NCBI GenBank assembly: GCA_044344255.1
Contig: JBIJDH010000009.1
Span: 32,001-96,000 of the forward strand
Source of the DNA: Myxococcota bacterium
GTDB lineage: Bacteria > Myxococcota_A > UBA796 > UBA2385
Reading direction: 5' to 3'
Length of the DNA stretch: 64,000 bases
Shown here: piece after piece, positions 1 through 64,000 of the stretch
Layout of the letters: each line of letters opens with the position of its first letter
Position numbering within the stretch: position 1 is the stretch's first letter
Notes under the pieces: model-generated
Databases searched by the model: none
The model's input: the letters and a program-made list of their open reading frames with translations, nothing else
What the model was told of the DNA's origin: nothing
Position numbers and translations under genes: made by a program

Positions 1-1
1 C

Positions 2-355
2 CTGCTCGGACGCGCCCGAGCCCTCGAAGATCAAGGCGCGGCGCCCCTCAGCGTGCTCGAGGCGATCGAGTCCGGGCTGGCCCTCGCCGAGCCGGGGGCC
101 GCGGTCTCCGCGGAGCTGCGCTACCTCCGCATCGACGCCCTCCACCGCGCCGGGCGAGGCCCCGAGGCCCGCGTCGAGGCCGACCGTTTCCTGGAGAGCG
201 GTGAGAAGCTCCGCCGCGTCGAGGTCCTCCGCCTCGCGGCCACCCTCGACCTCGCGGAGGGCGGCTGCCCCGCCGCGGCCGCCCGTCTGACCCAGCTCCG
301 AGAGGCGGGAGCTGTCGCCGACGATCCCCTGCTCACCCGCTGCGCCCAGCCGTGA
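2..355 (+). CDS. 5'-truncated TPR-like helical protein (possibly C-terminus of a FecR/anti-sigma-type protein)
   Basis: Frame open from base 2 to TGA at 355; TPR-like helices (ELRYLRIDALHRAGRGPEARVEADRFL); stop overlaps next start (GTGA). Confidence 0.5.
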   Translation: MLGRARALEDQGAAPLSVLEAIESGLALAEPGAAVSAELRYLRIDALHRAGRGPEARVEADRFLESGEKLRRVEVLRLAATLDLAEGGCPAAAARLTQLREAGAVADDPLLTRCAQP

Positions 356-1845
356 CGGGCGCCCATCGAGCCCGCCGGACCGGCCCAAGCTCGGCCTCCT
401 TCACGTGGTCCTGCCTCCCGTGGATCTGTCTGCTCGGGGGCTGCGAGACGGCGGCCGTCCGCTTTGAGCCTGTACCTGGGGAGGCGAGCGGCGGAGGCGC
501 GTCCGCCGGGGACAGCGGCTTGCCCCAGACCGACAGCGGCGGCGCCAACGACAGCGGCGGCGACAGTGGCGGCGGCGCCAACGACAGCGGTGACAGTGGC
601 GGGGCGGACAGCGGCGAGGACACCGACCCTCCCGAGCCCTGGGCGGTCAGCGGCTCCACCGACGACGAGGCGCTCGGCGCCGACGGCCTCGCCTGGACCA
701 CCGATCTCGACGGCGCGGCCCTCCTCGTGGTGGCCTCCCCCTCCGCCGACGAGGGCCGGGGCAGCGTCGCCCTCTTCGATCCCACCGCCGAGGCCCTCGC
801 TTGGTCGGGCGCCGAGGCCGCCTGGAGCGGCCGAGAAGGGGATGGCCTCGGAGGAGCCCTCCTCCCCTGGGCGCCCGCCGAGGGTGAGCGCTTCGCCCTC
901 CTCGCCGGCGCCCCCGACGCCGACTTCGCGTCTTGGTACGGCGAGAGCTACGTCTACGAGGACGTCGGCCGCGTCGTCTATCTCAGCTGGCCCGCTCCGA
1001 CCGACGCCCCCTCCATCATCGGCTACTCGATCAATGACGCCTTCGGCGCTGCCCTCGCCGGCGGCGACCTCAACGGTGACGGCCGCGCCGATCTGGCGGT
1101 CGCGGCCCCTGGCTCCTGGGAGAGCCGAGGTCGGGTCTACCTCTTCGACGCCGATCAAGTCGGAGAGGATCTGCTGGCCGCCGAGGCCGACGGCTCCATC
1201 ACGGGTGACGCCCCCGGCGACGCCGCCGGCACCACGTTGAGCATCAGCCCCGACCTCGATCTGGACGGCTACGCCGAGCTGATCGTCTGCTCGCCCGGGG
1301 CTGACTCCGGCCTCTGTGCGGTGGTGCCCGGTGACGCCGAGCTCAGCGGCTTCGACGACAGCCTCGACGAGCGCGCCACCACCCTCATCGTCGGGGGAGT
1401 GGGCGGCGGCCTGGGCCTCGAGGCCGCGCTCGTGACCGTGGACGCCACCGGTGACGGCACCCTCGATCTCCTGCTGGGCGACAGCGTCATCGGTGAGATC
1501 GCCCGCTTCGACGGTCCCCTCGCCGCCGGCACCGCCTCCTGGTCCGACGCGCCCGCCCGCATCACGGGCAGCCCGGGGCTCGGAGGCGCGCTGCTCGTCG
1601 ACCCGGCGACCGACACCCTCTGGGCCGGCGCCCCCGCCGACGGTGAGGGCAAGGTGTGGTCTTCGCCGCTCCCGCTCGCCGACGGCCTTCACGCCGCTGG
1701 CCTCGACGAAGACCTCTCCTCGTGGACGGGAGAAGGTCCTGGGTTTGGCGCCGGCCTCGCCCTCCAAGGCGACCAGCTCGCGGTGGGCGCCCCCGGCGCC
1801 GATGAGGGGAGGGGACAGGTCACCCTCCTGCCCACAGGGCCCTGA
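352..1845 (+). CDS. FG-GAP/integrin-alpha beta-propeller lipoprotein
   Basis: Lipobox-like LLGGC, DSGG low-complexity linker, FG-GAP motifs (FGAALAGGDLNGDGRADLAVAAPG; DLDLDGYAELIVCSPG; LAVGAPG). Confidence 0.8.
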   Translation: MTGAHRARRTGPSSASFTWSCLPWICLLGGCETAAVRFEPVPGEASGGGASAGDSGLPQTDSGGANDSGGDSGGGANDSGDSGGADSGEDTDPPEPWAVSGSTDDEALGADGLAWTTDLDGAALLVVASPSADEGRGSVALFDPTAEALAWSGAEAAWSGREGDGLGGALLPWAPAEGERFALLAGAPDADFASWYGESYVYEDVGRVVYLSWPAPTDAPSIIGYSINDAFGAALAGGDLNGDGRADLAVAAPGSWESRGRVYLFDADQVGEDLLAAEADGSITGDAPGDAAGTTLSISPDLDLDGYAELIVCSPGADSGLCAVVPGDAELSGFDDSLDERATTLIVGGVGGGLGLEAALVTVDATGDGTLDLLLGDSVIGEIARFDGPLAAGTASWSDAPARITGSPGLGGALLVDPATDTLWAGAPADGEGKVWSSPLPLADGLHAAGLDEDLSSWTGEGPGFGAGLALQGDQLAVGAPGADEGRGQVTLLPTGP

Positions 1846-1891
1846 GCCGCGGAGAGGGCGACCGTCCCCGATGAGGCGGATAAGGTGCCCC

Positions 1892-2632
1892 ATGCACTCC
1901 GCCGACACCGACCCCTCGGCCCCCGCCTCCGCCGAACCCTCCGCGCTCCGAGCTCTAATCGCCGCGCTGGTGCTCGGCTGGCCCCTGCCCGCCGCCGCCC
2001 GCGAGTGCCGGACGGCCGTGCCGGTGCTGATGGACGGCTTCGAGCTCCGGGTGCCAGACCGCGGCGCCCTCCCGCGCGGCGAGTGTGACCTGCTGGTCAC
2101 CACCACCGCCGAGGGGGCGGTCTCAGCCGTCGCGCTCCTCGACTGCCCGGCGCCGTTGGTGGAGGCGGCCTCTGACCTGCTGCGGGCCCAGAAGTGGCGG
2201 CCGGCCCGGGCCTGCAGGCAGGAGGTCGCCGCCGAGACCGGGGTGGCGGTCTACTTCGGGGAGCCCGGCTCCGTTCGGAACATCACCGAGGTCGTGCGGG
2301 TTCGGGAGCAATTCGTGCCCGAGCTCCCGCCAGAGGCCATCCTACCCGAGGGCCAATACCTGAGCTGTGACCTCCGGATCTACGCAGACCGAAAGGGAAT
2401 CGCCCGGGCGTCCACCCTGGTCGGATGCTCCCGCGTTCGCCCCGTCGGGGGCGACCAGCTCGAGGTCTTGCCCGAGCCGTTGGACCCTGCGCTCCTCGCC
2501 CGCCTCGGGCCGCTGCTCTCACAGGCCGGCGTACGTTGGCGGTTCTACCCCGGCTTGTCCGATATGTCTGCCCTGCCGAGCCCCTTTGACCTCACCCTCG
2601 TCTTCACCCCGCTGAGGGGTCCCGCCGGATGA
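1892..2632 (+). CDS. Exported protein with TonB C-terminal-like domain(s)
   Basis: ATG at 1892 inside ORF 1451..2632; signal-like ALIAALVLGWPLPAAA; TonB_C-like CDLLVTTTAEGAVSAV...LVEAASDLLRAQKWRPA. Confidence 0.5.
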   Translation: MHSADTDPSAPASAEPSALRALIAALVLGWPLPAAARECRTAVPVLMDGFELRVPDRGALPRGECDLLVTTTAEGAVSAVALLDCPAPLVEAASDLLRAQKWRPARACRQEVAAETGVAVYFGEPGSVRNITEVVRVREQFVPELPPEAILPEGQYLSCDLRIYADRKGIARASTLVGCSRVRPVGGDQLEVLPEPLDPALLARLGPLLSQAGVRWRFYPGLSDMSALPSPFDLTLVFTPLRGPAG

Positions 2633-4167
2633 GCCGACTCGCGCGCCCCTGGCATGGCCTCCGGGTCACCCTGCGCATGGCCGGGGTGGTCGTCGACCAA
2701 CAGGTGCATTGGCGCGCATGGGGCGCTTTGAGGCTCAGCCCCGAGGGGACGGCGGGCTGGCCGCAGGGCGCCCCCGCGCTGACGGCGATCTGGGAGGGCC
2801 GAGAGGCGGTGCGCCTCGAGTCCCCGGCGCCCGGGGGGCCCTCCGGCCGCCTCACCCCCGGCGGCCACCTCCGCTGGGCCGAGACCGAGGGCGTGCAGCT
2901 TGACCTCGATCTCATCCCGCGAGAGCCGGCCCTCCGCTGGTCCCGCGACAGCGGCGATCTCCCCCTCGCCGTGCTGGTGCTGCTGCTCAGCGTGAGCGTG
3001 AGCCAGCTCAGCGTGCTGTGGGAGCTCTTCGGGCCCACCACCTCCGTCTCCGCGACGGCGACGGGTATGGAGCCCGACCCGGAGACCATCGCCCGCTTGC
3101 TCGAGCGAGACCTCGAGGGAGCGGAGGAGGGTTACGCCGAGCGCGCAGAGCGCGCCGAGCACGCCGAGGGGGCCCCCTCCTTTTACATGCCAGCCGGCAA
3201 CCAAGGCACGCTCGGGAGGGCCGGGGGCGGCGCCACGCAGGGTAACGGCGTCTCTCGCCCCGAGACGGAGAGCCTCGCCGACGAGGCGGCCGAGGCGCTG
3301 GCCGAGGCGGAGCTGCCCGAGCCCCCAACGAAGGGGGCCCCGGAGCCCCCGCCAGAGGCGCCGACAAACCTCGACCCCGGCCCTGTCCCCGAGCCCCTGC
3401 TCGCGGATGCCGAAGAGCCGCCGCCCCCGGAGAGCGCCGATGAGGCCCCCTCGCCGATGGAGCGCTTCATCGGCTGGGGCTTCCGCGACTGGTTCGACGT
3501 GCGCGACGCCCGCCCGGAGAACGAGCACCGGATCCGCCGCGAGCTCGACGTCGCTCGCCGAAGGTTGCGGATCAATCCAGATGATCCAGGAGCGCTGAAC
3601 GTGGTGGGCTACTATTCCTACCTCGCCGAGAACCAGGAGCTGTGCCGGGAGACTTATCAGCGTTACATCGAACTTTATCCTGAAGATCCAGCAGGCTACA
3701 ACAACCTCGCGCTCACCTACAAGCGCAGCGGGGAGTACCAGACCGAAGAGGCGATGTACCGAAAGGCCCTGGAGCTCGACCCCCTCGACGTAAACGTCCT
3801 CAACAACCTCGCGGTCAACCTCGCCCATCAGGGGCGTTACACCGAGGCCTTGGAGTGGATGGCCCTCCTGGAGGAGCTCGACCCCGGAGACCCTTACGCC
3901 GAGCTCCACCGCGCGAAGATCCACGCCGCCATGGGCCACCGAGAGCGAGCCTACCAACACCTGAAGGACGCTCTGGAGGGGATGAAGGATCTCGACACCC
4001 TGCACCACATCGAGTTCCGCCAAGACCTCCGCGTCGATCCCGTCTTCGACGAGCTGCGCAGCGAAGACCGCTTCGCCCGGATCCTCCGTAAATATTACGG
4101 TAAAGAGGCTGACTATCTGCTGACCGGCCGAGACCGCCGCGCCAGACGCGGAGGGGAGGGTGGTTGA
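2629..4167 (+). CDS. Membrane-anchored TPR protein
   Basis: One TM segment (LAVLVLLLSVSVSQL), Pro/Glu linker, clear TPRs (DPAGYNNLALTYKRSGEYQTEEAMYRKALELDPLD), terminal DPVFDELR motif. Confidence 0.8.
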   Translation: MSRLARPWHGLRVTLRMAGVVVDQQVHWRAWGALRLSPEGTAGWPQGAPALTAIWEGREAVRLESPAPGGPSGRLTPGGHLRWAETEGVQLDLDLIPREPALRWSRDSGDLPLAVLVLLLSVSVSQLSVLWELFGPTTSVSATATGMEPDPETIARLLERDLEGAEEGYAERAERAEHAEGAPSFYMPAGNQGTLGRAGGGATQGNGVSRPETESLADEAAEALAEAELPEPPTKGAPEPPPEAPTNLDPGPVPEPLLADAEEPPPPESADEAPSPMERFIGWGFRDWFDVRDARPENEHRIRRELDVARRRLRINPDDPGALNVVGYYSYLAENQELCRETYQRYIELYPEDPAGYNNLALTYKRSGEYQTEEAMYRKALELDPLDVNVLNNLAVNLAHQGRYTEALEWMALLEELDPGDPYAELHRAKIHAAMGHRERAYQHLKDALEGMKDLDTLHHIEFRQDLRVDPVFDELRSEDRFARILRKYYGKEADYLLTGRDRRARRGGEGG

Positions 4168-5248
4168 GCTCGCCGTCACCCTCCGCTTTCACGGTCGGGT
4201 CGTCGAGCGCCGAAACCTTGAGGTGCGGGGCGCGATCACGCTCGGTGAGGGCCCCGACAGCGTCCTGCCCTTTGAGGGCGGGCGGCTGGTCGTGGCGCGA
4301 GAGGGGGCTGCGCTCCGCTGCGGCGGTCGCCGGCTCACCGCGGGGGAGCAGATCGAGGTCAACTTCGACACGGTCGAGCTCACGCTACGGCACGTCGTCT
4401 CCCGTCCCACCCTCTTCGGGCCCCACCTGGAGGGCGTCCATCCGCTCTTCGATCGCCGTGCCCTGCTGCTGGGCGCCCTGCTGGTGGCGAGCCTCGCCTG
4501 GGCGCAGTCCGCGGCCTCCTGGGGCGACCGACCTGAAGCGGTTGATGCCGTAACCCTCGTAACCAGCGACCTACCACCGTCCGGCGAGGCGCCACCGCTG
4601 CGGGGGCACCACCGCGACCCGAGCGAGGTCGGGGAGATCTGGTACCGGTGGTATCGACGCGTGGTCCCTCGGGGTGACGCCGAGCGGGCCCGCGCCCAGC
4701 GACGACTGGACCAGCGCCCCGAGGACGCCGACGCCCTGCTCGTCCTGGCCCGAAATGCGGCCAACGCGGACGAAGACGCCGAGGCCCGACAGCTCTACCT
4801 CCGCCTCCTCACGCTCCGCCCGGACGACCACCGGAGCCGGCGGCGCCTCGCTTGGGTCGAGCAGCGCCTCGGGGAGGCCGAGGCCGCGCTTCAGACCCTG
4901 GACGCCATCCCCGCTGAGGCCGACGAGGCCCGGGAGGTCGCGGCGATGTGGGCCCTGCTCCTCGTCCGCACGGGCCAGACGGACGCGGCGGAGCGGGTCC
5001 TCGCGCCCCTCGATCCGGAGCACCCGCTCGTCGCCTACGCCGAGGCCCAGCTCAGCCTCGCCCGCGGGGAGCTCGAAGCTGCGGTCGACCAGCTCTCGAC
5101 GGCCTTGCTGCGCCTCGACCGGGCCTCCCCCGAAGATCAGGTCGAGATCCATCGAGAGCTGGCGCTCGATCCCGCCCTCGCCCCGCTCCGCAGCTCCGCG
5201 CGGATCCGCCTGCTCGCGGCGCGCCTGCTCAAGCCCACCTCGGGTTAG
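4160..5248 (+). CDS. Membrane-anchored TPR protein, paralog-like to upstream gene
   Basis: N-terminal VTLRFHGRVVE beta domain, TM segment, TPRs, terminal DPALAPLR motif. Confidence 0.7.
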   Translation: MVELAVTLRFHGRVVERRNLEVRGAITLGEGPDSVLPFEGGRLVVAREGAALRCGGRRLTAGEQIEVNFDTVELTLRHVVSRPTLFGPHLEGVHPLFDRRALLLGALLVASLAWAQSAASWGDRPEAVDAVTLVTSDLPPSGEAPPLRGHHRDPSEVGEIWYRWYRRVVPRGDAERARAQRRLDQRPEDADALLVLARNAANADEDAEARQLYLRLLTLRPDDHRSRRRLAWVEQRLGEAEAALQTLDAIPAEADEAREVAAMWALLLVRTGQTDAAERVLAPLDPEHPLVAYAEAQLSLARGELEAAVDQLSTALLRLDRASPEDQVEIHRELALDPALAPLRSSARIRLLAARLLKPTSG

Positions 5249-5256
5249 GCCACCGC

Positions 5257-5766
5257 ATGTCCGCTCCCCGTGTCGCCGTCTACGCTGGATCCTTCGACCC
5301 CATCACCGCGGGTCACCTTGACCTCGTGAGGCGGGCCACCTCCCTCTTTGACCGGGTGATCCTGGCGGTGGGCTACAACCCGGCCAAGCGCTCGGTGCTC
5401 CCCCTCGAGACCCGCCTCGCCGTCCTCCGCGAGGTCTCCGCAGATCTCCCGGGCGTGGAGGTAGACAGCTTCCAGGGCTTGCTCGTGCATTACTGCCGCA
5501 GCGTCGGCGCGACGGCCATCCTCCGCGGCCTCCGCGCGGTGAGCGACTTCGAGTTCGAGTTTCAGATCGGGCTCGCCAACATGGACATGGCGCCCGAGGT
5601 CCAGACGGTCTTCCTGCTCACCGAGCCGAAGAACATCTTCATCTCGTCGTCGCTGGTCCGCGAGATCGCGACGAACGGCGGCGACGTCTCCCGCTACCTG
5701 CCCCCACCAGCCCACGCCGCCTTGATGGCGGCGCTCAAGCCGGCGCCACCCACAGGGCCCGCGTGA
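5257..5766 (+). CDS. coaD: Pantetheine-phosphate adenylyltransferase
   Basis: YAGSFDPITAGHLDL, RGLRAVSDFEFE, ISSSLVREIA motifs; ATG at 5257. Confidence 0.96.
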   Translation: MSAPRVAVYAGSFDPITAGHLDLVRRATSLFDRVILAVGYNPAKRSVLPLETRLAVLREVSADLPGVEVDSFQGLLVHYCRSVGATAILRGLRAVSDFEFEFQIGLANMDMAPEVQTVFLLTEPKNIFISSSLVREIATNGGDVSRYLPPPAHAALMAALKPAPPTGPA

Positions 5767-6616
5767 GGGCCTCCGCCACATAGTTGGCGGCGCGCTGGTG
5801 CCAGGCGCGGAAGCCAGCCCCGCCGATGGGGTTCAAGAGCTCGAGCACGCCGAAGACACGGCCGTCGGCGATAAGCGGGACGGCGAGGATCGCGCGGGTG
5901 GTGTAGCCCGTGACGGCGTCCACCTCGCCAAAGTGCTCCTGCCGCTGGCCCACCTCGTGGACCGTGAGGGAGGCACCTCGGCGGCGGACGAGGCCGGCGA
6001 TGCCAGCGTCCTCTGGGATCTCGATCGACAGCAGCGGCGCCGAGCGGGGGCCCCGCGCCGCCGCGAAGCAGAGGGTGCGGCGCCGAGGCACGTGGATCAG
6101 CACCGCGGCGCTCTCTGCGCCGACGGCCTCGAGCAAGATCCCGAGCGCGGCGTCACTGTCGACCCCGGGGGATCCGAAGGTGCCGAGCTCGGCGGCCTGG
6201 GCGCGGAGCCGCTCGAAGGCGTGCACCTCGCTCAGGCGGGCGACAGAGACAGGCGCGGACGGGGCCTCCGTCGCCTCGCTCGGGCGCGCAGCGACGAAGA
6301 TGTCGATGTCTCTCGTGATGTCCAGCTCGCCGGGACCGCTGTGATGCCCGCGCACCGCTCGACCCCGGAGGGACTCGACGATGCGAAAGTCACCGTTCGG
6401 GCGAAGCTCACAGAGCACCTCGCCGACCGCGTCCGGTCCGCACCCGAGCTCTTGGAGCACCTCATCGACCACGGCCAGCCAGCTCGCGGAGTGGATCGTC
6501 CGGAACGCCGCTACGAAGGTCACATCGCCTTCAGAGCTCGAGCCCGGCTCCCACTCAAGGTCCCAGTCCACCTCGCCCCCCGGATCGGCGGGTAAACCAA
6601 CCAGCTGCTCCCCCAT
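5735..6616 (-). CDS. GAF domain-containing protein
   Basis: C-terminal GAF: GIAGLV...VDAVTGYTTRAILAVPL...FGVLELLN. Confidence 0.8.
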   Translation of the reverse strand: MGEQLVGLPADPGGEVDWDLEWEPGSSSEGDVTFVAAFRTIHSASWLAVVDEVLQELGCGPDAVGEVLCELRPNGDFRIVESLRGRAVRGHHSGPGELDITRDIDIFVAARPSEATEAPSAPVSVARLSEVHAFERLRAQAAELGTFGSPGVDSDAALGILLEAVGAESAAVLIHVPRRRTLCFAAARGPRSAPLLSIEIPEDAGIAGLVRRRGASLTVHEVGQRQEHFGEVDAVTGYTTRAILAVPLIADGRVFGVLELLNPIGGAGFRAWHQRAANYVAEALTRALWVAPA

Positions 6617-6669
6617 GATGTCCCTCCGGCTTTGACAGGATAACCCGCAGCCATCGTTCGGGAGCCGGC

Positions 6670-8538
6670 ATGTGTGGCATCATTGGGTACCTGGGTCCTC
6701 GTCAATGTACGCCTGTCCTCCTTGAGGGGCTGCGTCGCCTCGAGTATCGGGGCTATGACTCGGCGGGGATCGCCGTCTACGACCGTGGCGCCTTGCAGGT
6801 CATCAAGACAGTGGGCCGCGTGGCCGATCTCGCCGCCAAGGTGCCCGCCGATCAGCAAGGTAGCACCGGCGTTGCGCACACCCGCTGGGCCACCCACGGC
6901 GGCGTCACCGACGAGAACGCCCACCCGCACCTGGACAGCTCGGGCCGAATCGCGTTGATTCACAACGGCATCATCGAGAACATGAACCCGCTGAAGGCCC
7001 GCCTCTTGAGCGCGGGCGTCGAGTTCCGTTCGGAGACAGACTCCGAGGTGCTCGTCCAGCTCATCGGGCGGTACTACTTCGGACAGGTCATCCCCGGAGA
7101 CACCCTGCCGCCGGACCTCGTGCGGGGAGACCCCCTCGAGGCCGTCCGCGCCGCGCTCACACGGGTCCGCGGCACCTGGGGCATCGCCGTGCTCTTCGCA
7201 GACCACCCCGACCTCATCATCGCGGCGCGGAACGGCTCCCCCTTGGTCGTCGGCCTCGGCGACGGCGAGACCTTCCTCGCCTCTGACCCCCACGCCCTCG
7301 GCCCCTACACCCGTCGAGTGGTCTTCCTCGAAGACGGCGATCTCGCGCGCCTCGACAAGAACGGCGTCGAGACCACCCGCCTCGGCGGCAGCTTGTCGCG
7401 CCCGAACGTGCACATGTTGGAGGAGGACTGGAAGGACGGGGATCGCGGCGACTTCCCCCACTACATGCTCAAAGAGATCCACGAGCAGCCCGACGCCCTC
7501 CGGCAGTGCCTCCGCGGCCGCGTCGTGGTGGAGGAGGGGCTCAGCCGCTTGGGCGGCCTCGACCTCTCCCCCCGTCAGCTCACGGGGATCCCGCGCGTCG
7601 GCCTCGTCGGCTGCGGGACGGCTTGGCACGCCTGCATGGTGGGGGCCAACGCCATCGAGCAGCTCGCCCGGATCCCGGCCTCTGCCGAGATCAGCAGTGA
7701 ATTCCGGTATCGTAACCCCGTGATCGACCCCGCGGCGCTCTTCCTCGCGGTGAGCCAGTCCGGTGAGACCGCCGACACCCTCGGCGCGGTGAAGGAGATC
7801 CAGCTCAAGGGCGGGACGGTGATGGGCGTGGTCAACGTGGTGGGCAGCTCCATCGCCCGCACCACCGGCCGCGGGGTCTTCATCCACTCGGGCCCCGAGA
7901 TGGCCGTGGCCTCGACCAAGGCCTTCTCGAACATGGTCGCGGCCCTGTACCTCTTCGCGCTCCAGCTCGCGCGCTCCCGCTCGCTCTCGCTGCCGGCTGG
8001 GCGCGCCTTCGCCGAAGACCTGCTCCGCATCCCGGATCTCGTGGAGCAGTACCTCTCACGGCCCGGCCCCATCGACGCGATGGTGCGAATGGTCACAGAC
8101 TCCCGGATGGTGCTCTTCCTCGGCCGCGGCTGCTCGGCTGCGGTGGCCGCGGAGGGGGCGCTCAAGCTGATGGAGGTGGCCTACATCCCGTGTATCGCCT
8201 ACCCCTCAGGCGAGATGAAGCACGGCCCCATCGCCCTCCTCGAGAAGGGGAGCCCCGTCATCGTCATCGCGCCCAACGACTCGCTCCGCGACAAGAGTCT
8301 GTCGAACCTCCAGGAGTGCCGCGCCCGCGGCGCCCGCATCATCCTCATCCACTCGGAAGGAGATGATGAGGCCGCGAGCTACGGCGATGTCTGCATCGCC
8401 GTCCCGCACACCTCCGAGCTCCTGAGCCCCCTCGTGACGGTCCTGCCGCTTCAGCTCCTCGCCTACCAGACGGCCCTGGCGCTGGGGCGAGACATTGACC
8501 GCCCCCGTAACCTCGCAAAGTCCGTAACAGTGGAGTAA
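6670..8538 (+). CDS. glmS: Glutamine-fructose-6-phosphate aminotransferase (isomerizing)
   Basis: MCGIIG N-terminus, LEYRGYDSAG, HTRWATHG, SQSGETADT, PRNLAKSVTVE C-terminus. Confidence 0.98.
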   Translation: MCGIIGYLGPRQCTPVLLEGLRRLEYRGYDSAGIAVYDRGALQVIKTVGRVADLAAKVPADQQGSTGVAHTRWATHGGVTDENAHPHLDSSGRIALIHNGIIENMNPLKARLLSAGVEFRSETDSEVLVQLIGRYYFGQVIPGDTLPPDLVRGDPLEAVRAALTRVRGTWGIAVLFADHPDLIIAARNGSPLVVGLGDGETFLASDPHALGPYTRRVVFLEDGDLARLDKNGVETTRLGGSLSRPNVHMLEEDWKDGDRGDFPHYMLKEIHEQPDALRQCLRGRVVVEEGLSRLGGLDLSPRQLTGIPRVGLVGCGTAWHACMVGANAIEQLARIPASAEISSEFRYRNPVIDPAALFLAVSQSGETADTLGAVKEIQLKGGTVMGVVNVVGSSIARTTGRGVFIHSGPEMAVASTKAFSNMVAALYLFALQLARSRSLSLPAGRAFAEDLLRIPDLVEQYLSRPGPIDAMVRMVTDSRMVLFLGRGCSAAVAAEGALKLMEVAYIPCIAYPSGEMKHGPIALLEKGSPVIVIAPNDSLRDKSLSNLQECRARGARIILIHSEGDDEAASYGDVCIAVPHTSELLSPLVTVLPLQLLAYQTALALGRDIDRPRNLAKSVTVE

Positions 8539-8582
8539 CGCCAACTCTCACGGATACGCCGCTCGACATTCCCGAGGGGGCC

Positions 8583-9953
8583 TCACTCGAGGGTGGTGGG
8601 CACCGACCAGAGCGCGCCGTCGAGGCGCCAGAGGAACCGTCGGTCGCCACAGCGGCGCTCGGCGTCGATCCCCAACATCGCCACGAGCGCGGCCTGCTCC
8701 GGCCTGTCCAGCGACGGGGGCTCGACCTCTGGGGGCGGCGCTGCGGTCGAGCCTTGGGACGGGCCCCGCTCGTCGACCACCAGCTCACCGGTCTCGAGGG
8801 AGGCGCGCAGCCACCCGGCCTCGCGGAGCAGCCACAGGTGCCTCCCGTCCCAGGCTCCCTCGAGCGGAGGATCGGCCTCGGGGAGCAAGGCTGCGGGCAG
8901 GCTGTGGTGGGCGAGGGGCTCGCACTCCGCCGACAGGTGAGAGAGGGTCTCTCCGATGAGGGCTGCCCAGCCGGCCTCCCCGAGGGAGACGATCAGGTCG
9001 GCAGACAGCTCGGGCAGGCTCGGGCTCGCGGCGCCGGTCCGGAGGTCCCAGACACGCCCGCCGGGGCCGGCGAGGCGGTCATCGGCGAGGGTGGGGGAGG
9101 TGGGCACGAAGCCGTCCGCGCGGAGCTCCCCCTCGAAGGTGCGCAGCTCACCGGTCGACTCATCGAGGAGCAGCGGCGCGGGATCGAAGCCCACCGGCGA
9201 GAGATCGGCGCCCTCGGCGTAGGTGAGCACCCCGCCTGTGCGGGTGTCGATCAAGGCGAGCCCCTCCTCACAGCGGACGATGGCCCGCTGACCGTCGGCC
9301 GAGAAGCGGGCGCCATCGAGCTCGAGGGCGATCTCCACCGGCACGGGCAGACCGCCGGGCGGCAGGGCCCACTGGCCATCGCGGCTGAGCAGCAGCGCCG
9401 CGCCGCACGGCCCGGCGACCAGGCGCCGCACGTCACTGTTGAGGGAGCCGGCGGATTGGGGGCGCCCACCGGGGGACATCCGGTATAGGCGCTGCTCATC
9501 CGCCCAGATCAGGCCCGGCTGGTCGGTCCAGAGGCCCAGCAGGCCCTCCCGCGGCCCGATCGGCAAGCGCAGGGGCGGTGCGCCCTCTGCAGCGGGTAAC
9601 ACAATGTTATCCGCCCCCTTTCGCCAAGCGACGAGCCCTGCACCAAGCTGGGGCGCGCGGCCGATCCCGCTGATCGACCGCTCCCCGAGCAGCGAGCCGT
9701 CGGGGTCGAGGCGACGGAGGCGCAGGCCGGTGGGCCCCCCCGAGGTCAGCAGGGTCCAGCCCTCGGCCGTGGGCACGAGGCCCAGCACGGCCCCCGTCTC
9801 GACGAAGGTGGCGACCGATCCGCGGAGCAGGAACAGCCCCTCTTCGAAGGGCCAGCAGATCACGCCCTCCGCGGCGATCAGCGCGTCGGGGAGGCCGGGG
9901 GCGAGGAGGCGCGGACCGACGCCCGGGCCCCAGCCGAAGAACAGGCGGTTCAT
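8583..9953 (-). CDS. Hypothetical protein, probable beta-propeller
   Basis: Long ORF overlapping the upstream stop (ATGA); WD40-like ARFSADGQRAIV and RVWDLRTG segments. Confidence 0.55.
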   Translation of the reverse strand: MNRLFFGWGPGVGPRLLAPGLPDALIAAEGVICWPFEEGLFLLRGSVATFVETGAVLGLVPTAEGWTLLTSGGPTGLRLRRLDPDGSLLGERSISGIGRAPQLGAGLVAWRKGADNIVLPAAEGAPPLRLPIGPREGLLGLWTDQPGLIWADEQRLYRMSPGGRPQSAGSLNSDVRRLVAGPCGAALLLSRDGQWALPPGGLPVPVEIALELDGARFSADGQRAIVRCEEGLALIDTRTGGVLTYAEGADLSPVGFDPAPLLLDESTGELRTFEGELRADGFVPTSPTLADDRLAGPGGRVWDLRTGAASPSLPELSADLIVSLGEAGWAALIGETLSHLSAECEPLAHHSLPAALLPEADPPLEGAWDGRHLWLLREAGWLRASLETGELVVDERGPSQGSTAAPPPEVEPPSLDRPEQAALVAMLGIDAERRCGDRRFLWRLDGALWSVPTTLE

Positions 9954-11119
9954 GGCTTCCTCCCGAGGGCGACCACGTCGCCGTTCGCCAGCCCGACGTA
10001 GATGAAGCCGCGAGCGATCGCGGGCGCGCCGGTGATCGGAGAGATGAGGTCGAGCGTCCAGATCTCGCCGCCGTCGTCCTTGTCGAGGCGGTGCAGCCTC
10101 CCGTCGGCGTCGCCAACGTAGACGCCGGTGCGGGAGATCGCAGGGCTGCTGCTCCAGGCGTCCTCGTTGATCGCCGTCCAGGTGAGTGAGCCGCTGCCCA
10201 GGTCAATCGCCAGGAGTTGCCCACCCATGGTCGCCAGGTAGACCGCGTCGGCGAGGGCCGGGGCGGCGGCGGGGGCCGAAGGGGCCTGACGCGACCAGAG
10301 GCGGCTCCCATCCGAGGCGTTGAAGGCGGCGACGCCGCCCGGCCGGCCGTCCTTCTCGGCGTAGGCCGCCACCACCACCTGACCGTCCGTGACGGGGTGC
10401 TCGAAGCCGGGACCGGGGAGGGGCACCCGCCAGATCACCCCCGCGTGGGTGAGGCTCACGAGCTCCCCCCCTTCCGTGCTGACGAAGAGGTGCGTCCCAT
10501 CCGAGCAGCCGCCGTAGCGGGCCCCGGTGGACACGGGCACGGTCCAGCCGGTCTGGCCGTACACCACCCCGTCTTCGCCCACCCAGGCGAGCTCCTCACC
10601 CACCTCGACCGCCGCGCCGCGCGCCGGGGCTGCGGAGAGGAAGCGCTGCGCCGCCGAGCCTCGGCCCTCGTGCAGCAGGGCCGCGCCCCCCGAGATCAGC
10701 CCCACGGCCAGCCCGCGGCCTGTCAGCGCCACCGGCCCGCTCGGGCCGAGCGGGTTGGCCCAGCGCTCCACCCCATCGACGCCGAGCGCGTGGACCGAGG
10801 CGCCGCCGACCACGAACAGCGCGCCGCCCTTGATCGTGATGGGCTGACTCACCGGTCCGCCGGTGCGGAAGCGCCAGAGCGGGCTGGGAGAGTCCGTGGG
10901 GCCATCCTCCCCGAAAGACCGCCGCTGCTCGGACCAGGCGCCGCCTTCGATCTGCGCGGCGGCCACCACGACCGCTCGCCCATCCGTCGGGGCAGCCACG
11001 GCCACGGTCCGGCTCCGCGCCGGGCCGGTGGAGCAGGCGGCCAGGGACGCCAAAGAAGCCCAGGCAGCCAGGGCGGCGAAGGTCAGCAGGGACGAACAAG
11101 GTGCGGCAGGGGTGGACAA
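9950..11119 (-). CDS. PQQ-like (BamB-type) beta-propeller lipoprotein
   Basis: Probable TTG start at 11119, lipobox SLAAC, repeats LWRFRTGG / AAFNASDGSRLWS / LDKDDGGEIWT. Confidence 0.8.
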   Translation of the reverse strand: MSTPAAPCSSLLTFAALAAWASLASLAACSTGPARSRTVAVAAPTDGRAVVVAAAQIEGGAWSEQRRSFGEDGPTDSPSPLWRFRTGGPVSQPITIKGGALFVVGGASVHALGVDGVERWANPLGPSGPVALTGRGLAVGLISGGAALLHEGRGSAAQRFLSAAPARGAAVEVGEELAWVGEDGVVYGQTGWTVPVSTGARYGGCSDGTHLFVSTEGGELVSLTHAGVIWRVPLPGPGFEHPVTDGQVVVAAYAEKDGRPGGVAAFNASDGSRLWSRQAPSAPAAAPALADAVYLATMGGQLLAIDLGSGSLTWTAINEDAWSSSPAISRTGVYVGDADGRLHRLDKDDGGEIWTLDLISPITGAPAIARGFIYVGLANGDVVALGRKP

Positions 11120-11190
11120 GGGCGGAGCTCCGTCAAGGGCGCCGCCTAACCCCGGTGCCCGCCTGCCGCCGGACCGCTGACGTAGACCGC

Positions 11191-11220
11191 TTGACGCGGC
11201 ACCGGGCGGCGCGGTACCAA
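11191..11220 (+). promoter_or_regulatory. Candidate sigma70-type promoter for the BMC operon
   Basis: TTGACG-N18-TACCAA about 90 bp upstream of the first shell gene. Confidence 0.35.
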
Positions 11221-11306
11221 AGGCCACCCGACCGATGAGCCGGGCGGCGACCCCATGGTCGATGGACCCGTGGGACCGATGGATCTCTGGTTGAATGAGG
11301 TGCGGT

Positions 11307-11921
11307 TTGTCAGTCACGCTGCGTGGGTATGCCTTCCTCGACAGCCTCCAGCCGCAGCTCGCGGCCTTCACGGGCACCACGTGTCGCGGCTTCCTCCCCT
11401 TGGCGGGCCAGGCCTCGCTGTGGATCGAGACGGCCCCCGGCATGATCATCAACCGCGTCACCGACGTGGCCCTCAAGGCCACTCGCGCGGTGCCTGCGGT
11501 CCAAGTGGTGGAGCGGGCCTTCGGCCTCCTCGAGATCCACCACGACGACAAGGGAGAGGTGGTCTCGGCCGGGGAGGCGGTGCTCGCGTACCTCAACGTG
11601 AAGGAAGAGGATCGGGTCCGCCCCAAGGTGGTCTCCAATCAGATCATCCGCGCGGTCGAGCCCTACCAGGCCCAACTCATCAACCGCAACCGCAACGGCA
11701 TGATGCTCATCCCCGGGCAGAGCCTCTTCATCCTCGAGGTCGAGCCCGCCGCCTGGATCGTGGTCGCGGCGAACGAGGCGGAGAAGGCCGCGAACATCAA
11801 CCTGATCAACGTGCAGCCCTTCGGCGCCTTCGGGCGCCTCTGGATGGGCGGCTCCGAGTCCGAGATCGACAGCGCCCGCGACGCCGCGATCGCCGCGATC
11901 GAGGCCCTCTCGGCCCGCTGA
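11307..11921 (+). CDS. BMC-T double-stacking, circularly permuted shell trimer (CcmP/CsoS1D-like)
   Basis: TTG start after [16 protein letters not shown]...[13 protein letters not shown]...ANEAEKAA...GAFGRL; recognisably similar to H. ochraceum BMC-T2. Confidence 0.92.
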
Positions 11922-12033
11922 GCCCTGTCCTCGCGGGCGATTTCCCTCTGAATGATCTCCTGATTTCTGGTCTCCCGCTTTCACTCCGACCCCACAAGTT
12001 CCGATCCCACGAAGGATCAGATGGAGAGTTCAA

Positions 12034-12324
12034 ATGGCTGATGCACTCGGCATGATCGAGACGAAGGGCTTCGTCGCCATGGTCGAGGCCGCCGACGCGA
12101 TGGTCAAGGCGGCCCGTGTGGAGCTCGTCGGCTTCGAGAAGATCGGCGGTGGCTACGTCACCGCGATCGTCCGCGGCGACGTCGCCGCGGTCAAGGCCGC
12201 CACTGAGGCCGGCGCCCGCCAGGCCCAGCGGGTCGGTGAGCTCGTGAGCGTGCACGTCATCCCGCGCCCCCACGAGAACATCGACGAGGTCCTCCCGCTC
12301 GGCCGCACGCCCAAGAAGGCCTGA
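12034..12324 (+). CDS. BMC-H hexamer shell protein (PduA/EutM/CcmK family)
   Basis: ALGMIETKG...[10 protein letters not shown]...[11 protein letters not shown]...HVIPRPH. Confidence 0.97.
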
Positions 12325-12327
12325 CCG

Positions 12328-12699
12328 ATGAAGCTCGGGCGGATCGTCGGCACGGTCGTCGCGTCCCGCAAGGACGAGAAGATCGAGAGCCTCCGGCTGT
12401 ACGTGGTGCGCGACGTCTCCGTGGCGCTCGCCAACAAGGACAGCTTCGTGGTCGCGGTGGACGCGGTCGGGGCGGGGGTGGGCGAGCTCGTGCTCTACGC
12501 CAGCGGCTCGTCGGCCCGCCAGACGCGGGCCACCGAGGGCCGCCCGGTAGACGCGACCATCATGGCTATCGTGGACCAGGTTGACCTCGAGGGGCAGCTC
12601 GTCTACGACAAGCACACCGAGGCGAAGGCGGAGATCGCGCGCCGTAACGCCGCCTTCGAGGCGACCGCGGGGCAGACCGCCGGAGAGGGTGAGGGCTGA
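12328..12699 (+). CDS. BMC-P pentamer/vertex protein (EutN/CcmL family) with C-terminal extension
   Basis: [15 protein letters not shown]...[12 protein letters not shown]...GSSAR...[11 protein letters not shown]. Confidence 0.95.
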
Positions 12700-14111
12700 T
12701 GTCCACCGCCAACGTCGATATCACCGATGTCGTGGAGAAGGTCCTCGCCCGAATGAAGGGTGGAGACCTCGGCGCCCCGCGCACCGAGCTCCCCTCCCGC
12801 CCCCTCGGCGTGATGAAGTCGGTCGACGACGCCGTCGCCGCCGCGGGCATCGCCCAGCTCCAGCTCGTGGCGCTGCCGCTCGAGAAGCGGCGGGAGATCA
12901 TCGCCAACATCCGCAAGCGGGCCGCCGAGAACGTCCACACCATGGCCAAGATGGCGCATGAGGAGACGGGGCTCGGCCGGGTCGAAGACAAGATCAAGAA
13001 GAACCTCCTCGTCATCCACCGCACGCCTGGCCCCGAGATCCTCGAGCCCATCGCGATCACCGGCGATGACGGCCTCACGCTCATCGAGCGAGCCCCCTAT
13101 GGGGTCATCGGCTCGATCACGCCGAGCACGAACCCCACAGAGACCATCCTGAACAATGGGATCGGGATGGTCGCCGGTGGCAACGCGGTCGCCTTCAACG
13201 TCCACCCGGGCGCCAAGAAGACGAGCGCCTGGTGCATCGATCTCATCAACCGGGCCACCATCGAGGTGGGAGGGCCCGAGAACATCATGACCTGCGTGGG
13301 CGACCCCTCCATCGAGTCGGCCGGCCTGCTCATGAAGCACAAGTCCCTCCGCATGCTCGTGGTGACGGGCGGCGGGGCGGTGGTGCAAGCGGCCATGCGG
13401 AGCGGCAAGCGCGTCGTCGCAGGCGGCCCGGGCAACCCCCCAGTGGTGGTCGATGAGACGGCCGATCTCGATCGGGCGGCGCGGGAGATCCTGACCGGCG
13501 CCAGCATGGACAACAACATCATCTGCGTCGATGAGAAGGAGGTCTTCGCCGTCGAGAAGATCTTCGACTCGCTGATGGACAAGATGGAGGCGCTCGGCTG
13601 CGTGCGGGTGCGAAACCACCAGATCACCCGCCTCGAGAAGGTGGCGCTCACCCCCGACAAGGAGCACACCAATCGCGACATGGTGGGCAAGTCGGCACGA
13701 GAATTCCTGAAGCAGGCCGACATCCCCTTCAAGGGTGACCCGCGGCTCATCATCTGCGAGGTGCCCTTCGAGCACCCCTTCGTGCAGCACGAGCTGCTGA
13801 TGCCGATCCTGCCCTTCACCCGGGTCAAGGACGTGCATGAGGGCATCGACTTCGCCGTGAAGGCCGAGCATGGCTACGGCCACACGGCCAGCATGTACTC
13901 GCGCAACCTCGACAACCTGCACCGGATGGCCAAGGTCATCAACTGCTCGATATTCGTGAAGAACGCGAACCACTGCGCGGGCCTCGGCTACGGCGGAGAG
14001 GGCTACACGAGCTTCACCATCGCCTCACCGACGGGGGACGGGCTCACGACGGCCCGCACCTTCACGCGGGAGCGCCGCTGCACCCTGGCCGGCTACTTCC
14101 GGATCGTATGA
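12699..14111 (+). CDS. CoA-acylating aldehyde dehydrogenase (EutE/PduP family) with N-terminal encapsulation peptide
   Basis: [31 protein letters not shown] catalytic Cys, [16 protein letters not shown]-terminal amphipathic [13 protein letters not shown]. Confidence 0.95.
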
Positions 14112-14713
14112 GGCCCATGACCGAGTCCCCCGCGCTCGCGATGGTGGAGGTGGACTCGGTCGCCCGTGGGCTGCGCACCTTGGACGCCCTCGTCAAGAAG
14201 GCGCCGGTGCGGATCCTGGAGGCGAACCTCATCGAGCCGGGGCGCTTCCTGATCCTCTTCGCCGGCGGTGTCGGTGAGGTGGACGAGAGCTTCATCGAGG
14301 CCGTCGCCGTGGCGGCGGAGGAGCTCAGCGATCGACTCTTCCTGGCCGACGCGCACCCCGCGATCCTCCGCGGGCTTCGCGGATACCTCGATCTCCGGGG
14401 CGCAGACGACATGGACTGCCTCGCCGTGATCGAGGGGAGCCGAGTCGCCTCGACGCTTCGGGCGGTCGAGCGCTCGCTGAAGGAGGCCGATGTCAGCCTC
14501 GCCGGCCTCCGGGTGAGCGGAGGCCTCGGCGGGCGTGCCTACTACGTGGTCTTCGGGGCCCAGCATGACGTCGAGGCGGCGATCGAAGCCGGCAAGGCGA
14601 TCCTCGAAGAGGCGAGACAGCTGAAGAAGGTCGAGATCATCCCCCGCCCGCACCCCGAGATGGTGACGTGGCTGCTGCGTCCGCCGCCCTTCGCGGTGGC
14701 TCGGGAGGGCTGA
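14108..14713 (+). CDS. BMC-T single-layer shell trimer (PduT-like)
   Basis: ALAMVEVDSVARG...DALVKKAPV...PGRFLI...GLGGRAY...IIPRPH tandem BMC domains; start may be ATG 14117. Confidence 0.9.
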   Translation: MRPMTESPALAMVEVDSVARGLRTLDALVKKAPVRILEANLIEPGRFLILFAGGVGEVDESFIEAVAVAAEELSDRLFLADAHPAILRGLRGYLDLRGADDMDCLAVIEGSRVASTLRAVERSLKEADVSLAGLRVSGGLGGRAYYVVFGAQHDVEAAIEAGKAILEEARQLKKVEIIPRPHPEMVTWLLRPPPFAVAREG

Positions 14714-14991
14714 TGGAGCTGGCGAGAGTGCTGGGCCGCGTGGTCTGCACGGTGAAGTACGAGACGCTCACGGGCGTGCGCATGCTGGTCATCCAGCCCG
14801 TGGACGCCGCGGGGGCCGCTCAGGGCGAGCCGATCGTGGCGACCGATCCCCTCCAGGCGGGGCCGGGTGACCTCGTCTCCTGGGTGGGCGGCCGCGAGGC
14901 GGCGCTGACCCTGCCCAACACCTACGCTCCGGTGGACGCCTCGATCGTCGAGATCGTCGATCATGCGTGGTCGGACCGGAAGTACCTGTGA
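14713..14991 (+). CDS. BMC-P pentamer protein (second)
   Basis: MELARVLGRVVCTVK...DPLQAGPGDLV...PVDASIVEIVD; ATG overlaps upstream TGA. Confidence 0.92.
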   Translation: MELARVLGRVVCTVKYETLTGVRMLVIQPVDAAGAAQGEPIVATDPLQAGPGDLVSWVGGREAALTLPNTYAPVDASIVEIVDHAWSDRKYL

Positions 14992-15007
14992 ACCCCGGGA
15001 GGTCCCC

Positions 15008-15319
15008 GTGATCCTCTGTCGAGTCGTCGGCAACAGCGTCGCGACGGTGCGGCACCCCTGCTACGTCGGGCGGAGCGTGATGGTCGTCCGGCCCGTCCAG
15101 CCTGACGGCCACACGATCGCAGGCGACGAGTTCCTCGCCGTCGACGCCGTGCAGGCCGGCCCCGGAGACCTCATCCTCGCCTCGCGGGAGGGCAACACCG
15201 CCCGGCAGCTGCTCGGCACCGACAACGACCCCTTCCACGCCGTCATCCTCGGCGTGGTGGACGAGGTGAGCGACGAGACCCGCGGGATGCGGGGCACCCT
15301 CGGCGGGGGCGCGCCTTGA
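15008..15319 (+). CDS. BMC-P pentamer protein (third)
   Basis: GTG after GGAGG; ILCRVVGNSVAT...DAVQAGPGDLIL...EGNTAR...ILGVVD. Confidence 0.92.
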   Translation: MILCRVVGNSVATVRHPCYVGRSVMVVRPVQPDGHTIAGDEFLAVDAVQAGPGDLILASREGNTARQLLGTDNDPFHAVILGVVDEVSDETRGMRGTLGGGAP

Positions 15320-16098
15320 GCCTGCCCATCGACGAAGAGCAGCTTCGGACCGAGATCGTCGCCCGCTCCCACCAGCTCTCTGCCCGCGGCTGGGTGGCGA
15401 ACCACGACGGCAACCTCACCGCCCGGCTCGGCGGCGGGCGCACCCTGGCAACCCCCACCGCCGTGAACAAGGGCGACGTGCGGCCGGAGTGGCTGATCGT
15501 GCTCGACGAGTCGGGCAAGGTGATCTCCGGCACCCGCAAGCCCTTCGGCGAGCTGGTGCTGCACCGCGCGGCCTACGCGGCGCGGCCTGACATCGGCGTC
15601 GTCTTGCACGCGCACCCGCCGCACGCGACGGCCTTCGCCCTCGCCGGGCAGCCGATCGGCCACCCCTTCCTCGCCGAGGCGGTGGTGAGCCTCGGCCCTG
15701 AGCTGCCGCAGATCCCCTACCGGCGCCCCGGCAGCGAAGAGACCAGCCGCGAGCTGGCGGCCGCCCTCCAGCGCGCCGACGTCGTGATCCTCGAGGGGCA
15801 CGGGCTGCTCAGCGTCGGCGGCAGCTTCGAGCAGGCCTTCCTCCGGATGGAGCTGGTGGAGCACCTCGCCCGCTTGAGCTGGCTCGCCCGCCCCCTCGGC
15901 GGCGCCCGCCCCCTGCCCGAGGCCGACGTCCGCGCGCTCGCCGAGAAGGGCCGCCCCGCCTCCGCTCCCGACTGGAGCGGCGGCGCCCACGGCCCGGCCA
16001 GCAGCCCCTCGCTCGCTGCGGGCGCGCCGCCGCCCAGCCCGGCTCACCGGCCCGACGTGCGCTCCCTGGTCGAAGAGGCGATGCGCCGGGCGCGCTGA
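15316..16098 (+). CDS. Class II aldolase/adducin family protein (FucA-like) with C-terminal encapsulation peptide
   Basis: DGNLTAR, TPT, GELVLH, HAHPPHATAFA, LEGHG metal ligands; Pro/Ser linker then PDVRSLVEEAMRR. Confidence 0.92.
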   Translation: MSLPIDEEQLRTEIVARSHQLSARGWVANHDGNLTARLGGGRTLATPTAVNKGDVRPEWLIVLDESGKVISGTRKPFGELVLHRAAYAARPDIGVVLHAHPPHATAFALAGQPIGHPFLAEAVVSLGPELPQIPYRRPGSEETSRELAAALQRADVVILEGHGLLSVGGSFEQAFLRMELVEHLARLSWLARPLGGARPLPEADVRALAEKGRPASAPDWSGGAHGPASSPSLAAGAPPPSPAHRPDVRSLVEEAMRRAR

Positions 16099-16112
16099 GG
16101 TTGAGGCTACCC

Positions 16113-16844
16113 TCACTGCAGGGCGGCGAGGTTCGTGTACGGGCGGGGCGCGCGCCAGTGGATCGCGGCCGCGACGCCGTAGAGGGTGGTGGTGGCCGGC
16201 GAGACGCCGTAGTCGGTGACCCAGTCGGAGGTGGTGGAGAAGCTGTAGACCGTGCCGCCGTTACCGCCCGTGGAGCCCGTCGGGGTCGAAGCGGAGAAGC
16301 TGGTCTCGGTGGGCCCCATCACGGCGCCGGCGAAGAGGTCGCTGTACAGCCAGCGTTGGGCCTGAACGGCGCCACCGGCCAGGTTGCCCATGTAGCTCAC
16401 CACGACGTCGGCCTCGCCGTCGAGGTCGAGGTCGCCGAGGGACACCGCGAGGGCGGGGACGCCGTGGTTCGCCGCGTCGGTGGCCGAGAAGAAGGCGGTG
16501 GGGAGGCTCACCCCATCGATGACGAGCAGGCCAGGCTGGGGCGTGACGGCGGCCAGATCGGCCTCGACCATCCACGCGGCGAGGGCGCTGGCCACGAGCG
16601 CGTCATCGGAGGTGTCCCCCCAGAGGCCGTCGAGCGAGCCCTCGGCGAGGCGCGCGACACAGAGGCTCTTGGAGCCTCGCTCGTTCAAGGTGCTCAAACC
16701 GTCCGCGTCCGCACAAGCCACGCGTGTCGATGCGACACCCGAGGTGGAGCCGGTGAGGGGGCTCGGAGAGGCCTGGGCCACTGCCCCAACAGACACTGCG
16801 ACAAAAGCAACACAAGAAGCAGCACAAATTGTGAAGAGTCGCAT
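16113..16844 (-). CDS. Secreted hypothetical protein with one FG-GAP-like DxDxDG motif
   Basis: ATG at 16844 after GAGG; signal peptide ending AQA; LGDLDLDGEADVVVS. Confidence 0.65.
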   Translation of the reverse strand: MRLFTICAASCVAFVAVSVGAVAQASPSPLTGSTSGVASTRVACADADGLSTLNERGSKSLCVARLAEGSLDGLWGDTSDDALVASALAAWMVEADLAAVTPQPGLLVIDGVSLPTAFFSATDAANHGVPALAVSLGDLDLDGEADVVVSYMGNLAGGAVQAQRWLYSDLFAGAVMGPTETSFSASTPTGSTGGNGGTVYSFSTTSDWVTDYGVSPATTTLYGVAAAIHWRAPRPYTNLAALQ

Positions 16845-16879
16845 GGTGTCCTCGGTTTGTTTCGGGTACACCACACTAA

Positions 16880-16895
16880 TGCACGAGTCGTGCCA
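16880..16895 (-). promoter_or_regulatory. sigma54 (-24/-12) promoter
   Basis: Minus strand TGGCACGACTCGTGCA (TGGCAC-N5-GTGCA), about 35 bp upstream of ATG 16844. Confidence 0.7.
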
Positions 16896-16981
16896 GCCTT
16901 CCAGGTCCGGCGGCGGCCTGAGGACCGCCAAACACCTGCACAGCGCGCCTCTCTACGGCTGCTGTGCAGAACTGTTCCGAC

Positions 16982-17010
16982 CCGCGGCTCCGCGGCTCCG
17001 CGGCTCCGCG
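16982..17010. repeat. Short intergenic tandem repeat (CCGCGGCT, about 3.5 copies)
   Basis: ccgcggct ccgcggct ccgcggct ccgcg directly after the glpD stop. Confidence 0.75.
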
Positions 17011-17012
17011 AC

Positions 17013-18875
17013 TCAGCCTTCGACGGCTGGGGCCAACGGGCTCGCGGCGGCCCCCGCGGAGGGCTCCGCGGCGACCGGCGCGGCCTCCTCCTTCCAGCGG
17101 CGGCTCTTCGCGACCTCCGCCCGATAGGCGTCGGCGGAGCGTCGCCGCTCTTCGGGGCTCCAGCCGAGCAGGGCGGCCATCCGGTCGGCCACGAGGTCGA
17201 TCACGCCGAGGCCCTGGTCCGCTGCGCGGAAGAATATCTGGACGCGCCGCTCCATGAAGTCGGTCACGGTCTCCGCCATCTCTCGCTTCACAGCCCAGTC
17301 CACCTGGGCCATGATCTCCGGCCGCCCCGGCGCCAAGGGTTGGGTCAGCAGCTGCTCGGTGCGGGCGTAGGTGACGAGGTCGATGGCCAGCGTGCCGTAG
17401 CGGTCGGTGAGGTACTGGCAGGTGGCCTCGGGCAACAGCCCGCCGGCGGCCGCGACGACCTCCTTCACGATCACGCTGCCGTCGTCATTCTCCGGCCAGC
17501 CGATCGCACCGGGGAGGGGGAGCTGCTCGGTGTGGACCACGCGCAAGGGGGGCAGCGGGTGCCCAACGAGCTGGAGCCACTGCAGGGCCGCGCCGACCAC
17601 CTCGGCCCCCATCCGGCGGTGGGTGGTGAGCTTGCCGCCAGCGATGCTGATGAGCCCGTCGGCGTCGACGGCGATGACATGCTCTCGAGACACCTGAGAG
17701 GGTGAGACCCCCTCGGCGCGGATCAACGGCCGGAGGCCGGCCCAGGTCGAGGTGATGTGCTCGGGGCGGACGTCAGAGTCGGGGAAATAGGCGCGCACCG
17801 CCTCGAGCAGGTAGTCGATGTCGGAGCGAACGGCGCAGACGTCGCGGGGATCGCCCTCATAGTCTGTGTCGGTGGTGCCGATGTAGAGCTGGTCGCCCCA
17901 AGGGATGATGAACAGGACTCGGGCGTCGCGTGGATGGGTACAGACGACCACGTGCTCCAGTTGGATGCACGTCGCCGGGATGACGATGTGCACCCCCTTG
18001 GTCGTGCGGAGCTGGTGGCTCGGCGTTGGACCCATCGAGCGGATGAGGTCGGACCAGGGGCCAGTGGCGTTGACGACGGCGGCGGCGTGGATGTCGATGG
18101 TCCGCGGTTCGACCGAGGCGTCGAGCGTGTCTCGGGCCCGCACCCCACAGATGCGCCCGCCCTCATTTCGGAGCAGCCCCACCACCTTGCCGTAGGTCAG
18201 CAAGGCCGCGCCGTGCTTGGTGGCGTCCAACATGGTCTCGAGGGTGAGCCGCGCGTCGTCGGTCATGCAGTCCCAGTACAAGGGGGCGCCGTGGAGGCCT
18301 CGCTTCTGGATGGCGGGTGTGCAGGCGATGACCTTCTTCTTCGACAGGGTCCGGTGCCACTTGGGGGACCGGAAGAGCGCGAGGCCCTCGTAGACCATCA
18401 GCCCCACTCGGAGCTTGTTGATGCCTACCGGACTGTGATCGTAGATCGGGAACAAAAAGCCGAGCGGGCGCACGAGGTGGGGGGCGAGGTTCTGCATCAC
18501 CCGCCGCTCGCTCACGGACTCAAAGACGAGGGAGAAGTCTCCCTGCTCGAGGTACCGGAGGCCGCCGTGGATGAGCTTGGAGGAGCGGGAGGACGTGCCC
18601 GCGGCGACATCTTCGGCCTCGATCACCGCCACGCGGAGGCCCCGCAGGGCCGCGTCTCGGGCGGTGGCGGCGCCGATCACGCCGCCGCCGATGATCAGGA
18701 GGTCAAAGGTCTCCCGGCCGAGGCGCTCCCAGGTCCGCTCCCGGGGGGAGGGAGCGAAGGGGGCAACGGAGGCCGGAGACGTCGACCCGGCACGGGCAGA
18801 GACCGCTTGGGCAGCAGCTGCAGGAGAGGACACAGCATGGGCGGACACTGTGGCTCCAGGGGCACGAGGGATCAC
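17013..18875 (-). CDS. glpD: FAD-dependent glycerol-3-phosphate dehydrogenase
   Basis: DLLIIGGGVIG, GTSSRSSKLIHGGLRYLE, TDDARL, VNATGPWSD, GTTDT, WAGLRPL, GGKLTTHR; exact start uncertain. Confidence 0.92.
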   Translation of the reverse strand: MIPRAPGATVSAHAVSSPAAAAQAVSARAGSTSPASVAPFAPSPRERTWERLGRETFDLLIIGGGVIGAATARDAALRGLRVAVIEAEDVAAGTSSRSSKLIHGGLRYLEQGDFSLVFESVSERRVMQNLAPHLVRPLGFLFPIYDHSPVGINKLRVGLMVYEGLALFRSPKWHRTLSKKKVIACTPAIQKRGLHGAPLYWDCMTDDARLTLETMLDATKHGAALLTYGKVVGLLRNEGGRICGVRARDTLDASVEPRTIDIHAAAVVNATGPWSDLIRSMGPTPSHQLRTTKGVHIVIPATCIQLEHVVVCTHPRDARVLFIIPWGDQLYIGTTDTDYEGDPRDVCAVRSDIDYLLEAVRAYFPDSDVRPEHITSTWAGLRPLIRAEGVSPSQVSREHVIAVDADGLISIAGGKLTTHRRMGAEVVGAALQWLQLVGHPLPPLRVVHTEQLPLPGAIGWPENDDGSVIVKEVVAAAGGLLPEATCQYLTDRYGTLAIDLVTYARTEQLLTQPLAPGRPEIMAQVDWAVKREMAETVTDFMERRVQIFFRAADQGLGVIDLVADRMAALLGWSPEERRRSADAYRAEVAKSRRWKEEAAPVAAEPSAGAAASPLAPAVEG

Positions 18876-18950
18876 GGGAGGCGGTCGGCGGGCTGCGGTC
18901 GGATATCCCGGAATGTCGGCCCCGTCTCAAGGTCGGCGACGGTCCGGCGC

Positions 18951-21542
18951 TCAGCGGGCGTCACGGCAGAGCCGGATCCCGAGGGAGTCCCGACGCCGAT
19001 TGGCGGGCTGCTCCCACCGGTTGGCGAGCTGACAGTCGCTGGCGCTGTAGATCCAGGTGCCGCCGCGCTGGGTCCGCCGATCGTCGGGTCCAGCGACCCT
19101 CCGCTCGGCGCGGCCGTCCCCGCCCACCGCCGGCCCCTCCGGACGGAAGGGGTCCAGGCACCAGTCGCTTGTGTTGCCCGCCATCCCGCGGAGCCCGAAG
19201 GGGCCCTCATCCGTCGGGAAGTCCGTGACGCTCACCAAGGTGGGGCGGCCTCGGTGGGAGGCCCGCATCGCGCAGAAGGAGGGGTCAAGGGTGCGCCCCC
19301 AAGGGTACGCCCTCCCGTCCGCGCCGCGGGCCGCGCGCTCCCACTCGAGCTCGTGGGGGAGGCGCCAGCGACCGACCTGGCCGGCGGCGAAGGCCATCGC
19401 GTCGAACCAGTCCACCATCACGACCGGCCAGTCCGGCTGCCAGAGGTCTCCGTCGCTGTCGGGCTGCAGGAAGTAGCGTCCGCTGGGGGTGCGACCGTAG
19501 ATTATCGAAGCCTCGGTCTGATCATTCGTCACATATCGAGGCGCGTGTCGCTGAGCCCGGTCCCCCTCTCCGGCCGAGACAAGGGCATTCAGCCACTCGA
19601 TGTAGTCAAGATTCGTAACCGGGAATCGCCTGAACACCATCGCATCTACCCACACCCTCTGCAGAGGCTGGGCGGCCTTCACGACCGGATCGGCGCTCCC
19701 CGCGAGGGACCAACCGGCCGGTACGTAGCGGTCGCGCGGATCCCAGCCCTCCGCCGGCGGAAGCCAGATCGGCGCAGGCTCCCGGCCCCCTGGTGGCCGA
19801 CCGTCCATGTGCTCCGTGCGCCCGATGCGGACGGGATACCCGACGGGGATCCTCCCCGGAGCACGGAGGAGGAGGTGGTAAGACCCCATCGGGAGGGGCA
19901 CAGAGATGAGCGGCGTGTGCCCGAGCCGGCGGAGCGGGCGGGTGACGAGGCGCCGATCCACCTCCTCGTAGACCTCCAGCCAGACCTCGGCTCCCGGCGG
20001 GTCGGTGAGCAGGGTGAGGGCCCCTCCACCGTCGATCCAGCGGGCGTGCGTGCCGTCGTCGTGGCGCCGCAGCCGCGCCAGGGCCTCGGCCACCGCCGAG
20101 CGGTCGCCGCGGGCCTCGGCCTCCTCGTGGCGCGCGCGGTAGTGGGCGGCGAGCGCGGCGTGGGCCTCCGAATGTTCCGGATCTCGCTCCAAGGCCGCGT
20201 ACAGCGCCTCGCGCCAGGCCGCCTCTGCGGTCCGCGCCTCGTCTTCGAGTGCGGCGGCGCGATCCTCCAGGGTCCAAGCCCTTCGTCGCTCCGGCCCGCC
20301 GGCCTCCGGCCGCCCCTCCCAGATCGCGGCGGCCTCCGAGCGAAGCCCGCAGGCGGCAGCGCGGAGGGACTCGGCGCGGGCCCGCTCGCCCTCCGCCTGA
20401 CAGACGAGGACCTTCGCCTGCTCTCGACGGCGGGCGCCCGCGAGCCAGGCCGTGAGGCCAGTGACGAGGAGGCCGGCGTGCGGCAGTCGCTCGCTGGGCG
20501 CTTCGATCATCGCGGCCTCGACCAGCTCGGCCAGCTCCGCCGGCCAACGAGAGTCATCGGCGCCGATCCGCCCCCGCAGCACCTCGGCCAGGATGCAGCC
20601 GAGGGCGAAGACGTCAGAGGGGGGGCCGATCAGATCAATCGCACCCCGCCGCTGTTCAGGCGACATGTAGCCAGGAGATCCCACCACGTCGCCCATCCGG
20701 GTGCTGCCCTCCGGCGACGGCGCCGCGGCGGAAGCCGGGGCGAAGGCAGCCGGGAGATCGGTCGTGGGCAGGTCGGTCGTGGGCAGGTCGGTCGTGGGCA
20801 GGTCGGTCGTGACCGGCAGGCTCGATTCGAGGCGCTCCACCGCCGCCGGAGGTGCGCCCGTCTCCGCCCGAGGCGAGCCCAACCGGCGCCCGGCCGGGCC
20901 CACGACCCGCGAGATGCCCCAGTCCATCACCAACACCTCGCCGAACTCGCCGATCATGATGTTGGCCGGCTTGAGATCCCGGTGGATCACGCCGCGATCG
21001 TGCGCATAGGCGACTGCCTCACAGACCCGGAGCAGCACCTCGACGAGGCGCCGCAGCTCCACGGGATCCTCGCCCGACCCGACGCTCCGGCCGAGCGCCT
21101 CCTGCAGCGTCTGCCCGATGACCTCCTTCATCGTGAAGTAGGGCCGGCCGTCGGCGAGCACCCCGCGATCGTAGATCGGCACGATGCCGGGGTGCTGCAG
21201 GCCGGCGCAGATGCGCGCCTCGGCGAGGAAGCGCGCCAGGACGCCCGACCGCGGCGAGAGGTCAGCGCGCACCACCTTCATCGCCACGTCGCGGTCCAGC
21301 AGCCGGTCATGAACCCGAAGGACCTCGCCCATCCCGCCGATGCCAAGGCGCCCCTCGATCTGGTAGCGCCCCCCCTCAGGGGCACCCGCCCGCTCCCCAC
21401 CGATGGGCGACGGCGGCCGCAGCGGCGGCTCGGTCCGAGCGGGGGGCGCCAGCGGCGCGGCGCTGCGGCGCGACGGAGCGGCGGTGAACTTCGATCGTGG
21501 CCCCATCGGGCGGAGGGTAGGTCTCTTCCGAAGCCCGCGCAA
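18951..21542 (-). CDS. Ser/Thr kinase-PEGA-like-FGE-sulfatase (SUMF1) fusion
   Basis: LGIGGMGEV, HRDLKPAN, DWG, GSPGYMSPE; LTLLTDPPGAEV; FPVTN, RLPHELEWERAARG, GMAGNTSDW, RGGTW, LGIRLC. Start uncertain. Confidence 0.9.
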   Translation of the reverse strand: MRGLRKRPTLRPMGPRSKFTAAPSRRSAAPLAPPARTEPPLRPPSPIGGERAGAPEGGRYQIEGRLGIGGMGEVLRVHDRLLDRDVAMKVVRADLSPRSGVLARFLAEARICAGLQHPGIVPIYDRGVLADGRPYFTMKEVIGQTLQEALGRSVGSGEDPVELRRLVEVLLRVCEAVAYAHDRGVIHRDLKPANIMIGEFGEVLVMDWGISRVVGPAGRRLGSPRAETGAPPAAVERLESSLPVTTDLPTTDLPTTDLPTTDLPAAFAPASAAAPSPEGSTRMGDVVGSPGYMSPEQRRGAIDLIGPPSDVFALGCILAEVLRGRIGADDSRWPAELAELVEAAMIEAPSERLPHAGLLVTGLTAWLAGARRREQAKVLVCQAEGERARAESLRAAACGLRSEAAAIWEGRPEAGGPERRRAWTLEDRAAALEDEARTAEAAWREALYAALERDPEHSEAHAALAAHYRARHEEAEARGDRSAVAEALARLRRHDDGTHARWIDGGGALTLLTDPPGAEVWLEVYEEVDRRLVTRPLRRLGHTPLISVPLPMGSYHLLLRAPGRIPVGYPVRIGRTEHMDGRPPGGREPAPIWLPPAEGWDPRDRYVPAGWSLAGSADPVVKAAQPLQRVWVDAMVFRRFPVTNLDYIEWLNALVSAGEGDRAQRHAPRYVTNDQTEASIIYGRTPSGRYFLQPDSDGDLWQPDWPVVMVDWFDAMAFAAGQVGRWRLPHELEWERAARGADGRAYPWGRTLDPSFCAMRASHRGRPTLVSVTDFPTDEGPFGLRGMAGNTSDWCLDPFRPEGPAVGGDGRAERRVAGPDDRRTQRGGTWIYSASDCQLANRWEQPANRRRDSLGIRLCRDAR
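20751..20810 (-). repeat. 15-bp coding tandem repeat x4 encoding TTDLP
   Basis: Three exact GGGCAGGTCGGTCGT units plus one synonymous variant on + strand. Confidence 0.95.
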
Positions 21543-21556
21543 GGCTCAGCGCGCCT

Positions 21557-24532
21557 TCACCACGCGGCGCCGAGCACGCTCCGCAGGTCGCGACCCCACT
21601 CCACCTCGACCCGATCCCGCAGCGGCCCCGCCGCTGCCCTCAGCACCGCCATGTCCCAGCTCCGGAGGGTCCCGTCCCAGGAGCCCGAGAGGAGCGTGGC
21701 GCCGTCGGGCGAGAACTCGAGCGAATTGACCCGGCCGCTGTGGCCGATCAGGGTCGCGATGGCCTCGGGCTCCGCGAGGCTCCAGACGTGCAGGTCGCCG
21801 CTCAGGTGCCCCGACGCGAAGGTCTGACCGTCCACGCTCGCGGCCAGCTCATTGACGGGAGAGGTCACCGGCCAGGTCCGCGTCGTCTGTCCGTTCGGCC
21901 CGATGAGCTGGATCTGCACGCTGGTGCCGATCAGCGTCTGTGCGCCAACCGGGGCGACCGCCCGAGCCTCGGGGCGCGCACCCAGCCTCGTGGCCGTGGC
22001 CACCTCACCGTCTTCGATCCGCCAGACGACGTCCTCGGCGGCGATGGCGGCCGCCCGCGCGCCGGTGGGATCTCGCTCAAGGTCGGTCATGGACTCGGTC
22101 GCGAGCGTCAGGGGCTCCGCAGCGGCGCCGGGCCGGTCTCGAACCTGCATGAGGCGTGGATCATAGGAGGCGACGATCCAGCCCGCGCGCGGGAGCCCGA
22201 TCAGCCGGCGGACCTTCACGCCGGGGAGCTGGGCCTGCACCGCGCCGTCCCGGACGTCGTAGACGGGCTGGGAGTCCGTCGTGACCGTCCCGACGGCGAG
22301 CCGCTGCCCGTCGGACGAATAGGCGAGATCCTTCACCACCCCCGTCTGCGCCCGCCAGCTCTGCACCGTGGCGCCCGTGGCGCGAGACAAGACGTGCACC
22401 CAGCCGTCGCCGAGGCCCACCGCCACGTCGGCGCCGTCTGGAGAGATGGCGAGCGCGCCCACGCCCTCGGGGAAGCGGACCGACGCCGGCGCGGTGACGT
22501 CAGGGATGAGGCGATCTTCCGCGTGGTCCGACACGACGCGGAGGGTGTGATCGGCGGTCTGCCAGCGGAGGGGCCCGGGGGGACCGTGGATGCGGCCGAG
22601 CTCGGCGCCGTCTGCGAGGTTCCACACCACCACGAGGCCAGCGTCGGTCATCGCGGCGCCGCGAGTCTCGCTGATCTCCAAGCGGCGGATCGACTGCTCG
22701 GGGAGGCTGAGCGCCGGCGCCGATCCGTCGAGGGGGCGGATCTCACCGCGCAAGGTGCCCACCCAGAGCCGCCCATCCGGGCCCTCCGAGAGGCTCATCG
22801 GCGCCCCCTCCGACGGGGGGATCCGCCCGAGGAGGCGAGGCTCCGCGCCCACGCTCCCCTCACGGATCGCGCCATCGGAGCAGCCGATCACGAGGCTCCC
22901 CGACCGCCGGACGAAGACCGAGAGCCCCTTCTGGTCTTTGGCGCAGGTGTGATCGACGAGCACGGCGCCCGTCTGGATCTCCACGAGCGTCTCTCGTCCC
23001 GTCCCGAAGCCCACGAAGCGACCGGGGAAGGCCGAGTCTCCAATGCGTCGCGGAGCCAGGAAGGGCAACGCGATCCGCTCTGGCTCAGCCGGCGGCTCCC
23101 AGCGCCAGGCGGCTCGCTCCCGATCGAAGAGCACGATGCGACCCGCGCCATCGAAGCCCGCGGTGTCGAAGTCACCCGCCGCGAAGGCGCGCAGTTCGTC
23201 TGGCGCGAAGAGGTCACGGACCTCCACACCATCGGGCCGGAGGCAGAAATAAACAGTGGCATCGGGCGAAAGATCGCTGTTCGGGCAGCCCTCCAAGCGG
23301 GGGCCGCGCCGGAGCAGCCGGAAGTGCGGCAGGAGGGACTGTCGCGCGAGGATGCCGCGGGCGATCGGGCTCGGCCCGTGGACGATCGCGTTCGCGGCCA
23401 GGATCTCGGCCTCCATCTCCCGACCGGCCCGGGCGGCCGAGAGGGCCTGGGCGGCCAGCGCGGCCCCGAGCGAGCTCTCCGCCTCCGCCTGCGCGGCGAT
23501 GGCCAGCCCCTCGGAGCGACGGGCCCGGCCCTGCTCCGCCACCGAACGCGACCAGCCCCAGGACACCGCGAGCGCCAGCGCGACCGAGGCGACGGCGCCG
23601 ACGCTCAACGGGAGCCGGAAGGTGTGGGTGGCCCGCCGCAAGAGCTCACGCGTGGAGTAGGCGTAGGCCGCGACCCGGCGGCCCTCAAACCAGGCGCGCA
23701 GATCATCGGCGAAGGCCCGCGCCGAGGGGTACCGGTCTGCGAGCTCCGGCGCGAGGGCCCGGTGGGCGATGGCGGCCAGCTCGGGCGGCACCCCCGGCGC
23801 GACCTCTCGGAGCGGAGGCACCGGACCGACGGCGGGGGGGGCACGGCCCGAGAGCAGCGTGAAGAGCACGGCTCCGAGCCCATAGACGTCGGCTCGGGTG
23901 TCGATGGGGCCCGGTCGGCCCTGCTCCGGGCTCATGTAGCCCGGGGTGCCCGCGAGGCTGGCGCCGGCCGCCTCCTCGAGGGTGCAGGCCAGCCCCCAGT
24001 CCGCGACCACGGTCTCCCCTTCGGGGCCGACCATGATGTTGCTCGGCTTGATGTCCCGGTGGAGGACCCCGCGGGCGTGGGCGTGGGCGATGCCCTCCGC
24101 GGCCTCCAGCACATGCCGGACGAGCCGAAGCTGCTCGGGGCCGGAGGGTGAGGTGGCGATGGAGTCGGCCAGGGAGCGACCGGGGAGCCGCCGCATCGCG
24201 TACCAAGGCCGCCCGGACTCGTCGAAGCCCGCGGCGTAGACCGGCACGATGTTGGGGTGCTCGAGCCGGGCCGTGAGCGCCGCCTCTCGGGTGAGGCGCT
24301 GCGCCGCTCGCGGATCGCCGGGGTGGGCGGTCTTGAGCGCCACATCCCGGCCGAGGCGTCGATCATGGGCGACCCGCACCTCGCCCATGCCGCCGCGGCC
24401 GAGCAGCCCCCCCACCTCGAAGGTGGGCCCTGGAGCCCCCTCCGGCGACGGGGTCTCGCCGGTGAAGCCCGCGCCGCTCAACGGAGGCGGCGTGGAGCCG
24501 AAGCTGCCGCTGCGGAGGGATCGCCGGCTCAC
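21557..24532 (-). CDS. Ser/Thr kinase with TM segment and WD40 repeats
   Basis: LGRGGMGEV, HRDIKPSN, DWG, GTPGYMSPE; TM; GHSGRVNSLEFSPDGATLLSGSWDGTLRSWD. Confidence 0.92.
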   Translation of the reverse strand: MSRRSLRSGSFGSTPPPLSGAGFTGETPSPEGAPGPTFEVGGLLGRGGMGEVRVAHDRRLGRDVALKTAHPGDPRAAQRLTREAALTARLEHPNIVPVYAAGFDESGRPWYAMRRLPGRSLADSIATSPSGPEQLRLVRHVLEAAEGIAHAHARGVLHRDIKPSNIMVGPEGETVVADWGLACTLEEAAGASLAGTPGYMSPEQGRPGPIDTRADVYGLGAVLFTLLSGRAPPAVGPVPPLREVAPGVPPELAAIAHRALAPELADRYPSARAFADDLRAWFEGRRVAAYAYSTRELLRRATHTFRLPLSVGAVASVALALAVSWGWSRSVAEQGRARRSEGLAIAAQAEAESSLGAALAAQALSAARAGREMEAEILAANAIVHGPSPIARGILARQSLLPHFRLLRRGPRLEGCPNSDLSPDATVYFCLRPDGVEVRDLFAPDELRAFAAGDFDTAGFDGAGRIVLFDRERAAWRWEPPAEPERIALPFLAPRRIGDSAFPGRFVGFGTGRETLVEIQTGAVLVDHTCAKDQKGLSVFVRRSGSLVIGCSDGAIREGSVGAEPRLLGRIPPSEGAPMSLSEGPDGRLWVGTLRGEIRPLDGSAPALSLPEQSIRRLEISETRGAAMTDAGLVVVWNLADGAELGRIHGPPGPLRWQTADHTLRVVSDHAEDRLIPDVTAPASVRFPEGVGALAISPDGADVAVGLGDGWVHVLSRATGATVQSWRAQTGVVKDLAYSSDGQRLAVGTVTTDSQPVYDVRDGAVQAQLPGVKVRRLIGLPRAGWIVASYDPRLMQVRDRPGAAAEPLTLATESMTDLERDPTGARAAAIAAEDVVWRIEDGEVATATRLGARPEARAVAPVGAQTLIGTSVQIQLIGPNGQTTRTWPVTSPVNELAASVDGQTFASGHLSGDLHVWSLAEPEAIATLIGHSGRVNSLEFSPDGATLLSGSWDGTLRSWDMAVLRAAAGPLRDRVEVEWGRDLRSVLGAAW

Positions 24533-25428
24533 GTGCGATCTTCAACCCGGTCGTGGGGGTAGAGGAAGAGCTCGACCGTGCCGCTGCCGTCCGCCCGCAC
24601 GAGGTCCGCGCGGAGACCGGCGGCCCGAAAGCGCCGACGGAGTCGGGACAGCAGCGTGTCGAGGCGGTTGCGGCGGAGGAAGGCGTCGTCGCCGTCCGGC
24701 CAGAGCTCCTCGGCCAGCACGGACCAGGAGACGGGCCCGTCGATGGCCACGAGCTCGGAGACGAGGCGCGCCTGCAGCCCCCCGAGGGTGACCGGCACCC
24801 CCCCTTCCCGGTGGATGTGAACGGTGTCGAAGGCGGCCACGATGTGCACGGGAGCGTCAAGCTCGCCTTGCCGCCGGGTGGCGCTGTGCCCTGCATCATG
24901 GAGCGGGATCTCGACGAGGCGGAGCGGCTCTCCCCCGACGAGCACGACCTCCCCGGCCTGCAGCGGGGCGGCGGCCTCTCCGGGCTTTCGCGCCATCCAG
25001 CGCTCGCCGGTGGTCCATATGTGCAATCGCGCGCCCTCCTGCCAGCCCGCGGAGAGCCGGACGTGGGGGTCTGCCAGCACCGAGCAGACACCGGGGAGCG
25101 CCTGACGCGGCAGCGTGGGCCCTTCGACCCCGAGGACGTGATCCGGTAGGGAAACCTCGAGCACCTCGAGCTCCACCCCGCGGGCGAGCTGCACCCGAAG
25201 GCCCGGCCGGATCGCGACGTTGGCCTGCGGCTGCCCCTCCACCGCGAGGCGCCCGCGGAGCGCGATGAGCTGGAGCTGCCCCTCCCGGAGGCTGAGCATG
25301 GCGTGGGCCTCACTGACCCGCCCGTCATCGAGCTGCAGCGCCGCCGACCAGACCCGCCCGACGATGTCGCCGTGGACGAGCTCGTGAACGTGGCCTTCCG
25401 GATCTCGAATGAGGGCGTAGGCGTGCAA
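24529..25428 (-). CDS. FHA domain + OmpR-type winged-helix regulator
   Basis: TTG at 25428 after GGAG; FHA motifs IVGR...VSEAHA; C-terminal LAEELWPD...LDTLLSRLRRRF. Confidence 0.75.
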   Translation of the reverse strand: MHAYALIRDPEGHVHELVHGDIVGRVWSAALQLDDGRVSEAHAMLSLREGQLQLIALRGRLAVEGQPQANVAIRPGLRVQLARGVELEVLEVSLPDHVLGVEGPTLPRQALPGVCSVLADPHVRLSAGWQEGARLHIWTTGERWMARKPGEAAAPLQAGEVVLVGGEPLRLVEIPLHDAGHSATRRQGELDAPVHIVAAFDTVHIHREGGVPVTLGGLQARLVSELVAIDGPVSWSVLAEELWPDGDDAFLRRNRLDTLLSRLRRRFRAAGLRADLVRADGSGTVELFLYPHDRVEDRT

Positions 25429-25621
25429 ACCGGCTCCGGGGACTGCTGAGGTGACGGAAGCGGGGCGGAGGGCAGGCGAGGGGAGCCGCGCCCGTCGGGT
25501 GGAGTATCGCCCAGCGGGGCCGCCCGCGCCGAAGACACCCCCGGGTCCGGCCCCCTCGTCGTGAGCTTGAACCGAACCCTCCGACGGCTTAGACGAAGAT
25601 ACCGCCGTTTGGAGGGGATCG

Positions 25622-28600
25622 ATGTCCGCCGGGAAGCCTGATGGAAAGTCTGCTGGAGCCCGCACTACAAGTTCGGCCCAGAGCGCCGACGCTTCGGCGA
25701 CCCACCCCATCCCCCGGTGGCGCGAGCTGCCGCGGCCGGTCGAGCTCGAGGAGGAGGTCCTCCGCTTCTGGAAGGAGGAGCACATCTTCGAGAAGAGCCT
25801 CGAGGCCTCTCGCGGGCGGCCCAGCTTCGTCTTCTACGAGGGGCCCCCCACCGCCAACGGCACCCCGCACAACGGGCACGTCCTGACCCGGGTGATGAAG
25901 GACCTCTTCCCCCGCTACAAGTCGATGCGCGGCTTCCACGTCGAGCGCATGGCCGGCTGGGACACGCACGGCCTGCCCGTCGAGGTGGAGGTCGAGAAGG
26001 AGCTCGGGATGCGGGGCGGGGCCGGCACCGCCTACCGAAACGCCCGCGAGGCCGTGCTGGCTTACGGCCTGGACTCCTTCTCGCAGCGCTGCATTGAGTC
26101 GGTCTTCCGGTACACCCAAGAGTGGGAGACGCTCACCGATCGGATCGGCTTCTGGATCGATCTGAACGAAGCCTACGTCACTTACCACCGTGAGTACGTC
26201 GAGAGCGTGTGGTGGGCCTTGGCCGAGCTCCACAAGAAGGGGCTGCTCTACCAGGGCTACAAGGTGGTGTGGTGGTGGCCCGAGGGCGGCACCGCCCTCT
26301 CGAGCGGCGAGGTGGGTGACGGTTACCGGGACGTAGACGATCCCAGCGTCACCGTTCGTTTCCCCGTCGTCGGTGAGCCGGGGGTGAGCCTGCTCGCCTG
26401 GACCACCACGCCCTGGACGCTGCCCTCCAACGTCGCCTTGGCCGTCGGCCCCGACCTCGACTACGCCTACGTCCGCGTCGGTGAAGAGACGGTCATCGTC
26501 GCCCACGCGCTCAAGCCCGAGGGCGAGGTGCAGAAAGTGGTGAAGGGCGCGGAGCTGATCGGCCTCCGCTATGAGCCCCCCTACCGGATGGGCGATCCCG
26601 GCGGGAAGCACTGGCAGGTGGTGGGCGCCGACCATGTCCGCACCGACTCCGGCACCGGCATCGTCCACACCGCTCCCGCCTACGGCGAGGATGACTTCCA
26701 GCTCGCCAAGGCCGAGGGGCTCGGCCTCCTCGCCCTGGTCGGCCCCGATGGCCGCTTCGTCGAAGCCGCCCCCGAGTGGCTCCGCGGCGTCCACTTCAAG
26801 GCCGCCGACAAGCCGATCATGGCCGAGCTCAAGGGCCGCGGCCTGCTGTACTTCCAAGGCATGGTCCGACACTCGTACCCGTTCTCGCCGCGCTCCAGCG
26901 ATGACCCGCTGATGCAGTTCGCCCGCCCGGGCTGGTTCATCCGCACCAGCACCTCGAAGGAGCGGGCCCTCGAGAACAACGCGACGGTGAACTGGCTCCC
27001 CGAGCACATCCAGGACGGCCGCTTTGGCGACTTCCTGAGGAACAACGTAGACTGGGCGCTTTCGCGGGAGCGCTTCTGGGGCACCCCGCTCCCGGTCTGG
27101 GTCTGCCCGGCCTGCGGCGCCCAGGAGGCCTTTGACAGCGTCTCCGCCCTCGAGCGTCGCGGCGCCAGCGGATTCGATACGAACGTGGACCGGCACCTTC
27201 AGGTTCACAAGCCCTGGATTGACCGTGTGACGGTACCTTGCGCCGGCTGTGACGGCACGATGAGCCGTGTCACGGAGGTGATCGACTGTTGGTTTGACTC
27301 CGGCTGCATGCCCTTCGCGCAGTTCGGCTGGCCGCACCACAACCACGAGCGCTTCAAGGCGGCCTTCCCCGCCGACTTCATCAGCGAGGCCATCGACCAG
27401 ACCCGCGGCTGGTTCTACTCCCTGATGATGATCTCGACGCTGCTCTTCGACGACGAGACCTGCGAACGCTTTGGCCTCCCGGCCGCCGGATACCCGCGCC
27501 CCTTCAAGAACTGCATCGTGCTTGGTCACGTCTGCGACATGGAGGGCAAGAAGGAGTCGAAGTCCTCGGGCAATTACACGAGCCCCGACATCGTGCTCCG
27601 CGGCCGGATGAAGATGCGCGTCGTCGCCGACGCGTCCTTGCAGCGCGGGCAGGTCGGGATGGTCAAGGCCGCGGTGCGCAGCATCGACCTCTCCAAGGAC
27701 GAGCGGATGTCGCTCTGCCACGAGGAATTCGGCGCGCGCACGCTCCCCGTCTCGCTGGTCGCCGGCCCGTCCCGCGGCAAGGAGACCGTCGCGCTCCACC
27801 CGAGCGACATGGCGGAGCTCGGCATCACCACGCACTGCTGGCTGATCGCCCCCTTCGATCCGCCCGGGGCCGACGCCTTCCGCTGGCTGTTCTACGCGAG
27901 CAACCCGCCCTGGACGAACACCCGGATCTCGCTGCGCGGCATCCGCGAAGGCCAGAGGGAATTTCATCTCCGGCTGGCCAACGTCTTCCAGTTCTTCACG
28001 ATCTACGCCACGATCAGCCGCTTCGATCCCGAGAACGACACCGTCGCCCTCGACCAGAACGTGCTCGATCGCTGGGTGCTCGGCGAGCTCAACCAGCTCG
28101 TGTCCACGGTGTCCTTGGAGCTCGATCGATACCGCACCTACGAGGCCGCTCGTGCCATCGCCGGCTTCGTCGACGGCCTGTCGAACTGGTACGTTCGTCG
28201 TTCGCGCTCGCGGTTCTGGGGAGACGGGCCCGACACCCGCGCCGCCCTCTGGACGCTCCACGAGGTGCTCTCGACCCTCTCCCGCCTCATCGCGCCCTTC
28301 GTGCCCTTCATGGCCGAGGCGATGTACCAGCGCCTCGGGCTGCCCGCCGAGAGCGTCCACATGACCCAGTGGCCGAGCCTCCGCGGCGTCCCGCTGCCGG
28401 AGGGGGGCGAGGCCCTCGCCGCGGACATGGCGCTCATCCGTGAGCTCGCCAGCCTCGGCCTCGCCGCCCGCTCGAAGGTGGGGGTTCGGGTGCGCCAGCC
28501 GCTTCAGGCCGCCGAGATCATCCTCCCCGACCCCAACCGCGGGGAGCGCCTCCAGCCCCTGCTCGGCCTCCTCAAGGACGAGCTCAACGTTCGGTTCATC

Positions 28601-29158
28601 CACTTCACGCAGGAGGCTGACCGCTTCGTCACCTTCCGCTTGAAGCCAAACTTCCCGCGGCTGGGGAAGACGCTCGGCAAGGACATGAAGGCCTGCGCCG
28701 CCGCCCTGGCCGCCGCGGACCCCTCCCAGGTGCGCCAGGCCCTGCTGATCCACGGTGGCTGGGACGTCGTACTGCCGGGCGGCGTCGCCCGCCTCACGGG
28801 CGAAGACGTGGTGGTCGAGGTGCAGCCGCGGGAGGGCTTTGAGGCCGCCGGCTCGGCCACCGCCGTGGTGGTGCTCCACGCAGAGCTGGACGACGACCTC
28901 CGCGAGGAGGGACTCGCCCGCGAGGTGATGAACCGCATCCAGACCGGCCGCAAGGAGGCCGACCTCGGCTACACCGACCGCATCACCGTCGAGATCGCGG
29001 GCGGGGCGGCGCTCGTCGCGGCGGTTCAGCGTTTCAACACCTCCCTCGCAGAGGAGACGCTCTCGCTCGCCATCGTGTGTGTCGTGGACGAAGGCGCCGG
29101 CGACCGGGTCGACGAGCACCCCTTCGCCCTCTCCATCACCCGCGTCAGCCGGGCCTGA
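25622..29158 (+). CDS. ileS: Isoleucyl-tRNA synthetase, type 2 (IleRS2)
   Basis: YEGPPTANGTPHNGH, GWDTHGLPVE, WTTTPWTLPSN, GTGIVHTAPAYG, DWALSRERFWGTP, DQTRGWFY, LSNWYVRRSR, EGLARE. Confidence 0.96.
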   Translation: MSAGKPDGKSAGARTTSSAQSADASATHPIPRWRELPRPVELEEEVLRFWKEEHIFEKSLEASRGRPSFVFYEGPPTANGTPHNGHVLTRVMKDLFPRYKSMRGFHVERMAGWDTHGLPVEVEVEKELGMRGGAGTAYRNAREAVLAYGLDSFSQRCIESVFRYTQEWETLTDRIGFWIDLNEAYVTYHREYVESVWWALAELHKKGLLYQGYKVVWWWPEGGTALSSGEVGDGYRDVDDPSVTVRFPVVGEPGVSLLAWTTTPWTLPSNVALAVGPDLDYAYVRVGEETVIVAHALKPEGEVQKVVKGAELIGLRYEPPYRMGDPGGKHWQVVGADHVRTDSGTGIVHTAPAYGEDDFQLAKAEGLGLLALVGPDGRFVEAAPEWLRGVHFKAADKPIMAELKGRGLLYFQGMVRHSYPFSPRSSDDPLMQFARPGWFIRTSTSKERALENNATVNWLPEHIQDGRFGDFLRNNVDWALSRERFWGTPLPVWVCPACGAQEAFDSVSALERRGASGFDTNVDRHLQVHKPWIDRVTVPCAGCDGTMSRVTEVIDCWFDSGCMPFAQFGWPHHNHERFKAAFPADFISEAIDQTRGWFYSLMMISTLLFDDETCERFGLPAAGYPRPFKNCIVLGHVCDMEGKKESKSSGNYTSPDIVLRGRMKMRVVADASLQRGQVGMVKAAVRSIDLSKDERMSLCHEEFGARTLPVSLVAGPSRGKETVALHPSDMAELGITTHCWLIAPFDPPGADAFRWLFYASNPPWTNTRISLRGIREGQREFHLRLANVFQFFTIYATISRFDPENDTVALDQNVLDRWVLGELNQLVSTVSLELDRYRTYEAARAIAGFVDGLSNWYVRRSRSRFWGDGPDTRAALWTLHEVLSTLSRLIAPFVPFMAEAMYQRLGLPAESVHMTQWPSLRGVPLPEGGEALAADMALIRELASLGLAARSKVGVRVRQPLQAAEIILPDPNRGERLQPLLGLLKDELNVRFIHFTQEADRFVTFRLKPNFPRLGKTLGKDMKACAAALAAADPSQVRQALLIHGGWDVVLPGGVARLTGEDVVVEVQPREGFEAAGSATAVVVLHAELDDDLREEGLAREVMNRIQTGRKEADLGYTDRITVEIAGGAALVAAVQRFNTSLAEETLSLAIVCVVDEGAGDRVDEHPFALSITRVSRA

Positions 29159-29182
29159 GCGCGGCCCCACAGACGGACCTGG

Positions 29183-30067
29183 ATGATCGAGCAGAACCTC
29201 CCCCCCGACATCATCCGGGTGCTGTCCTTCCACGGGCCGGCCGACGTCGGCGTGGGAGAGGGGAGCCACAGGGCGGGGGCGCGAATCTCCATCGCGCCCT
29301 TCGAAGATAGGATCTACCTTCTATTTCGCGCAGGAAACCCGATTGAGGCGGCGCTCTTGCGGAGCAACCGGGTGGAGCTCCAGGCCAAGAAGCCGGACGG
29401 CAGCTATCTCTTGCGGATCAGCGGCCGAGGACACGCGGGCCGGCCCCTCGGAGGGCACCCCGATCGCGGCGCCATTGAGCCCTGGCTGCCGGAGGGGATG
29501 CGGACCCACGGGGTGATCGCCGCTCCCTTCACCCCGGAGGAGATCGACTTCTCCCGCGCCGAGGGCGACGACCGGGCCCGTTACTCGGGCCGGACCCCGG
29601 CCGGGAAGCGCCGCCCCTCCGCCAGTGCCGCCTGGCTGCGCGCCGCGTACGGTGGCTTCGCCGGTCTGCTCGTCGTGCCCTCCCTCGTGGTGCCCTGGCT
29701 GTGGCTCACGCTCCAAGGCGCGGAGTACTTCGCCCGCCTGCCCGCCTTCTTCATCACCACCTTCGCCGGCCTGGTCCTGCTCGGGGCCGCCCGCCTCAGC
29801 ACCTTGCCCTTCGCCTTTCGGCGGTGGCGGTCGTCGCGCGCCCGGGACACCGACGTCCCGGTGCTGCTGGAGGCGCTGCTCTCTCCGACGGAGGTGGGGC
29901 AGGTCGCGGCGGCGGGCGGTGTCTTGGCGGTACTGCTCTTGCTGCAGATCGCCTGGATCTGGGGCGGGGGCCTCCTGCTGATCGCGCTCTTCGCCAATGG
30001 GGCCTGGTTGGTGGGCCCGGCCTCCTGGGCGCACCTCACCATGGGCAAGCCCGAATCGACCTCCTGA
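29183..30067 (+). CDS. Hypothetical membrane protein
   Basis: Soluble N-terminal half then about four hydrophobic segments; co-directional 25 bp after ileS. Confidence 0.6.
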   Translation: MIEQNLPPDIIRVLSFHGPADVGVGEGSHRAGARISIAPFEDRIYLLFRAGNPIEAALLRSNRVELQAKKPDGSYLLRISGRGHAGRPLGGHPDRGAIEPWLPEGMRTHGVIAAPFTPEEIDFSRAEGDDRARYSGRTPAGKRRPSASAAWLRAAYGGFAGLLVVPSLVVPWLWLTLQGAEYFARLPAFFITTFAGLVLLGAARLSTLPFAFRRWRSSRARDTDVPVLLEALLSPTEVGQVAAAGGVLAVLLLLQIAWIWGGGLLLIALFANGAWLVGPASWAHLTMGKPESTS

Positions 30068-30108
30068 GCGCTCGTTGTCCCGCGACCTCACCTCTGCCCG
30101 GAGAAGCC

Positions 30109-31167
30109 GTGTCCATCGTCCTTAAGGGAAACAGCCCCTCCGCCCTGACCGCCGGGATCCTCCTCCTGTCCCGGGCGCGGAGCTTCGGTCAGCGCTTCTC
30201 GGTCGAGGTCCTCGGAGATCCCGATGACATCACCACGGTCGTCGGCCCGGCGATGGTCCACAGCCCCGTCCTCGCGAGCTGCGGCATCGGCCGAGAGCTC
30301 GGGAGCGGCGCGCTGGTGATCCTCCCCGGCCCCTCCTCGGAGGACCTCGCGGTCAGCCTCTCGCCGGACGGCACCGGTCCCTGGTTCTGGGTCGACCGCG
30401 CCGGGCAGGGCTGCCACCCAGCGACCCAGGCCTTCATGCGCTTCTGTCGAGCGCCTGCCACGCGAGACGCCGGCCGGGCCCTCCGCCGGGCGCTGACCAC
30501 CCTCGGCGTCGCCCCCGAGCCCTCCGTGCTCGACCTCCTCTTCGGCGCCCCGGCGACCCCGCTCCAGCGCCTCGCCCTCTCGATCCGCGCCGGGCGCGCC
30601 CTCGGAGTCCAACCGGAGAGCGGGGTGACCCGCTACCTCGGCCCGGCGCATGACGGCCTGCCGGACCCGCTGCCCTCTCCTTGCCGCCCCGACGACCTCC
30701 GGGCCGCCTTCGACGACGGCCGTCTGCGCGGCATGGTCGACCGCCTTGGCCTCGGCCTCCAAGACGGCGTGCAGGACTGGCTCGACAGCGTCCGCCCCTC
30801 CCTCGAGGAGCCCGAGAAGGCCGAGCTCCTCGTCGCCCTCGCCGAGATCGGGAGCCATGTCACGTCGCTGCCAGCCCACGCCATGCTTCCCCCCCTCGAC
30901 GCGGCGATGGACGCCGTGGCGGTGGGGCTCGGCCCCTCCCTCGGCGCCGCCGGGCCGGCCAGCGACGCGAACCGCGCCCTGGTCGACACCTTCCGCTTCC
31001 TCGGTGGCCGCTTCACCCAGACCCCGGTGGCCCACCCGTACGCCCTGGCCACGGAGCCGCCGCCCAAAGATCGGCTGGCGCGCTGGATGTGGTTCTGTCG
31101 GGCCACCCGAGAGGCCGCCGACACCGCCGATCGGCTCTGGCGTCAGGTGGTCGACCCGCCGCAATAG
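30109..31167 (+). CDS. Hypothetical protein with degenerate Rossmann-like N-terminus
   Basis: GTG at 30109 after GGAGA; SIVLKGNSPSALTAGILL resembles beta-alpha dinucleotide-binding start lacking GxGxxG. Confidence 0.55.
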   Translation: MSIVLKGNSPSALTAGILLLSRARSFGQRFSVEVLGDPDDITTVVGPAMVHSPVLASCGIGRELGSGALVILPGPSSEDLAVSLSPDGTGPWFWVDRAGQGCHPATQAFMRFCRAPATRDAGRALRRALTTLGVAPEPSVLDLLFGAPATPLQRLALSIRAGRALGVQPESGVTRYLGPAHDGLPDPLPSPCRPDDLRAAFDDGRLRGMVDRLGLGLQDGVQDWLDSVRPSLEEPEKAELLVALAEIGSHVTSLPAHAMLPPLDAAMDAVAVGLGPSLGAAGPASDANRALVDTFRFLGGRFTQTPVAHPYALATEPPPKDRLARWMWFCRATREAADTADRLWRQVVDPPQ

Positions 31168-31262
31168 GGGCCGGCCTCCGGAGGGATGGCTCGGACGGCG
31201 CGCCTTGACAAATGAGCGGTCCGAAGCGATGACAGGAACGTCAGGAGTCCCCCACTCGCCCG

Positions 31263-32117
31263 GTGCCCCGTTTGGATGAGCCCCGCCAGGATGACCTCGA
31301 GAGGATGCCCGATGAGCTCGGGGAGGGCGGGGGTCCGCGTGGAGACGACCGCGGGCGCCGAGGTCCGCCGATGCTGCGCGGAGGGCGCACCCTCCCGCCC
31401 GACATCCTGTACCACGCGACCAGCGAGCGCCGCATCCAGAAGGTGGTCGCGGCTGGCGCCCTCGACGTGAAGGGTGGCCGAGCGGTCTTCCTCTCCCGCT
31501 TCGAGTGGCAGGCGTGGCAGGTGGCCCATCGGCAGGCCACGGACGCCGCCGTGCTCTTCATCGACGCCTCCCGAGCTCGACGCGACGGGGTGCGCTTCGA
31601 GCGCAACGCCCAAGGCCTCTGGCAGGCCACCAGCATCCCGATCCGACACGTCTTGAACCTCCGTGAGGGCTTCGCCGAGCAGGTCTCGGCCGGCGGCGTC
31701 CCGGTCTGGTTCGGCCCCGACGGCCCGGAGCTCGCCCTGATCCGAGTTCACCGTCGCTCCGGCACCACTTGGGAGGTCGCCAAGGGCAAGCTGGAGCTCG
31801 GCGAGACCCCTGCCCAAGCCGGCATGCGCGAGGTCTGCGAGGAGATGGGCTACCCGTTGGAGCTCACCGTGATGCGCGGCCTCGGCGCTGTGCGCTACGG
31901 CTTCACCACCCCGGACGGCGACCCTCGACTGAAGACCCTGCACATGTTCCTCTTCGAGACCCCGACCCGCGTGGAGACCTTCGCCCCAGCCGGCGGAGAG
32001 GGCATTTGCGAGGTGGGCTGGTTCCGCCCCAAGGAGGCTTCGCGGGCGGTGAGCCACCGCAGCCTCCGACCCCTCATGCGGCGCGTGCGATGGCTGCTTG
32101 AGGCCGAGGACGACTGA
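31263..32117 (+). CDS. KptA/Tpt1 NAD-binding-lobe + NUDIX hydrolase fusion
   Basis: PPDILYHAT...RAVFLS...VLFIDA...DGVRFERNAQGLWQATSIP, then Nudix box KGKLELGETPAQAGMREVCEEMG; start may be ATG 31371. Confidence 0.75.
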   Translation: MPRLDEPRQDDLERMPDELGEGGGPRGDDRGRRGPPMLRGGRTLPPDILYHATSERRIQKVVAAGALDVKGGRAVFLSRFEWQAWQVAHRQATDAAVLFIDASRARRDGVRFERNAQGLWQATSIPIRHVLNLREGFAEQVSAGGVPVWFGPDGPELALIRVHRRSGTTWEVAKGKLELGETPAQAGMREVCEEMGYPLELTVMRGLGAVRYGFTTPDGDPRLKTLHMFLFETPTRVETFAPAGGEGICEVGWFRPKEASRAVSHRSLRPLMRRVRWLLEAEDD

Positions 32118-33510
32118 GCGCTCGCCTTCGCCGTGCGGCGTATCGGCAGCGCCCGAGGGCGAAGAGGAAGGAGGGCCGCAAGAGCGCGGTGGGCGCATCC
32201 ACCATCTGTGCCACGCGGTAGAAGGCCTCGGAGATGCGGGCGCTGTCGAGCGTCGCGCGCTGTACGAGGTCGACGAAGCGGCCGAGCAAACGCTGTAGGA
32301 GGGGCTGCCGACCGACGTTCTCTGCCAACGGCCAGCGCGCGTCCTCTCCGGTCGCCATCTGCCAGGGCACCGCGACCACGCCGGAGAGCGCAGCCTGGAA
32401 GCGGGCGGCGAGGCCGGTGATCTCAAGGGCGTCCCCCCGGCGATGCGCGCGGAGCACCCCGGACAGCGCGTCTGCCGAGAGGGCCGCCACGGTCATCCCC
32501 TGGCCATAGACCGGGTTCAAAGCACAGAAGGCGTCACCCATCACGAGGAGACCTTCGAGCGGGCGCCGCAGCCGCTCATAGTGGCGGCGGCGGTTCTCTG
32601 CCCGGGTGAACGAGACGATCGGGCCGTCGGGGACCGAGAGCATGAGGAAGCTCGAGAGCTCCGGGCTCGGGAGGCTGCGGGCGTAGGCCAGGAAGCCCGC
32701 CTCGTCGGTCGGGGGCGCGTCGCCGGCCATGCCGAAGAGGGTGACGACCACGCGGTCACCCTCGATGGGCGCGATGATCCCACCTCGGCTCCCGTTCTCG
32801 ACGCCGGGCTGGACGTAACAGACCTCCCAGCGGCGCATCACCTGGGGAAGTCGGCGGTAGATCCGGGTGGCGTAAGCGACCCTGGAGGTGATCACGGTCT
32901 CCGCGGGAGACTCGAAGCCGAGCTCCTGGAGGAAACGCGGCGTCAGCGATCCCCGGCCGCTGGCATCGACGACGAGGTCGGCGGGCAGCCGCTCCTCGAC
33001 CCCGTCCGCCCGACGGACACGCACGGCGACGAGGCGGCGACCGGCGGCATCGAGCTCGACCCCGGTCCAGGTCCGCCCTCCGTCTACCCGGATCCGCGGG
33101 TCTTGAAGGGCCTGCTCTCGGATGCAGGCCTCCATCGCTGGCCGGCTGAGGCTCATCAGGTCCATCGCCGAGCGGTAACGGGGCCGCATGCCGCCGAAGG
33201 CGAACCAGGCGGTGTCGGCGCCGAGGTTGGGCTCCACCGCGCCGCGCGCCCGCATCCGATCTCCGAGGCCGGGGAAGCGGGCCTCCATCGAGAGCTGGCC
33301 TCGCTTGAGGAGCGCGTGGACATGCTGTCCCTGGGGCACCCCCCGCCGAGGGCGGTCGGTCTCCGGACCGAGCGGGTCGCGGTCCAGCAAGATGACCTCG
33401 GAGAAGTGTTCGGCGAGGGCAGCCGCGGCGTTGAGCCCGGCGACGCTGGCGCCGATGACGACGGCGGTCCCCGCGCTGGGGCGGGCGGCGAGGGGGGCAG
33501 GGCGGGGCAT
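32074..33510 (-). CDS. FAD-dependent oxidoreductase/monooxygenase
   Basis: ATG 33510 after GGAGG; AVVIGASVAGL, GVPQGQHVH, LVVDASGRGS, GDAFCALNPVYGQGMTVA. Confidence 0.9.
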   Translation of the reverse strand: MPRPAPLAARPSAGTAVVIGASVAGLNAAAALAEHFSEVILLDRDPLGPETDRPRRGVPQGQHVHALLKRGQLSMEARFPGLGDRMRARGAVEPNLGADTAWFAFGGMRPRYRSAMDLMSLSRPAMEACIREQALQDPRIRVDGGRTWTGVELDAAGRRLVAVRVRRADGVEERLPADLVVDASGRGSLTPRFLQELGFESPAETVITSRVAYATRIYRRLPQVMRRWEVCYVQPGVENGSRGGIIAPIEGDRVVVTLFGMAGDAPPTDEAGFLAYARSLPSPELSSFLMLSVPDGPIVSFTRAENRRRHYERLRRPLEGLLVMGDAFCALNPVYGQGMTVAALSADALSGVLRAHRRGDALEITGLAARFQAALSGVVAVPWQMATGEDARWPLAENVGRQPLLQRLLGRFVDLVQRATLDSARISEAFYRVAQMVDAPTALLRPSFLFALGRCRYAARRRRALSRPRPQAAIARAA

Positions 33511-33545
33511 CGGGCCTCCAACGGGTGGGGTCTCCACGGAGCGGA

Positions 33546-33561
33546 AGCAAAGGCCGTGCCA
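33546..33561 (-). promoter_or_regulatory. sigma54 (-24/-12) promoter
   Basis: Minus strand TGGCACGGCCTTTGCT matches TGGCAC-N5-TTGCW; AT-rich tract just upstream. Confidence 0.85.
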
Positions 33562-33756
33562 ATGACGGACCAAACCAATTGTATGCCTTTTTATTACGCA
33601 AATCACCACGACCCGCAGAGCCTCGAACGCTCGGCTCCGGCGCTCTCCGGCGCTCCCGGCGAACGGCGGCCCCCCCCGTTCGTGGCTGTTCAGGGAGACC
33701 TCCCTCGGCCTGCAATCAGCGGCCGCGTGACGCGTAGGCAGCTTGGAGGGTGCCGG

Positions 33757-34380
33757 ATGTCCAAGGAGCTCGTGCAGGCGCAGGTCACGGAGATGGTCAC
33801 CGAGACGAAGGCGCGGGTGAGCCTGGTGAGCCGGTCGATCGCCCTCTTGTGGGGGATCACCTTCATCGATCGGGTCCTGCTCGCCGGGGGCCTCGAGGCC
33901 TACGGCGTGCGGCCGCGTAGCCTGTCGGGGCTGGCGGGCATCCTGGCGGCTCCCTTCCTCCACGCGGGCTGGGGACACCTGCTGGCCAACACAGTGCCCT
34001 TCGCGATCCTCGGCTTCTTCACCATGGCGCGAAAGCGGATGGACTTTTGGGTGGTCGCGGCCACCTCCGCCGCCTCCGGGGGCCTCGCCGCCTGGCTGCT
34101 CGGCGGTTCGGACTCCGTGCACATCGGCGTAAGCGGGGTCGTCTTCGGGTTCCTCGGCTTCCTGATGGGGCGCGGCGTCTTCGAGCGCCGCATCGGCACG
34201 CTGCTGCTGTCCGGGCTCACCACCTTCTTCTTTGGGGGGCTGCTCATGGGCGTCCTCCCCGTGCTGGCCGGGGCCGGCATCTCCTGGCAGGCCCACCTCG
34301 GCGGCTGGCTGGGTGGGCTGTTGGTGTCCCGGACCCTGGCCCGCGAGCTCAAGCCCGCCGGCGGCGCCCGACGCGGGTGA
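33757..34380 (+). CDS. Rhomboid-family intramembrane serine protease
   Basis: ATG after GGAGG; FLHAGWGHLLAN, HIGVSG (GxSG), WQAHLGG. Confidence 0.92.
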   Translation: MSKELVQAQVTEMVTETKARVSLVSRSIALLWGITFIDRVLLAGGLEAYGVRPRSLSGLAGILAAPFLHAGWGHLLANTVPFAILGFFTMARKRMDFWVVAATSAASGGLAAWLLGGSDSVHIGVSGVVFGFLGFLMGRGVFERRIGTLLLSGLTTFFFGGLLMGVLPVLAGAGISWQAHLGGWLGGLLVSRTLARELKPAGGARRG

Positions 34381-35809
34381 ACAGCGCCGCGAAGGCCAGC
34401 CCGGCGAGCCCCAACCCCGCAGCGCCGCCCCGATTCGAGGTCGAGCAGCCGCCGTGGTAGAAGCCCTCTTGGCAGCCGTCCGGCACGCCGTCCTTGTTGG
34501 CGTCGATCACCGAGTCCACGACGATGAGGTCGATCGTGCCCGAGGTGCTAGCCTCCAGCCAGGAGAAGGTGTCGAGCAACGAGACGTTGCCCTTGGACTT
34601 CTGCGTGAAGTCGCCCCAGGACCGGGCACCGTCGTTGGGCTTCGCGGCGTCGCTAGCGGGGCTCGAGACCATGCCATCGGGCCCGCTGCTCTCGGCGCCA
34701 AGCTCTCCGTTCGGCATGAAGACATCAGCGGACTGCACGAGGGCGTCGTTCCACCGCATCGCGAGCGGTGTGCGACCACCCTCCTCCGTCAGGGAGTACA
34801 GCCGGAAGCCCGGGTAGGAGGTCTCCACGTCGGAGGCGACGAAGTGGAATTCGCCCAGCGAGACGGTGACCTGACAGCTGTAGCTGCCGGCCTCGGTGGG
34901 CTGGCCAGCGTTGTTCCGACCGTCCCAGTACACCGTGTTCTGACCCGCGACGGCGTCTCCGGAGATGGCGAGATCCTGATTGGTGGAGAGGTCGTAGATG
35001 CTGTCGCCGTCCAGATCGCAGATGAGATGGTACGTGCCCGGGTCGGTGCTGGTAAAGGTGAAAGAGCCGCCGATGTAGCCCGGAGCGACCGCCGCGCAGG
35101 GGCCGTCCTCCAGCGTGAGCGCGAGCTCCGTGACCTCAGGCGTCACGATCGCGTAGGACGCGATGCTCGGAGGCGCCAAGTAGATCGGGTACTCGGGGCT
35201 GTACGTCGAGGCGTTCTCCGGCACGCTGCGGCCGGCGTCCTCCCCGTTCACACCTCGCCGATTGGCCGCGAACTGCCACTGGTTTCCGGCGAGACCATCG
35301 GCCTTGAACTCGATGACGCCGTTGAAGCTGCCCGCGTCGTCTCCCACCAAGGTGAAGAAGGAGCCGGCGAAGGAGACGGATTCCGTCCAGTCCTCGGCGT
35401 CCATCAGCCACTCGTAGGAGTAGAGGCGCCCACCGGCCTCACCCTGGCCGAGCACCGCGATGTCCCAGTCACCGCGTTGATCATCGCTGAAGGTGAACTG
35501 ATAGGGGCCGGTCAGCCCACCGGTGTCTACAGGCTCACCGGAGGCGAAGGTGCCCAGCGCCGTGCCATCCGGGGCCGAGACATCCACAGTACCATCCCCG
35601 ACAAAGACTGGATCTTCGGCCGGATCGAGGATGTCTACGTAGACGATCGTGTCACGGAGCAGGTGCTGGGAGCCGAGCTGACCGGCACCCTCCGCGCGAG
35701 CGACGCCGACGGAGGTGGAGGCGACGCCGAACAAGATCAAGGCGCCGAGGACGCGCCCCTGGTGGTACAGGGGGCTGCGAGCGAGCGAGCGAAGGACAGT
35801 GAGGTTCAT
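34349..35809 (-). CDS. Cell-surface protein with FlgD-Ig-like domain and MYXO-CTERM sorting signal
   Basis: Signal peptide ending ARA; VYWDGRNNAGQPTEAGSY; C-terminal GGCST...GLGLAGLAFAALF..RRRR. Confidence 0.8.
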   Translation of the reverse strand: MNLTVLRSLARSPLYHQGRVLGALILFGVASTSVGVARAEGAGQLGSQHLLRDTIVYVDILDPAEDPVFVGDGTVDVSAPDGTALGTFASGEPVDTGGLTGPYQFTFSDDQRGDWDIAVLGQGEAGGRLYSYEWLMDAEDWTESVSFAGSFFTLVGDDAGSFNGVIEFKADGLAGNQWQFAANRRGVNGEDAGRSVPENASTYSPEYPIYLAPPSIASYAIVTPEVTELALTLEDGPCAAVAPGYIGGSFTFTSTDPGTYHLICDLDGDSIYDLSTNQDLAISGDAVAGQNTVYWDGRNNAGQPTEAGSYSCQVTVSLGEFHFVASDVETSYPGFRLYSLTEEGGRTPLAMRWNDALVQSADVFMPNGELGAESSGPDGMVSSPASDAAKPNDGARSWGDFTQKSKGNVSLLDTFSWLEASTSGTIDLIVVDSVIDANKDGVPDGCQEGFYHGGCSTSNRGGAAGLGLAGLAFAALFTRVGRRRRA

Positions 35810-35826
35810 GTTCGTCTCTCGGCGAG

Positions 35827-37746
35827 CTAGGGCTCGGCCTTCGTGCCGGTGTCCAGGATGTTGAACTCGACGCGGCGGTTCTCGGCGCGCCCGTTCGCCG
35901 TCGAGTTGGGCGCGAGCGGGCGGGACTCGCCGTAGCCTTGGGCCTGCAGGCGGCTGGCCTCGACCCCCTTTGCGATGAGGTAAGCCCGCACGGACTTGGA
36001 GCGCTCGTCGGAGAGGACGAGGTTGTGGTCGTCGTCACCCTGGCTGTCCGTGTGGCCCGAGACCTCCACCCGCTCGATCTGCGGGTTCGCGGCCAGCACG
36101 ATGGCGACCTGGTCCAGCAGGGGGAAGGAGACGTCCTTGATCGTGGCCCGATCGGTGTCGAAGAAGACCTTCTCGAGGATCACGATCTGGGTCTGCGTGA
36201 CCTGGGTGCGGGCGGGCTCCAGCTCGATCTGCACCGTCTGGTCGGAGCCCGGCGCGACCTTCAGGTCGACCCGGAACATCCCGAATTCAGGCGCGGTCGC
36301 GAAGATCGTGTGCTCACCCGCGCCGAGGGTGTGCTCGCCTGTGCCGCCGCTGCCCAGGGTGAGCGGTCGCTCGACCCCGCAGTAGTCCGGCTGAGACTGC
36401 ACCTTGATCTCCACGCTGGGGATCGGCTTCCGATCGCCCTTGGACACGGCGACATACTGCACCGTGCCGCGCACCTTGGGCTCCAAGTTGACCACGAGCT
36501 GATTCTCGCCCTCGTGGGCCACGACGCTCGCCTCGCCGCTGAGGCACCCCTGCGTGGCGCTGGCGGACCAGCGCTTCTTCGGGGGCGTCTCCACCTTGAA
36601 GGAGCTGACGCCGCTCTCGAAGGTGGCCGGCTCCTCACCGCCCTCCACCTTCACCGGGGCGCCATAGAACGGCGCCTCCTCATAGAAGACGAGCACCTCG
36701 AGGGTGGCGAGGCTGTCGGGGCAGCCGTCCTGGTCCTTGTACTTGTTGACCGTCTCGGGCTGGCTGGGGCAGGCGTCCGCCTTGTCGAGGATTCCATCCT
36801 GATCTCGGTCCACTACGGTCTCGGCCACCCGGCCGAAGCCCGCGCCCAAAAATGCGCGGTACGGCGCGGTCTCCGCACCATCACCGACCCCGATGGCGCC
36901 GCCGGCGAGCACGTGCACGCCGCTCGACCAACGATGCCGAAGCGAGAGCAGGACCTCGGTGTGGGTCGCCGAGCCGGGCTCCGGGCTCTTCGTCAACGGG
37001 AGCTGAAAGGTGGACTCAGCGTTGAGCGAGCTGCGGGGCTGGAAGAGCCAGCCGGCGCCGACTCCCGCGAGGACGTTGTCGGAATTCGAGAGGTTCTCGA
37101 GCTGGATCTCCGGGTTGAAGGCCATGCCCGCTGAGCCCGTGAAGGTCAGCTTCTCGAGCTCGTAGGTGCCCGCCAGCGCAGCGCCGCCGCCGACCCCGGG
37201 GGCGCCGGTGAACTCAGCGGCGTCCCCCGTGGGGACGTCGAGCCAGGGCACGACGCCGAGGCCGAGGCCGCCGGGCGACGAAGACGCAGGCGGAAGGATG
37301 CTCACCATCCCCCCGATCCGGAGATCGCCGAGTCCAACACCCTGGGATACATCGCCGAGACCCACCGAGCTCAAGAACAGCGGCGCGCCCACGTCGAGGC
37401 GAACGCGCTCATGAAGCGTGACCCCCGCCGACAGATTGAGCGCCATCAGGTTGTCGAGGATCGTGACCGTCCGCGCGTTTCCGCCCGTAGCGTCGGATAC
37501 GGTGTAAGATAGCGGCGCCTCGGCGTACTCGAAGACCCCGCCGAAGAACCAGTGCTTCGGCGTCATCCGCCCCGGGCGGGCCACAGCGAGGAGATCGCGC
37601 GGATCGCCGTCGAAGGCCGCGAGGTGGAAGCCGTGCGCGTCGAAGCCCTCGGGGCTCGCGTCCTGGGCCAGCGCGACGCCGGGGAGGACGGCGGCCACCA
37701 AAAGCGCGAGGCTCGCGTTTCGGAGATGGGAGGTGAGGGGCATCAT
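35827..37746 (-). CDS. Outer-membrane beta-barrel + thrombospondin type 3 repeat + OmpA C-terminal domain protein (TraB-like)
   Basis: Signal peptide ALA; amphipathic strands; DRDQDGILDKADACPSQPET..DQDGCPD; VFFDTDRATI, GHTDSQG, YGESRP, NRRVEF. Confidence 0.9.
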   Translation of the reverse strand: MMPLTSHLRNASLALLVAAVLPGVALAQDASPEGFDAHGFHLAAFDGDPRDLLAVARPGRMTPKHWFFGGVFEYAEAPLSYTVSDATGGNARTVTILDNLMALNLSAGVTLHERVRLDVGAPLFLSSVGLGDVSQGVGLGDLRIGGMVSILPPASSSPGGLGLGVVPWLDVPTGDAAEFTGAPGVGGGAALAGTYELEKLTFTGSAGMAFNPEIQLENLSNSDNVLAGVGAGWLFQPRSSLNAESTFQLPLTKSPEPGSATHTEVLLSLRHRWSSGVHVLAGGAIGVGDGAETAPYRAFLGAGFGRVAETVVDRDQDGILDKADACPSQPETVNKYKDQDGCPDSLATLEVLVFYEEAPFYGAPVKVEGGEEPATFESGVSSFKVETPPKKRWSASATQGCLSGEASVVAHEGENQLVVNLEPKVRGTVQYVAVSKGDRKPIPSVEIKVQSQPDYCGVERPLTLGSGGTGEHTLGAGEHTIFATAPEFGMFRVDLKVAPGSDQTVQIELEPARTQVTQTQIVILEKVFFDTDRATIKDVSFPLLDQVAIVLAANPQIERVEVSGHTDSQGDDDHNLVLSDERSKSVRAYLIAKGVEASRLQAQGYGESRPLAPNSTANGRAENRRVEFNILDTGTKAEP

Positions 37747-37897
37747 CGGAGAGCTCTTCCCATTGCAACGTCGACCCTTGCGGCGTCGACCAGGGCATGT
37801 TCACACAACGCCACGAGTTAGCGAGTTCACCGAGACACGGCCACCCCCCTAAGGTCGACGCCCCAAGACCGTCGCATTGGAGCGAGCGCCCGTGCGC

Positions 37898-39274
37898 TCA
37901 CCTCGACGCGTCAAACACACCCCAGGCCCCTCTGCCGTCGGTATCCACACCGAAGATACCGAAGTCCCGACCACCATCGGCGTCCAGGTCGAGGCCGGTC
38001 GAGAGAGAGAGGCCCAGCTGCTGCCAGTCCTCCGTGCCCGGACGGGAGTCGTCGGCGTCCCCGCTGCTGCGCCCTCCGCTTGGGCGAGAGAAGCCGTACA
38101 CGCTTCCCAGGCCCCCGAGGGCGCCGGGAGCTCCGACCAACAGCATGTCCTCGTCGAGCCAAGCCAGCGAACGGCCGAGCTGCTCATGCGGATCCTCGGC
38201 GACCAGGCGCGCCTCGCTCTCCGAAAGCTCGAGGGCTCCGCGGGCGGAGGGGGCGACCACGTAGACTACACCGCCCTCGGCGCCGCTCGGCGCGGAGATC
38301 GCCAACCGCGTCCCCCCATCCTCGTGAGGCGACAGCCGGAGGACCGCCCCGGCGCGATCCCCCTCGGCTTCACCGATCAGCTGGGCCGAAGCGTCGTCGA
38401 CGCTGCCGAATTGAATAAATGGACCACTGAACACATAAACGGAGCCAATGCCGCTCGTGCTCGGCGCGCCGACGATGGCCTCGGAGACCCCATCTCCGTC
38501 GATGTCAGCGGTCAAGAGGCTCTCCCCAAAGTGGCCGGAGGAGGCCTCGCCATACCAAGTCGAGGCCGTGTAGGAGCCATCTCCGGTGAGGGTGAGCAGA
38601 TCGATCCGGCCGGAGTTATCCCCGAACTCCGAATCGGTCGGCGCGCCGACGAGGAGCTGTACGCCCTCCTGTCCAGCGACGGCGGCGAGGGTCCACCCGA
38701 AGGACCCCACGCTCGTGAGCTCCTCCTGTCGGCCGTCGATGGCGCCCGCGAGGAGCTGCTCCTGGGTGAACAGATACACCGCGCCGCTCGGGGTCTGAAA
38801 TTCGCCCGCAACCTGCCCGGGAGCGCCCACGGCGAGCAAGGTCTCGCCGCGCTCCGACGTCACCACCGCGATGGAGCTCCCGAATTGTCCTCCTCCGCTC
38901 TGTCCGCCGACGAAGGCGAGCGTGCCGTCGGCCTGCTGGACCGCGTCGAGGTCGCTCGCTCCTTCGGGGATCCGTTCGACCACCAGCAGGCCTCCCGCCG
39001 CGTCCGACTCACCGGGGAGGAGGAAGGCGATCGCCCCCAAATCCGGGAGGAAGCTCCCCAAGTCCTCCGGGTTCGGGAAGTACCCGTTCCCACCGCCGTC
39101 GCCGATGATGACCCCGGTGGAGATCCCCCCGAGCACAGCGCCCGCGCTGTCACAAAGCCCATCCCCGTTGTCGTCCCGACAGAGGGTGGAGCTGGTGCCG
39201 CTCTTCACCGTCGGGCACCCGAGCGCGAACAGGGACAGCGTGGAGAGCAACGCAGCAGAGGGGGCAGCGCGCAT
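37898..39274 (-). CDS. FG-GAP repeat lipoprotein
   Basis: Lipobox FALGC; LAVGAPG, LLVGAP, ADIDGDGVSEAIVGAP, DLDADGGRDF. Confidence 0.82.
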   Translation of the reverse strand: MRAAPSAALLSTLSLFALGCPTVKSGTSSTLCRDDNGDGLCDSAGAVLGGISTGVIIGDGGGNGYFPNPEDLGSFLPDLGAIAFLLPGESDAAGGLLVVERIPEGASDLDAVQQADGTLAFVGGQSGGGQFGSSIAVVTSERGETLLAVGAPGQVAGEFQTPSGAVYLFTQEQLLAGAIDGRQEELTSVGSFGWTLAAVAGQEGVQLLVGAPTDSEFGDNSGRIDLLTLTGDGSYTASTWYGEASSGHFGESLLTADIDGDGVSEAIVGAPSTSGIGSVYVFSGPFIQFGSVDDASAQLIGEAEGDRAGAVLRLSPHEDGGTRLAISAPSGAEGGVVYVVAPSARGALELSESEARLVAEDPHEQLGRSLAWLDEDMLLVGAPGALGGLGSVYGFSRPSGGRSSGDADDSRPGTEDWQQLGLSLSTGLDLDADGGRDFGIFGVDTDGRGAWGVFDASR

Positions 39275-39289
39275 CGAGGTGTCCGGGGA

Positions 39290-41785
39290 TCAGGGGAGGG
39301 GACGGAGCAGCCGGAAGCCCACGATGTCCTGCGGGTGCTCCGGGCGGGCGGCCTGCGGCCAGGCCAATCGGATGTTGGCCTCGTAGTAACCCGCCGTGCC
39401 CCCCCGAATCCACCGGGTCGGGCCGTCACTCTCCCGTGGCCGTACGAGGGGATCGGCCTCGGGGCGCAGCTCGGCCCCCATCCTCACCGGCCCGTCCAAG
39501 CACCAGTCCGCCACGTTGCCCGCCATGCCGAGGACCCCATATGGGCCGACGTCATCGGGGGTCTCGTCGACCGTCGCGATGGCGGTGCCGGCCGCCAAGG
39601 AGAAGCGGCTGCGACACCAGGTCGCGTCAAAGCGGTCTCCCCAGGGGAAGATGCGGCCATCCACCCCACGAGCTGCCTTCTCCCACTCAAACTGCCCCGG
39701 GAGGCGCCATGATTGGCCCGTCTCGGCGGATCTCCATCGGGCATACGCCATCGCCCCCCACCAATCGAGGCGCATGACGGGCCAGTCGGGCTGCCAGAGG
39801 TCGCCCTGGTCGTCCCGCCGGAGGCAAAAGTCTCCCGCTTCGGTTCGCCCGTACGCCAAGATCTTGCGGTCCGCCTCGCCAGCTTGCGGATGCTGGGCCC
39901 CCACAAGGTTCAGGCCGGTCTGGACGAGGCCGGGAGCGGCCCGCAGGGCCTCCGCCTCCCGACCTTGCGCGATCAGGTCGTTCAAGAAGCGGATGAACTC
40001 ACGGTTTGTGACCGGCCGGGCGTCGATGGCGAAGCTGTCGACCCACAGACGCTGCCGGGGAGAGGGGCTCGGCGCGCGCGCATCTCCAGCGACGAACCAC
40101 CCAGCCGGGACGTAGCGCTCTTCGGGGCCGAGCGCCTCGGGCTCGAGCAGGCGGAGCGGGCGAGCCTCCGCTTCCCCTGGGCGGAGGTTCTGCCACTCCT
40201 CTCGACGGCCGATCAGGACGGGCAGCTCGACGATGGGCCGATCAGGGTGGCGGACGCGCAGGAGGTAGGAGCCCATCGGGAGGCGGGCCCGGAGGACCGG
40301 GCTTCGGCCGAGCGAGATCGGTTCCCTTGGTTCGAGGCGGTGTTGCACCTCGATGAACCGATAGGCGACGACCTCCGCCCCAGGAGGCTCTGTATCGAGA
40401 GACAGCCACCCGCCTCCGTCTATGTACTCCGTATACCGTCCATCATCGTGGAGTCGGAGCTGGAGGAGCGCCGCCCGAGCGGGGCCCTCCTCTTCCGCCA
40501 TCTCCGCCGCCGCGTGAACCGCATGGTAATGCGCGGCGAGGCGGGCGTGGGCTTCGGGTAGCTCGGGGTCTTCGGTGAGCGCGCCGTGAAGGAATTGAAG
40601 CCACTCGCCAAAGCCACCCCGACCGCGCGCCTCCGCCACCTCCGCCTCCGCTTCGAGGGTCCAGCCAGGCTGCTTCTCCGTGACCGGCGCGTGGCGTGGC
40701 ACGCCTGCGAGGAGCGCTCGAGCGCGGGACCGAAGCGTCTGGGCCTCCGCCTCCCAGGCGGACCACTCCGGCTGCAGGCGATCGGCCTCGGCGACGAGGG
40801 CCCGGGCTCGCTCCGTCCGGCGCGCCCCGTCCAACCAGGCCTTCACCCCCTCCGCGAGCAAGCCCGCCTCTGGCGGTCGACTGACCGGATCCCGATCCAT
40901 CGCGAACTGGCAGAGCTCTACGAGCTCCGCCGGGAGGCGGCCCACCGGGAGGGGCGGCGGCGGGCCCATCCTCAGACGGTTGAGCACCTCCATCGCGCTG
41001 TCTCCACCGTACGGAGGGCGACCGCTGAGGATGTGGTACAGGATCGAGCCCAGGGCGTATACATCCGCGGGCGGGCCCACCTCCGGCTCCCCCCACGCTT
41101 GCTCCGGCGACATGTAGGACGGAGTGCCGGAGATGGCGCCGGCGAGGGTCTCGAAGGCCCGCTCATCCTGGCGGCTGCTCGACAGCGCCCCGACCGAGCC
41201 GTCACCCTGGAGGCGGGCGATGCCCCAGTCGAGGACGTAGACTCGGCCAAAGGTGCCGAGCATGATGTTGTCCGGCTTGAGATCCCGATGGACGAGGCCG
41301 CGGGCGTGGCAGTACGCCATCGTCTCGCAGATGCGATGAAAGATGTCGATGAGGCCTCGCAGACCGCGCTGCTCCCGGATCGCCTCCGAGAGCGTCCGCC
41401 CCTCCACCTCGGCCATCGTGAAGCACCAGCGCCCGTCGGCGCGGAGCCCGAGGTCAAATATCGGGACCACACCCGGGTGGTTGAGCTGGGCGACCAGCTG
41501 GGCCTCCTCGACGAAGCGGGCGATCGCCCGAGCGTCGGGCTGTCGATCGACCCGCAGGACCTTCATCGCGACCACTCGACGCAGCACCCGATCGCGCGCC
41601 CGAAAGACCTCCCCCATCCCACCGGCGCCGAGCAAGCCGAGCTGCTCGTACCGCCCTCCGTCGATCGAGGGCGCACCGAGGACGGATCCCCCCGCGGCCG
41701 CAAACCAGCCGCTGGAGCCCACTTCGCCCGTGGTGACACATTCACGGACCGTTCCACGTTCGTCGAGCGTCGCTTCATGCTCCAA
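39290..41785 (-). CDS. Ser/Thr kinase-PEGA-like-FGE-sulfatase fusion (paralog of 18951..21542)
   Basis: LGAGGMGEV, HRDLKPDN, DWG, GTPSYMSPE; LDTEPPGAEV; PVTN, RLPGQFEWEKAARG, GMAGNVADW, VGFRL. Start uncertain (ORF open to 41944). Confidence 0.88.
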   Translation of the reverse strand: MEHEATLDERGTVRECVTTGEVGSSGWFAAAGGSVLGAPSIDGGRYEQLGLLGAGGMGEVFRARDRVLRRVVAMKVLRVDRQPDARAIARFVEEAQLVAQLNHPGVVPIFDLGLRADGRWCFTMAEVEGRTLSEAIREQRGLRGLIDIFHRICETMAYCHARGLVHRDLKPDNIMLGTFGRVYVLDWGIARLQGDGSVGALSSSRQDERAFETLAGAISGTPSYMSPEQAWGEPEVGPPADVYALGSILYHILSGRPPYGGDSAMEVLNRLRMGPPPPLPVGRLPAELVELCQFAMDRDPVSRPPEAGLLAEGVKAWLDGARRTERARALVAEADRLQPEWSAWEAEAQTLRSRARALLAGVPRHAPVTEKQPGWTLEAEAEVAEARGRGGFGEWLQFLHGALTEDPELPEAHARLAAHYHAVHAAAEMAEEEGPARAALLQLRLHDDGRYTEYIDGGGWLSLDTEPPGAEVVAYRFIEVQHRLEPREPISLGRSPVLRARLPMGSYLLRVRHPDRPIVELPVLIGRREEWQNLRPGEAEARPLRLLEPEALGPEERYVPAGWFVAGDARAPSPSPRQRLWVDSFAIDARPVTNREFIRFLNDLIAQGREAEALRAAPGLVQTGLNLVGAQHPQAGEADRKILAYGRTEAGDFCLRRDDQGDLWQPDWPVMRLDWWGAMAYARWRSAETGQSWRLPGQFEWEKAARGVDGRIFPWGDRFDATWCRSRFSLAAGTAIATVDETPDDVGPYGVLGMAGNVADWCLDGPVRMGAELRPEADPLVRPRESDGPTRWIRGGTAGYYEANIRLAWPQAARPEHPQDIVGFRLLRPLP

Positions 41786-41849
41786 CGTAAGTGGCGGATC
41801 GACTGTGTCCTTCGATGCTCCCACCTTCGCGACTCCCGCGGCGACCGCA

Positions 41850-42947
41850 CTACATTCCCTCGACGGCGACCCCATCGAACCATGCCGTCCCAGACACCGC
41901 CGAGAGCACGCCCACCTGCAGGAAGGCTGCGTTGGCTGGAGCACGGACGTCGATCTCGATCAGCTCCCACGCGTGGGTGGAGAGTCGACCCGCCTTATAC
42001 GTCGGCTTCCCGATCGACATGCCCTCGCTGTCGAAGAAGGCCACGGAGAGCCGGGCCGAGTCTTCACGCTGACGGAACTCGACACGGAGATCTTCCGCTT
42101 TGAAGTGCGCTCGGACCTTTAGGTTCGCGTTGGGCTGAACGACGATCCGCTGGGTCAGCTCATGGAAGAGCCGGGTCTTGGAATTCGCGAAGAAGCGCAC
42201 CGAGGCTTGACCGTCGAGGAAGGTCCGCCCATCGAGGGAGACCTCCGCCACCGGGCTGTCCGCGCCGAGCGAGAGCGGGTTGTCGAGCTTCCAGGCGCCG
42301 CCGATGGTGCCCTCCGTCTCAAAGGACCCGTCCACCAGTACAACCGAATTCGCGTTGGAGTCTTTGGAGGGTCGGGCTCCGCCGAAGAATCGCGCCAGAG
42401 CGTCGCGGCTGCGCTCGTCTCGGTCGGGCGTCGAGGGCCAAGCGAGCTCGGTCTGATTCTTGAAGGACTTCTTTCGCTTCTTCGCCGTGACCTCCACGCG
42501 GATGACACGAGCCTCGAGGGGGCCGATGCGCACCGCCTCCAGCCAGTCCTCTTCGAAGCCGAACTGGACGGCCAGCGCCTCGGCGGCCTCCCGCTCCCGC
42601 TTGCTGAAGTCGCCGGTGGAGCGGATCACCGTCTCTCCGCGCCGCAAGCGGCCGAGCTCGGGGGCCGGCAGCGTATTGATGTAGTCGATGACCTTGTTGT
42701 ACTCCGGACTCAGCAACTGCTCGACGATGCTCGGGAAGGACATCGCGACCACAAAGAGGGCCGCTTCATCGAGCTCACGGGTGGCGAGCAGGAGGTTCAG
42801 CCGCGCCACCGGATCCGAGTCGGACATGGCCGTGACCCGAGAGGCCCGAGCCCGCGCGGCATCGTCGACGATCGGCGGCTTTCCCGACTGGGCGATGGCC
42901 TCCATCGGCGCGAGCGCGAGCAGCAGGGCGAAGACCAGCCGAACCAT
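41850..42947 (-). CDS. Secreted protein with C-terminal galactose-binding-like (CBM4/9-like) domain
   Basis: Signal peptide AIA; LVDGSFE...DGQASVR...QRIVV...WELIEIDVRAPANA...GTAWFDGVAV. Confidence 0.65.
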   Translation of the reverse strand: MVRLVFALLLALAPMEAIAQSGKPPIVDDAARARASRVTAMSDSDPVARLNLLLATRELDEAALFVVAMSFPSIVEQLLSPEYNKVIDYINTLPAPELGRLRRGETVIRSTGDFSKREREAAEALAVQFGFEEDWLEAVRIGPLEARVIRVEVTAKKRKKSFKNQTELAWPSTPDRDERSRDALARFFGGARPSKDSNANSVVLVDGSFETEGTIGGAWKLDNPLSLGADSPVAEVSLDGRTFLDGQASVRFFANSKTRLFHELTQRIVVQPNANLKVRAHFKAEDLRVEFRQREDSARLSVAFFDSEGMSIGKPTYKAGRLSTHAWELIEIDVRAPANAAFLQVGVLSAVSGTAWFDGVAVEGM

Positions 42948-42961
42948 TATTGGACTCCAGG

Positions 42962-43660
42962 CTACTCGACGAGACGGAGATGCCCGCGGTTTGGACCCTT
43001 GGGCGCCGGCTTGACGGGCGGTGGCGGCGGGGTGGGGTCAGGGGCGAGCGGGATGAGCGAGATCTGCTTGAAGGCGTCCCACGGCAGAAGCACGGTGTGC
43101 AGGCCGTCATCGAAGGAGAGGGTGACCTGGAGCCCCTCGTCCAGATACTCCGGGCTGTTGTGGGTGTGGTAGGCGGCGTCCAGCTTGATCGGCATATTCG
43201 CAGGGAACTTGGCCAACACTTCGCGAGGGACTCCGCTCTCCTTCAAGCGGTGGGAGTCAAAGACCAGGAAGAGGTCACAGCCGAGCCCGAAGCCGAGCCG
43301 CATGGCTTGCTCGGCGTGGTTGCCGAAGGGATCGACCGTCATCGGCCCTTCGTCTTCCTCAACGAGGTTGGTGGCGAGGCCGCTCGCCCTCCTCAACACC
43401 ACAGGGGCCGGGGGTTGTTCCTCTTCCTCGGGCGGCATGGCGCCGATGCCCCCCATGTCGGCCGGGCTGATCTCAAGGGCCTGCGAGAGCTGGATGAGCT
43501 CATCGACGGTCAAGGGTTCTGCTCCGCCCAGCACCAGCTTGAGCCGAGATCGCTCGATCGACGCCGCCTTCGCGAGGGCCGCAGTGTTCAAGCCCTTCTT
43601 CTGGGCGATGTCGCGGATGAGGTTGATCAGCGGAGTGGAGGGACGGGAGGGCGACGCCAT
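42962..43660 (-). CDS. XRE-type HTH fused to SspB-like ClpXP adaptor domain
   Basis: KGLNTAALAKAASIERSRLKLVLGG...LTVDELIQLSQALEISP; DEGLQVTLSF...VLLPWDA; Pro linker; HLRLVE terminus. Confidence 0.7.
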   Translation of the reverse strand: MASPSRPSTPLINLIRDIAQKKGLNTAALAKAASIERSRLKLVLGGAEPLTVDELIQLSQALEISPADMGGIGAMPPEEEEQPPAPVVLRRASGLATNLVEEDEGPMTVDPFGNHAEQAMRLGFGLGCDLFLVFDSHRLKESGVPREVLAKFPANMPIKLDAAYHTHNSPEYLDEGLQVTLSFDDGLHTVLLPWDAFKQISLIPLAPDPTPPPPPVKPAPKGPNRGHLRLVE

Positions 43661-43700
43661 GAGGGACCTTCGATGAGGCCCGCACCCTAACCCACCGGCG

Positions 43701-44411
43701 CTACTTCGTCGGCGGGTGCTTGTGCGAGGGGAGCGCCTTCGGCGGCTTCACAGATCCGGGCGCCCCGCCGTTGATGTCCACCTTGGAGGCCTTGTAGGTC
43801 TGGGTGGAGCTGCTCTCGACCTTGGTGCTCACACCGGACTGAAAGACCGCCGTCTGTTTCCCTTCGATCGCCACAGTAAGGTCGGTCTCCAGCTTGAAGT
43901 CCTTGCACTTCAGCGAGATCGTCTCCTTGGCTTCAATGATGATGTGCTTCTCGGACTTCGTCGTGACGATCTTCTGAGCACTGTCAAAGGTGTGCCAGAT
44001 GGGACCGGAGGTCACGTCGAGGCGGGTCCCGGCCTTGGCCGCGAAGCCGACCTGCTCTGCGCCGCTCGTATCGTCGAAGATCACCATGTGATCATTACGA
44101 GACCAGAACACTCGCTTGTTGTTCTCCGAGTCGTCGTTCTTGTAGGGCTCAGGCTTGTCGGCGTCTCCGTTGTAGACGGCGCCGACCACGTAGGCGCTCA
44201 TCGAGCGGTAGGCGTAGGAGAGCACAACCTCTGTGCCGACGTCCGGGAGGATGACCAGCCCACGCTGCAGACCTCCCATCGGGCTCATCACCCGACACCA
44301 TGAGCTGTGGAGCGGCTCCCCGCTCTCCACAGGGAACTTCACCTTGACCCGATTCATCTTGTCCGGGTCCTTGTTATCGATGACGATGCCGACGATGAGG
44401 CCGTTGATCAA
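43701..44411 (-). CDS. Phage baseplate spike gpV/gp5-like protein (OB fold + beta-helix) with HxH-containing tail
   Basis: GIVIDNKDPDKMNRVKVKFP, SSWCRV, LPDVGTEV, VVGAVYN, IFDDTSGAE, KVDIN + 22-aa tail. Confidence 0.85.
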   Translation of the reverse strand: MINGLIVGIVIDNKDPDKMNRVKVKFPVESGEPLHSSWCRVMSPMGGLQRGLVILPDVGTEVVLSYAYRSMSAYVVGAVYNGDADKPEPYKNDDSENNKRVFWSRNDHMVIFDDTSGAEQVGFAAKAGTRLDVTSGPIWHTFDSAQKIVTTKSEKHIIIEAKETISLKCKDFKLETDLTVAIEGKQTAVFQSGVSTKVESSSTQTYKASKVDINGGAPGSVKPPKALPSHKHPPTK

Positions 44412-44435
44412 GGGGCACCCGGACTGGTGGGAGGA

Positions 44436-45092
44436 TCAGTTGATGGTGGTCATCGACGCGGTGAGCGTGAGGCTGCTACCGCCGTCCACCGTACAGCTCG
44501 TGCCCGTCTTGATCTCGGTGCTTGTTCCCGACTTGGCGCTCACGGACTGGCTCGCCTCCAGGATGAAGTCCTTACACTTGAGCGAGATGGTCTCCTTCGC
44601 CTCAACGATGATGTCCTTGCCAGAGTAGAGCGAGAGGGTCTTCTCGATTGCGTCCCAGATGATGCGAATCTCCTCGTTGTGGAGGACCATCTCGACGCGC
44701 TCGCTGCCGGAGGTGTCATCAAACGTGACGCGGTGACCCGAGCGGGATTGGAAGACCCGAAGGTTGTTGTCACCGTCTTCGTTCGCGTAGGGCGGAGTGT
44801 CCACTCCATTGTACAAGGAGCCCACGACGATGGCGTTGTGGATGTCTCCGTGCACGAAGGCGACGAGGACCTCGTCTCCGATCTCCGGGATCGTCATCCA
44901 GCCTCGCTCCTTCCCCGCCATCGGCATCACCAGCCGCGCCCAGTCGCTCTCGGGTGTCTCCGGCAGGGAGACGAACTTGACCTTTACGCGGCCGAGCTGC
45001 TGGGGGTCTTTGTTGTCCACCACGAGCGCTTCCACGAGGCCGGGCATCTGACCGGCGACGGGCCGGCCGTCGCGGTTGGTGACATTGGGCAC
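44436..45092 (-). CDS. Phage baseplate spike gpV/gp5-like (VgrG C-terminal-like) protein
   Basis: GTG after GGAGG; VVDNKDPQQLGRVKVKF, SDWAR, IPEIGDEVLVAFVHGD, VGSLYNG, SRSGHRVTFDDTSG, ends TTIN. Confidence 0.9.
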   Translation of the reverse strand: MPNVTNRDGRPVAGQMPGLVEALVVDNKDPQQLGRVKVKFVSLPETPESDWARLVMPMAGKERGWMTIPEIGDEVLVAFVHGDIHNAIVVGSLYNGVDTPPYANEDGDNNLRVFQSRSGHRVTFDDTSGSERVEMVLHNEEIRIIWDAIEKTLSLYSGKDIIVEAKETISLKCKDFILEASQSVSAKSGTSTEIKTGTSCTVDGGSSLTLTASMTTIN

Positions 45093-45123
45093 AGGAACCT
45101 CCACTCCGTTCGGAGTTCGCAAG

Positions 45124-45153
45124 AGTATACCGGCCCGAGGGTGGCCGGGTCAA
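45124..45153 (-). promoter_or_regulatory. sigma70-type promoter of spike gene pair, with inverted repeat in spacer
   Basis: Minus strand TTGACC-N18-TATACT; CCGGCC-N7-GGCCGG spans the spacer. Confidence 0.65.
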
Positions 45154-45216
45154 CGCGTGGAAGAGAACGAGCCGATCCCGGAGGGTCGTCCCCCGAGGGC
45201 GGTCGGCCGCCCCGCG

Positions 45217-46362
45217 TCAGCAGACCCGGTGCATCCAGCGGTGGGGGTCGGGAGCGAGGCCATGCTGCAGATCGAGCAGTGCCTGCCGGAGGTGGGTCGT
45301 CACCGGACCCGACTGCTGGTCGCCCATCGTAAAGGAGCCCGACCTCGCCTTGATGCGGCCGATCGGGGTGATCACCGCAGCGGTTCCGCAGGCGAAGGCC
45401 TCCGTCATCCGGCCGCTGGCCGCTGCCTCGCGCCACTCTTCGACGCTCACGAGGCGCTCCTCCACGTCGTACCCGAGGTCAGCGGCCAGCACGAGCAGGC
45501 TGTCGCGGGTCACGCCCGGGAGCAAGGCCCCGGTCAGCTTCGGAGTGACGACGCGGGTGCGCCCGCCCTCAACGAAGACGAAGGCAAGGTTCATGCCACC
45601 CATCTCCTCCACCCACCGGCGCTCGACCCCATCGAGCCAGACGACCTGGTCGCAGTCCTCCGCCTTGGCCTGGGCCTGGGCAACGAGGCTAGCCGCATAG
45701 TTCCCGGCGCACTTGGCTTCGCCGGTGCCGCCCCGAACGGCTCGAACGTAGTCCTCCGAGATCCACACGCTCACCGGCTTGACCCCCTGGGGGAAATAGG
45801 CGCCGGTGGGGAGTGCCATCAGCACGAATTGGTAGGCGTTCGCCGGCCGGACGCCGAGGGCGGCCTCGGTCGCGAACATCAGCGGGCGCAGGTAGAGGCT
45901 CTGCCCGACCACCTTCGGGACCCAGGCTCGCTCGATCTCAATCAACTGGTCGGCGAGCCCCACGAAGCGCTCCACCGGGAGCTCCGGCATGGCGAGCCGG
46001 CGGGCTGAGCTGGCGAAGCGGGCACCGTTCGAAGATGGGCGGAAGGTGGAGATACCACCGTCCGACTGTGCATACGCCTTGAATCCCTCGAAGATGGCCT
46101 GCCCATAGTGGAGCGCCGACGCAGCGGGGTCAATGGAGAGGGGGCCGTACGGCACGATCCGCGCCGGGCCCCAGCCCTCACCCTCCCGCCAGTTCACAAG
46201 GAGCATGTGATCGGTGAAGTACCGACCAAAGCCGGGGTCCTCCAGGCGTCGACGACGCTCTTCGTCGGACCAGGGATGGTTGTTCCGCTCGAAGGTCACG
46301 ACCTCGGCCTCCGCAGGGGAGGGCGCCGACTTCAGGGTACCGATGGACGTGCCGCTGGTCAT
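45217..46362 (-). CDS. ilvE: Branched-chain amino acid aminotransferase
   Basis: GFGRYFTDHM, LHYGQAIFEGFKAY, LYLRP, AKCAGNYA, EEMGGMN, LPGVTRDS, EAFACGTAAVITPI. Confidence 0.96.
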   Translation of the reverse strand: MTSGTSIGTLKSAPSPAEAEVVTFERNNHPWSDEERRRRLEDPGFGRYFTDHMLLVNWREGEGWGPARIVPYGPLSIDPAASALHYGQAIFEGFKAYAQSDGGISTFRPSSNGARFASSARRLAMPELPVERFVGLADQLIEIERAWVPKVVGQSLYLRPLMFATEAALGVRPANAYQFVLMALPTGAYFPQGVKPVSVWISEDYVRAVRGGTGEAKCAGNYAASLVAQAQAKAEDCDQVVWLDGVERRWVEEMGGMNLAFVFVEGGRTRVVTPKLTGALLPGVTRDSLLVLAADLGYDVEERLVSVEEWREAAASGRMTEAFACGTAAVITPIGRIKARSGSFTMGDQQSGPVTTHLRQALLDLQHGLAPDPHRWMHRVC

Positions 46363-46497
46363 TCGCTGGTCCTCCTTGCGGGGCCCAAGTCGTAACGCGT
46401 GACCTGCTCGGGGGCACCCGCCAGCTCCTCCCCGTGTCTCCTCGCATGGCCGCCGGGGTGGCTGCGAGTGAGGGGTTACGCTGCCGCGGAGGACTCA

Positions 46498-47585
46498 TGA
46501 TGACGAACGGCCGCTCGAAGCGGGTCGGGCTCTGGACGGTCCGCACCGGTCAGCGGCGCGCGCTCCCCGGGCTAGCCACCGCGCTGTTGCTGGCCTGCGC
46601 GCCTTCAGACCCTCTCTCTCAGCCCAGCGGGCTTGAGAGCGCGGACGGCACGGTCTCCGGGGGCTGGCGCCGCACGACGGGCGGCTGTGGGAGCGGCGGG
46701 CTCCAGCTACACCTCGCGGGCCCACATTGGGGCACCCAGGGCTGGGTGCCGGCCGAAGTGTCGCGGGAAGATGCAGGGGTCGACTGGTTGTATTTCCCAA
46801 TTCAGACCGCGGTGGGGGAGGGGACGGCGGCCTTGCGCGTCGAGGGACAGGAGGCTCTCCTCCCCCTCGGCGCCCGCCCGGGGGAGCTGGAGATCGCCCT
46901 CCGCTTGACCCCCGCCAACGAAGCGCCGGACGAGGCGCGCGCCCTCGCGCGCTCGGCTGCGCAGATCGAGGCCGCAAAGTCCGTGTGGGCACGGGGCTTC
47001 TTCTCCCTCCGGGGCCCCGACGGGCCTGCGGGAGATCTCGACCTCGGCTACGGCACCGCCACCGTCGCGCTCTACAGCCCTGTGCTGGCCACCGCCGGTG
47101 GAGCGCCGATCCCCGCTCGCCGACGGTTGGACGGGCCGGATCTCCTCTTGGAGGTGCCGATCGAGCCCTCCTTGCACGGCGAGCTCGGCTCCCTTCGATT
47201 CAACCTCGCCACCTGGACAGTGATCTTCCCGGCCGGGGAGACGCCCTCTGATGATGATCTCCACTTCCAAGCGGAGGCGCTGGAGGGGGTGCCCGACCGT
47301 GCGGCGGCCTGGTCCTTGGCGCGAGAGGCGGCCGACGAGGCGGAGTTGGCCTGGCTCGACGAGCGCCTCCCCCGGCTCGCCGCTCAGCTCCGACGCCCGC
47401 AAGGTGACTGCCTCATCCCCGCCGACCTCGATCCGAGCTGGGGTCTCTTGCTCCAGGGCTACCGGGTGACCGTGGAGGCCATGCCAGGGCGCTGCTTGCT
47501 CTCCGTCGCGCCCGACCGCCCCCAACACCGGCGAAGGGCGACGGGGACGTGGGGACCCGCCGGACGCACGGCTGATCCATCCTGA
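46498..47585 (+). CDS. Hypothetical lipoprotein
   Basis: ATG after GGAGG; lipobox-like LLLAC; no recognised domain. Confidence 0.55.
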
Positions 47586-47615
47586 TGTTGATCCAACCTG
47601 AGCCTGACGAGACCC

Positions 47616-47696
47616 AAAAAGAAGCCCTCGTCTAGCCGACGGCGCCCCCAATCTCAAACATGCGGGGGCGAAGCTCGGACTCGACCAGACGAGGGC
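47616..47696 (-). terminator. Long multi-stem hairpin followed by U-tract (intrinsic terminator-like)
   Basis: GCCCTCGTCT (47624-33) pairs with AGACGAGGGC (47687-96); CGCCCCC pairs with GGGGGCG; minus-strand TTCTTTTT follows. Confidence 0.65.
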
Positions 47697-47734
47697 GCGG
47701 CGACCGTGTTGGACGCGGCCCCCACCACTCCAGC

Positions 47735-48202
47735 TCACATGGCGATGCAGCTCGAGATGCAGGCCTTCGGGAACGAAGGGAGGCCCGCGGGCAGGGGTTC
47801 AGCGTCGGAGATATCGAGGAAGTCGTGAGTCCAGTCGTTCAGGCTGAGTCGGAAATTGCGACAGTCTGCGACGGAGGGGGACGGACCGCTGCCACACCAG
47901 GGTTCTCGCGGCGGTGGGTAGTAGGCGTCGACGAGCTGGGCGTCCGTGAGGGAGCCTTCGGCGAGGTCGAGCGCCCAGTCCTTGGCAGCCGGCCGCCAGT
48001 TGGAGGCGACGAACTGGGTGGCCGTGTAGAAGCCGTCCCAATCCCAACCTCCGGACCAGGAGTCCCCGGAGGCCTCCGCGCTGGCACCCACGAGGAACAT
48101 CCCGAGGAACACCACGGTCGAGCGGACCATGGTCGATCGGACGACGGCCGAGGACGGGAGGCGAGGGATTCGCCGAGCGACGAGGCGAGCGAGATGAGAC
48201 AT
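47735..48202 (-). CDS. Small secreted Trp/Cys-containing hypothetical protein
   Basis: GGAGG RBS, signal peptide ending AEA, four Cys, own sigma54 promoter and terminator. Confidence 0.7.
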   Translation of the reverse strand: MSHLARLVARRIPRLPSSAVVRSTMVRSTVVFLGMFLVGASAEASGDSWSGGWDWDGFYTATQFVASNWRPAAKDWALDLAEGSLTDAQLVDAYYPPPREPWCGSGPSPSVADCRNFRLSLNDWTHDFLDISDAEPLPAGLPSFPKACISSCIAM

Positions 48203-48270
48203 CGGTGCCTCCAGGGATGCGGGTCGCGCCGGACAGCGGTCACCGAGGCATCCGAGATTGCATCGATCTC

Positions 48271-48286
48271 TGCAACCGACGTGCCA
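48271..48286 (-). promoter_or_regulatory. sigma54 (-24/-12) promoter
   Basis: Minus strand TGGCACGTCGGTTGCA, a consensus match, about 70 bp upstream of ATG 48202. Confidence 0.88.
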
Positions 48287-48618
48287 CCCAAGCTTTCGAG
48301 GCGGACCATCAGACTATACGAGGCGGAACCCATTGAATTCTGATGCCGTTCCGACCATCGAGGCTCCGCGAAATTTCTATGCCGAAATTTCATCCCTGAG
48401 ACGACATGAGGCGGAAATGCGAGCCTCGCCTCAGCCAGGCGCCCCTCGCCAGCGCCGGTCTCCATCGGCTACTCTCTGCCCGTTGGGAGGTGGGGAGGCT
48501 CGGCAGCCGACCCCTGCCCCATGTGCCGGGACCTGCAGCGGGCCGCCGCCTCCCGATGGCATCATGGAACGTCCGACCATCGAGAGGGTCGCCCGAACGA
48601 GGGCGGGAGAGGTGAGGG

Positions 48619-51600
48619 GTGGTGTCTCGTCGCTACCGGCGGGTGGGCTCGAGTCCGCGCCCATCGATACATATGCCCGTGGTGGCCCAGGACCGAGTGT
48701 TGGGCGGGATGGTGGTGCTCAAGATGGCCCCCTCCCGCGGCGCAGAGGCTGCGGAGCTCAGCCGCGAGGGTGGGCAGCTCGCCTCGCTCGCGCACCCGCG
48801 CCTCATCCAGCTGATCGATCGCTTCGAGGAGCAGGAGGGGGCCGGTGAGGACGGGCCGGTCACCGGCTTCGCGAGCCGGTGGGTGGACGGACAGACTCTG
48901 GTGGAGGGGCTGGCGGGAACAGGCCTCGGAGAGCGACTCTCCGCCTTCGGTCAGCTGCTGGACGTCGTGGCCTACCTGCACCGGCGTCGCTGCCTACACC
49001 TCGACCTGAAGCCCGACAACATTTTGCTCTCCTCCGAGGGCGTCACGCTGCTCGACCTCGGCTCGGCGCGCCCCCTCGACAGCGGGCCTGGAGAGGCCGG
49101 CGGCACCCTCGGCTACGCCTCTCCGGAGGTGCTGCTGGGACAGGCCGCCTCGGTGGCAGCGGACATCTTCAGCCTCGGCGCCATCCTCTACGAGCTCCTC
49201 ACCGATCGGCGCGCCTTCCTGGACGACCAGGGGGGTGACCTGCGTCGAGCCGTCCTGGCGGGAGAGTTCTTCCCCCCACGCACCCTCCAGCCCAGCATCC
49301 CGCTCGGCCTGGCCCACCTCGTCGAGGGCCTGCTCGCACCAGAACCCGCGCGCCGACCCGCCAGCGTGCTGGAGGTGGTGGAGCGGCTCCACCGCTTGGG
49401 TCACCCCGTCGTCCTCCAAGGGGGCTCTCCCCCGCTCGTCGGGAGGGCAGCGGAGATCGTCACGCTGAACGAGCGGCTCAACGCGCGAGAGGGCGGCGTC
49501 CTCCGGGTGGTCGGCGAGCCTGGAGTCGGGCGGGGCCGGCTGATTCGCCACGCGCTCTCCCACCACGTCGGCCCCTCCGCGCGGCGCTGCATCGATCTCA
49601 GCCAAGCCGCTGACCCGCTGCGGGCGATCGATGGGCTCTGCTGGACCGTCGGCGCCAACCTGCCGCCGCCGATCGGCTGCACGGCCTGGCAGAGCCTCGC
49701 GGAGCGGTCGCTGCGAGGCGGCGCGCTGCCGCCCATCGCCGCCTTCATGGGACACCGGGAGTCCACGCCCGTTGACCAGCTCCGGGTGATCGACGCCCTG
49801 ACACCGGCCCTCGTCCATGCCGGCGCGCTGGTGATCTGGGCCAGCGCAGCGGCGGACCCCGACCGCCCGTCGCTGCACCTGCCGCCCCTCAACCGGGAGA
49901 GCGTCGCGGAGCTGTCGCGGTTCTACTCGGTCGTCTCGGGGTCGCAGGTCGGGGAGCTGTTGGAGCGGACCGGCGGGATCCCGGGTGCGCTGCTCCGCCT
50001 CCTCTCCCCGACCGCCCACGCCGCCGATGCCCGGGAGCCCTCGAGCCAAGAAGGTGCGCTCGACTGGATCGTCCGCCTCCCGCCAGGCCTACCGGCGCCC
50101 CTGGTCTCGGCCATGCCGGGGCCGATGCGGGAGGGCGTACAGCGACTCCTGGACCGCGGAGCGCTGCGGCTGGCACATGACGGCCGACTGTATGTCGACG
50201 GTCCTCCGATCGCGCTGGCCCCGGACGACGCCGTCGAACGGCAGCTCCGAGAGCTCCTGCTCGCCGCGGATCCCTCCGGCGATCCGCTCTGGTTCGGCGT
50301 CGCGGCGGCCCGATTGGGTCTCTTCGACCTCGCCGCCGCGCTCTACGACCGTGGCGCCGAGCTCGCCGCGCCCCGCAGGTCCACGCTGCTCGAGCTGACG
50401 GAGCGCCTCGCCGCCTCGGGCCATCGCGCGGCCGTGTCCCCGCTGGCCCGGATGAGAGAAGAGGACGGCGGCCTGAGCGCGGCCATCACCTTGCTCCATC
50501 GACTCGAAGACCGCAGCGAGGCGGAGGAGATCGCGCTCATCCGCGTGCTCCGCCGCGCGAAGCGGGGAGGGGAGGCGGAGGCCCTGGCCCGCGCCGCCGT
50601 TCAGCGGACCGCCCGGGCCGAGCTCTGGATCGAGGTGGCGGAGTGCTGCGTGCTCCGCGGCGATGTCGCCGAGGCCTCCTTCGCCGTGTCCGAAGCCGAA
50701 GCGCTCGGACCGCCGGCCCCAGAGCTGCCGTTGCTGTCGATTCGACTGTCCATCCTCTTGATCCGGGTGAACAGCGGACAGCGGCCCGAAGAGATCGACG
50801 CGCTCCTCCGCAAGGTCGAGTCGCTGGCCACCGAGCTCCCCTCCGTGAGCCTCTCCACCGCGAGCCGGATCTGCGACCGGAGCGGGCAGCTCCAGCGCGC
50901 CGCCGGCCTGATGGAGCTCGCCGTCCGTCGCGCCGACGCCGAGGGGGACGCGAAGCGGGCCGCTGGCTACCGAAACAATCACGGCAACACCTTGCAGAGG
51001 CTGGGCCAGGGCGCGCGGGCCCGCGCGGCCTACGCCGACGCCGAGACCCGCGCCGAGCACCTCGGCGCTGAAGACCTCATCCTGCCGATTCGATACTCGA
51101 TCGCGGACCTCGAGCTGCGCTCGAACCACCTCCCCGCCGCGCAGATCGCCGTCGACAGCTTTCAAACTCGAGCGAACGTGGCGAAGTCTCCGGAGGCCCG
51201 CCTCCGGGCGGCCGAGCTCCGCGGTCGCCTCTTATTGGCGCAAGGCCACCCTGAGGAGGCCCTCACGGCCTTCAGCACGATGGACAGCGCCCGCCTCTCC
51301 GAAGACCTGCGGGTGTCGCGGGCGGTGGGGATGGCGAAGGCGCTGTTGGCCCTCCAGCGCTTCGAGGATGTGCAGAGCGTCCTCGAGGGGGTGAGCGGCT
51401 CCCGGGTGTCCACCGTTCAGGCGCTCGTGCAGACGCTACAAGCCCGCTCCTGGCTCGGCCTCGCTCGGCGCACCTTGGAGGCCGCCCGCCGCGCCGTCCC
51501 CGAGGCCCCCGACTCGATGGAGAAGCCCGACATGGGCGAGGTCTTGCTCGCGGCCGCCGGCGAAGACCTCGACGCCTCTACCTTCGCCGCGCGCCGCGCC

Positions 51601-53229
51601 GATCTCGGGCGCGCCGCGGTCCTCCTCCGGGGGACGACCCGCGCCGCCTCCGCCGCGACCCTCCGCGATCGGCTGCTGGAGGGCCCGGGCGCCAATCTGG
51701 AGGGCATCGTGACCCTCACCGAGGCCATGAACGATCCCCAGGCCTTCCCCTCGGCGCTCGCCCGCATCGTCGGCGAGGCCCTCGGCGCCTACCGTGTGCT
51801 CATCATGGTCCGCATCCCTGGCCTTGGGAACCAGATGAAGTACAATGAACTGTCCGGTCAGGAGGCCGCAGGGATCGGACGAGAGGTGCTGAAGCGGATC
51901 CAGAAGCCCAACGACACTTGGCTCGCCCACGATGCATTTGGGGACATCGAGCTCCGCAGAAGCTCACAGACGGTGCGCACCTTCGAGCTCAAGAGCCTGC
52001 TCGCCGTGGCGATCCCCCAAGGAGAGGCCTCGATCGGCGCGCTGTACGTGGACGATCTTCATCGGACCAACCGCTTCACCGACGCCGACGTACTGCTCAT
52101 GCGGCGCCTCGCCGCGGCGGTCGGCAAGGTCATCCCGCTGCTCAACCTGCGCCCCGCCGAGCCCGGCGCCGGCCGGCCCGTCGAGGTCTGCGGCGCCTTA
52201 TTCGGGAGCGCGCGCCAGGCCGAGTCGATGAGCGACGTCATCAACCTGATCGAGGGATCCTCCCAGTCGAACGTGCTGATCAGCGGCCCCACCGGCGCCG
52301 GCAAGACCGAGCTGGCCCGTCGGCTCGCCACGCAGGTGCTCGGCAAGAAGGGGGTCAAGCACGTCGTGCTCTTCGACAACGACGCCGAGAAGCTGAAGAC
52401 CCTCCTGGCCGGAACCCGTCCCGGCGAATTCTCGGGGTCGCTCCAGCGCGTGGGGGCGATCGAGCAGTGCCTGGCCTCGGGACAGGCACTCTTCCTCGAC
52501 GAGCTCCAGAACCTCGGCGACGCCGGACAACAGGTGCTGCTCCCCCTGCTGGAGCTGCCGAATCGACACTTCAGCGGCCTGTCCACCGCCTCCGAGCGCT
52601 TGAGCGGACCGCTCCAGGTCATCCTCGGGACCAACGCCGACGTCTCGAAGGGCCGGTGGAAGAAGGTCTTTCGAGAGGACCTCTGGTACCGCATGGGCCA
52701 GCACCACATCGCCCTGTCGCCGATCGCCGACCGTGGGGCCGAGGTGGTCTTTCAATATCTCGCCAAGATGCTCAAGGAGCTCTGTGGGCGGACCCCGGAG
52801 GACATCATCGAGACCCCGGCCCTGCACCGCGTCACCTCCTGGTCCTGGCCAGGGAACCTCCGTCAGCTCCGCAGCTTCGCCGAGACGGTGTCGCAACACT
52901 GGAAGCGACACCACAGCCCGATCACCCCCGAGCTGCTCCCTCGGCTCGGCATGCGCGACGACGAGTCCGAGGCAGAGACGGAGCGCGCCGACTCCATCCG
53001 CCTCGACCAGCACTCCATCCAGCACGTGATGCGGGTGCTCGAGTCTTGCGGGTGGACCCAGGTGAAGGCCGCGCGGCTGCTCGACATCAACCCTCCGCAC
53101 CTCAACAAGATGCTGGAGCGGGCCGGGCTGAAGGACTTCGTCAAGGAGCAACGCACCATCGCCCAACAGCAGCCCCGGGCGGCGAGCGCCGCAGTGGGCA
53201 CGGCCGCACCACGAAGGCCGGTGGGGTAG
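48619..53229 (+). CDS. Ser/Thr kinase-P-loop-TPR-GAF-sigma54-type AAA+ activator-Fis HTH multidomain regulator
   Basis: [31 protein letters not shown]-like helices; GAF ([15 protein letters not shown]); [42 protein letters not shown]. Confidence 0.88.
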
Positions 53230-53252
53230 GATGGCCCCTCCCCGAGGGTGTG

Positions 53253-54233
<981 letters not shown>

Positions 54234-54254
54234 GCGGTCCCCGCGGCGGCCTGC

Positions 54255-54283
54255 CTGACGACCGACCTTCCTGGGGATAGGAT
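54255..54283 (+). promoter_or_regulatory. Candidate sigma70-type promoter
   Basis: CTGACG-N17-TAGGAT upstream of ATG 54305. Confidence 0.4.
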
Positions 54284-54304
54284 CCCACCCTCCCGAGGTG
54301 GCCG

Positions 54305-55381
54305 ATGCGAGACGCCCTCCCCCCCATCCGACCGAGCGGGCGCCACATCGCGGCCTCCTTCGTCCTGTTCGTCTTCGGCTGCGGCGGCGGGGAGTACGGC
54401 GAGCTCCCGAAGGGGGGTGACGGCGGGGGGGATGGCGCCGGGTTGCCCGCCTTCGCCCTGACCGGCGCCCAGCCCGACCACGGGCCGGAGGCCGGCGGAA
54501 CGGCGGTCACCCTCAGCGGCAGCGGCTTCACGTCGTCCACGGAGGTCACGGTCGGCGGCGCCCCCTGCGCCTCGCTGACCATCCTCTCCTCGGTCGAGAT
54601 CGCCTGCACCACCCCCGCTGGGGCGGCCGGCGCGGCCAACCTGCAAGCGAGCCGCCCCGAGGACGGCGCGCTCAGCTCGGTGGCCTTCACGTATGAGTCC
54701 GGCGGCACGGACGGGACCGACGGGAGCACGGACGGCGGCACCGATGGCACCGACGGAGGATCCGACGGCGGCACCGATGGGACCGACGGTGGGACCGACG
54801 GGACCGACGGCGGGACGGACAGCGGCACCGGCGGAGGCACGGACGGCGGCACCGACAGCGGCACCGGCGGAGGCACGGACGGCGGCACCGACAGCGGCAC
54901 GGATGGAGGCACGGATGGAGGCACCGGCGGCGACACGGGCGTCATCGTCACCCCCGTCGACTACTGCCACATCCAGTACCCGTGCACGATGACCAGCACC
55001 GCCGGGGCGGCGTCCTCCGTGGTCTACGTCTGGGTCTACCAGGGCGGGATCACCGTCGGCGCCGGGCAGGGTGCCGGGGTCTCCGTCGAGGTGGGCGTGG
55101 GCCCCGACGCCTCCGACCCCTCCGCGGGCGGCTGGACATGGAGCATCGGCGGCTACAACGGCGACAAGGACGGCCTCACCGCTGGCGACCTGTCGAATGA
55201 CGAGTACCAGGGCTCCTTCACCACCCCCGCCACCCTCGGCAGCTACGATTACTGCGGCCGGGTCTCGGCAGACGGCGGCGCCAGCTGGACGTACTGCGAC
55301 AGCGGGGGCTCGAGCTGCGGCGGGAGCGGGAGCGACGACGGATACAGCGCCGCCAACGCCGGGCAGCTCTCGGTGAACTGA
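54305..55381 (+). CDS. Lipoprotein: IPT/TIG domain, GTDG linker, C-terminal amylopullulanase-associated-like beta domain
   Basis: Lipobox VFGC; PDHGPEAGGTAVTLSGSGF...IACTTP; C-terminal GPDASDP..WTW..YN..NDEY..YDY..SADGGASWTYCD. Confidence 0.75.
   Translation: MRDALPPIRPSGRHIAASFVLFVFGCGGGEYGELPKGGDGGGDGAGLPAFALTGAQPDHGPEAGGTAVTLSGSGFTSSTEVTVGGAPCASLTILSSVEIACTTPAGAAGAANLQASRPEDGALSSVAFTYESGGTDGTDGSTDGGTDGTDGGSDGGTDGTDGGTDGTDGGTDSGTGGGTDGGTDSGTGGGTDGGTDSGTDGGTDGGTGGDTGVIVTPVDYCHIQYPCTMTSTAGAASSVVYVWVYQGGITVGAGQGAGVSVEVGVGPDASDPSAGGWTWSIGGYNGDKDGLTAGDLSNDEYQGSFTTPATLGSYDYCGRVSADGGASWTYCDSGGSSCGGSGSDDGYSAANAGQLSVN
54701..54939 (+). repeat. Low-complexity coding repeat (GGTD/GTD/DSGT units)
   Basis: Repeated ggcaccgac/gggaccgac units including a 36-bp duplicated block. 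Confidence 0.85.
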
Positions 55382-55501
55382 GCCTCGGACGCGCCGCGGC
55401 CGGTGCCCCGATCACGGTCCATCGGCCCCCTCGAAGCTCCCTGAAGTAAGTTGAAGGAAAGAGCGCGCCGGCCGTCGGTCTGGGACACCCGGAGCGCGCC
55501 G

Positions 55502-56098
55502 ATGCTGTTTCTTGCTGCTCTATTCTCCGCTTCGTCCCCCTTCTCCGCGATGGTCTCCTCGGTCGCCCGCGCCGACGACACGCTCTCCGCCGAGGCCAGC
55601 GTCCTGGCCCTGACGAGCGGCGGCGTCGCCCCGGGGGCCGCGCTCCGCTTCAGGCCCGACGCCACCTTCTTTCAGGTGGAGGGGCGCGCCCTCGGCGACC
55701 AACGGTGGACGGGCCGCCTCACCCTTGGGGTCGATCTCTTCCCCTCCCTCGACGCCTTCGACCTGAGCGCCGGTGCCTGGGGCGGCCTCCGATCGGCCGA
55801 GGCGGATCCCGCCTCCAGCGGCAATGGCGCCCCCGACCTGACCACACCGAGCGGCCCGCCCCGCCTCCAAGCCGGCCTCGAGCTGAGCGTCCTCGGTCGG
55901 CTGGGGCCGGTCGGCGCTGGGGCCCGCCACGCAGAGGGCATCCTGGTGCTCGACCAGACGCGGGTCAGCGAAGACGAGCTCCGCCTCGGCTGGACCGCGG
56001 TGCGCACGGTCGAGCTCTTCGGCGCGTACAGCCGCCTGGCCTCGGAGGGGGAGGCGGTGGTCCACGGTGTCGGCGCTGGCTGCGCGATCCGCTTCTGA
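55502..56098 (+). CDS. Probable small outer-membrane beta-barrel protein
   Basis: Signal peptide ending ARA; alternating strands; C-terminal GVGAGCAIRF beta-signal. Confidence 0.55.
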   Translation: MLFLAALFSASSPFSAMVSSVARADDTLSAEASVLALTSGGVAPGAALRFRPDATFFQVEGRALGDQRWTGRLTLGVDLFPSLDAFDLSAGAWGGLRSAEADPASSGNGAPDLTTPSGPPRLQAGLELSVLGRLGPVGAGARHAEGILVLDQTRVSEDELRLGWTAVRTVELFGAYSRLASEGEAVVHGVGAGCAIRF

Positions 56099-56204
56099 GC
56101 CGGTCGTGGGTCGAGCCGGTGGCGTGTCGATCCGGTGAGAGGCCGCCCGCTCGCGCCCGCCGACCGCCGCCGCCTCGTTAGGGGGCGGCCCCCTTGGAGG
56201 TCTT

Positions 56205-57527
56205 ATGGCCCGCGTCCTGATGGGTCGGCTCGATCGCGCACTCGTCGTCGAGAACCCCGACTCCACCCTCGATGAGCACCTGCTCGCGGAGGGCTTCACC
56301 TCCGTACGCCGTCACCCCGGCGGCGCGCCCACCGAGGCGGAGCTCATCGACCTCTTGCGAGAGTCCGGTGCGCATGTCTTGTTCAAGCGCAGCCAGGTGC
56401 CCGTCACCCGCCGGGTGATCGAGGCCAGCCCCGGGCTCTTCGCGGTTCAGCTCTGCTGCATCGGCGACGACTCGGTCGACAAGCAGGCGGCCGCCGACCA
56501 CGGCGTGCTGGTCTTCAACGATCCGGTGAGCAACGGTCGCAGCGTCGTAGAGCTGGCGATCGGCCACCTCATCGCCCTCTCGCGCCGCCTCTACGAGACG
56601 GACACGCTCACCCGCAAGGGCGGCTGGGACAAATCGGCGAAGGAGCGGTACGAAATTCAAGGGAAGGTGCTCGGCATCCTCGGCCTCGGCAACATCGGCC
56701 GCGCCGTCGCCCGGGCCGCCGAGGCGCTGGGGATGAAGATCCGCTTCCACGACAACCGGGAGGTCGCTCAAGAGGTGGGCGTGGAATTCGGCTGGGAGTC
56801 CGCCCCCTCGATCGCGGAGCTCTTCCGCGGCTCGGACTGTGTGACCGTCCACCCCTCCGCCCGCGACACCATGGACCGCTCGAACCGGAGCCTGCTCACG
56901 CGAGACGTCCTCGAGCAGCTCGGGGCAGATCGCCCCGCCGCCTCTCCCCGGATCTTCCTCAACCTCGCCCGTGGCTTCTTGCACAGCGCCGACGATCTGC
57001 TCGCCGCCGTGAAGAGCGGGGCGATCCGGCGCGCCGCCGTCGATGTCTACCCCGAGGAGCCGCGCGGCGACGAACCCTGGTCGAACCCCTACGCCGCAGA
57101 GCCCCGCATCGCGGTGACGCCACACATCGGGGCCTCGACCCTCGAAGCCCAGCCCCGCATCGCTCGCCGCGTGGCGACCACCTCCCGCGCCTTCGCCCAA
57201 TTCGGGAGCGTACGCGACTGTGTCTTCGGCCCTCGGGTCCGGCTCGGGCTCGTGGAAGACGGGGCGGAGGGCAAGGTGCTGCTCGCGGTAGCCCACGGGA
57301 CGGCCCGCGGCACCAAGCGCGCCATCGACGACGCGATCTTCCAGGCGGGGGCGAGCAACCTCGCCTCTGCTCATAAGGACTTCGAGGCCCTCGGCTTCGC
57401 CTACGATCTGGCTTCGCTCGACCAGCCCCTCGATCAGGCCGAAATTGAGCGCCTCGTCGAGTCGGCCCGCAGCATCACCGGCGACACGAACGCCATCCGC
57501 AGCGTCCGTCAGATGCCGCTGGGCTGA
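56205..57527 (+). CDS. serA: D-3-phosphoglycerate dehydrogenase
   Basis: CIG, VFNDPVSNGRSVVEL, GILGLGNIG, NLARG, DVYPEEP, TPHIGASTLEAQ, ACT-like tail. Confidence 0.85.
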   Translation: MARVLMGRLDRALVVENPDSTLDEHLLAEGFTSVRRHPGGAPTEAELIDLLRESGAHVLFKRSQVPVTRRVIEASPGLFAVQLCCIGDDSVDKQAAADHGVLVFNDPVSNGRSVVELAIGHLIALSRRLYETDTLTRKGGWDKSAKERYEIQGKVLGILGLGNIGRAVARAAEALGMKIRFHDNREVAQEVGVEFGWESAPSIAELFRGSDCVTVHPSARDTMDRSNRSLLTRDVLEQLGADRPAASPRIFLNLARGFLHSADDLLAAVKSGAIRRAAVDVYPEEPRGDEPWSNPYAAEPRIAVTPHIGASTLEAQPRIARRVATTSRAFAQFGSVRDCVFGPRVRLGLVEDGAEGKVLLAVAHGTARGTKRAIDDAIFQAGASNLASAHKDFEALGFAYDLASLDQPLDQAEIERLVESARSITGDTNAIRSVRQMPLG

Positions 57528-57588
57528 ACCTCGCGCGGCTCGGCGGGGCAGAGGGGGGTAGGCTCTATGCGCCCGCGTTGGAGCTCCC

Positions 57589-59613
57589 GTGCCCGCCCTC
57601 CCCGCCCCGTCGTGTGATGCCGGTTCGACCCCGAAGACCACCGTGCCCGTGGCCTGTCCGCTGGACTGCCCGGATCGCTGCGCGATGGACGCCGTGGTGT
57701 CCGATGGCCGGCTCCTCCAGCTCAAGGGCAGCCGCCGGAGCCGCTGGACCGGCGGCTACATCTGCAAGAAGGTGCAGGACTGGCCAGCCCGCGTCCACGG
57801 CGCCGACCGCGTCCTGCACCCGGCGCGGCGTGTGGGGCCCAAGGGGCCGGGCGCGCGCTTTGAGCCCATCAGCTGGTCGGAGGCCCTCGACACGCTCGCC
57901 GGTCGGATGGGCGCGCTCGTCGAGCAGGACAGGGGAGGGGCCATCCAGCCGGTCTGGTATGGGGGCTCGAACGGCCTCATCACGGGCGGCGCGATGGACC
58001 AGCGCTTCTGGGCTCGTATCGGCGCCCGGGGGCTGGAGCGCACCCTCTGCGCCGCCAACACCGCCGCCGCGGTCGCCCGTGTCTGGCCTGGATTACCCTC
58101 CGCCAGCCAGGAGGACGTGGAGCTCGCCACGACGGCGGTGGTCTGGGGCTTCAACCCGCACGCCAGCGGGATCCACCTCGTCGAGCGCCTGAACGCCCTG
58201 AAGGCGCGCGGCGGCGCCGTCGTGGTCGTCGATCCCCGCGCGATCCCCTCGGTCCGTGGCGCGCTCCACCTGCCGCTGCTCCCCGGCACCGACTTCGCCC
58301 TGGCGATGTCCCTCTTGCACATTGCGCTGCGGGACGGCTTCGTAGACTGGGGCTGGCTCCGCGCACAGGTAGACGGCGCCGAGGCGGTGGCGCCCAGGGT
58401 CGAGGGCTGGACCCCCGCTCGGGCGGCGGCGATCTGCGGCGTCGAAGCCGGCCTCATCGAGGAGATGGCGCGAATCTACCGGGCCGGCGCCCCCTCCTTC
58501 ATCCGCTGTGGCTGGGGCCCGGAGCGGAACCAGCGCGGGGTGCTCGCCTACGAGGCGATGCTCATGCTCCCCGCTTTCTATGGGCATCTTGGCAGGCCGG
58601 GCGGGGGCTATTCTCTCTCGACCAGCGCGGGGTACGGCATGGACAAGGCGCTTCTGTCGGGGATCCCCAACCCGCGCCCCGCTCCGCCTCGCCCGACGAA
58701 CCTCTCCCGCCTCGCGGATGCGCTAGCGACGGAGGACGATCCGCGCCTGGAGCTCGTCTACGTCTATAACTGCAACCCGGTCGCGACCGTCCCCGACCAG
58801 GTGAGCCTCGTCCGGGAGCTCCGCCAGCCCGACCGTTTCGTCGTCGTACACGAGCAGGTCTGGACCGACACCACCGACGAGGCGGACCTCGTGCTGCCCG
58901 CTACCACCTTCGTGGAGCATGCCGATCTGTCGCGCTCGTATGGGGGCTACACGCTCCACTGGTCCGTGCCAGCGATACCGCCGGTGGGCGAGGCCCGGAG
59001 CAACCACGCCGTCTTTCAGGCCTTGGCCGAGCGCCTCGGCTTCGGCGACGAGCCCGCCTTTCGCGACTCCGAGGCCGACATCGCCGCCCGCGTCATTACG
59101 GCGGCCTTCGGCGCCGAGACCTGGGCCACGCTCCAATCCACCGGGACCGTCGACCTCCCGCGGAAGATCCAGCTCCAGGATGTCTTCCCCAGCCGGCGCC
59201 CCGACTGGTCGGGGCTGCTGGAGGAGGCCACCGCGCCAACCCGCGACCGTGAGCGAGCGTTACACCTGATCTCTCCCGCTTGTACGGCCGCGATCAGCTC
59301 TACGGGCTTCGAGCGGCAGCCGGCCGGCTCCGGTCGCCTCTCCCTGTCGCCCGGCGACGCCGCCCGCCTCGGCGTCCGCTCTGGTGACCCTGTCCGCGTC
59401 ACGAGCTCGCTCGGTGAGGTCGACATCATCGCCACGATCGATCTCGCCCACCGCGACGGCGTGGCCGCCATCCCCAAGGGCCTCTGGCGAAAGCACAGCC
59501 TGAACGGGTGGACGGCCAACGCGCTCGCCCCCGCCGAGGTGGACGCGCGTGGGGGTGGCGCCTGCTACAACGACGCCCGGGTCGACGTCCGTCGCCTGAG
59601 CCGCACCCCCTGA
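57589..59613 (+). CDS. Molybdopterin-dependent oxidoreductase with N-terminal 4Fe-4S motif
   Basis: CPLDCPDRC...[32 protein letters not shown]-terminal barrel [10 protein letters not shown]; no Tat signal. Confidence 0.9.
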
Positions 59614-59623
59614 CGAGGTCTCC

Positions 59624-60268
59624 ATGCGCTGGCCCTTCTCCTCTCTCGACAAGACCACGCTCGTCTCCGCCGCGGACGCCCTGCCGGGGCGCGGGCAGCC
59701 GATGCCGGTCCGCGGACATCACCCCGTCCTCGGCCTGCCCCTCGACTCCACTCCGCCGGGGACGGAGATCCTTCTGCTCGCCATGGGCTGCTTCTGGGGG
59801 GCCGAGCGGAAGATGTGGCAGGTGCCGGGCGTGAAGCTGACCGCTGTGGGCTACGCCGGCGGCCACACGCCCAACCCGACCTATGCAGAGGTGTGCTCCG
59901 GTCGAACCGGCCACACCGAGGTGGTCCGGGTGGCCCTCGAGCCGACCGCCCTCGACCGGGTGCTGCGCGCGTTCTGGGAGGGACATGATCCCACACAGGG
60001 GATGCGACAGGGAAATGACGTCGGCACCCAGTACCGCAGCGCGATCTACGCGCCCAACCCGAGCTGGCTGGACCAGGCGACCCGCTCCCGAGACGCTTAT
60101 CAGGAGCGCCTCCGCTCGCAGGGCTTTGCGCCGATCAGCACCGAGCTGGCCGCCGATCGTGTCTTCTACTTCGCCGAGGATGAGCACCAGCAGTACCTGT
60201 ACAAGAACCCAGGTGGCTACTGCGGCCTCGGCGGCACGGGCGTCTCCTGCCCGGAGGGCCTCGGCTGA
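59624..60268 (+). CDS. msrA: Peptide methionine sulfoxide reductase A
   Basis: [41 protein letters not shown]. Confidence 0.97.
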
Positions 60269-60294
60269 GGCCCTCCGCTCCGGTGCTGCGCCTC

Positions 60295-62364
60295 TCAGCC
60301 CTTGGGCGCCTTCGGGGCGCGGGTAGAGGGGCGCCGCGGCCGACGGCGCTTGGGCGCGGCCTCCGGGTCCGCCTCGGCCCCTTCACCTTCACCTTCACCT
60401 GCTCCTTCACCTCCTCCTTCACGGGCGACCGCCGATGAGGGAGGCGCGGCATCGGCGGACTCGGGGGTCGCGGAGGCGGCGCCCTCGAGCGTCGGGGTCA
60501 CCGCTGCGGCGGGGGTCGGCTCGGGGGCGACGACCGAGGAGGGCGTCGCGAAGGCGGGCTCTCCCCGGTCCGCGGCCCGCTCCTCCGGAGCCTCACTCAG
60601 CCCGATAGCGGGCGCCTCCACCGCAGGCTCGAAGCGCGCGGGCTCTGCCTCCTCGCGCCGGGGCGTCGGACGCCAGGGTCGCGGGGCCTCCGGGCGCCAG
60701 GTCGGCGAAGCCTCCGGCCAAGATGCGTCCTCCTGGGCCTGGCGCTCCCGGGCGTCCGAGGCGCTGCGGCTCTCTTCATCGGTGGCGGAGTCGGTGAGCC
60801 AGGCGGAGGGGTCGACCACCGGGCCGTCCTGCCGTCGCAGCTCATTCTCCCGCTGCACCCAAGCGACGAGCTCCTCGGCCTCCTGTCGGTGCTGCTCGTC
60901 CCCCCAGAGGAGGAGTGAGATCGCCGTCGAGTCGTCCAGCACCTCACCGCGCTCGATGAGGAGGCGGATGTAGAAGCGGCGCAGGCTCTCCAGCAGATCC
61001 TCGGCCTCCTTCTTGATGACGAACTGGGCCGTGTGGGAGCGGATCGGGCGGCCGTCCGCGTGGGTGATCTCTCCGGCCGCCTTGAGCGCGTTGATGATCC
61101 CCCTCACCGTGCGGGCGGGCACGTAGGGGTCCGTCTTGCGGCAGCGACGGGCGATGTCGCCGTATGCGTACATGAGCGTGTTTCGCTTCTTTCGGGCTTG
61201 GCGCTCCTGGACGTGATCTACCAGCTCATGCACAACGGTGTGCCGGCTGAAGTGCGTGGCCGGGTGGAAGCCGGCGGCGTCGAGGACGCCACGGAGGCGA
61301 CCTGCAGGTCCGGCGAGGGGGACCTCGTCGATCTCTGCCTCCTCAACCACTGGCGCGACCTCCGCCGGCATCGACCCGACCTCCGGGAGGACAGGGTCCA
61401 GCCCGGCGAGCTCCACCTGATACCCGCCGGCCTTCTCGGAGCGCCGGAGGATCACGAGCGACTTGTCGCGGGCGGCCTCGAGGAAACGGGCGAAGCCCGA
61501 ATACCCGTACTCCGTCTCGTCGAAGGCCGGCTCTTTCCGCTGCATCGACTGCTTGACGAGCCCGGCGAGCACCGGCCCTGGATCGTCTCGCTGGATCCCC
61601 TGGAGCGTCTCGACGAGCAGCGCGAAGGCCGACTCACGATCCGGAACCGGGATCGGGGGCGCGGCGGGCAGCTCGGCGCGCGGAGCCGGCGGAGCGACTA
61701 CCGTGGCGGAGGGCTGGGGGGTGGGGCTGGGCGCGGCAGTGGAGCCCGAGGCCGCATAGGCGGGGGCCGGATAGGCCGGCGCCGAGGGGGCTGGGTAATT
61801 CGGATAGGCCGAGGGGTAGCTCTCGCGGCGCGACGGCTCGGGGCTGTAGGCCGGCTCGTACTCCTGCTCGGAGTAGCGGTCACGCTCGGGGGTGGGGTGG
61901 CGATCCCGGTAGAGCGACTCATAGAACATAAACTCGTCGCAGCACTCCACCAGCAGGCGGCTGCTGCTACCGCGGGTGCCGATGCCGATGACGCGCTTGT
62001 TGAGCTCCTTGAGCCGCATCACGAGGGGGGTGAAGTCGCTGTCCCCGGAGACGACCACGAAGGTGTCGATGTGGCTGCGGGTGTAGGCGATCTCCATCGC
62101 GTCCACGACCAGCGCGATGTCAGCGCGGTTCTTCTCGGCCCCGCGATAGCTGGTGAGCTCGATCATGTTCACGCCCTGCTCGAGCAGGCTCTGCTTGAAC
62201 TTCGCGAAGCGCCCCCAGTCCCCGTAGCTGCGCGACACCAGGATCCGTCCCTTGTCCTTCAGGCGACGGAGGATCGGGCGCAGGTCGAAGCGCCCGAGGC
62301 CCTCCTTCTCCGTGCCGGCGGCGAGGTTCTCGAAGTCGATGAGGACGCAGAGCGTGTGTTCCAA
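60295..62364 (-). CDS. NYN (LabA/DUF88) ribonuclease-fold protein with OST-HTH/LOTUS domain
   Basis: LIDFENL, KNRADIALVVDA, SGDSDFTPL, CDEF; KQSMQRKEPAFDETEYGYSGFARFLE; probable TTG start 62364. Confidence 0.88.
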   Translation of the reverse strand: MEHTLCVLIDFENLAAGTEKEGLGRFDLRPILRRLKDKGRILVSRSYGDWGRFAKFKQSLLEQGVNMIELTSYRGAEKNRADIALVVDAMEIAYTRSHIDTFVVVSGDSDFTPLVMRLKELNKRVIGIGTRGSSSRLLVECCDEFMFYESLYRDRHPTPERDRYSEQEYEPAYSPEPSRRESYPSAYPNYPAPSAPAYPAPAYAASGSTAAPSPTPQPSATVVAPPAPRAELPAAPPIPVPDRESAFALLVETLQGIQRDDPGPVLAGLVKQSMQRKEPAFDETEYGYSGFARFLEAARDKSLVILRRSEKAGGYQVELAGLDPVLPEVGSMPAEVAPVVEEAEIDEVPLAGPAGRLRGVLDAAGFHPATHFSRHTVVHELVDHVQERQARKKRNTLMYAYGDIARRCRKTDPYVPARTVRGIINALKAAGEITHADGRPIRSHTAQFVIKKEAEDLLESLRRFYIRLLIERGEVLDDSTAISLLLWGDEQHRQEAEELVAWVQRENELRRQDGPVVDPSAWLTDSATDEESRSASDARERQAQEDASWPEASPTWRPEAPRPWRPTPRREEAEPARFEPAVEAPAIGLSEAPEERAADRGEPAFATPSSVVAPEPTPAAAVTPTLEGAASATPESADAAPPSSAVAREGGGEGAGEGEGEGAEADPEAAPKRRRPRRPSTRAPKAPKG

Positions 62365-62580
62365 GGGGGGTTCCGGGGAGGAAAGGGGGCAGGGGAGGGG
62401 GCCAGAGCGCGGGGCAGGGAGATCGAGGCGGGCGGGGCAGGAGCGGGGAGGAGACTGAGCTCGAGACCCCATTTGGGTAGGAAAGCACGCAGACGTAGCG
62501 CATGGGGCAGAGGTCCACAAGGTGGGGGTCCGCAAGGCGGGCCACGCCGAGATAGGCTGTTCGCCCGCTCAGGAGATCGC

Positions 62581-63459
62581 GTGTCGCAGCAGGACAACAT
62601 TTCGCCTCCGTCCTCGAGCCCCAAGGTGGAGACGGACCCGCGCGCGGGCTTCTCGGGCACGCTCAAGTACATCGCCGACGAAGGGCTGATGGCCGACGTC
62701 AACGCCGCCGTCGTCCTCGGTCGCCCGATCCTGGTCCGCGGCGAGCCGGGCACCGGCAAGACCCAGCTCGCCCACGCCGTCGCCGAGGCCCTGGGGATGC
62801 CCCTGCTCACCTGGCACGTCAAGTCGACGACCACCGCCAAAGAGGGGCTGTACCACTACGACGTGGTCCAGCGCCTCAATGACAGCCGCTTCGGCGACAA
62901 GGACGCCGTCTCCAATATTCGCCGATACATTCACCAGGGCGTGCTCGGGCGGGCCTTCCTGTCCACCGAGCGCGTGGTGATGCTGATCGACGAGATCGAC
63001 AAGGCGGACATCGAGTTCCCGAATGATCTGCTGCGCGAGCTCGATGAGATGGCCTTTCACATCCCCGAGATCGACGAGACCGTGCGGGCCATTCAGCGCC
63101 CGGTCACCATCATCACCTCGAACGCCGAGAAGGAGCTGCCGGACGCCTTCCTCCGCCGCTGCCTCTTCCACTACATCTCCTTCCCGGACAAGGAGCGCCT
63201 GAAACGAATCGTGGACGCCCACATGCCCACCCTCGACAAGGAGCTGGTCGACGCGGCGATTGAGCGCTTCTACGGCATCCGGCGCATCGAGGGGCTGCGG
63301 AAGAAGCCGAGCACGAGCGAGCTGCTCGACTGGCTCTTCGTCCTCGCGCGGTCCGGAGCCAACCCGACGGAAATCGCCAAGCGGCTGCCCTATCCGGGGA
63401 TCCTGGTGAAACAGGAGAAGGACGTCGAGCTCCTCCGCCAGAAGAAGCTGATTCACTGA
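62581..63459 (+). CDS. MoxR-family AAA+ ATPase
   Basis: GTG after AGGAG; GEPGTGKT, LIDEIDKADIEFPNDLL, TSNAEKELPDAFLRRC, KKPSTSELLDW. Confidence 0.93.
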   Translation: MSQQDNISPPSSSPKVETDPRAGFSGTLKYIADEGLMADVNAAVVLGRPILVRGEPGTGKTQLAHAVAEALGMPLLTWHVKSTTTAKEGLYHYDVVQRLNDSRFGDKDAVSNIRRYIHQGVLGRAFLSTERVVMLIDEIDKADIEFPNDLLRELDEMAFHIPEIDETVRAIQRPVTIITSNAEKELPDAFLRRCLFHYISFPDKERLKRIVDAHMPTLDKELVDAAIERFYGIRRIEGLRKKPSTSELLDWLFVLARSGANPTEIAKRLPYPGILVKQEKDVELLRQKKLIH

Positions 63460-64000
63460 TGTTCCAGCTCCTCCTGTTCAATCTTCGGGCCCAGGGAAAC
63501 AAGGTGGGCCTCGGAGAGTGGCTCGCCTTCCTGGACGGCGTGGAGCGGGGGTTGGCCACCGATCTCGACAGCCTCTATCACTTCGGCCGCGCGGTGCTGG
63601 TGCACAGCGAGTCCGGCTATGACCCCTACGACGTGGCGTTTCAGGCCACCTTCGCGGGGGTCGAGCTGCCACCGCAAGTCAATCAGCAGCTCCAGGATTG
63701 GCTGCGAGACGCGCGAGAGGCGATGGGGGAGAGGGTCGCCACCGAGCTGAGCCCCGAGCAGCTGCGCGCCCTCTTCCTCGAGCGGCTGAAGGAACAGAAG
63801 GAGCGCCACGATGGTGGGAGCCGCTGGATCGGCACCGGCGGGACGTCGCCCTTCGGCAATTCTGGGGCCGCCGAGGGCGGCGTGCAGGCCGGTGGGGGCG
63901 GCGGTCGCTCCGCGGTGCTGGTGGCCGGCGACCGCCGCTGGGCCAACTACCGCACCGACAAGACGCTCGATCACCGTGACTTCCAGGTCGCGCTGCGGGC
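63459..64000 (+). CDS. VWA/CoxE-like partner of MoxR (3'-truncated; absent from ORF track)
   Basis: ATG overlaps MoxR TGA; MFQLLLFNLR...EWLAF...LKEQKERHDGGSRWIGTGGTSPFG; frame open to window end. Confidence 0.85.
   Translation, partial: MFQLLLFNLRAQGNKVGLGEWLAFLDGVERGLATDLDSLYHFGRAVLVHSESGYDPYDVAFQATFAGVELPPQVNQQLQDWLRDAREAMGERVATELSPEQLRALFLERLKEQKERHDGGSRWIGTGGTSPFGNSGAAEGGVQAGGGGGRSAVLVAGDRRWANYRTDKTLDHRDFQVALR

Follow-up and report, generated by a model that had tools for sequence, protein, structure and literature searches.

Gene content and candidate cargo of a type II Haliangium-type microcompartment operon in a Myxococcota bacterium, with a possible role in deoxyribose use

Layout and integrity of the operon

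The window, the whole 64,000-nt stretch analysed from contig JBIJDH010000009.1 of a Myxococcota bacterium, contains eight plus-strand ORFs coding, in this order, for BMC-Tdp, BMC-H, BMC-P, AldDH, BMC-Ts, two further BMC-P and a class II aldolase (Table 1), just as a previous sequence-only reading had listed them; all eight deduced products passed their Pfam cut-offs. The description of the genes as mostly translationally coupled is also upheld, because four of the seven junctions overlap (−1, −4, −1 and −4, with 14108 as the BMC-Ts start) and the remaining three comprise two short gaps of 3 and 16 bp and one of 112 bp. Three overlapping contigs from X5, a DNA run from a separate study, independently tile the complete operon, and one of them spans AldDH to aldolase, indicating that the joined gene order is not a mis-assembly.

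Scanning positions 10900–17000 revealed no sigma-70-like promoter and no plus-strand terminator, and we infer a single transcript for the operon. RNA contigs of X17, X18 and X20 matched parts of the operon and scattered parts of the following 20 kb; since these data consist of contigs only, and the downstream matches are scattered, we discarded them as evidence of operon-specific transcription. A glpD-like neighbour gene did not recur beside related loci. The eight genes form a real operon that encodes a bacterial protein organelle belonging to a catalogued kind, type II of the HO family.

Table 1. Features of the operon and of associated loci elsewhere in the host genome (G000; C, contig)
Feature	Position	Strand	Basis
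BMC-Tdp, Hoch_5816 counterpart, TTG start	11307..11921	+	PF00936; top PDB match HO-5816, E 1.6e-87
BMC-H hexamer, Hoch_5815 counterpart	12034..12324	+	PF00936; top natural PDB match HO-5815/5DJB, E 1.7e-45
BMC-P pentamer 1, Hoch_5814 counterpart	12328..12699	+	PF03319; top PDB match 5V74 pentamer, E 4.5e-27
CoA-acylating AldDH	12699..14111	+	PRK15398 (acylating subfamily), 640 bits vs cut-off 403
Predicted N-terminal encapsulation peptide of AldDH (aa 7-22)	12717..12764	+	Profile rank 1 of 4.48 million windows
BMC-Ts	14108..14713 (alternative start 14117)	+	PF00936, two stretches
BMC-P pentamer 2	14713..14991	+	PF03319
BMC-P pentamer 3, GTG start	15008..15319	+	PF03319
Class II aldolase-fold enzyme	15316..16098	+	PF00596
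Predicted C-terminal encapsulation helix of aldolase (aa 248-259)	16057..16092	+	AlphaFold model helix past low-confidence linker
Second (satellite) BMC-Tdp	G000:C19:18641-19285		Top PDB match 5V76, CcmP next
Paralogous tailed class II aldolase	G000:C26:165194-166120		Cysteine motif, own tail
DERA	G000:C46:10146-11000	−	TIGR00126, 262 vs 117 bits

Shell proteins and assignment to the HO family

Structures from the H. ochraceum BMC, a type I organelle (5V74, 5DJB, 5V75, 5V76, 5DIH), were the closest solved ones for Tdp, H and P, being the top PDB matches for three shell proteins (Tdp, H and first P; the pentamer of 5V74 is Hoch_5814). The satellite Tdp, on a separate contig, best matches 5V76, which we take to be Hoch_3341; judged by best matches, the two Tdp thus belong to different clades, the main one Hoch_5816-like and the satellite Hoch_3341/CcmP-like. 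BMC-Ts, a candidate member of the Hoch_5812 clade, scores higher against PduT than against Hoch_5812 (96 bits vs 72 bits for 5DIH), and its pore motif lacks the cysteine. With Tdp, H, P and the satellite Tdp all matching HO structures best, the Haliangium-type assignment of the sequence-only reading stands.

Within the family, the host shows the content of type II. It has one BMC-H, one BMC-Ts, three BMC-P and a Tdp both in the window and on contig C19; the pentamer triplet and nearly all other parts lie in the main operon, with a satellite Tdp; AldDH carries a predicted N-terminal encapsulation peptide; and a pfam00596 aldolase, which in type II sometimes bears a C-terminal peptide, belongs to the main locus. 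Compared by content, the locus showed no difference from type II loci as catalogued in the Supplementary Data 2 of Sutter 2021 (PMC8217296). In that list, type II HO loci number 11 of 41, with a main-locus aldolase in 5 of the 11.

As the sequence-only reading had stated, and as described in the parts of Sutter 2021 (PMC8217296) consulted, H. ochraceum keeps the first five genes apart from two pentamers and the aldolase, which lie in a satellite; in the host these same genes are in the main operon. Hoch_4426 is an HO satellite pentamer, and the tag Hoch_4427 was not mentioned in the literature searched. The further claim that the joined operon is a new arrangement, produced by fusion of two loci, fails on both counts: the aldolase immediately follows the last pentamer in 28 of 60 relatives, and Sutter 2021 (PMC8217296), in the parts consulted, interprets type I as having split from the type II form. 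A novel fusion is therefore ruled out, and the joined operon by itself adds little because it is already catalogued and common.

Other BMC types share part of this gene set. One is SPU, especially SPU5 (Dwyer et al. 2024, PMC11585597; Sutter 2021, in part), which has in common with the host the pentamer triplet, Tdp, an N-tagged AldDH (closest to that of HO), a C-tagged class II aldolase, a locus without RpiB and a DERA with an N-terminal extension. Unlike SPU, the host has its DERA outside the BMC locus, on contig C46, and its operon lacks PduS and PTAC; SPU5 has no satellite loci, whereas the host has a satellite Tdp. By comparison, 5 of 80 aldolase loci and the BMC locus of G046 have DERA (pfam01791) inside or next to them. 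RpiB with an encapsulation peptide, typical of most SPU subtypes and absent in SPU5, does not occur in the host, whose sole RpiB is a 147 aa protein without extension encoded beside a glyA-like gene. The ACI BMC of Acidobacteriota resembles the host in its pentamer triplet and class II aldolase with a C-terminal peptide but, unlike the host, places AldDH in a satellite and includes a hydroxyacid dehydrogenase gene in its locus. The host showed neither PTAC and alcohol dehydrogenase in the locus nor fucose/rhamnose entry genes, which we take, partly by assumption, to mark PVM and PVM-like organelles. Likewise, of the EUT set (EutB/EutC and EutL), neither EutB nor an EutL-type PF00936 match was found.

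Candidate cargo enzymes

The top PDB matches of AldDH were 4C3S and 5JFL, and the protein carries Cys276 and His395, presumably the catalytic residues of the family. It is 50–62% identical to AldDH of five other Myxococcota loci and 54% identical to that of the SPU3-like locus of G046, values that do not separate the types. To locate targeting helices we used a profile built from 25 AldDH N-termini from other genomes and scanned it over 4.48 million windows of the genome, in which AldDH ranked first and DERA directly after it. The profile also yielded false positives (in the terminal scan, MoxR-like tails took ranks 3 and 7), and by hydrophobic moment the candidate helices could not be told apart from random tails, since three of the four fell below the 90th percentile. 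The tail of the operon aldolase scored 11.4, ranking 16 of 12,719 tails, and tails are conserved on the aldolases of related loci.

The targeting-like helices on both enzymes are consistent with the earlier proposal that aldolase and AldDH belong to the core, although it is doubtful that they form the entire core because the distant DERA has a stronger signal. DERA is encoded directly upstream of a thymidine phosphorylase that passes PRK05820; it has an N-terminal amphipathic extension and retains D102, K167 and K201, its catalytic residues. By hand count among 111 genomes of the phylum, DERA was matched in 43 of 44 BMC-positive versus 21 of 67 BMC-negative genomes, counts that include non-independent kin and BMC-positive genomes with other BMC types. 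The match extended into the N-terminal extension in 41 of those 43 versus 2 of the 21, using a cut-off (query position 55) picked after data inspection. The helix is retained in three of nine BMC-negative relatives (G017, G040 and G045; 83, 96 and 78% complete). In the BMC-positive loci fetched, the neighbours of DERA include thymidine phosphorylase in 25 of 30 cases and DeoB in 15 of 30. The tagged DERA directly follows a P-P-aldolase satellite in the 5 of 80 aldolase loci, and G046 has an RpiB-DERA fusion and TPI within a locus ordered H-P-AldDH-Ts-P-P, as in the host. Activity on deoxyribose-5-P is known for an SPU DERA, whose extension is missing from non-BMC DERAs (PMC11585597). A PF01791 search of relatives gave top matches that look like class I fructose-bisphosphate aldolase, to which their motifs presumably belong, and 29 of the 30 returned loci (L092-L120) were therefore set aside.

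The operon aldolase reaches no NCBIfam cut-off. FucA binds phosphate through N29, T43, G44, S71 and S72 (PMC11841055); the operon enzyme retains N and T but has Ala, Phe and Gly in place of G44, S71 and S72. Among 59 relatives, S71 is replaced by Phe in 56 and by Met in three, and G44 by Ala in 53. The sequence-only reading had the enzyme cleave a sugar phosphate; that its substrate is a standard sugar 1-phosphate is doubtful because the phosphate pocket departs from that of FucA, and the enzyme should not be taken as FucA-like. The three metal histidines and the catalytic Glu of DHAP-dependent class II aldolases are retained; Glu73, His92 and His94 occur in 59 of 59 relatives and His155 in 55 of 59, so that a dead enzyme seems improbable. 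An invariant His at the position of T26 might replace the lost phosphate contacts. The closest ESM Atlas clusters were mostly class II aldolases of Acidobacteriota.

The paralogous tailed aldolase co-occurs with BMC genes in the host's class, and a metagenome scan with it yielded seven loci. Neither a second tailed aldolase nor an altered phosphate pocket is mentioned in the parts of the Sutter 2021 text consulted.

Possible pathways and their meaning

With moderate confidence, we consider that the operon, a type II HO shell plus two predicted cargo enzymes, most likely belongs to an SPU-like, dispersed metabolosome for deoxyribose from scavenged DNA. A cytosolic phosphorylase and a mutase would produce deoxyribose-5-phosphate, which would enter through gated Tdp pores; encapsulated DERA would split it into glyceraldehyde-3-P and acetaldehyde, and AldDH would convert the acetaldehyde to acetyl-CoA. 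The latter would leave via Tdp, because neither PduL nor a helix-tagged alcohol dehydrogenase was found in the genome. DeoB was not found either (the genome is 95% complete), which leaves the mutase step to unassigned phosphohexomutase-like genes. Searches of the genome for AckA and for a route of NAD+ or CoA recycling were also negative, and a Pta match proved to be part of a malic-enzyme-like protein, forming its C-terminal domain. The operon aldolase probably shares the shell with these enzymes as another supplier of aldehyde. Sutter 2021 (PMC8217296), in the parts consulted, proposed the same deoxyribose link for the HO BMC and called HO function enigmatic.

The deoxyribose model does not account for the linkage of the pentamers to a class II aldolase instead of DERA. 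We rejected the idea of cargo genes hidden between the last pentamer gene and that of the aldolase, as in the related loci listed the inserts vary and no enzyme family is widely recurrent. Alternatively, a DHAP shunt could be encapsulated, with the operon aldolase or its paralogue as signature enzyme. MtnP and MtnA would supply 5-deoxyribulose-1-P or methylthioribulose-1-P, which the aldolase would cleave into DHAP and acetaldehyde or methylthioacetaldehyde for AldDH; we regard this as unlikely, though it is compatible with the DERA route. The clade of the operon aldolase is confined to genomes with BMC genes (38 of 44 BMC-positive versus 0 of 67 BMC-negative genomes), and DrdA (6BTD/6BTG) is the second PDB match of the operon enzyme by sequence and third by fold. 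The genome codes for an MtnP above cut-off, two MtnA and only two PF00596 proteins, neither of which attains the MtnB cut-off, and MtnD was not found in it. However, MtnA is uninformative because it is nearly universal (59 of 61 genomes; 9 of the 10 BMC-negative ones); mtnP and mtnA adjoin neither aldolase, and the phosphate-pocket changes also weigh against the shunt. Identity to E. coli Ald2 (26–27%) is not above that to FucA (26%), and neither aldolase clade grouped with FucA/Ald2 in a quick tree that gave long-branch warnings and, owing to ORF filter misses, lacked 21 of the 80 operon-type loci and 10 of the 30 paralogue loci. A broader reading, in which the HO organelle of the host's uncultured myxococcal class is an aldehyde trap with several entry enzymes tagged at three loci, is less likely still: the tagged DERA would act on DNA deoxyribose, and two sister class II aldolases, the operon enzyme with its altered phosphate pocket and the paralogue, on 5-deoxy- or methylthio-pentose phosphates derived from by-products of SAM.

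Slightly less probable again, the operon enzyme may follow a different chemistry, as a metal-dependent decarboxylase, an aldolase for non-phosphorylated substrates or a weakly active scaffold subunit, leaving cleavage to the paralogue, which is better conserved. The altered pocket agrees with this, as does the OtnC/YgbL decarboxylase being its top family, sequence and fold match; against it stand the conserved metal and catalytic residues, the possible substitute His, the failure to find OtnK, OtnI or LtnD homologues in the genome and the lack of a match to a second aldolase, with the query used, in several HO-bearing families. A PVM-like organelle making lactaldehyde from fuculose-1-P or rhamnulose-1-P is highly improbable, despite the frequent automatic naming of homologues as 'L-fuculose-phosphate aldolase' and the match of AldDH to 4C3S, which we take to be a C. 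phytofermentans-type AldDH. It is disfavoured because its upstream genes are missing: fucose isomerase, RhaA, FucU and RhaD were not found in the genome, and the single FucK/RhaB match resembles glycerol kinase, to which we assume its motifs belong. The missing PduL, the HO-like shell and the low identity of the aldolase to RhaD (19%), as to FucA, point the same way. In general, entry genes for ethanolamine, fucose/rhamnose and tetronate pathways were not found in the 95%-complete genome, which does not prove their absence.

Microcompartments have in the HO shell their main model for structural and engineering work, and we found no paper settling the function of the organelle in the literature searched, mostly judged by titles and abstract starts. 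To the published deoxyribose suggestion our analysis contributes phylum-wide co-occurrence counts and a candidate cargo list of AldDH, tagged DERA and two class II aldolases. The three-locus trap, if true, would mean that a microcompartment houses a DHAP shunt, would reveal what the most used engineered BMC shell does in nature and would bring to light a class II aldolase with a new specificity. Because 50 of 60 sampled relatives have BMC pentamers and DNA of the host is present in metagenomes from lakes and rivers, many freshwater myxobacteria would have the pathway.

Gene content, shell type and distribution of the operon

All eight genes proposed by the sequence-only reading were recovered as ORFs on the plus strand at window positions 11307-16098, with four overlapping junctions, two of 3 and 16 bp and one of 112 bp. 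Pfam assigned, all above cut-off, three proteins with bacterial microcompartment (BMC) domains, three pentamers, an aldehyde dehydrogenase (AldDH) and a class II aldolase, hereafter the operon aldolase; the AldDH belongs to the CoA-acylating BMC subfamily (PRK15398), with 4C3S and 5JFL as top PDB matches. The host genome (G000; 8.18 Mb, 95% complete) contains the window on contig C64, and three overlapping contigs of X5, a DNA run from a separate study, tiled the locus with few differences. Half or more of the sampled words occurred in 16 DNA runs, all of them metagenomes from lakes, rivers or fresh water; two of these runs are possible sources. The GlpD-like neighbour did not recur beside related loci; a short tandem repeat with an 8-base unit (window 16980-17010) differed in copy number in X5.

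Features in the window, in the host genome (G000) and in a relative (G046)
Feature	Location	Strand	Remarks
BMC operon	window 11307-16098	plus	BMC-Tdp, BMC-H, BMC-P, AldDH, BMC-Ts, BMC-P, BMC-P, class II aldolase
PQQ-type beta-propeller lipoprotein-like gene	window 9950-11200	minus	flanks operon, divergent
244-aa protein	window 16113-16847	minus	convergent with operon; no Pfam or NCBIfam match
Glycerol-3-phosphate dehydrogenase (GlpD-like)	window 17013-18875	minus	0.9 kb downstream of operon
Satellite BMC-Tdp	G000:C19:18641-19285 (L244)		upstream of genes with thiolase-like and 3-hydroxyacyl-CoA dehydrogenase-like motifs
Deoxyribose-phosphate aldolase (DERA) with N-terminal targeting-like helix	G000:C46:8917-11000 (L086)	minus	thymidine phosphorylase directly downstream
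Paralogue class II aldolase	G000:C26:165194-166120 (loci L161-L190)	minus	cysteine motif, C-terminal amphipathic-looking tail
Two MtnA paralogues and MtnP	G000:C59:23234-24304, C29:70415-71488
SPU3-like locus	G046:C12:78000-97000 (L121)		TPI, RpiB-DERA fusion and ethanolamine module (EutB, EutL) around H-P-AldDH-Ts-P-P-Tdp block

The assignment to the Haliangium ochraceum (HO) type was borne out, as the best solved relatives of the BMC-Tdp, BMC-H and first BMC-P proteins were from H. ochraceum and the operon fits the type II HO description of Sutter et al. (PMC8217296). The BMC-Ts protein is less clear-cut, scoring 96 bits with PduT and 72 bits with the HO protein. The only further shell gene in G000 is the lone BMC-Tdp on contig C19, with 5V76 and then CcmP as best matches. 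Of the 41 HO loci in Supplementary Data 2 of PMC8217296, 11 are type II: these keep all parts in the main locus bar a satellite Tdp, and five of them include the aldolase there. The operon is a real locus and a further example of an already catalogued BMC type.

A scan for aldolase loci gave at least 448 confirmed loci, and we classed the best 80. The full eight-gene order occurred in 11; 12 had the complete set of seven upstream genes and an aldolase no more than 3 kb away, 12 others were partial yet adjacent, 21 were type I-like P-P-aldolase satellites, 16 showed no upstream BMC gene in the fetched DNA and eight fell into other classes. Among the matches listed, the closest loci were from metagenome-assembled genomes whose labels were mixed: many read Myxococcota or Deltaproteobacteria, and many others, implausibly, Enterobacterales or other proteobacteria. 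Pentamer genes were present in 50 of 60 relatives, and a hand count found the operon-type aldolase in 46 of these 50 versus none of the 10 others; it lay at most 150 bp after the last pentamer in 28 of the 60 (judged from the 39 genomes that had both on one contig). Of 111 genomes from the phylum that were at least 90% complete, 44 contained pentamers, and the aldolase clade (E 1e-45) occurred in 38 of these and in 0/67 others. The joined operon, which had been read as a new arrangement, is the catalogued type II form and ordinary in this lineage.

Eight phylum genomes (G079, G096, G100, G102, G115, G119, G127 and G132) contained seven pentamer genes each, suggesting more than one BMC type. 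In 27 of the 80 aldolase loci (cluster 6; L001, L005, L008, L011, L016, L017, L020 and others), the aldolase was followed by opposite-strand ComEA-like, ComEC-like and lipoprotein genes, an arrangement that may be simple synteny or may point to a connection with DNA uptake; in G000, the ComEC-like and lipoprotein genes are on contig C36.

A DERA with a targeting-like helix

We scored 12,719 candidate ORFs of G000 (4.48 million windows) with a targeting-helix profile derived from 25 N-terminal AldDH helices, all taken from other genomes. The operon AldDH ranked first (score 30.5) and the N-terminus of the DERA on contig C46 second (21.7); the third rank, a MoxR-like tail, was rejected as a false positive. 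This DERA passed TIGR00126 and retains D102, K167 and K201.

Forty DERA-type loci were fetched from relatives (30 from BMC-positive and 10 from BMC-negative genomes); one locus gave no match. Helix scores exceeded 9.6, the 99th percentile of random stretches, in 26/30 BMC-positive versus 3/9 BMC-negative loci, and in 25 of the 30 best phylum loci, which were all BMC-positive, from genomes partly overlapping the relatives; in one of these 30, the best-scoring window was not the terminal helix. Among the phylum genomes, matches ran on into the N-terminal extension in 41 of 43 that were BMC-positive and in two of 21 that were BMC-negative, with a post hoc cut-off and kin that are not independent. 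The tagged DERA was the next gene after five aldolase satellites. In many relatives outside the class, the stretch that separates the helix from the core contains four cysteines. G046, the sole BMC-positive genome sampled from its family, contains an SPU3-like locus (SPU, sugar-phosphate metabolosome) with an RpiB-DERA fusion, a mark of SPU3 (PMC11585597).

Two class II aldolases

In the predicted structure of the operon aldolase (pLDDT 91.8), a low-confidence linker joins the class II fold to a terminal helix (248-259). This tail is conserved in related loci and had a moderate AldDH-profile score (rank 16 of 12,719). The protein reached no NCBIfam model; its top matches by family, sequence and fold were YgbL/OtnC, followed by DrdA and FucA, at 25-32% identity. 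In E. coli FucA numbering, E73, H92 and H94 were kept in 59/59 relatives and H155 in 55/59, while T26 was replaced by His (59/59), G44 by Ala (53/59) and S71 by Phe (56/59) or Met (3/59); the window aldolase additionally has Gly for S72. The FucA phosphate is bound by N29, T43, G44, S71 and S72 (PMC11841055). From this residue pattern, the operon aldolase is probably active as an enzyme, and a standard sugar 1-phosphate cannot be assumed to be its substrate.

The paralogue is the only other PF00596 protein in G000; in a quick tree that raised long-branch warnings and included only seven references from E. coli, it was sister to the operon aldolase clade. It is 58-80% conserved across the order, and its cysteine-containing linker and amphipathic-looking tail were conserved in the 20 relatives read; the tail had a weak AldDH-profile score (rank 100). 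It occurred in 44/50 BMC-positive versus 3/10 BMC-negative relatives and, at 51% identity or more, in 16/16 BMC-positive versus 0/5 BMC-negative genomes of the class, with no such match in several HO-bearing families outside it. We found no mention of such a second aldolase in the consulted part of the HO type description (PMC8217296). It is a candidate BMC cargo, no more. In 15 of 30 paralogue loci, a gene with a glycerol-3-phosphate dehydrogenase-like motif lay nearby.

Substrates and the proposed metabolosome

As one alternative to the metabolosome proposed below, the organelle could enclose a DHAP shunt, as exemplified by DrdA or Ald2 (PMC6079011, PMC10986504). MtnP and two MtnA are present in G000, and MtnB and MtnD were not found in this 95% complete genome, leaving room for such a shunt; MtnA, however, occurred in 59/61 genomes irrespective of BMC, and we consider this explanation unlikely. 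That the operon aldolase has some other chemistry, or a scaffold role, seems distinctly improbable. A fucose or rhamnose pathway is very improbable. Searches of G000, at 95% completeness, detected no entry genes for either sugar, nor any for tetronate.

Counting against a deoxyribose substrate, DeoB was not found in G000, nor were PduL, AckA or a stand-alone Pta (95% complete); DeoB flanked DERA in 15 of 30 BMC-positive relatives. Dwyer et al. 2024 (PMC11585597) report activity for an SPU6 DERA and suggest exit of acetyl-CoA via Tdp when PTAC is missing. That some HO genomes encode tagged pfam01791 enzymes at other sites had already been described by Sutter et al. (PMC8217296), who suggested a role in nucleic-acid catabolism.

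Gene content, residues and co-occurrence lead us to favour, at slightly better than even chances, this HO-type organelle being an SPU-like metabolosome with scattered genes. As to packaging, substrates and flux, an encapsulated DERA would cleave deoxyribose-5-phosphate, the resulting acetaldehyde would be trapped as acetyl-CoA, and the operon aldolase would be a co-packaged second enzyme.

Follow-up and report, generated by a model that had tools for sequence, protein, structure and literature searches.

Two Tandem Spike Genes

The window (the whole stretch of 64,000 nucleotides analyzed in this study) carries on its reverse strand two tandem genes encoding spike proteins of contractile tails, referred to here as spike A and spike B. 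The pair and its surroundings comprise the following features.

45124..45153, reverse strand: sigma-70-like promoter site TTGACC-18-TATACT upstream of spike A (consensus match only)
45098..45102, reverse strand: GGAGG, ribosome-binding-like, preceding the GTG at 45092 (from sequence)
44436..45092, reverse strand: spike A, 218 aa, GTG start at 45092; gp5 OB fold, beta-sheet domain, beta-helix, and blunt end IN
From ATG 45047, reverse strand: conserved core of spike A, 203 aa
44565..44603, reverse strand: EAKETISLKCKDF in spike A, at the start of the beta-helix (from sequence)
43701..44411, reverse strand: spike B, 236 aa from a TTG start codon; a paralog of A, distinguished by 8 inserted residues within the sheet domain and by a tail at the C terminus
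43896..43934, reverse strand: EAKETISLKCKDF in spike B (from sequence)
43704..43769, reverse strand: tail of B, a fixed-length Pro-rich linker followed by P-x-(H)-x-H-x-P (from sequence and ortholog comparison)
43716-43718, reverse strand: conserved His232 of spike B; His230 is variable
42962..43660, reverse strand: Cro/C1-like HTH protein with a weakly SspB-like C-terminal domain, downstream of B; candidate regulator
41850..42947, reverse strand: 365-aa protein with a signal-peptide-like start and a CBM_4_9-like C-terminal beta-sandwich

The gp5 OB fold (PF04717) was the sole Pfam match of A and of B, which are 42% identical over 212 residues, confirming an earlier sequence-only reading of this stretch that had recognized two tandem gp5/gpV-like genes. 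Both proteins start at the OB fold, with no gp27 domain fused in front. Both also contain EAKETISLKCKDF, encoded with 5 synonymous differences in 39 nt, and then run for exactly 42 residues to IN. Spike A ends there, and B continues for a further 22 residues, terminating in HKHPPTK; the earlier description of this shared stretch, of its synonymous differences, and of the extension confined to B was exact. The beta-helix of A ends flush and without an HxH motif, and among 73 full-length orthologs, 71 were likewise blunt, with no more than one extra residue. The exact 13-residue match between A and B represents the upper tail of a generally conserved stretch, with at least 13 residues shared in 5/70 within-genome pairs and 59/4830 between-genome pairs. 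The 42/42 match recurred in 39 of 62 scorable A/B pairs. Helix-end lengths of A and B were equal in 41/62, no more than one residue apart in 58/62, and two residues apart in four.

A monomer model of B (pLDDT 72, pTM 0.46) showed the beta-helix and the tail without secondary structure, which would be expected for a single chain of an intertwined trimer, and the model may be taken to confirm the fold class only. GC content drops to ~0.63 across the spike pair. One sigma-70-like site was found upstream of A against 0.3 expected by shuffling. RNA-library contigs covered A and B at a depth of 2-7, similar to their neighbours and possibly including DNA carry-over.

Pfam scans of 41 window proteins identified no other tail genes, and together with family searches they bore out the earlier statement that the window holds no tube, sheath, hub, baseplate, or PAAR gene. 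Other gene groups in the window include a bacterial microcompartment cluster (11295-16095, forward strand) that encodes BMC shell proteins, three EutN/CcmL vertex proteins, an aldehyde dehydrogenase, and a class II aldolase, and that is of the sugar-derivative metabolosome type. A 1536-aa fusion protein (48619-53229, forward strand) combines a Ser/Thr kinase, an AAA/TPR region, a GAF domain, a sigma-54 activator, and a Fis HTH. Several kinase genes, two of which are fusions of a kinase with an FGE-sulfatase domain, are located at 18954-24532 and 39290-41944 (reverse strand) and are unlinked to the spikes in relatives.

A Spike-Less eCIS Locus in the Same Genome

The genome is 95% complete in 83 contigs, with the spike pair on contig C64. 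Genome-wide family searches revealed two contractile loci, on contigs C52 and C83, which carry the only hub genes of the genome; sheath, tube, PAAR, and DUF4280 genes are absent from the pair's contig and all lie on others.

C52:235382-259721: eCIS locus without spike and without PAAR (profile search)

The C52 locus encodes an AAA ATPase, a DUF4157 protein, Pvc16, a sheath, a tube, a chaperone, a second sheath, and a second tube, followed by a 1509-aa protein, a LysM initiator, a 340-aa hub, gp25, baseplate J, a gpI-like protein (P2), and two more genes. Tube (PF06841) and sheath (PF04984/PF17482) families thus occur twice each, and the Afp7 LysM initiator (PF19266 and PF01476), Afp9 gp25 (PF04965), Afp11 baseplate J (PF04865), Afp15 AAA ATPase (PF00004), Afp16 terminator (PF14065), and DUF4157 (PF13699) are all present. 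For Afp8, the gp27 part is encoded on C52, and the gp5 part is found only as the C64 pair, besides the C83 system's own. Apart from the gp5 half of Afp8, the C52 locus has the complete eCIS core set as given in the available text of the survey of Chen et al. (2019, PMC6899500). The 340-aa hub aligns to residues ~60-350 of the AlgoCIS, Anabaena, Streptomyces, and Salmonella eCIS spikes, and A and B align to residues ~373-589 of the same four proteins, so that the C52 hub plus A or B gives end-to-end coverage of a fused eCIS spike.

The sequence-only reading had proposed that the pair serves an eCIS, T6SS, or tailocin encoded elsewhere, and had called for a search of the genome for sheath, tube, and hub loci lacking a spike. 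Such a locus is provided by the eCIS on C52, without spike or PAAR; the T6SS and the tailocin dropped out, and PF05943 (the VipB/TssC T6SS sheath) was not found in the 95%-complete genome. RNA-library contigs from two studies covered the C52 sheath, tube, and chaperone at a depth of 20-200 versus 0-6 upstream, and a DNA run over the same region was flat at a depth of 22-33, a hint that the C52 system is transcribed, given that contig depths cannot rank genes. The particle may be released from the cell or could be membrane-associated as in SalCIS.

No tail-fibre gene was recognized at the C52 eCIS. The 1509-aa protein (C52:246496-251025), located between the second tube and the LysM initiator, is Ala/Arg-rich and of no known family; it is conserved in parts in relatives (31-51%) and is a possible tape-measure, anchor, or cargo protein. 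The locus ends (C52:258741-259721; L012:10742-11722) with two conserved genes that relatives also keep. One has a sub-threshold match to YukD (ubiquitin-like), and the other encodes a 311-aa protein that belongs to no known family.

The second contractile system (C83:32366-49193; L013, L014) has its own spike ahead of the sheath. Upstream of it lies a gene for a 1333-aa candidate effector with weak PMT_C2/HopBA1/Tiki-like matches, and downstream a gene for a 2622-aa PKD-repeat protein.

The presence of this second locus in a 95%-complete, 83-contig genome, together with the GC dip to ~0.63, would allow the pair to serve the C83 system, a T6SS, or an unassembled prophage, or to be a decaying relic. 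We consider this very improbable and largely refuted: the C83 spike belongs to a separate clade, many relatives with the pair lack a C83-type hub, no VipB was identified, and the reading frames of A and B are intact with low pN/pS.

Distribution of the Pair in Relatives

Sixty related genomes from seven families were sampled. The tandem pair was present in 41 of them, with an orthologous hub in 41/41 and on the same contig in 0/41. At all 30 best hub loci (30/30), the gap between hub and gp25 is 15-256 nt, and no spike or PAAR gene lies between the two (30/30); wider stretches of the C52-type locus in six relatives likewise contained neither spike nor PAAR. Relatives without a C52-type hub (G028, G044, G052, and G056) gave no match to B. 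A search with the B profile collected 77 loci, overlapping the 60 relatives and all from metagenome bins with mixed labels; where myxobacterial labels were given, they read Myxococcota or Deltaproteobacteria. A and B occur together in 75 of these loci, and sheath, tube, hub, gp25, J, and LysM genes were found beside the pair in none (0/77). The pair is intact across six families, which answers in the affirmative the earlier call to check its conservation, and there is no cultured member among the named relatives.

Nine relatives carry the hub without the tandem pair. In two of them (G034 and G054), the matches lie apart or B is missing, and five other hub-only relatives comprise four that also lack the HTH gene and one with the HTH gene at a contig start. 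These cases fit assembly gaps, which is not proof. Many contigs (loci L148-L193) break within a Gly-rich extension of B, which is probably the reason that the locus is missing from some bins.

Family f4 has a C52-type hub and a single blunt spike that lies off the locus in 6/6 loci and adjoins the same HTH gene in 4/6; in the closed genome G084, the spike is 3.1 Mb from the hub. Two spike genes are therefore not always needed by the system. In family f12 of the sister order, a tandem blunt pair heads an eCIS operon of the same type directly before the sheath in 5/5 loci fetched, these being five loci among 11 genomes with matches. The earlier description of the pair as an orphan thus holds in the order of the window's genome only, as the sister-order pair stands inside its operon. 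The f12 operons (L272-L276) have three tube genes after the first sheath, in addition to two blunt spikes. The surroundings of the f12 pairs yielded no PAAR gene, and a search of five genomes with the PAAR profile returned only two weak, distant matches. We conclude that the spike pair of the window very probably belongs to the C52 eCIS.

Tip Genes and Neighbours of the Pair

The genome encodes two candidate tip proteins away from the pair, either of which could serve this spike.

C18:306756-307094: PF05488 PAAR gene, the only one in the genome, unlinked to the pair
C43:18118-18516: DUF4280 tip gene, unlinked to the pair

Among relatives, a PF05488-like or DUF4280 tip gene was identified in 38/41 genomes with the pair and stands beside it in 19/41. 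Of the 63 loci that include 2.5 kb of upstream sequence, 36 have a PAAR gene close to A; PAAR co-occurs with the pair, yet could serve A alone. Between PAAR and A, a SAM methyltransferase gene (e.g., L108:7460-8143) was present in 29/63 loci with room and 31/77 overall, and the enzyme might modify a tip protein. In the genome of the window, the PAAR gene lies ~10 kb from a homolog of this SAM methyltransferase and just before a radical-SAM-like gene (C18:295402-307094; L309). Seven His/Cys residues are invariant in the PAAR family (21 sequences), one ligand short of two four-ligand sites; speculatively, a variable Cys/His could give the eighth.

The genes downstream of B had been proposed as regulators or cargo, and they fared differently. 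Of the 39 loci that extend far enough downstream, 28 have the HTH gene after B; the HTH assignment stood, with the SspB match below the Pfam cut-off. The 365-aa protein was linked in only part of the loci (9/30) and is probably outside the spike module; its assignment, with a feature score of 0.92, is a lead only, and the single-sequence model was poor (pLDDT 48). The kinase-FGE gene and an upstream aminotransferase were rejected as parts of the module (0/30 loci).

The Tail of Spike B

Scorable B tails (n = 67) carried HxHxP in 54 cases, xxHxP in 11, and neither in two. The conserved His lies 18 or 19 residues past the helix end in 64 of the 65 motif-bearing tails, and a Pro four residues before it, outside the search pattern, is present in all 65. 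The linker is 29% Pro, and the His pair follows 15-17 residues of it. A polyproline chain of 17 residues spans ~50 A, similar to the height of the PAAR cone. More than half of the tails (39/67) run on for more than 40 residues, up to 640, mostly of low complexity, and four long extensions searched for effector domains gave no Pfam match. Among 131 more distant protein clusters, no B-type tail was found except in one B-type fragment.

These data bear on the idea of interchangeable tips, in which separate A3 homotrimers (PAAR-capped) and B3 homotrimers (with their own HxH metal apex) would sit on the same C52 hub and form two particle types, B3 displaying three long tails in many relatives. This arrangement matches two textbook spike classes, all matched solved spikes are listed as homotrimers or single sequences, and HxH is kept in 54/65 motif-bearing tails at a nearly fixed distance; we regard it as possible but doubtful. 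The first His is replaced in 11/65 tails from several lineages, where the Pro at -4, the second His, and the Pro at +2 persist. In phage P2, the HxH (His197/His199) sits only 6-8 residues into the apex (10.1101/2023.02.25.529910), unlike the long Pro-rich linker of B. The length of many extensions and the near-absence of the tail among distant relatives also speak against it. Moreover, B is kept where its tail has been lost (L181, L196, and L283) and both members of the f12 pairs are blunt, so the two genes are retained without two tips. The earlier proposal that the HKH tail forms a P2-like iron apex is accordingly weakened by the missing first His, the two tails without the motif, and the tail-less B proteins. 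With a dispensable His, a long Pro-rich spacer, and chains that continue beyond the motif, the tail appears a poor fit to a P2-type iron apex and rather resembles a linear motif used for docking to a partner.

Divergence and Selection of A and B

In quick trees, which apply to all phylogenies reported here, A and B formed separate clades (SH-aLRT 95 and 100). Near-invariant sites specific to each paralog (e.g., D58/T60, A72/P73, and Q100/W103; 70 pairs) are located in the OB and sheet domains, and these different invariant residues indicate that A and B are not redundant. A duplication later than the split of f4 was considered and set aside, as A and B did not form a clade in the best trees, though this was not rejected (p-AU 0.22). 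Grouping of B with the second f12 spike, which bears on whether the f12 pair may have duplicated independently, was rejected on the full length (p-AU 0.01) and not on the OB and sheet domains (0.30).

The beta-helix behaves differently. Similarity of A and B in this region was 0.442 within the same genome versus 0.374 across genomes (0 of 5000 permutations), and the within-genome excess was positive in 63/70 pairs, whose genomes are related and non-independent. The excess was 0.004 in the OB domain, 0.003 in the sheet domain, and at most 0.014 for the helix out of register. The signal persisted after thinning to 20 genomes, and A and B interleave in the helix-only tree. Such tracking may reflect the need of intertwined strands in one trimer to match, and episodic gene conversion would give an equal signal. 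Codon identity at identical residues was raised similarly, by 0.05-0.07, in all three regions, which speaks neither for nor against recent gene conversion as the origin of the helix match.

Over 51 close, non-independent pairs, median pN/pS was 0.10 for A and 0.22 for B, indicating purifying selection on both genes. For distant pairs, corrected dN/dS had medians of 0.37 and 0.68 and maxima of 0.84 and 1.37; saturation in high-GC genes probably inflates these values, and close pairs were therefore used. A prophage relic, named earlier as a refuting outcome, is not supported, since the pair is conserved and both genes are under purifying selection.

A Proposed Mixed Spike

The sequence-only reading had left a heterotrimeric spike and interchangeable tips side by side, and the sequence evidence leans to the heterotrimer. 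We consider it somewhat probable that the pair supplies the C52 eCIS with a spike in the form of one PAAR-capped mixed trimer, likely A2B. In this model, A and B would attach through their OB folds to the gp27 hub trimer encoded on C52, the three beta-helix strands would wind around one another in register, and the flush ends at IN would offer PAAR a platform. From there, the tail of B would leave at the side, stretched out as polyproline of constant length, and its conserved His-x-Pro may contact the PAAR tip or a different protein of the particle, either by docking or through a shared metal ion. Many relatives have a long disordered extension beyond this point of the tail. On sheath contraction, the tube would drive the spike through the target envelope, as in other contractile systems. 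Two observations could be read otherwise: helix tracking would also fit two homotrimers that match the same cage or PAAR, and the paralog-specific sites would fit two different homotrimers equally well.

The A2B ratio is the weakest step of this explanation. It is suggested because A evolves more slowly and is blunt, because one long tail would be easier to house than three, and because of the composition of one locus. In this locus (L146:1225-3719), three spike genes stand in a row, namely a blunt A, an A-clade copy with a B-like HxHPP tail, and B, which suggests that the tail of the middle gene was transferred by recombination. The same locus lends itself to a mixed trimer of another or variable composition, either AB2 or several ratios side by side. 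The His residues of two or three tails would then jointly form a metal site over the PAAR or next to it, two HxH motifs amounting to four ligands. This appears improbable to us. Only one of the 77 loci has the three-gene arrangement, a four-His site would not survive the loss of the first His that is found in 11/65 tails, and several long disordered extensions per tip would be harder to pack.

A stronger form of the A2B proposal is that an obligate, symmetry-broken heterotrimeric needle is standard for an eCIS found across this uncultured Myxococcota order and has arisen once or twice in the class, with the polyproline arm of one chain running along the PAAR cone, its conserved His completing a metal site there, and a single long disordered tail at the tip. 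We think this unlikely; if true, the mixed composition would set the register of the asymmetric PAAR and a one-per-particle attachment point. A one-per-particle tail, if true, would be a natural attachment point for cargo.

Comparison With Known Systems

The solved contractile-tail spikes matched here are homotrimers, and spikes are sorted into two exclusive classes, with either an HxH apex or a PAAR cap. The spike operon described in this study joins two genes that resemble one class each, frequently next to a PAAR gene, and it is conserved in six families. The best sequence and fold matches of A and B were AlgoCIS Alg8/Alg10 (7AEF) and Anabaena All3320 (7B5H), together with SalCIS SalCis8/SalCis10 (9RCE) and the Streptomyces CIS (9GTR). 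Alg8 and All3320 terminate in IN, as A does. According to the accessible text of the structural reports, AlgoCIS Alg8 and SalCIS SalCis8 are one-protein trimers, each capped by one PAAR-like protein (PMC8894135; PMC13266070). The AlgoCIS, Anabaena, SalCIS, and Streptomyces systems differ from the pair in having, inside the operon, a single gene for a homotrimeric spike in which gp27 and gp5 are fused.

Similar to the P2 gpV and phi92 spikes, B consists of a stand-alone OB fold and beta-helix with a C-terminal HxH. It differs from them in its 15-17 residue Pro-rich linker, in that only the second His is near-invariant, and in the co-occurrence of PAAR genes; spikes with a C-terminal HxH are described, in the portions available, as having their own iron apex without a tip protein, and others as carrying PAAR (10.1101/2023.02.25.529910; PMC12407873). 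"Heterotrimer" in the phiKZ and phi92 literature denotes wedges, as far as the available text goes (PMC13250141; PMC13450770).

The VgrG system of Vibrio cholerae, as far as its accessible description goes, is a T6SS with fused gp27-gp5 and no tandem pair, and the heterotrimer is a proposal there too. Extensions of the V. cholerae VgrG paralogs are enzymatic. Mixed VgrG trimers were proposed for this organism, with a short blunt spike and extended paralogs forming homo- or heterotrimers, in the part of that work available (PMC3166118). Within Myxococcota, the CIS of Haliangiales has a truncated spike and a PAAR-like tip that are missed by standard profiles (10.1101/2024.12.19.629468); its available text describes a single spike among ten syntenic genes and no pair.

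A split Afp8, with one gp27 ORF and one gp5 ORF, occurs in eCIS subtypes IIa-IIc, and 13 genomes have eCIS genes at two genomic places, termed "split loci", in the text available of the eCIS survey (Chen et al., 2019, PMC6899500). Like the split-Afp8 eCIS, the system studied here has gp27 and gp5 separated and all eight core components present; unlike them, as described in that text, its gp5 half consists of two conserved paralogs that have moved off alone, with B extended. According to the same text, C-terminal extensions are absent from all VgrG homologs of eCIS (PMC6899500), to which B is a counter-example. We found no description of a two-paralog eCIS spike in the open-access article texts searched. 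Locus-based surveys would score the C52 eCIS, which comes from a widespread, uncultured freshwater lineage, as lacking a spike, and the pair likely provides it. A split gp27/gp5 and split eCIS loci are known parts, and the conserved two-gene spike is the unusual one.
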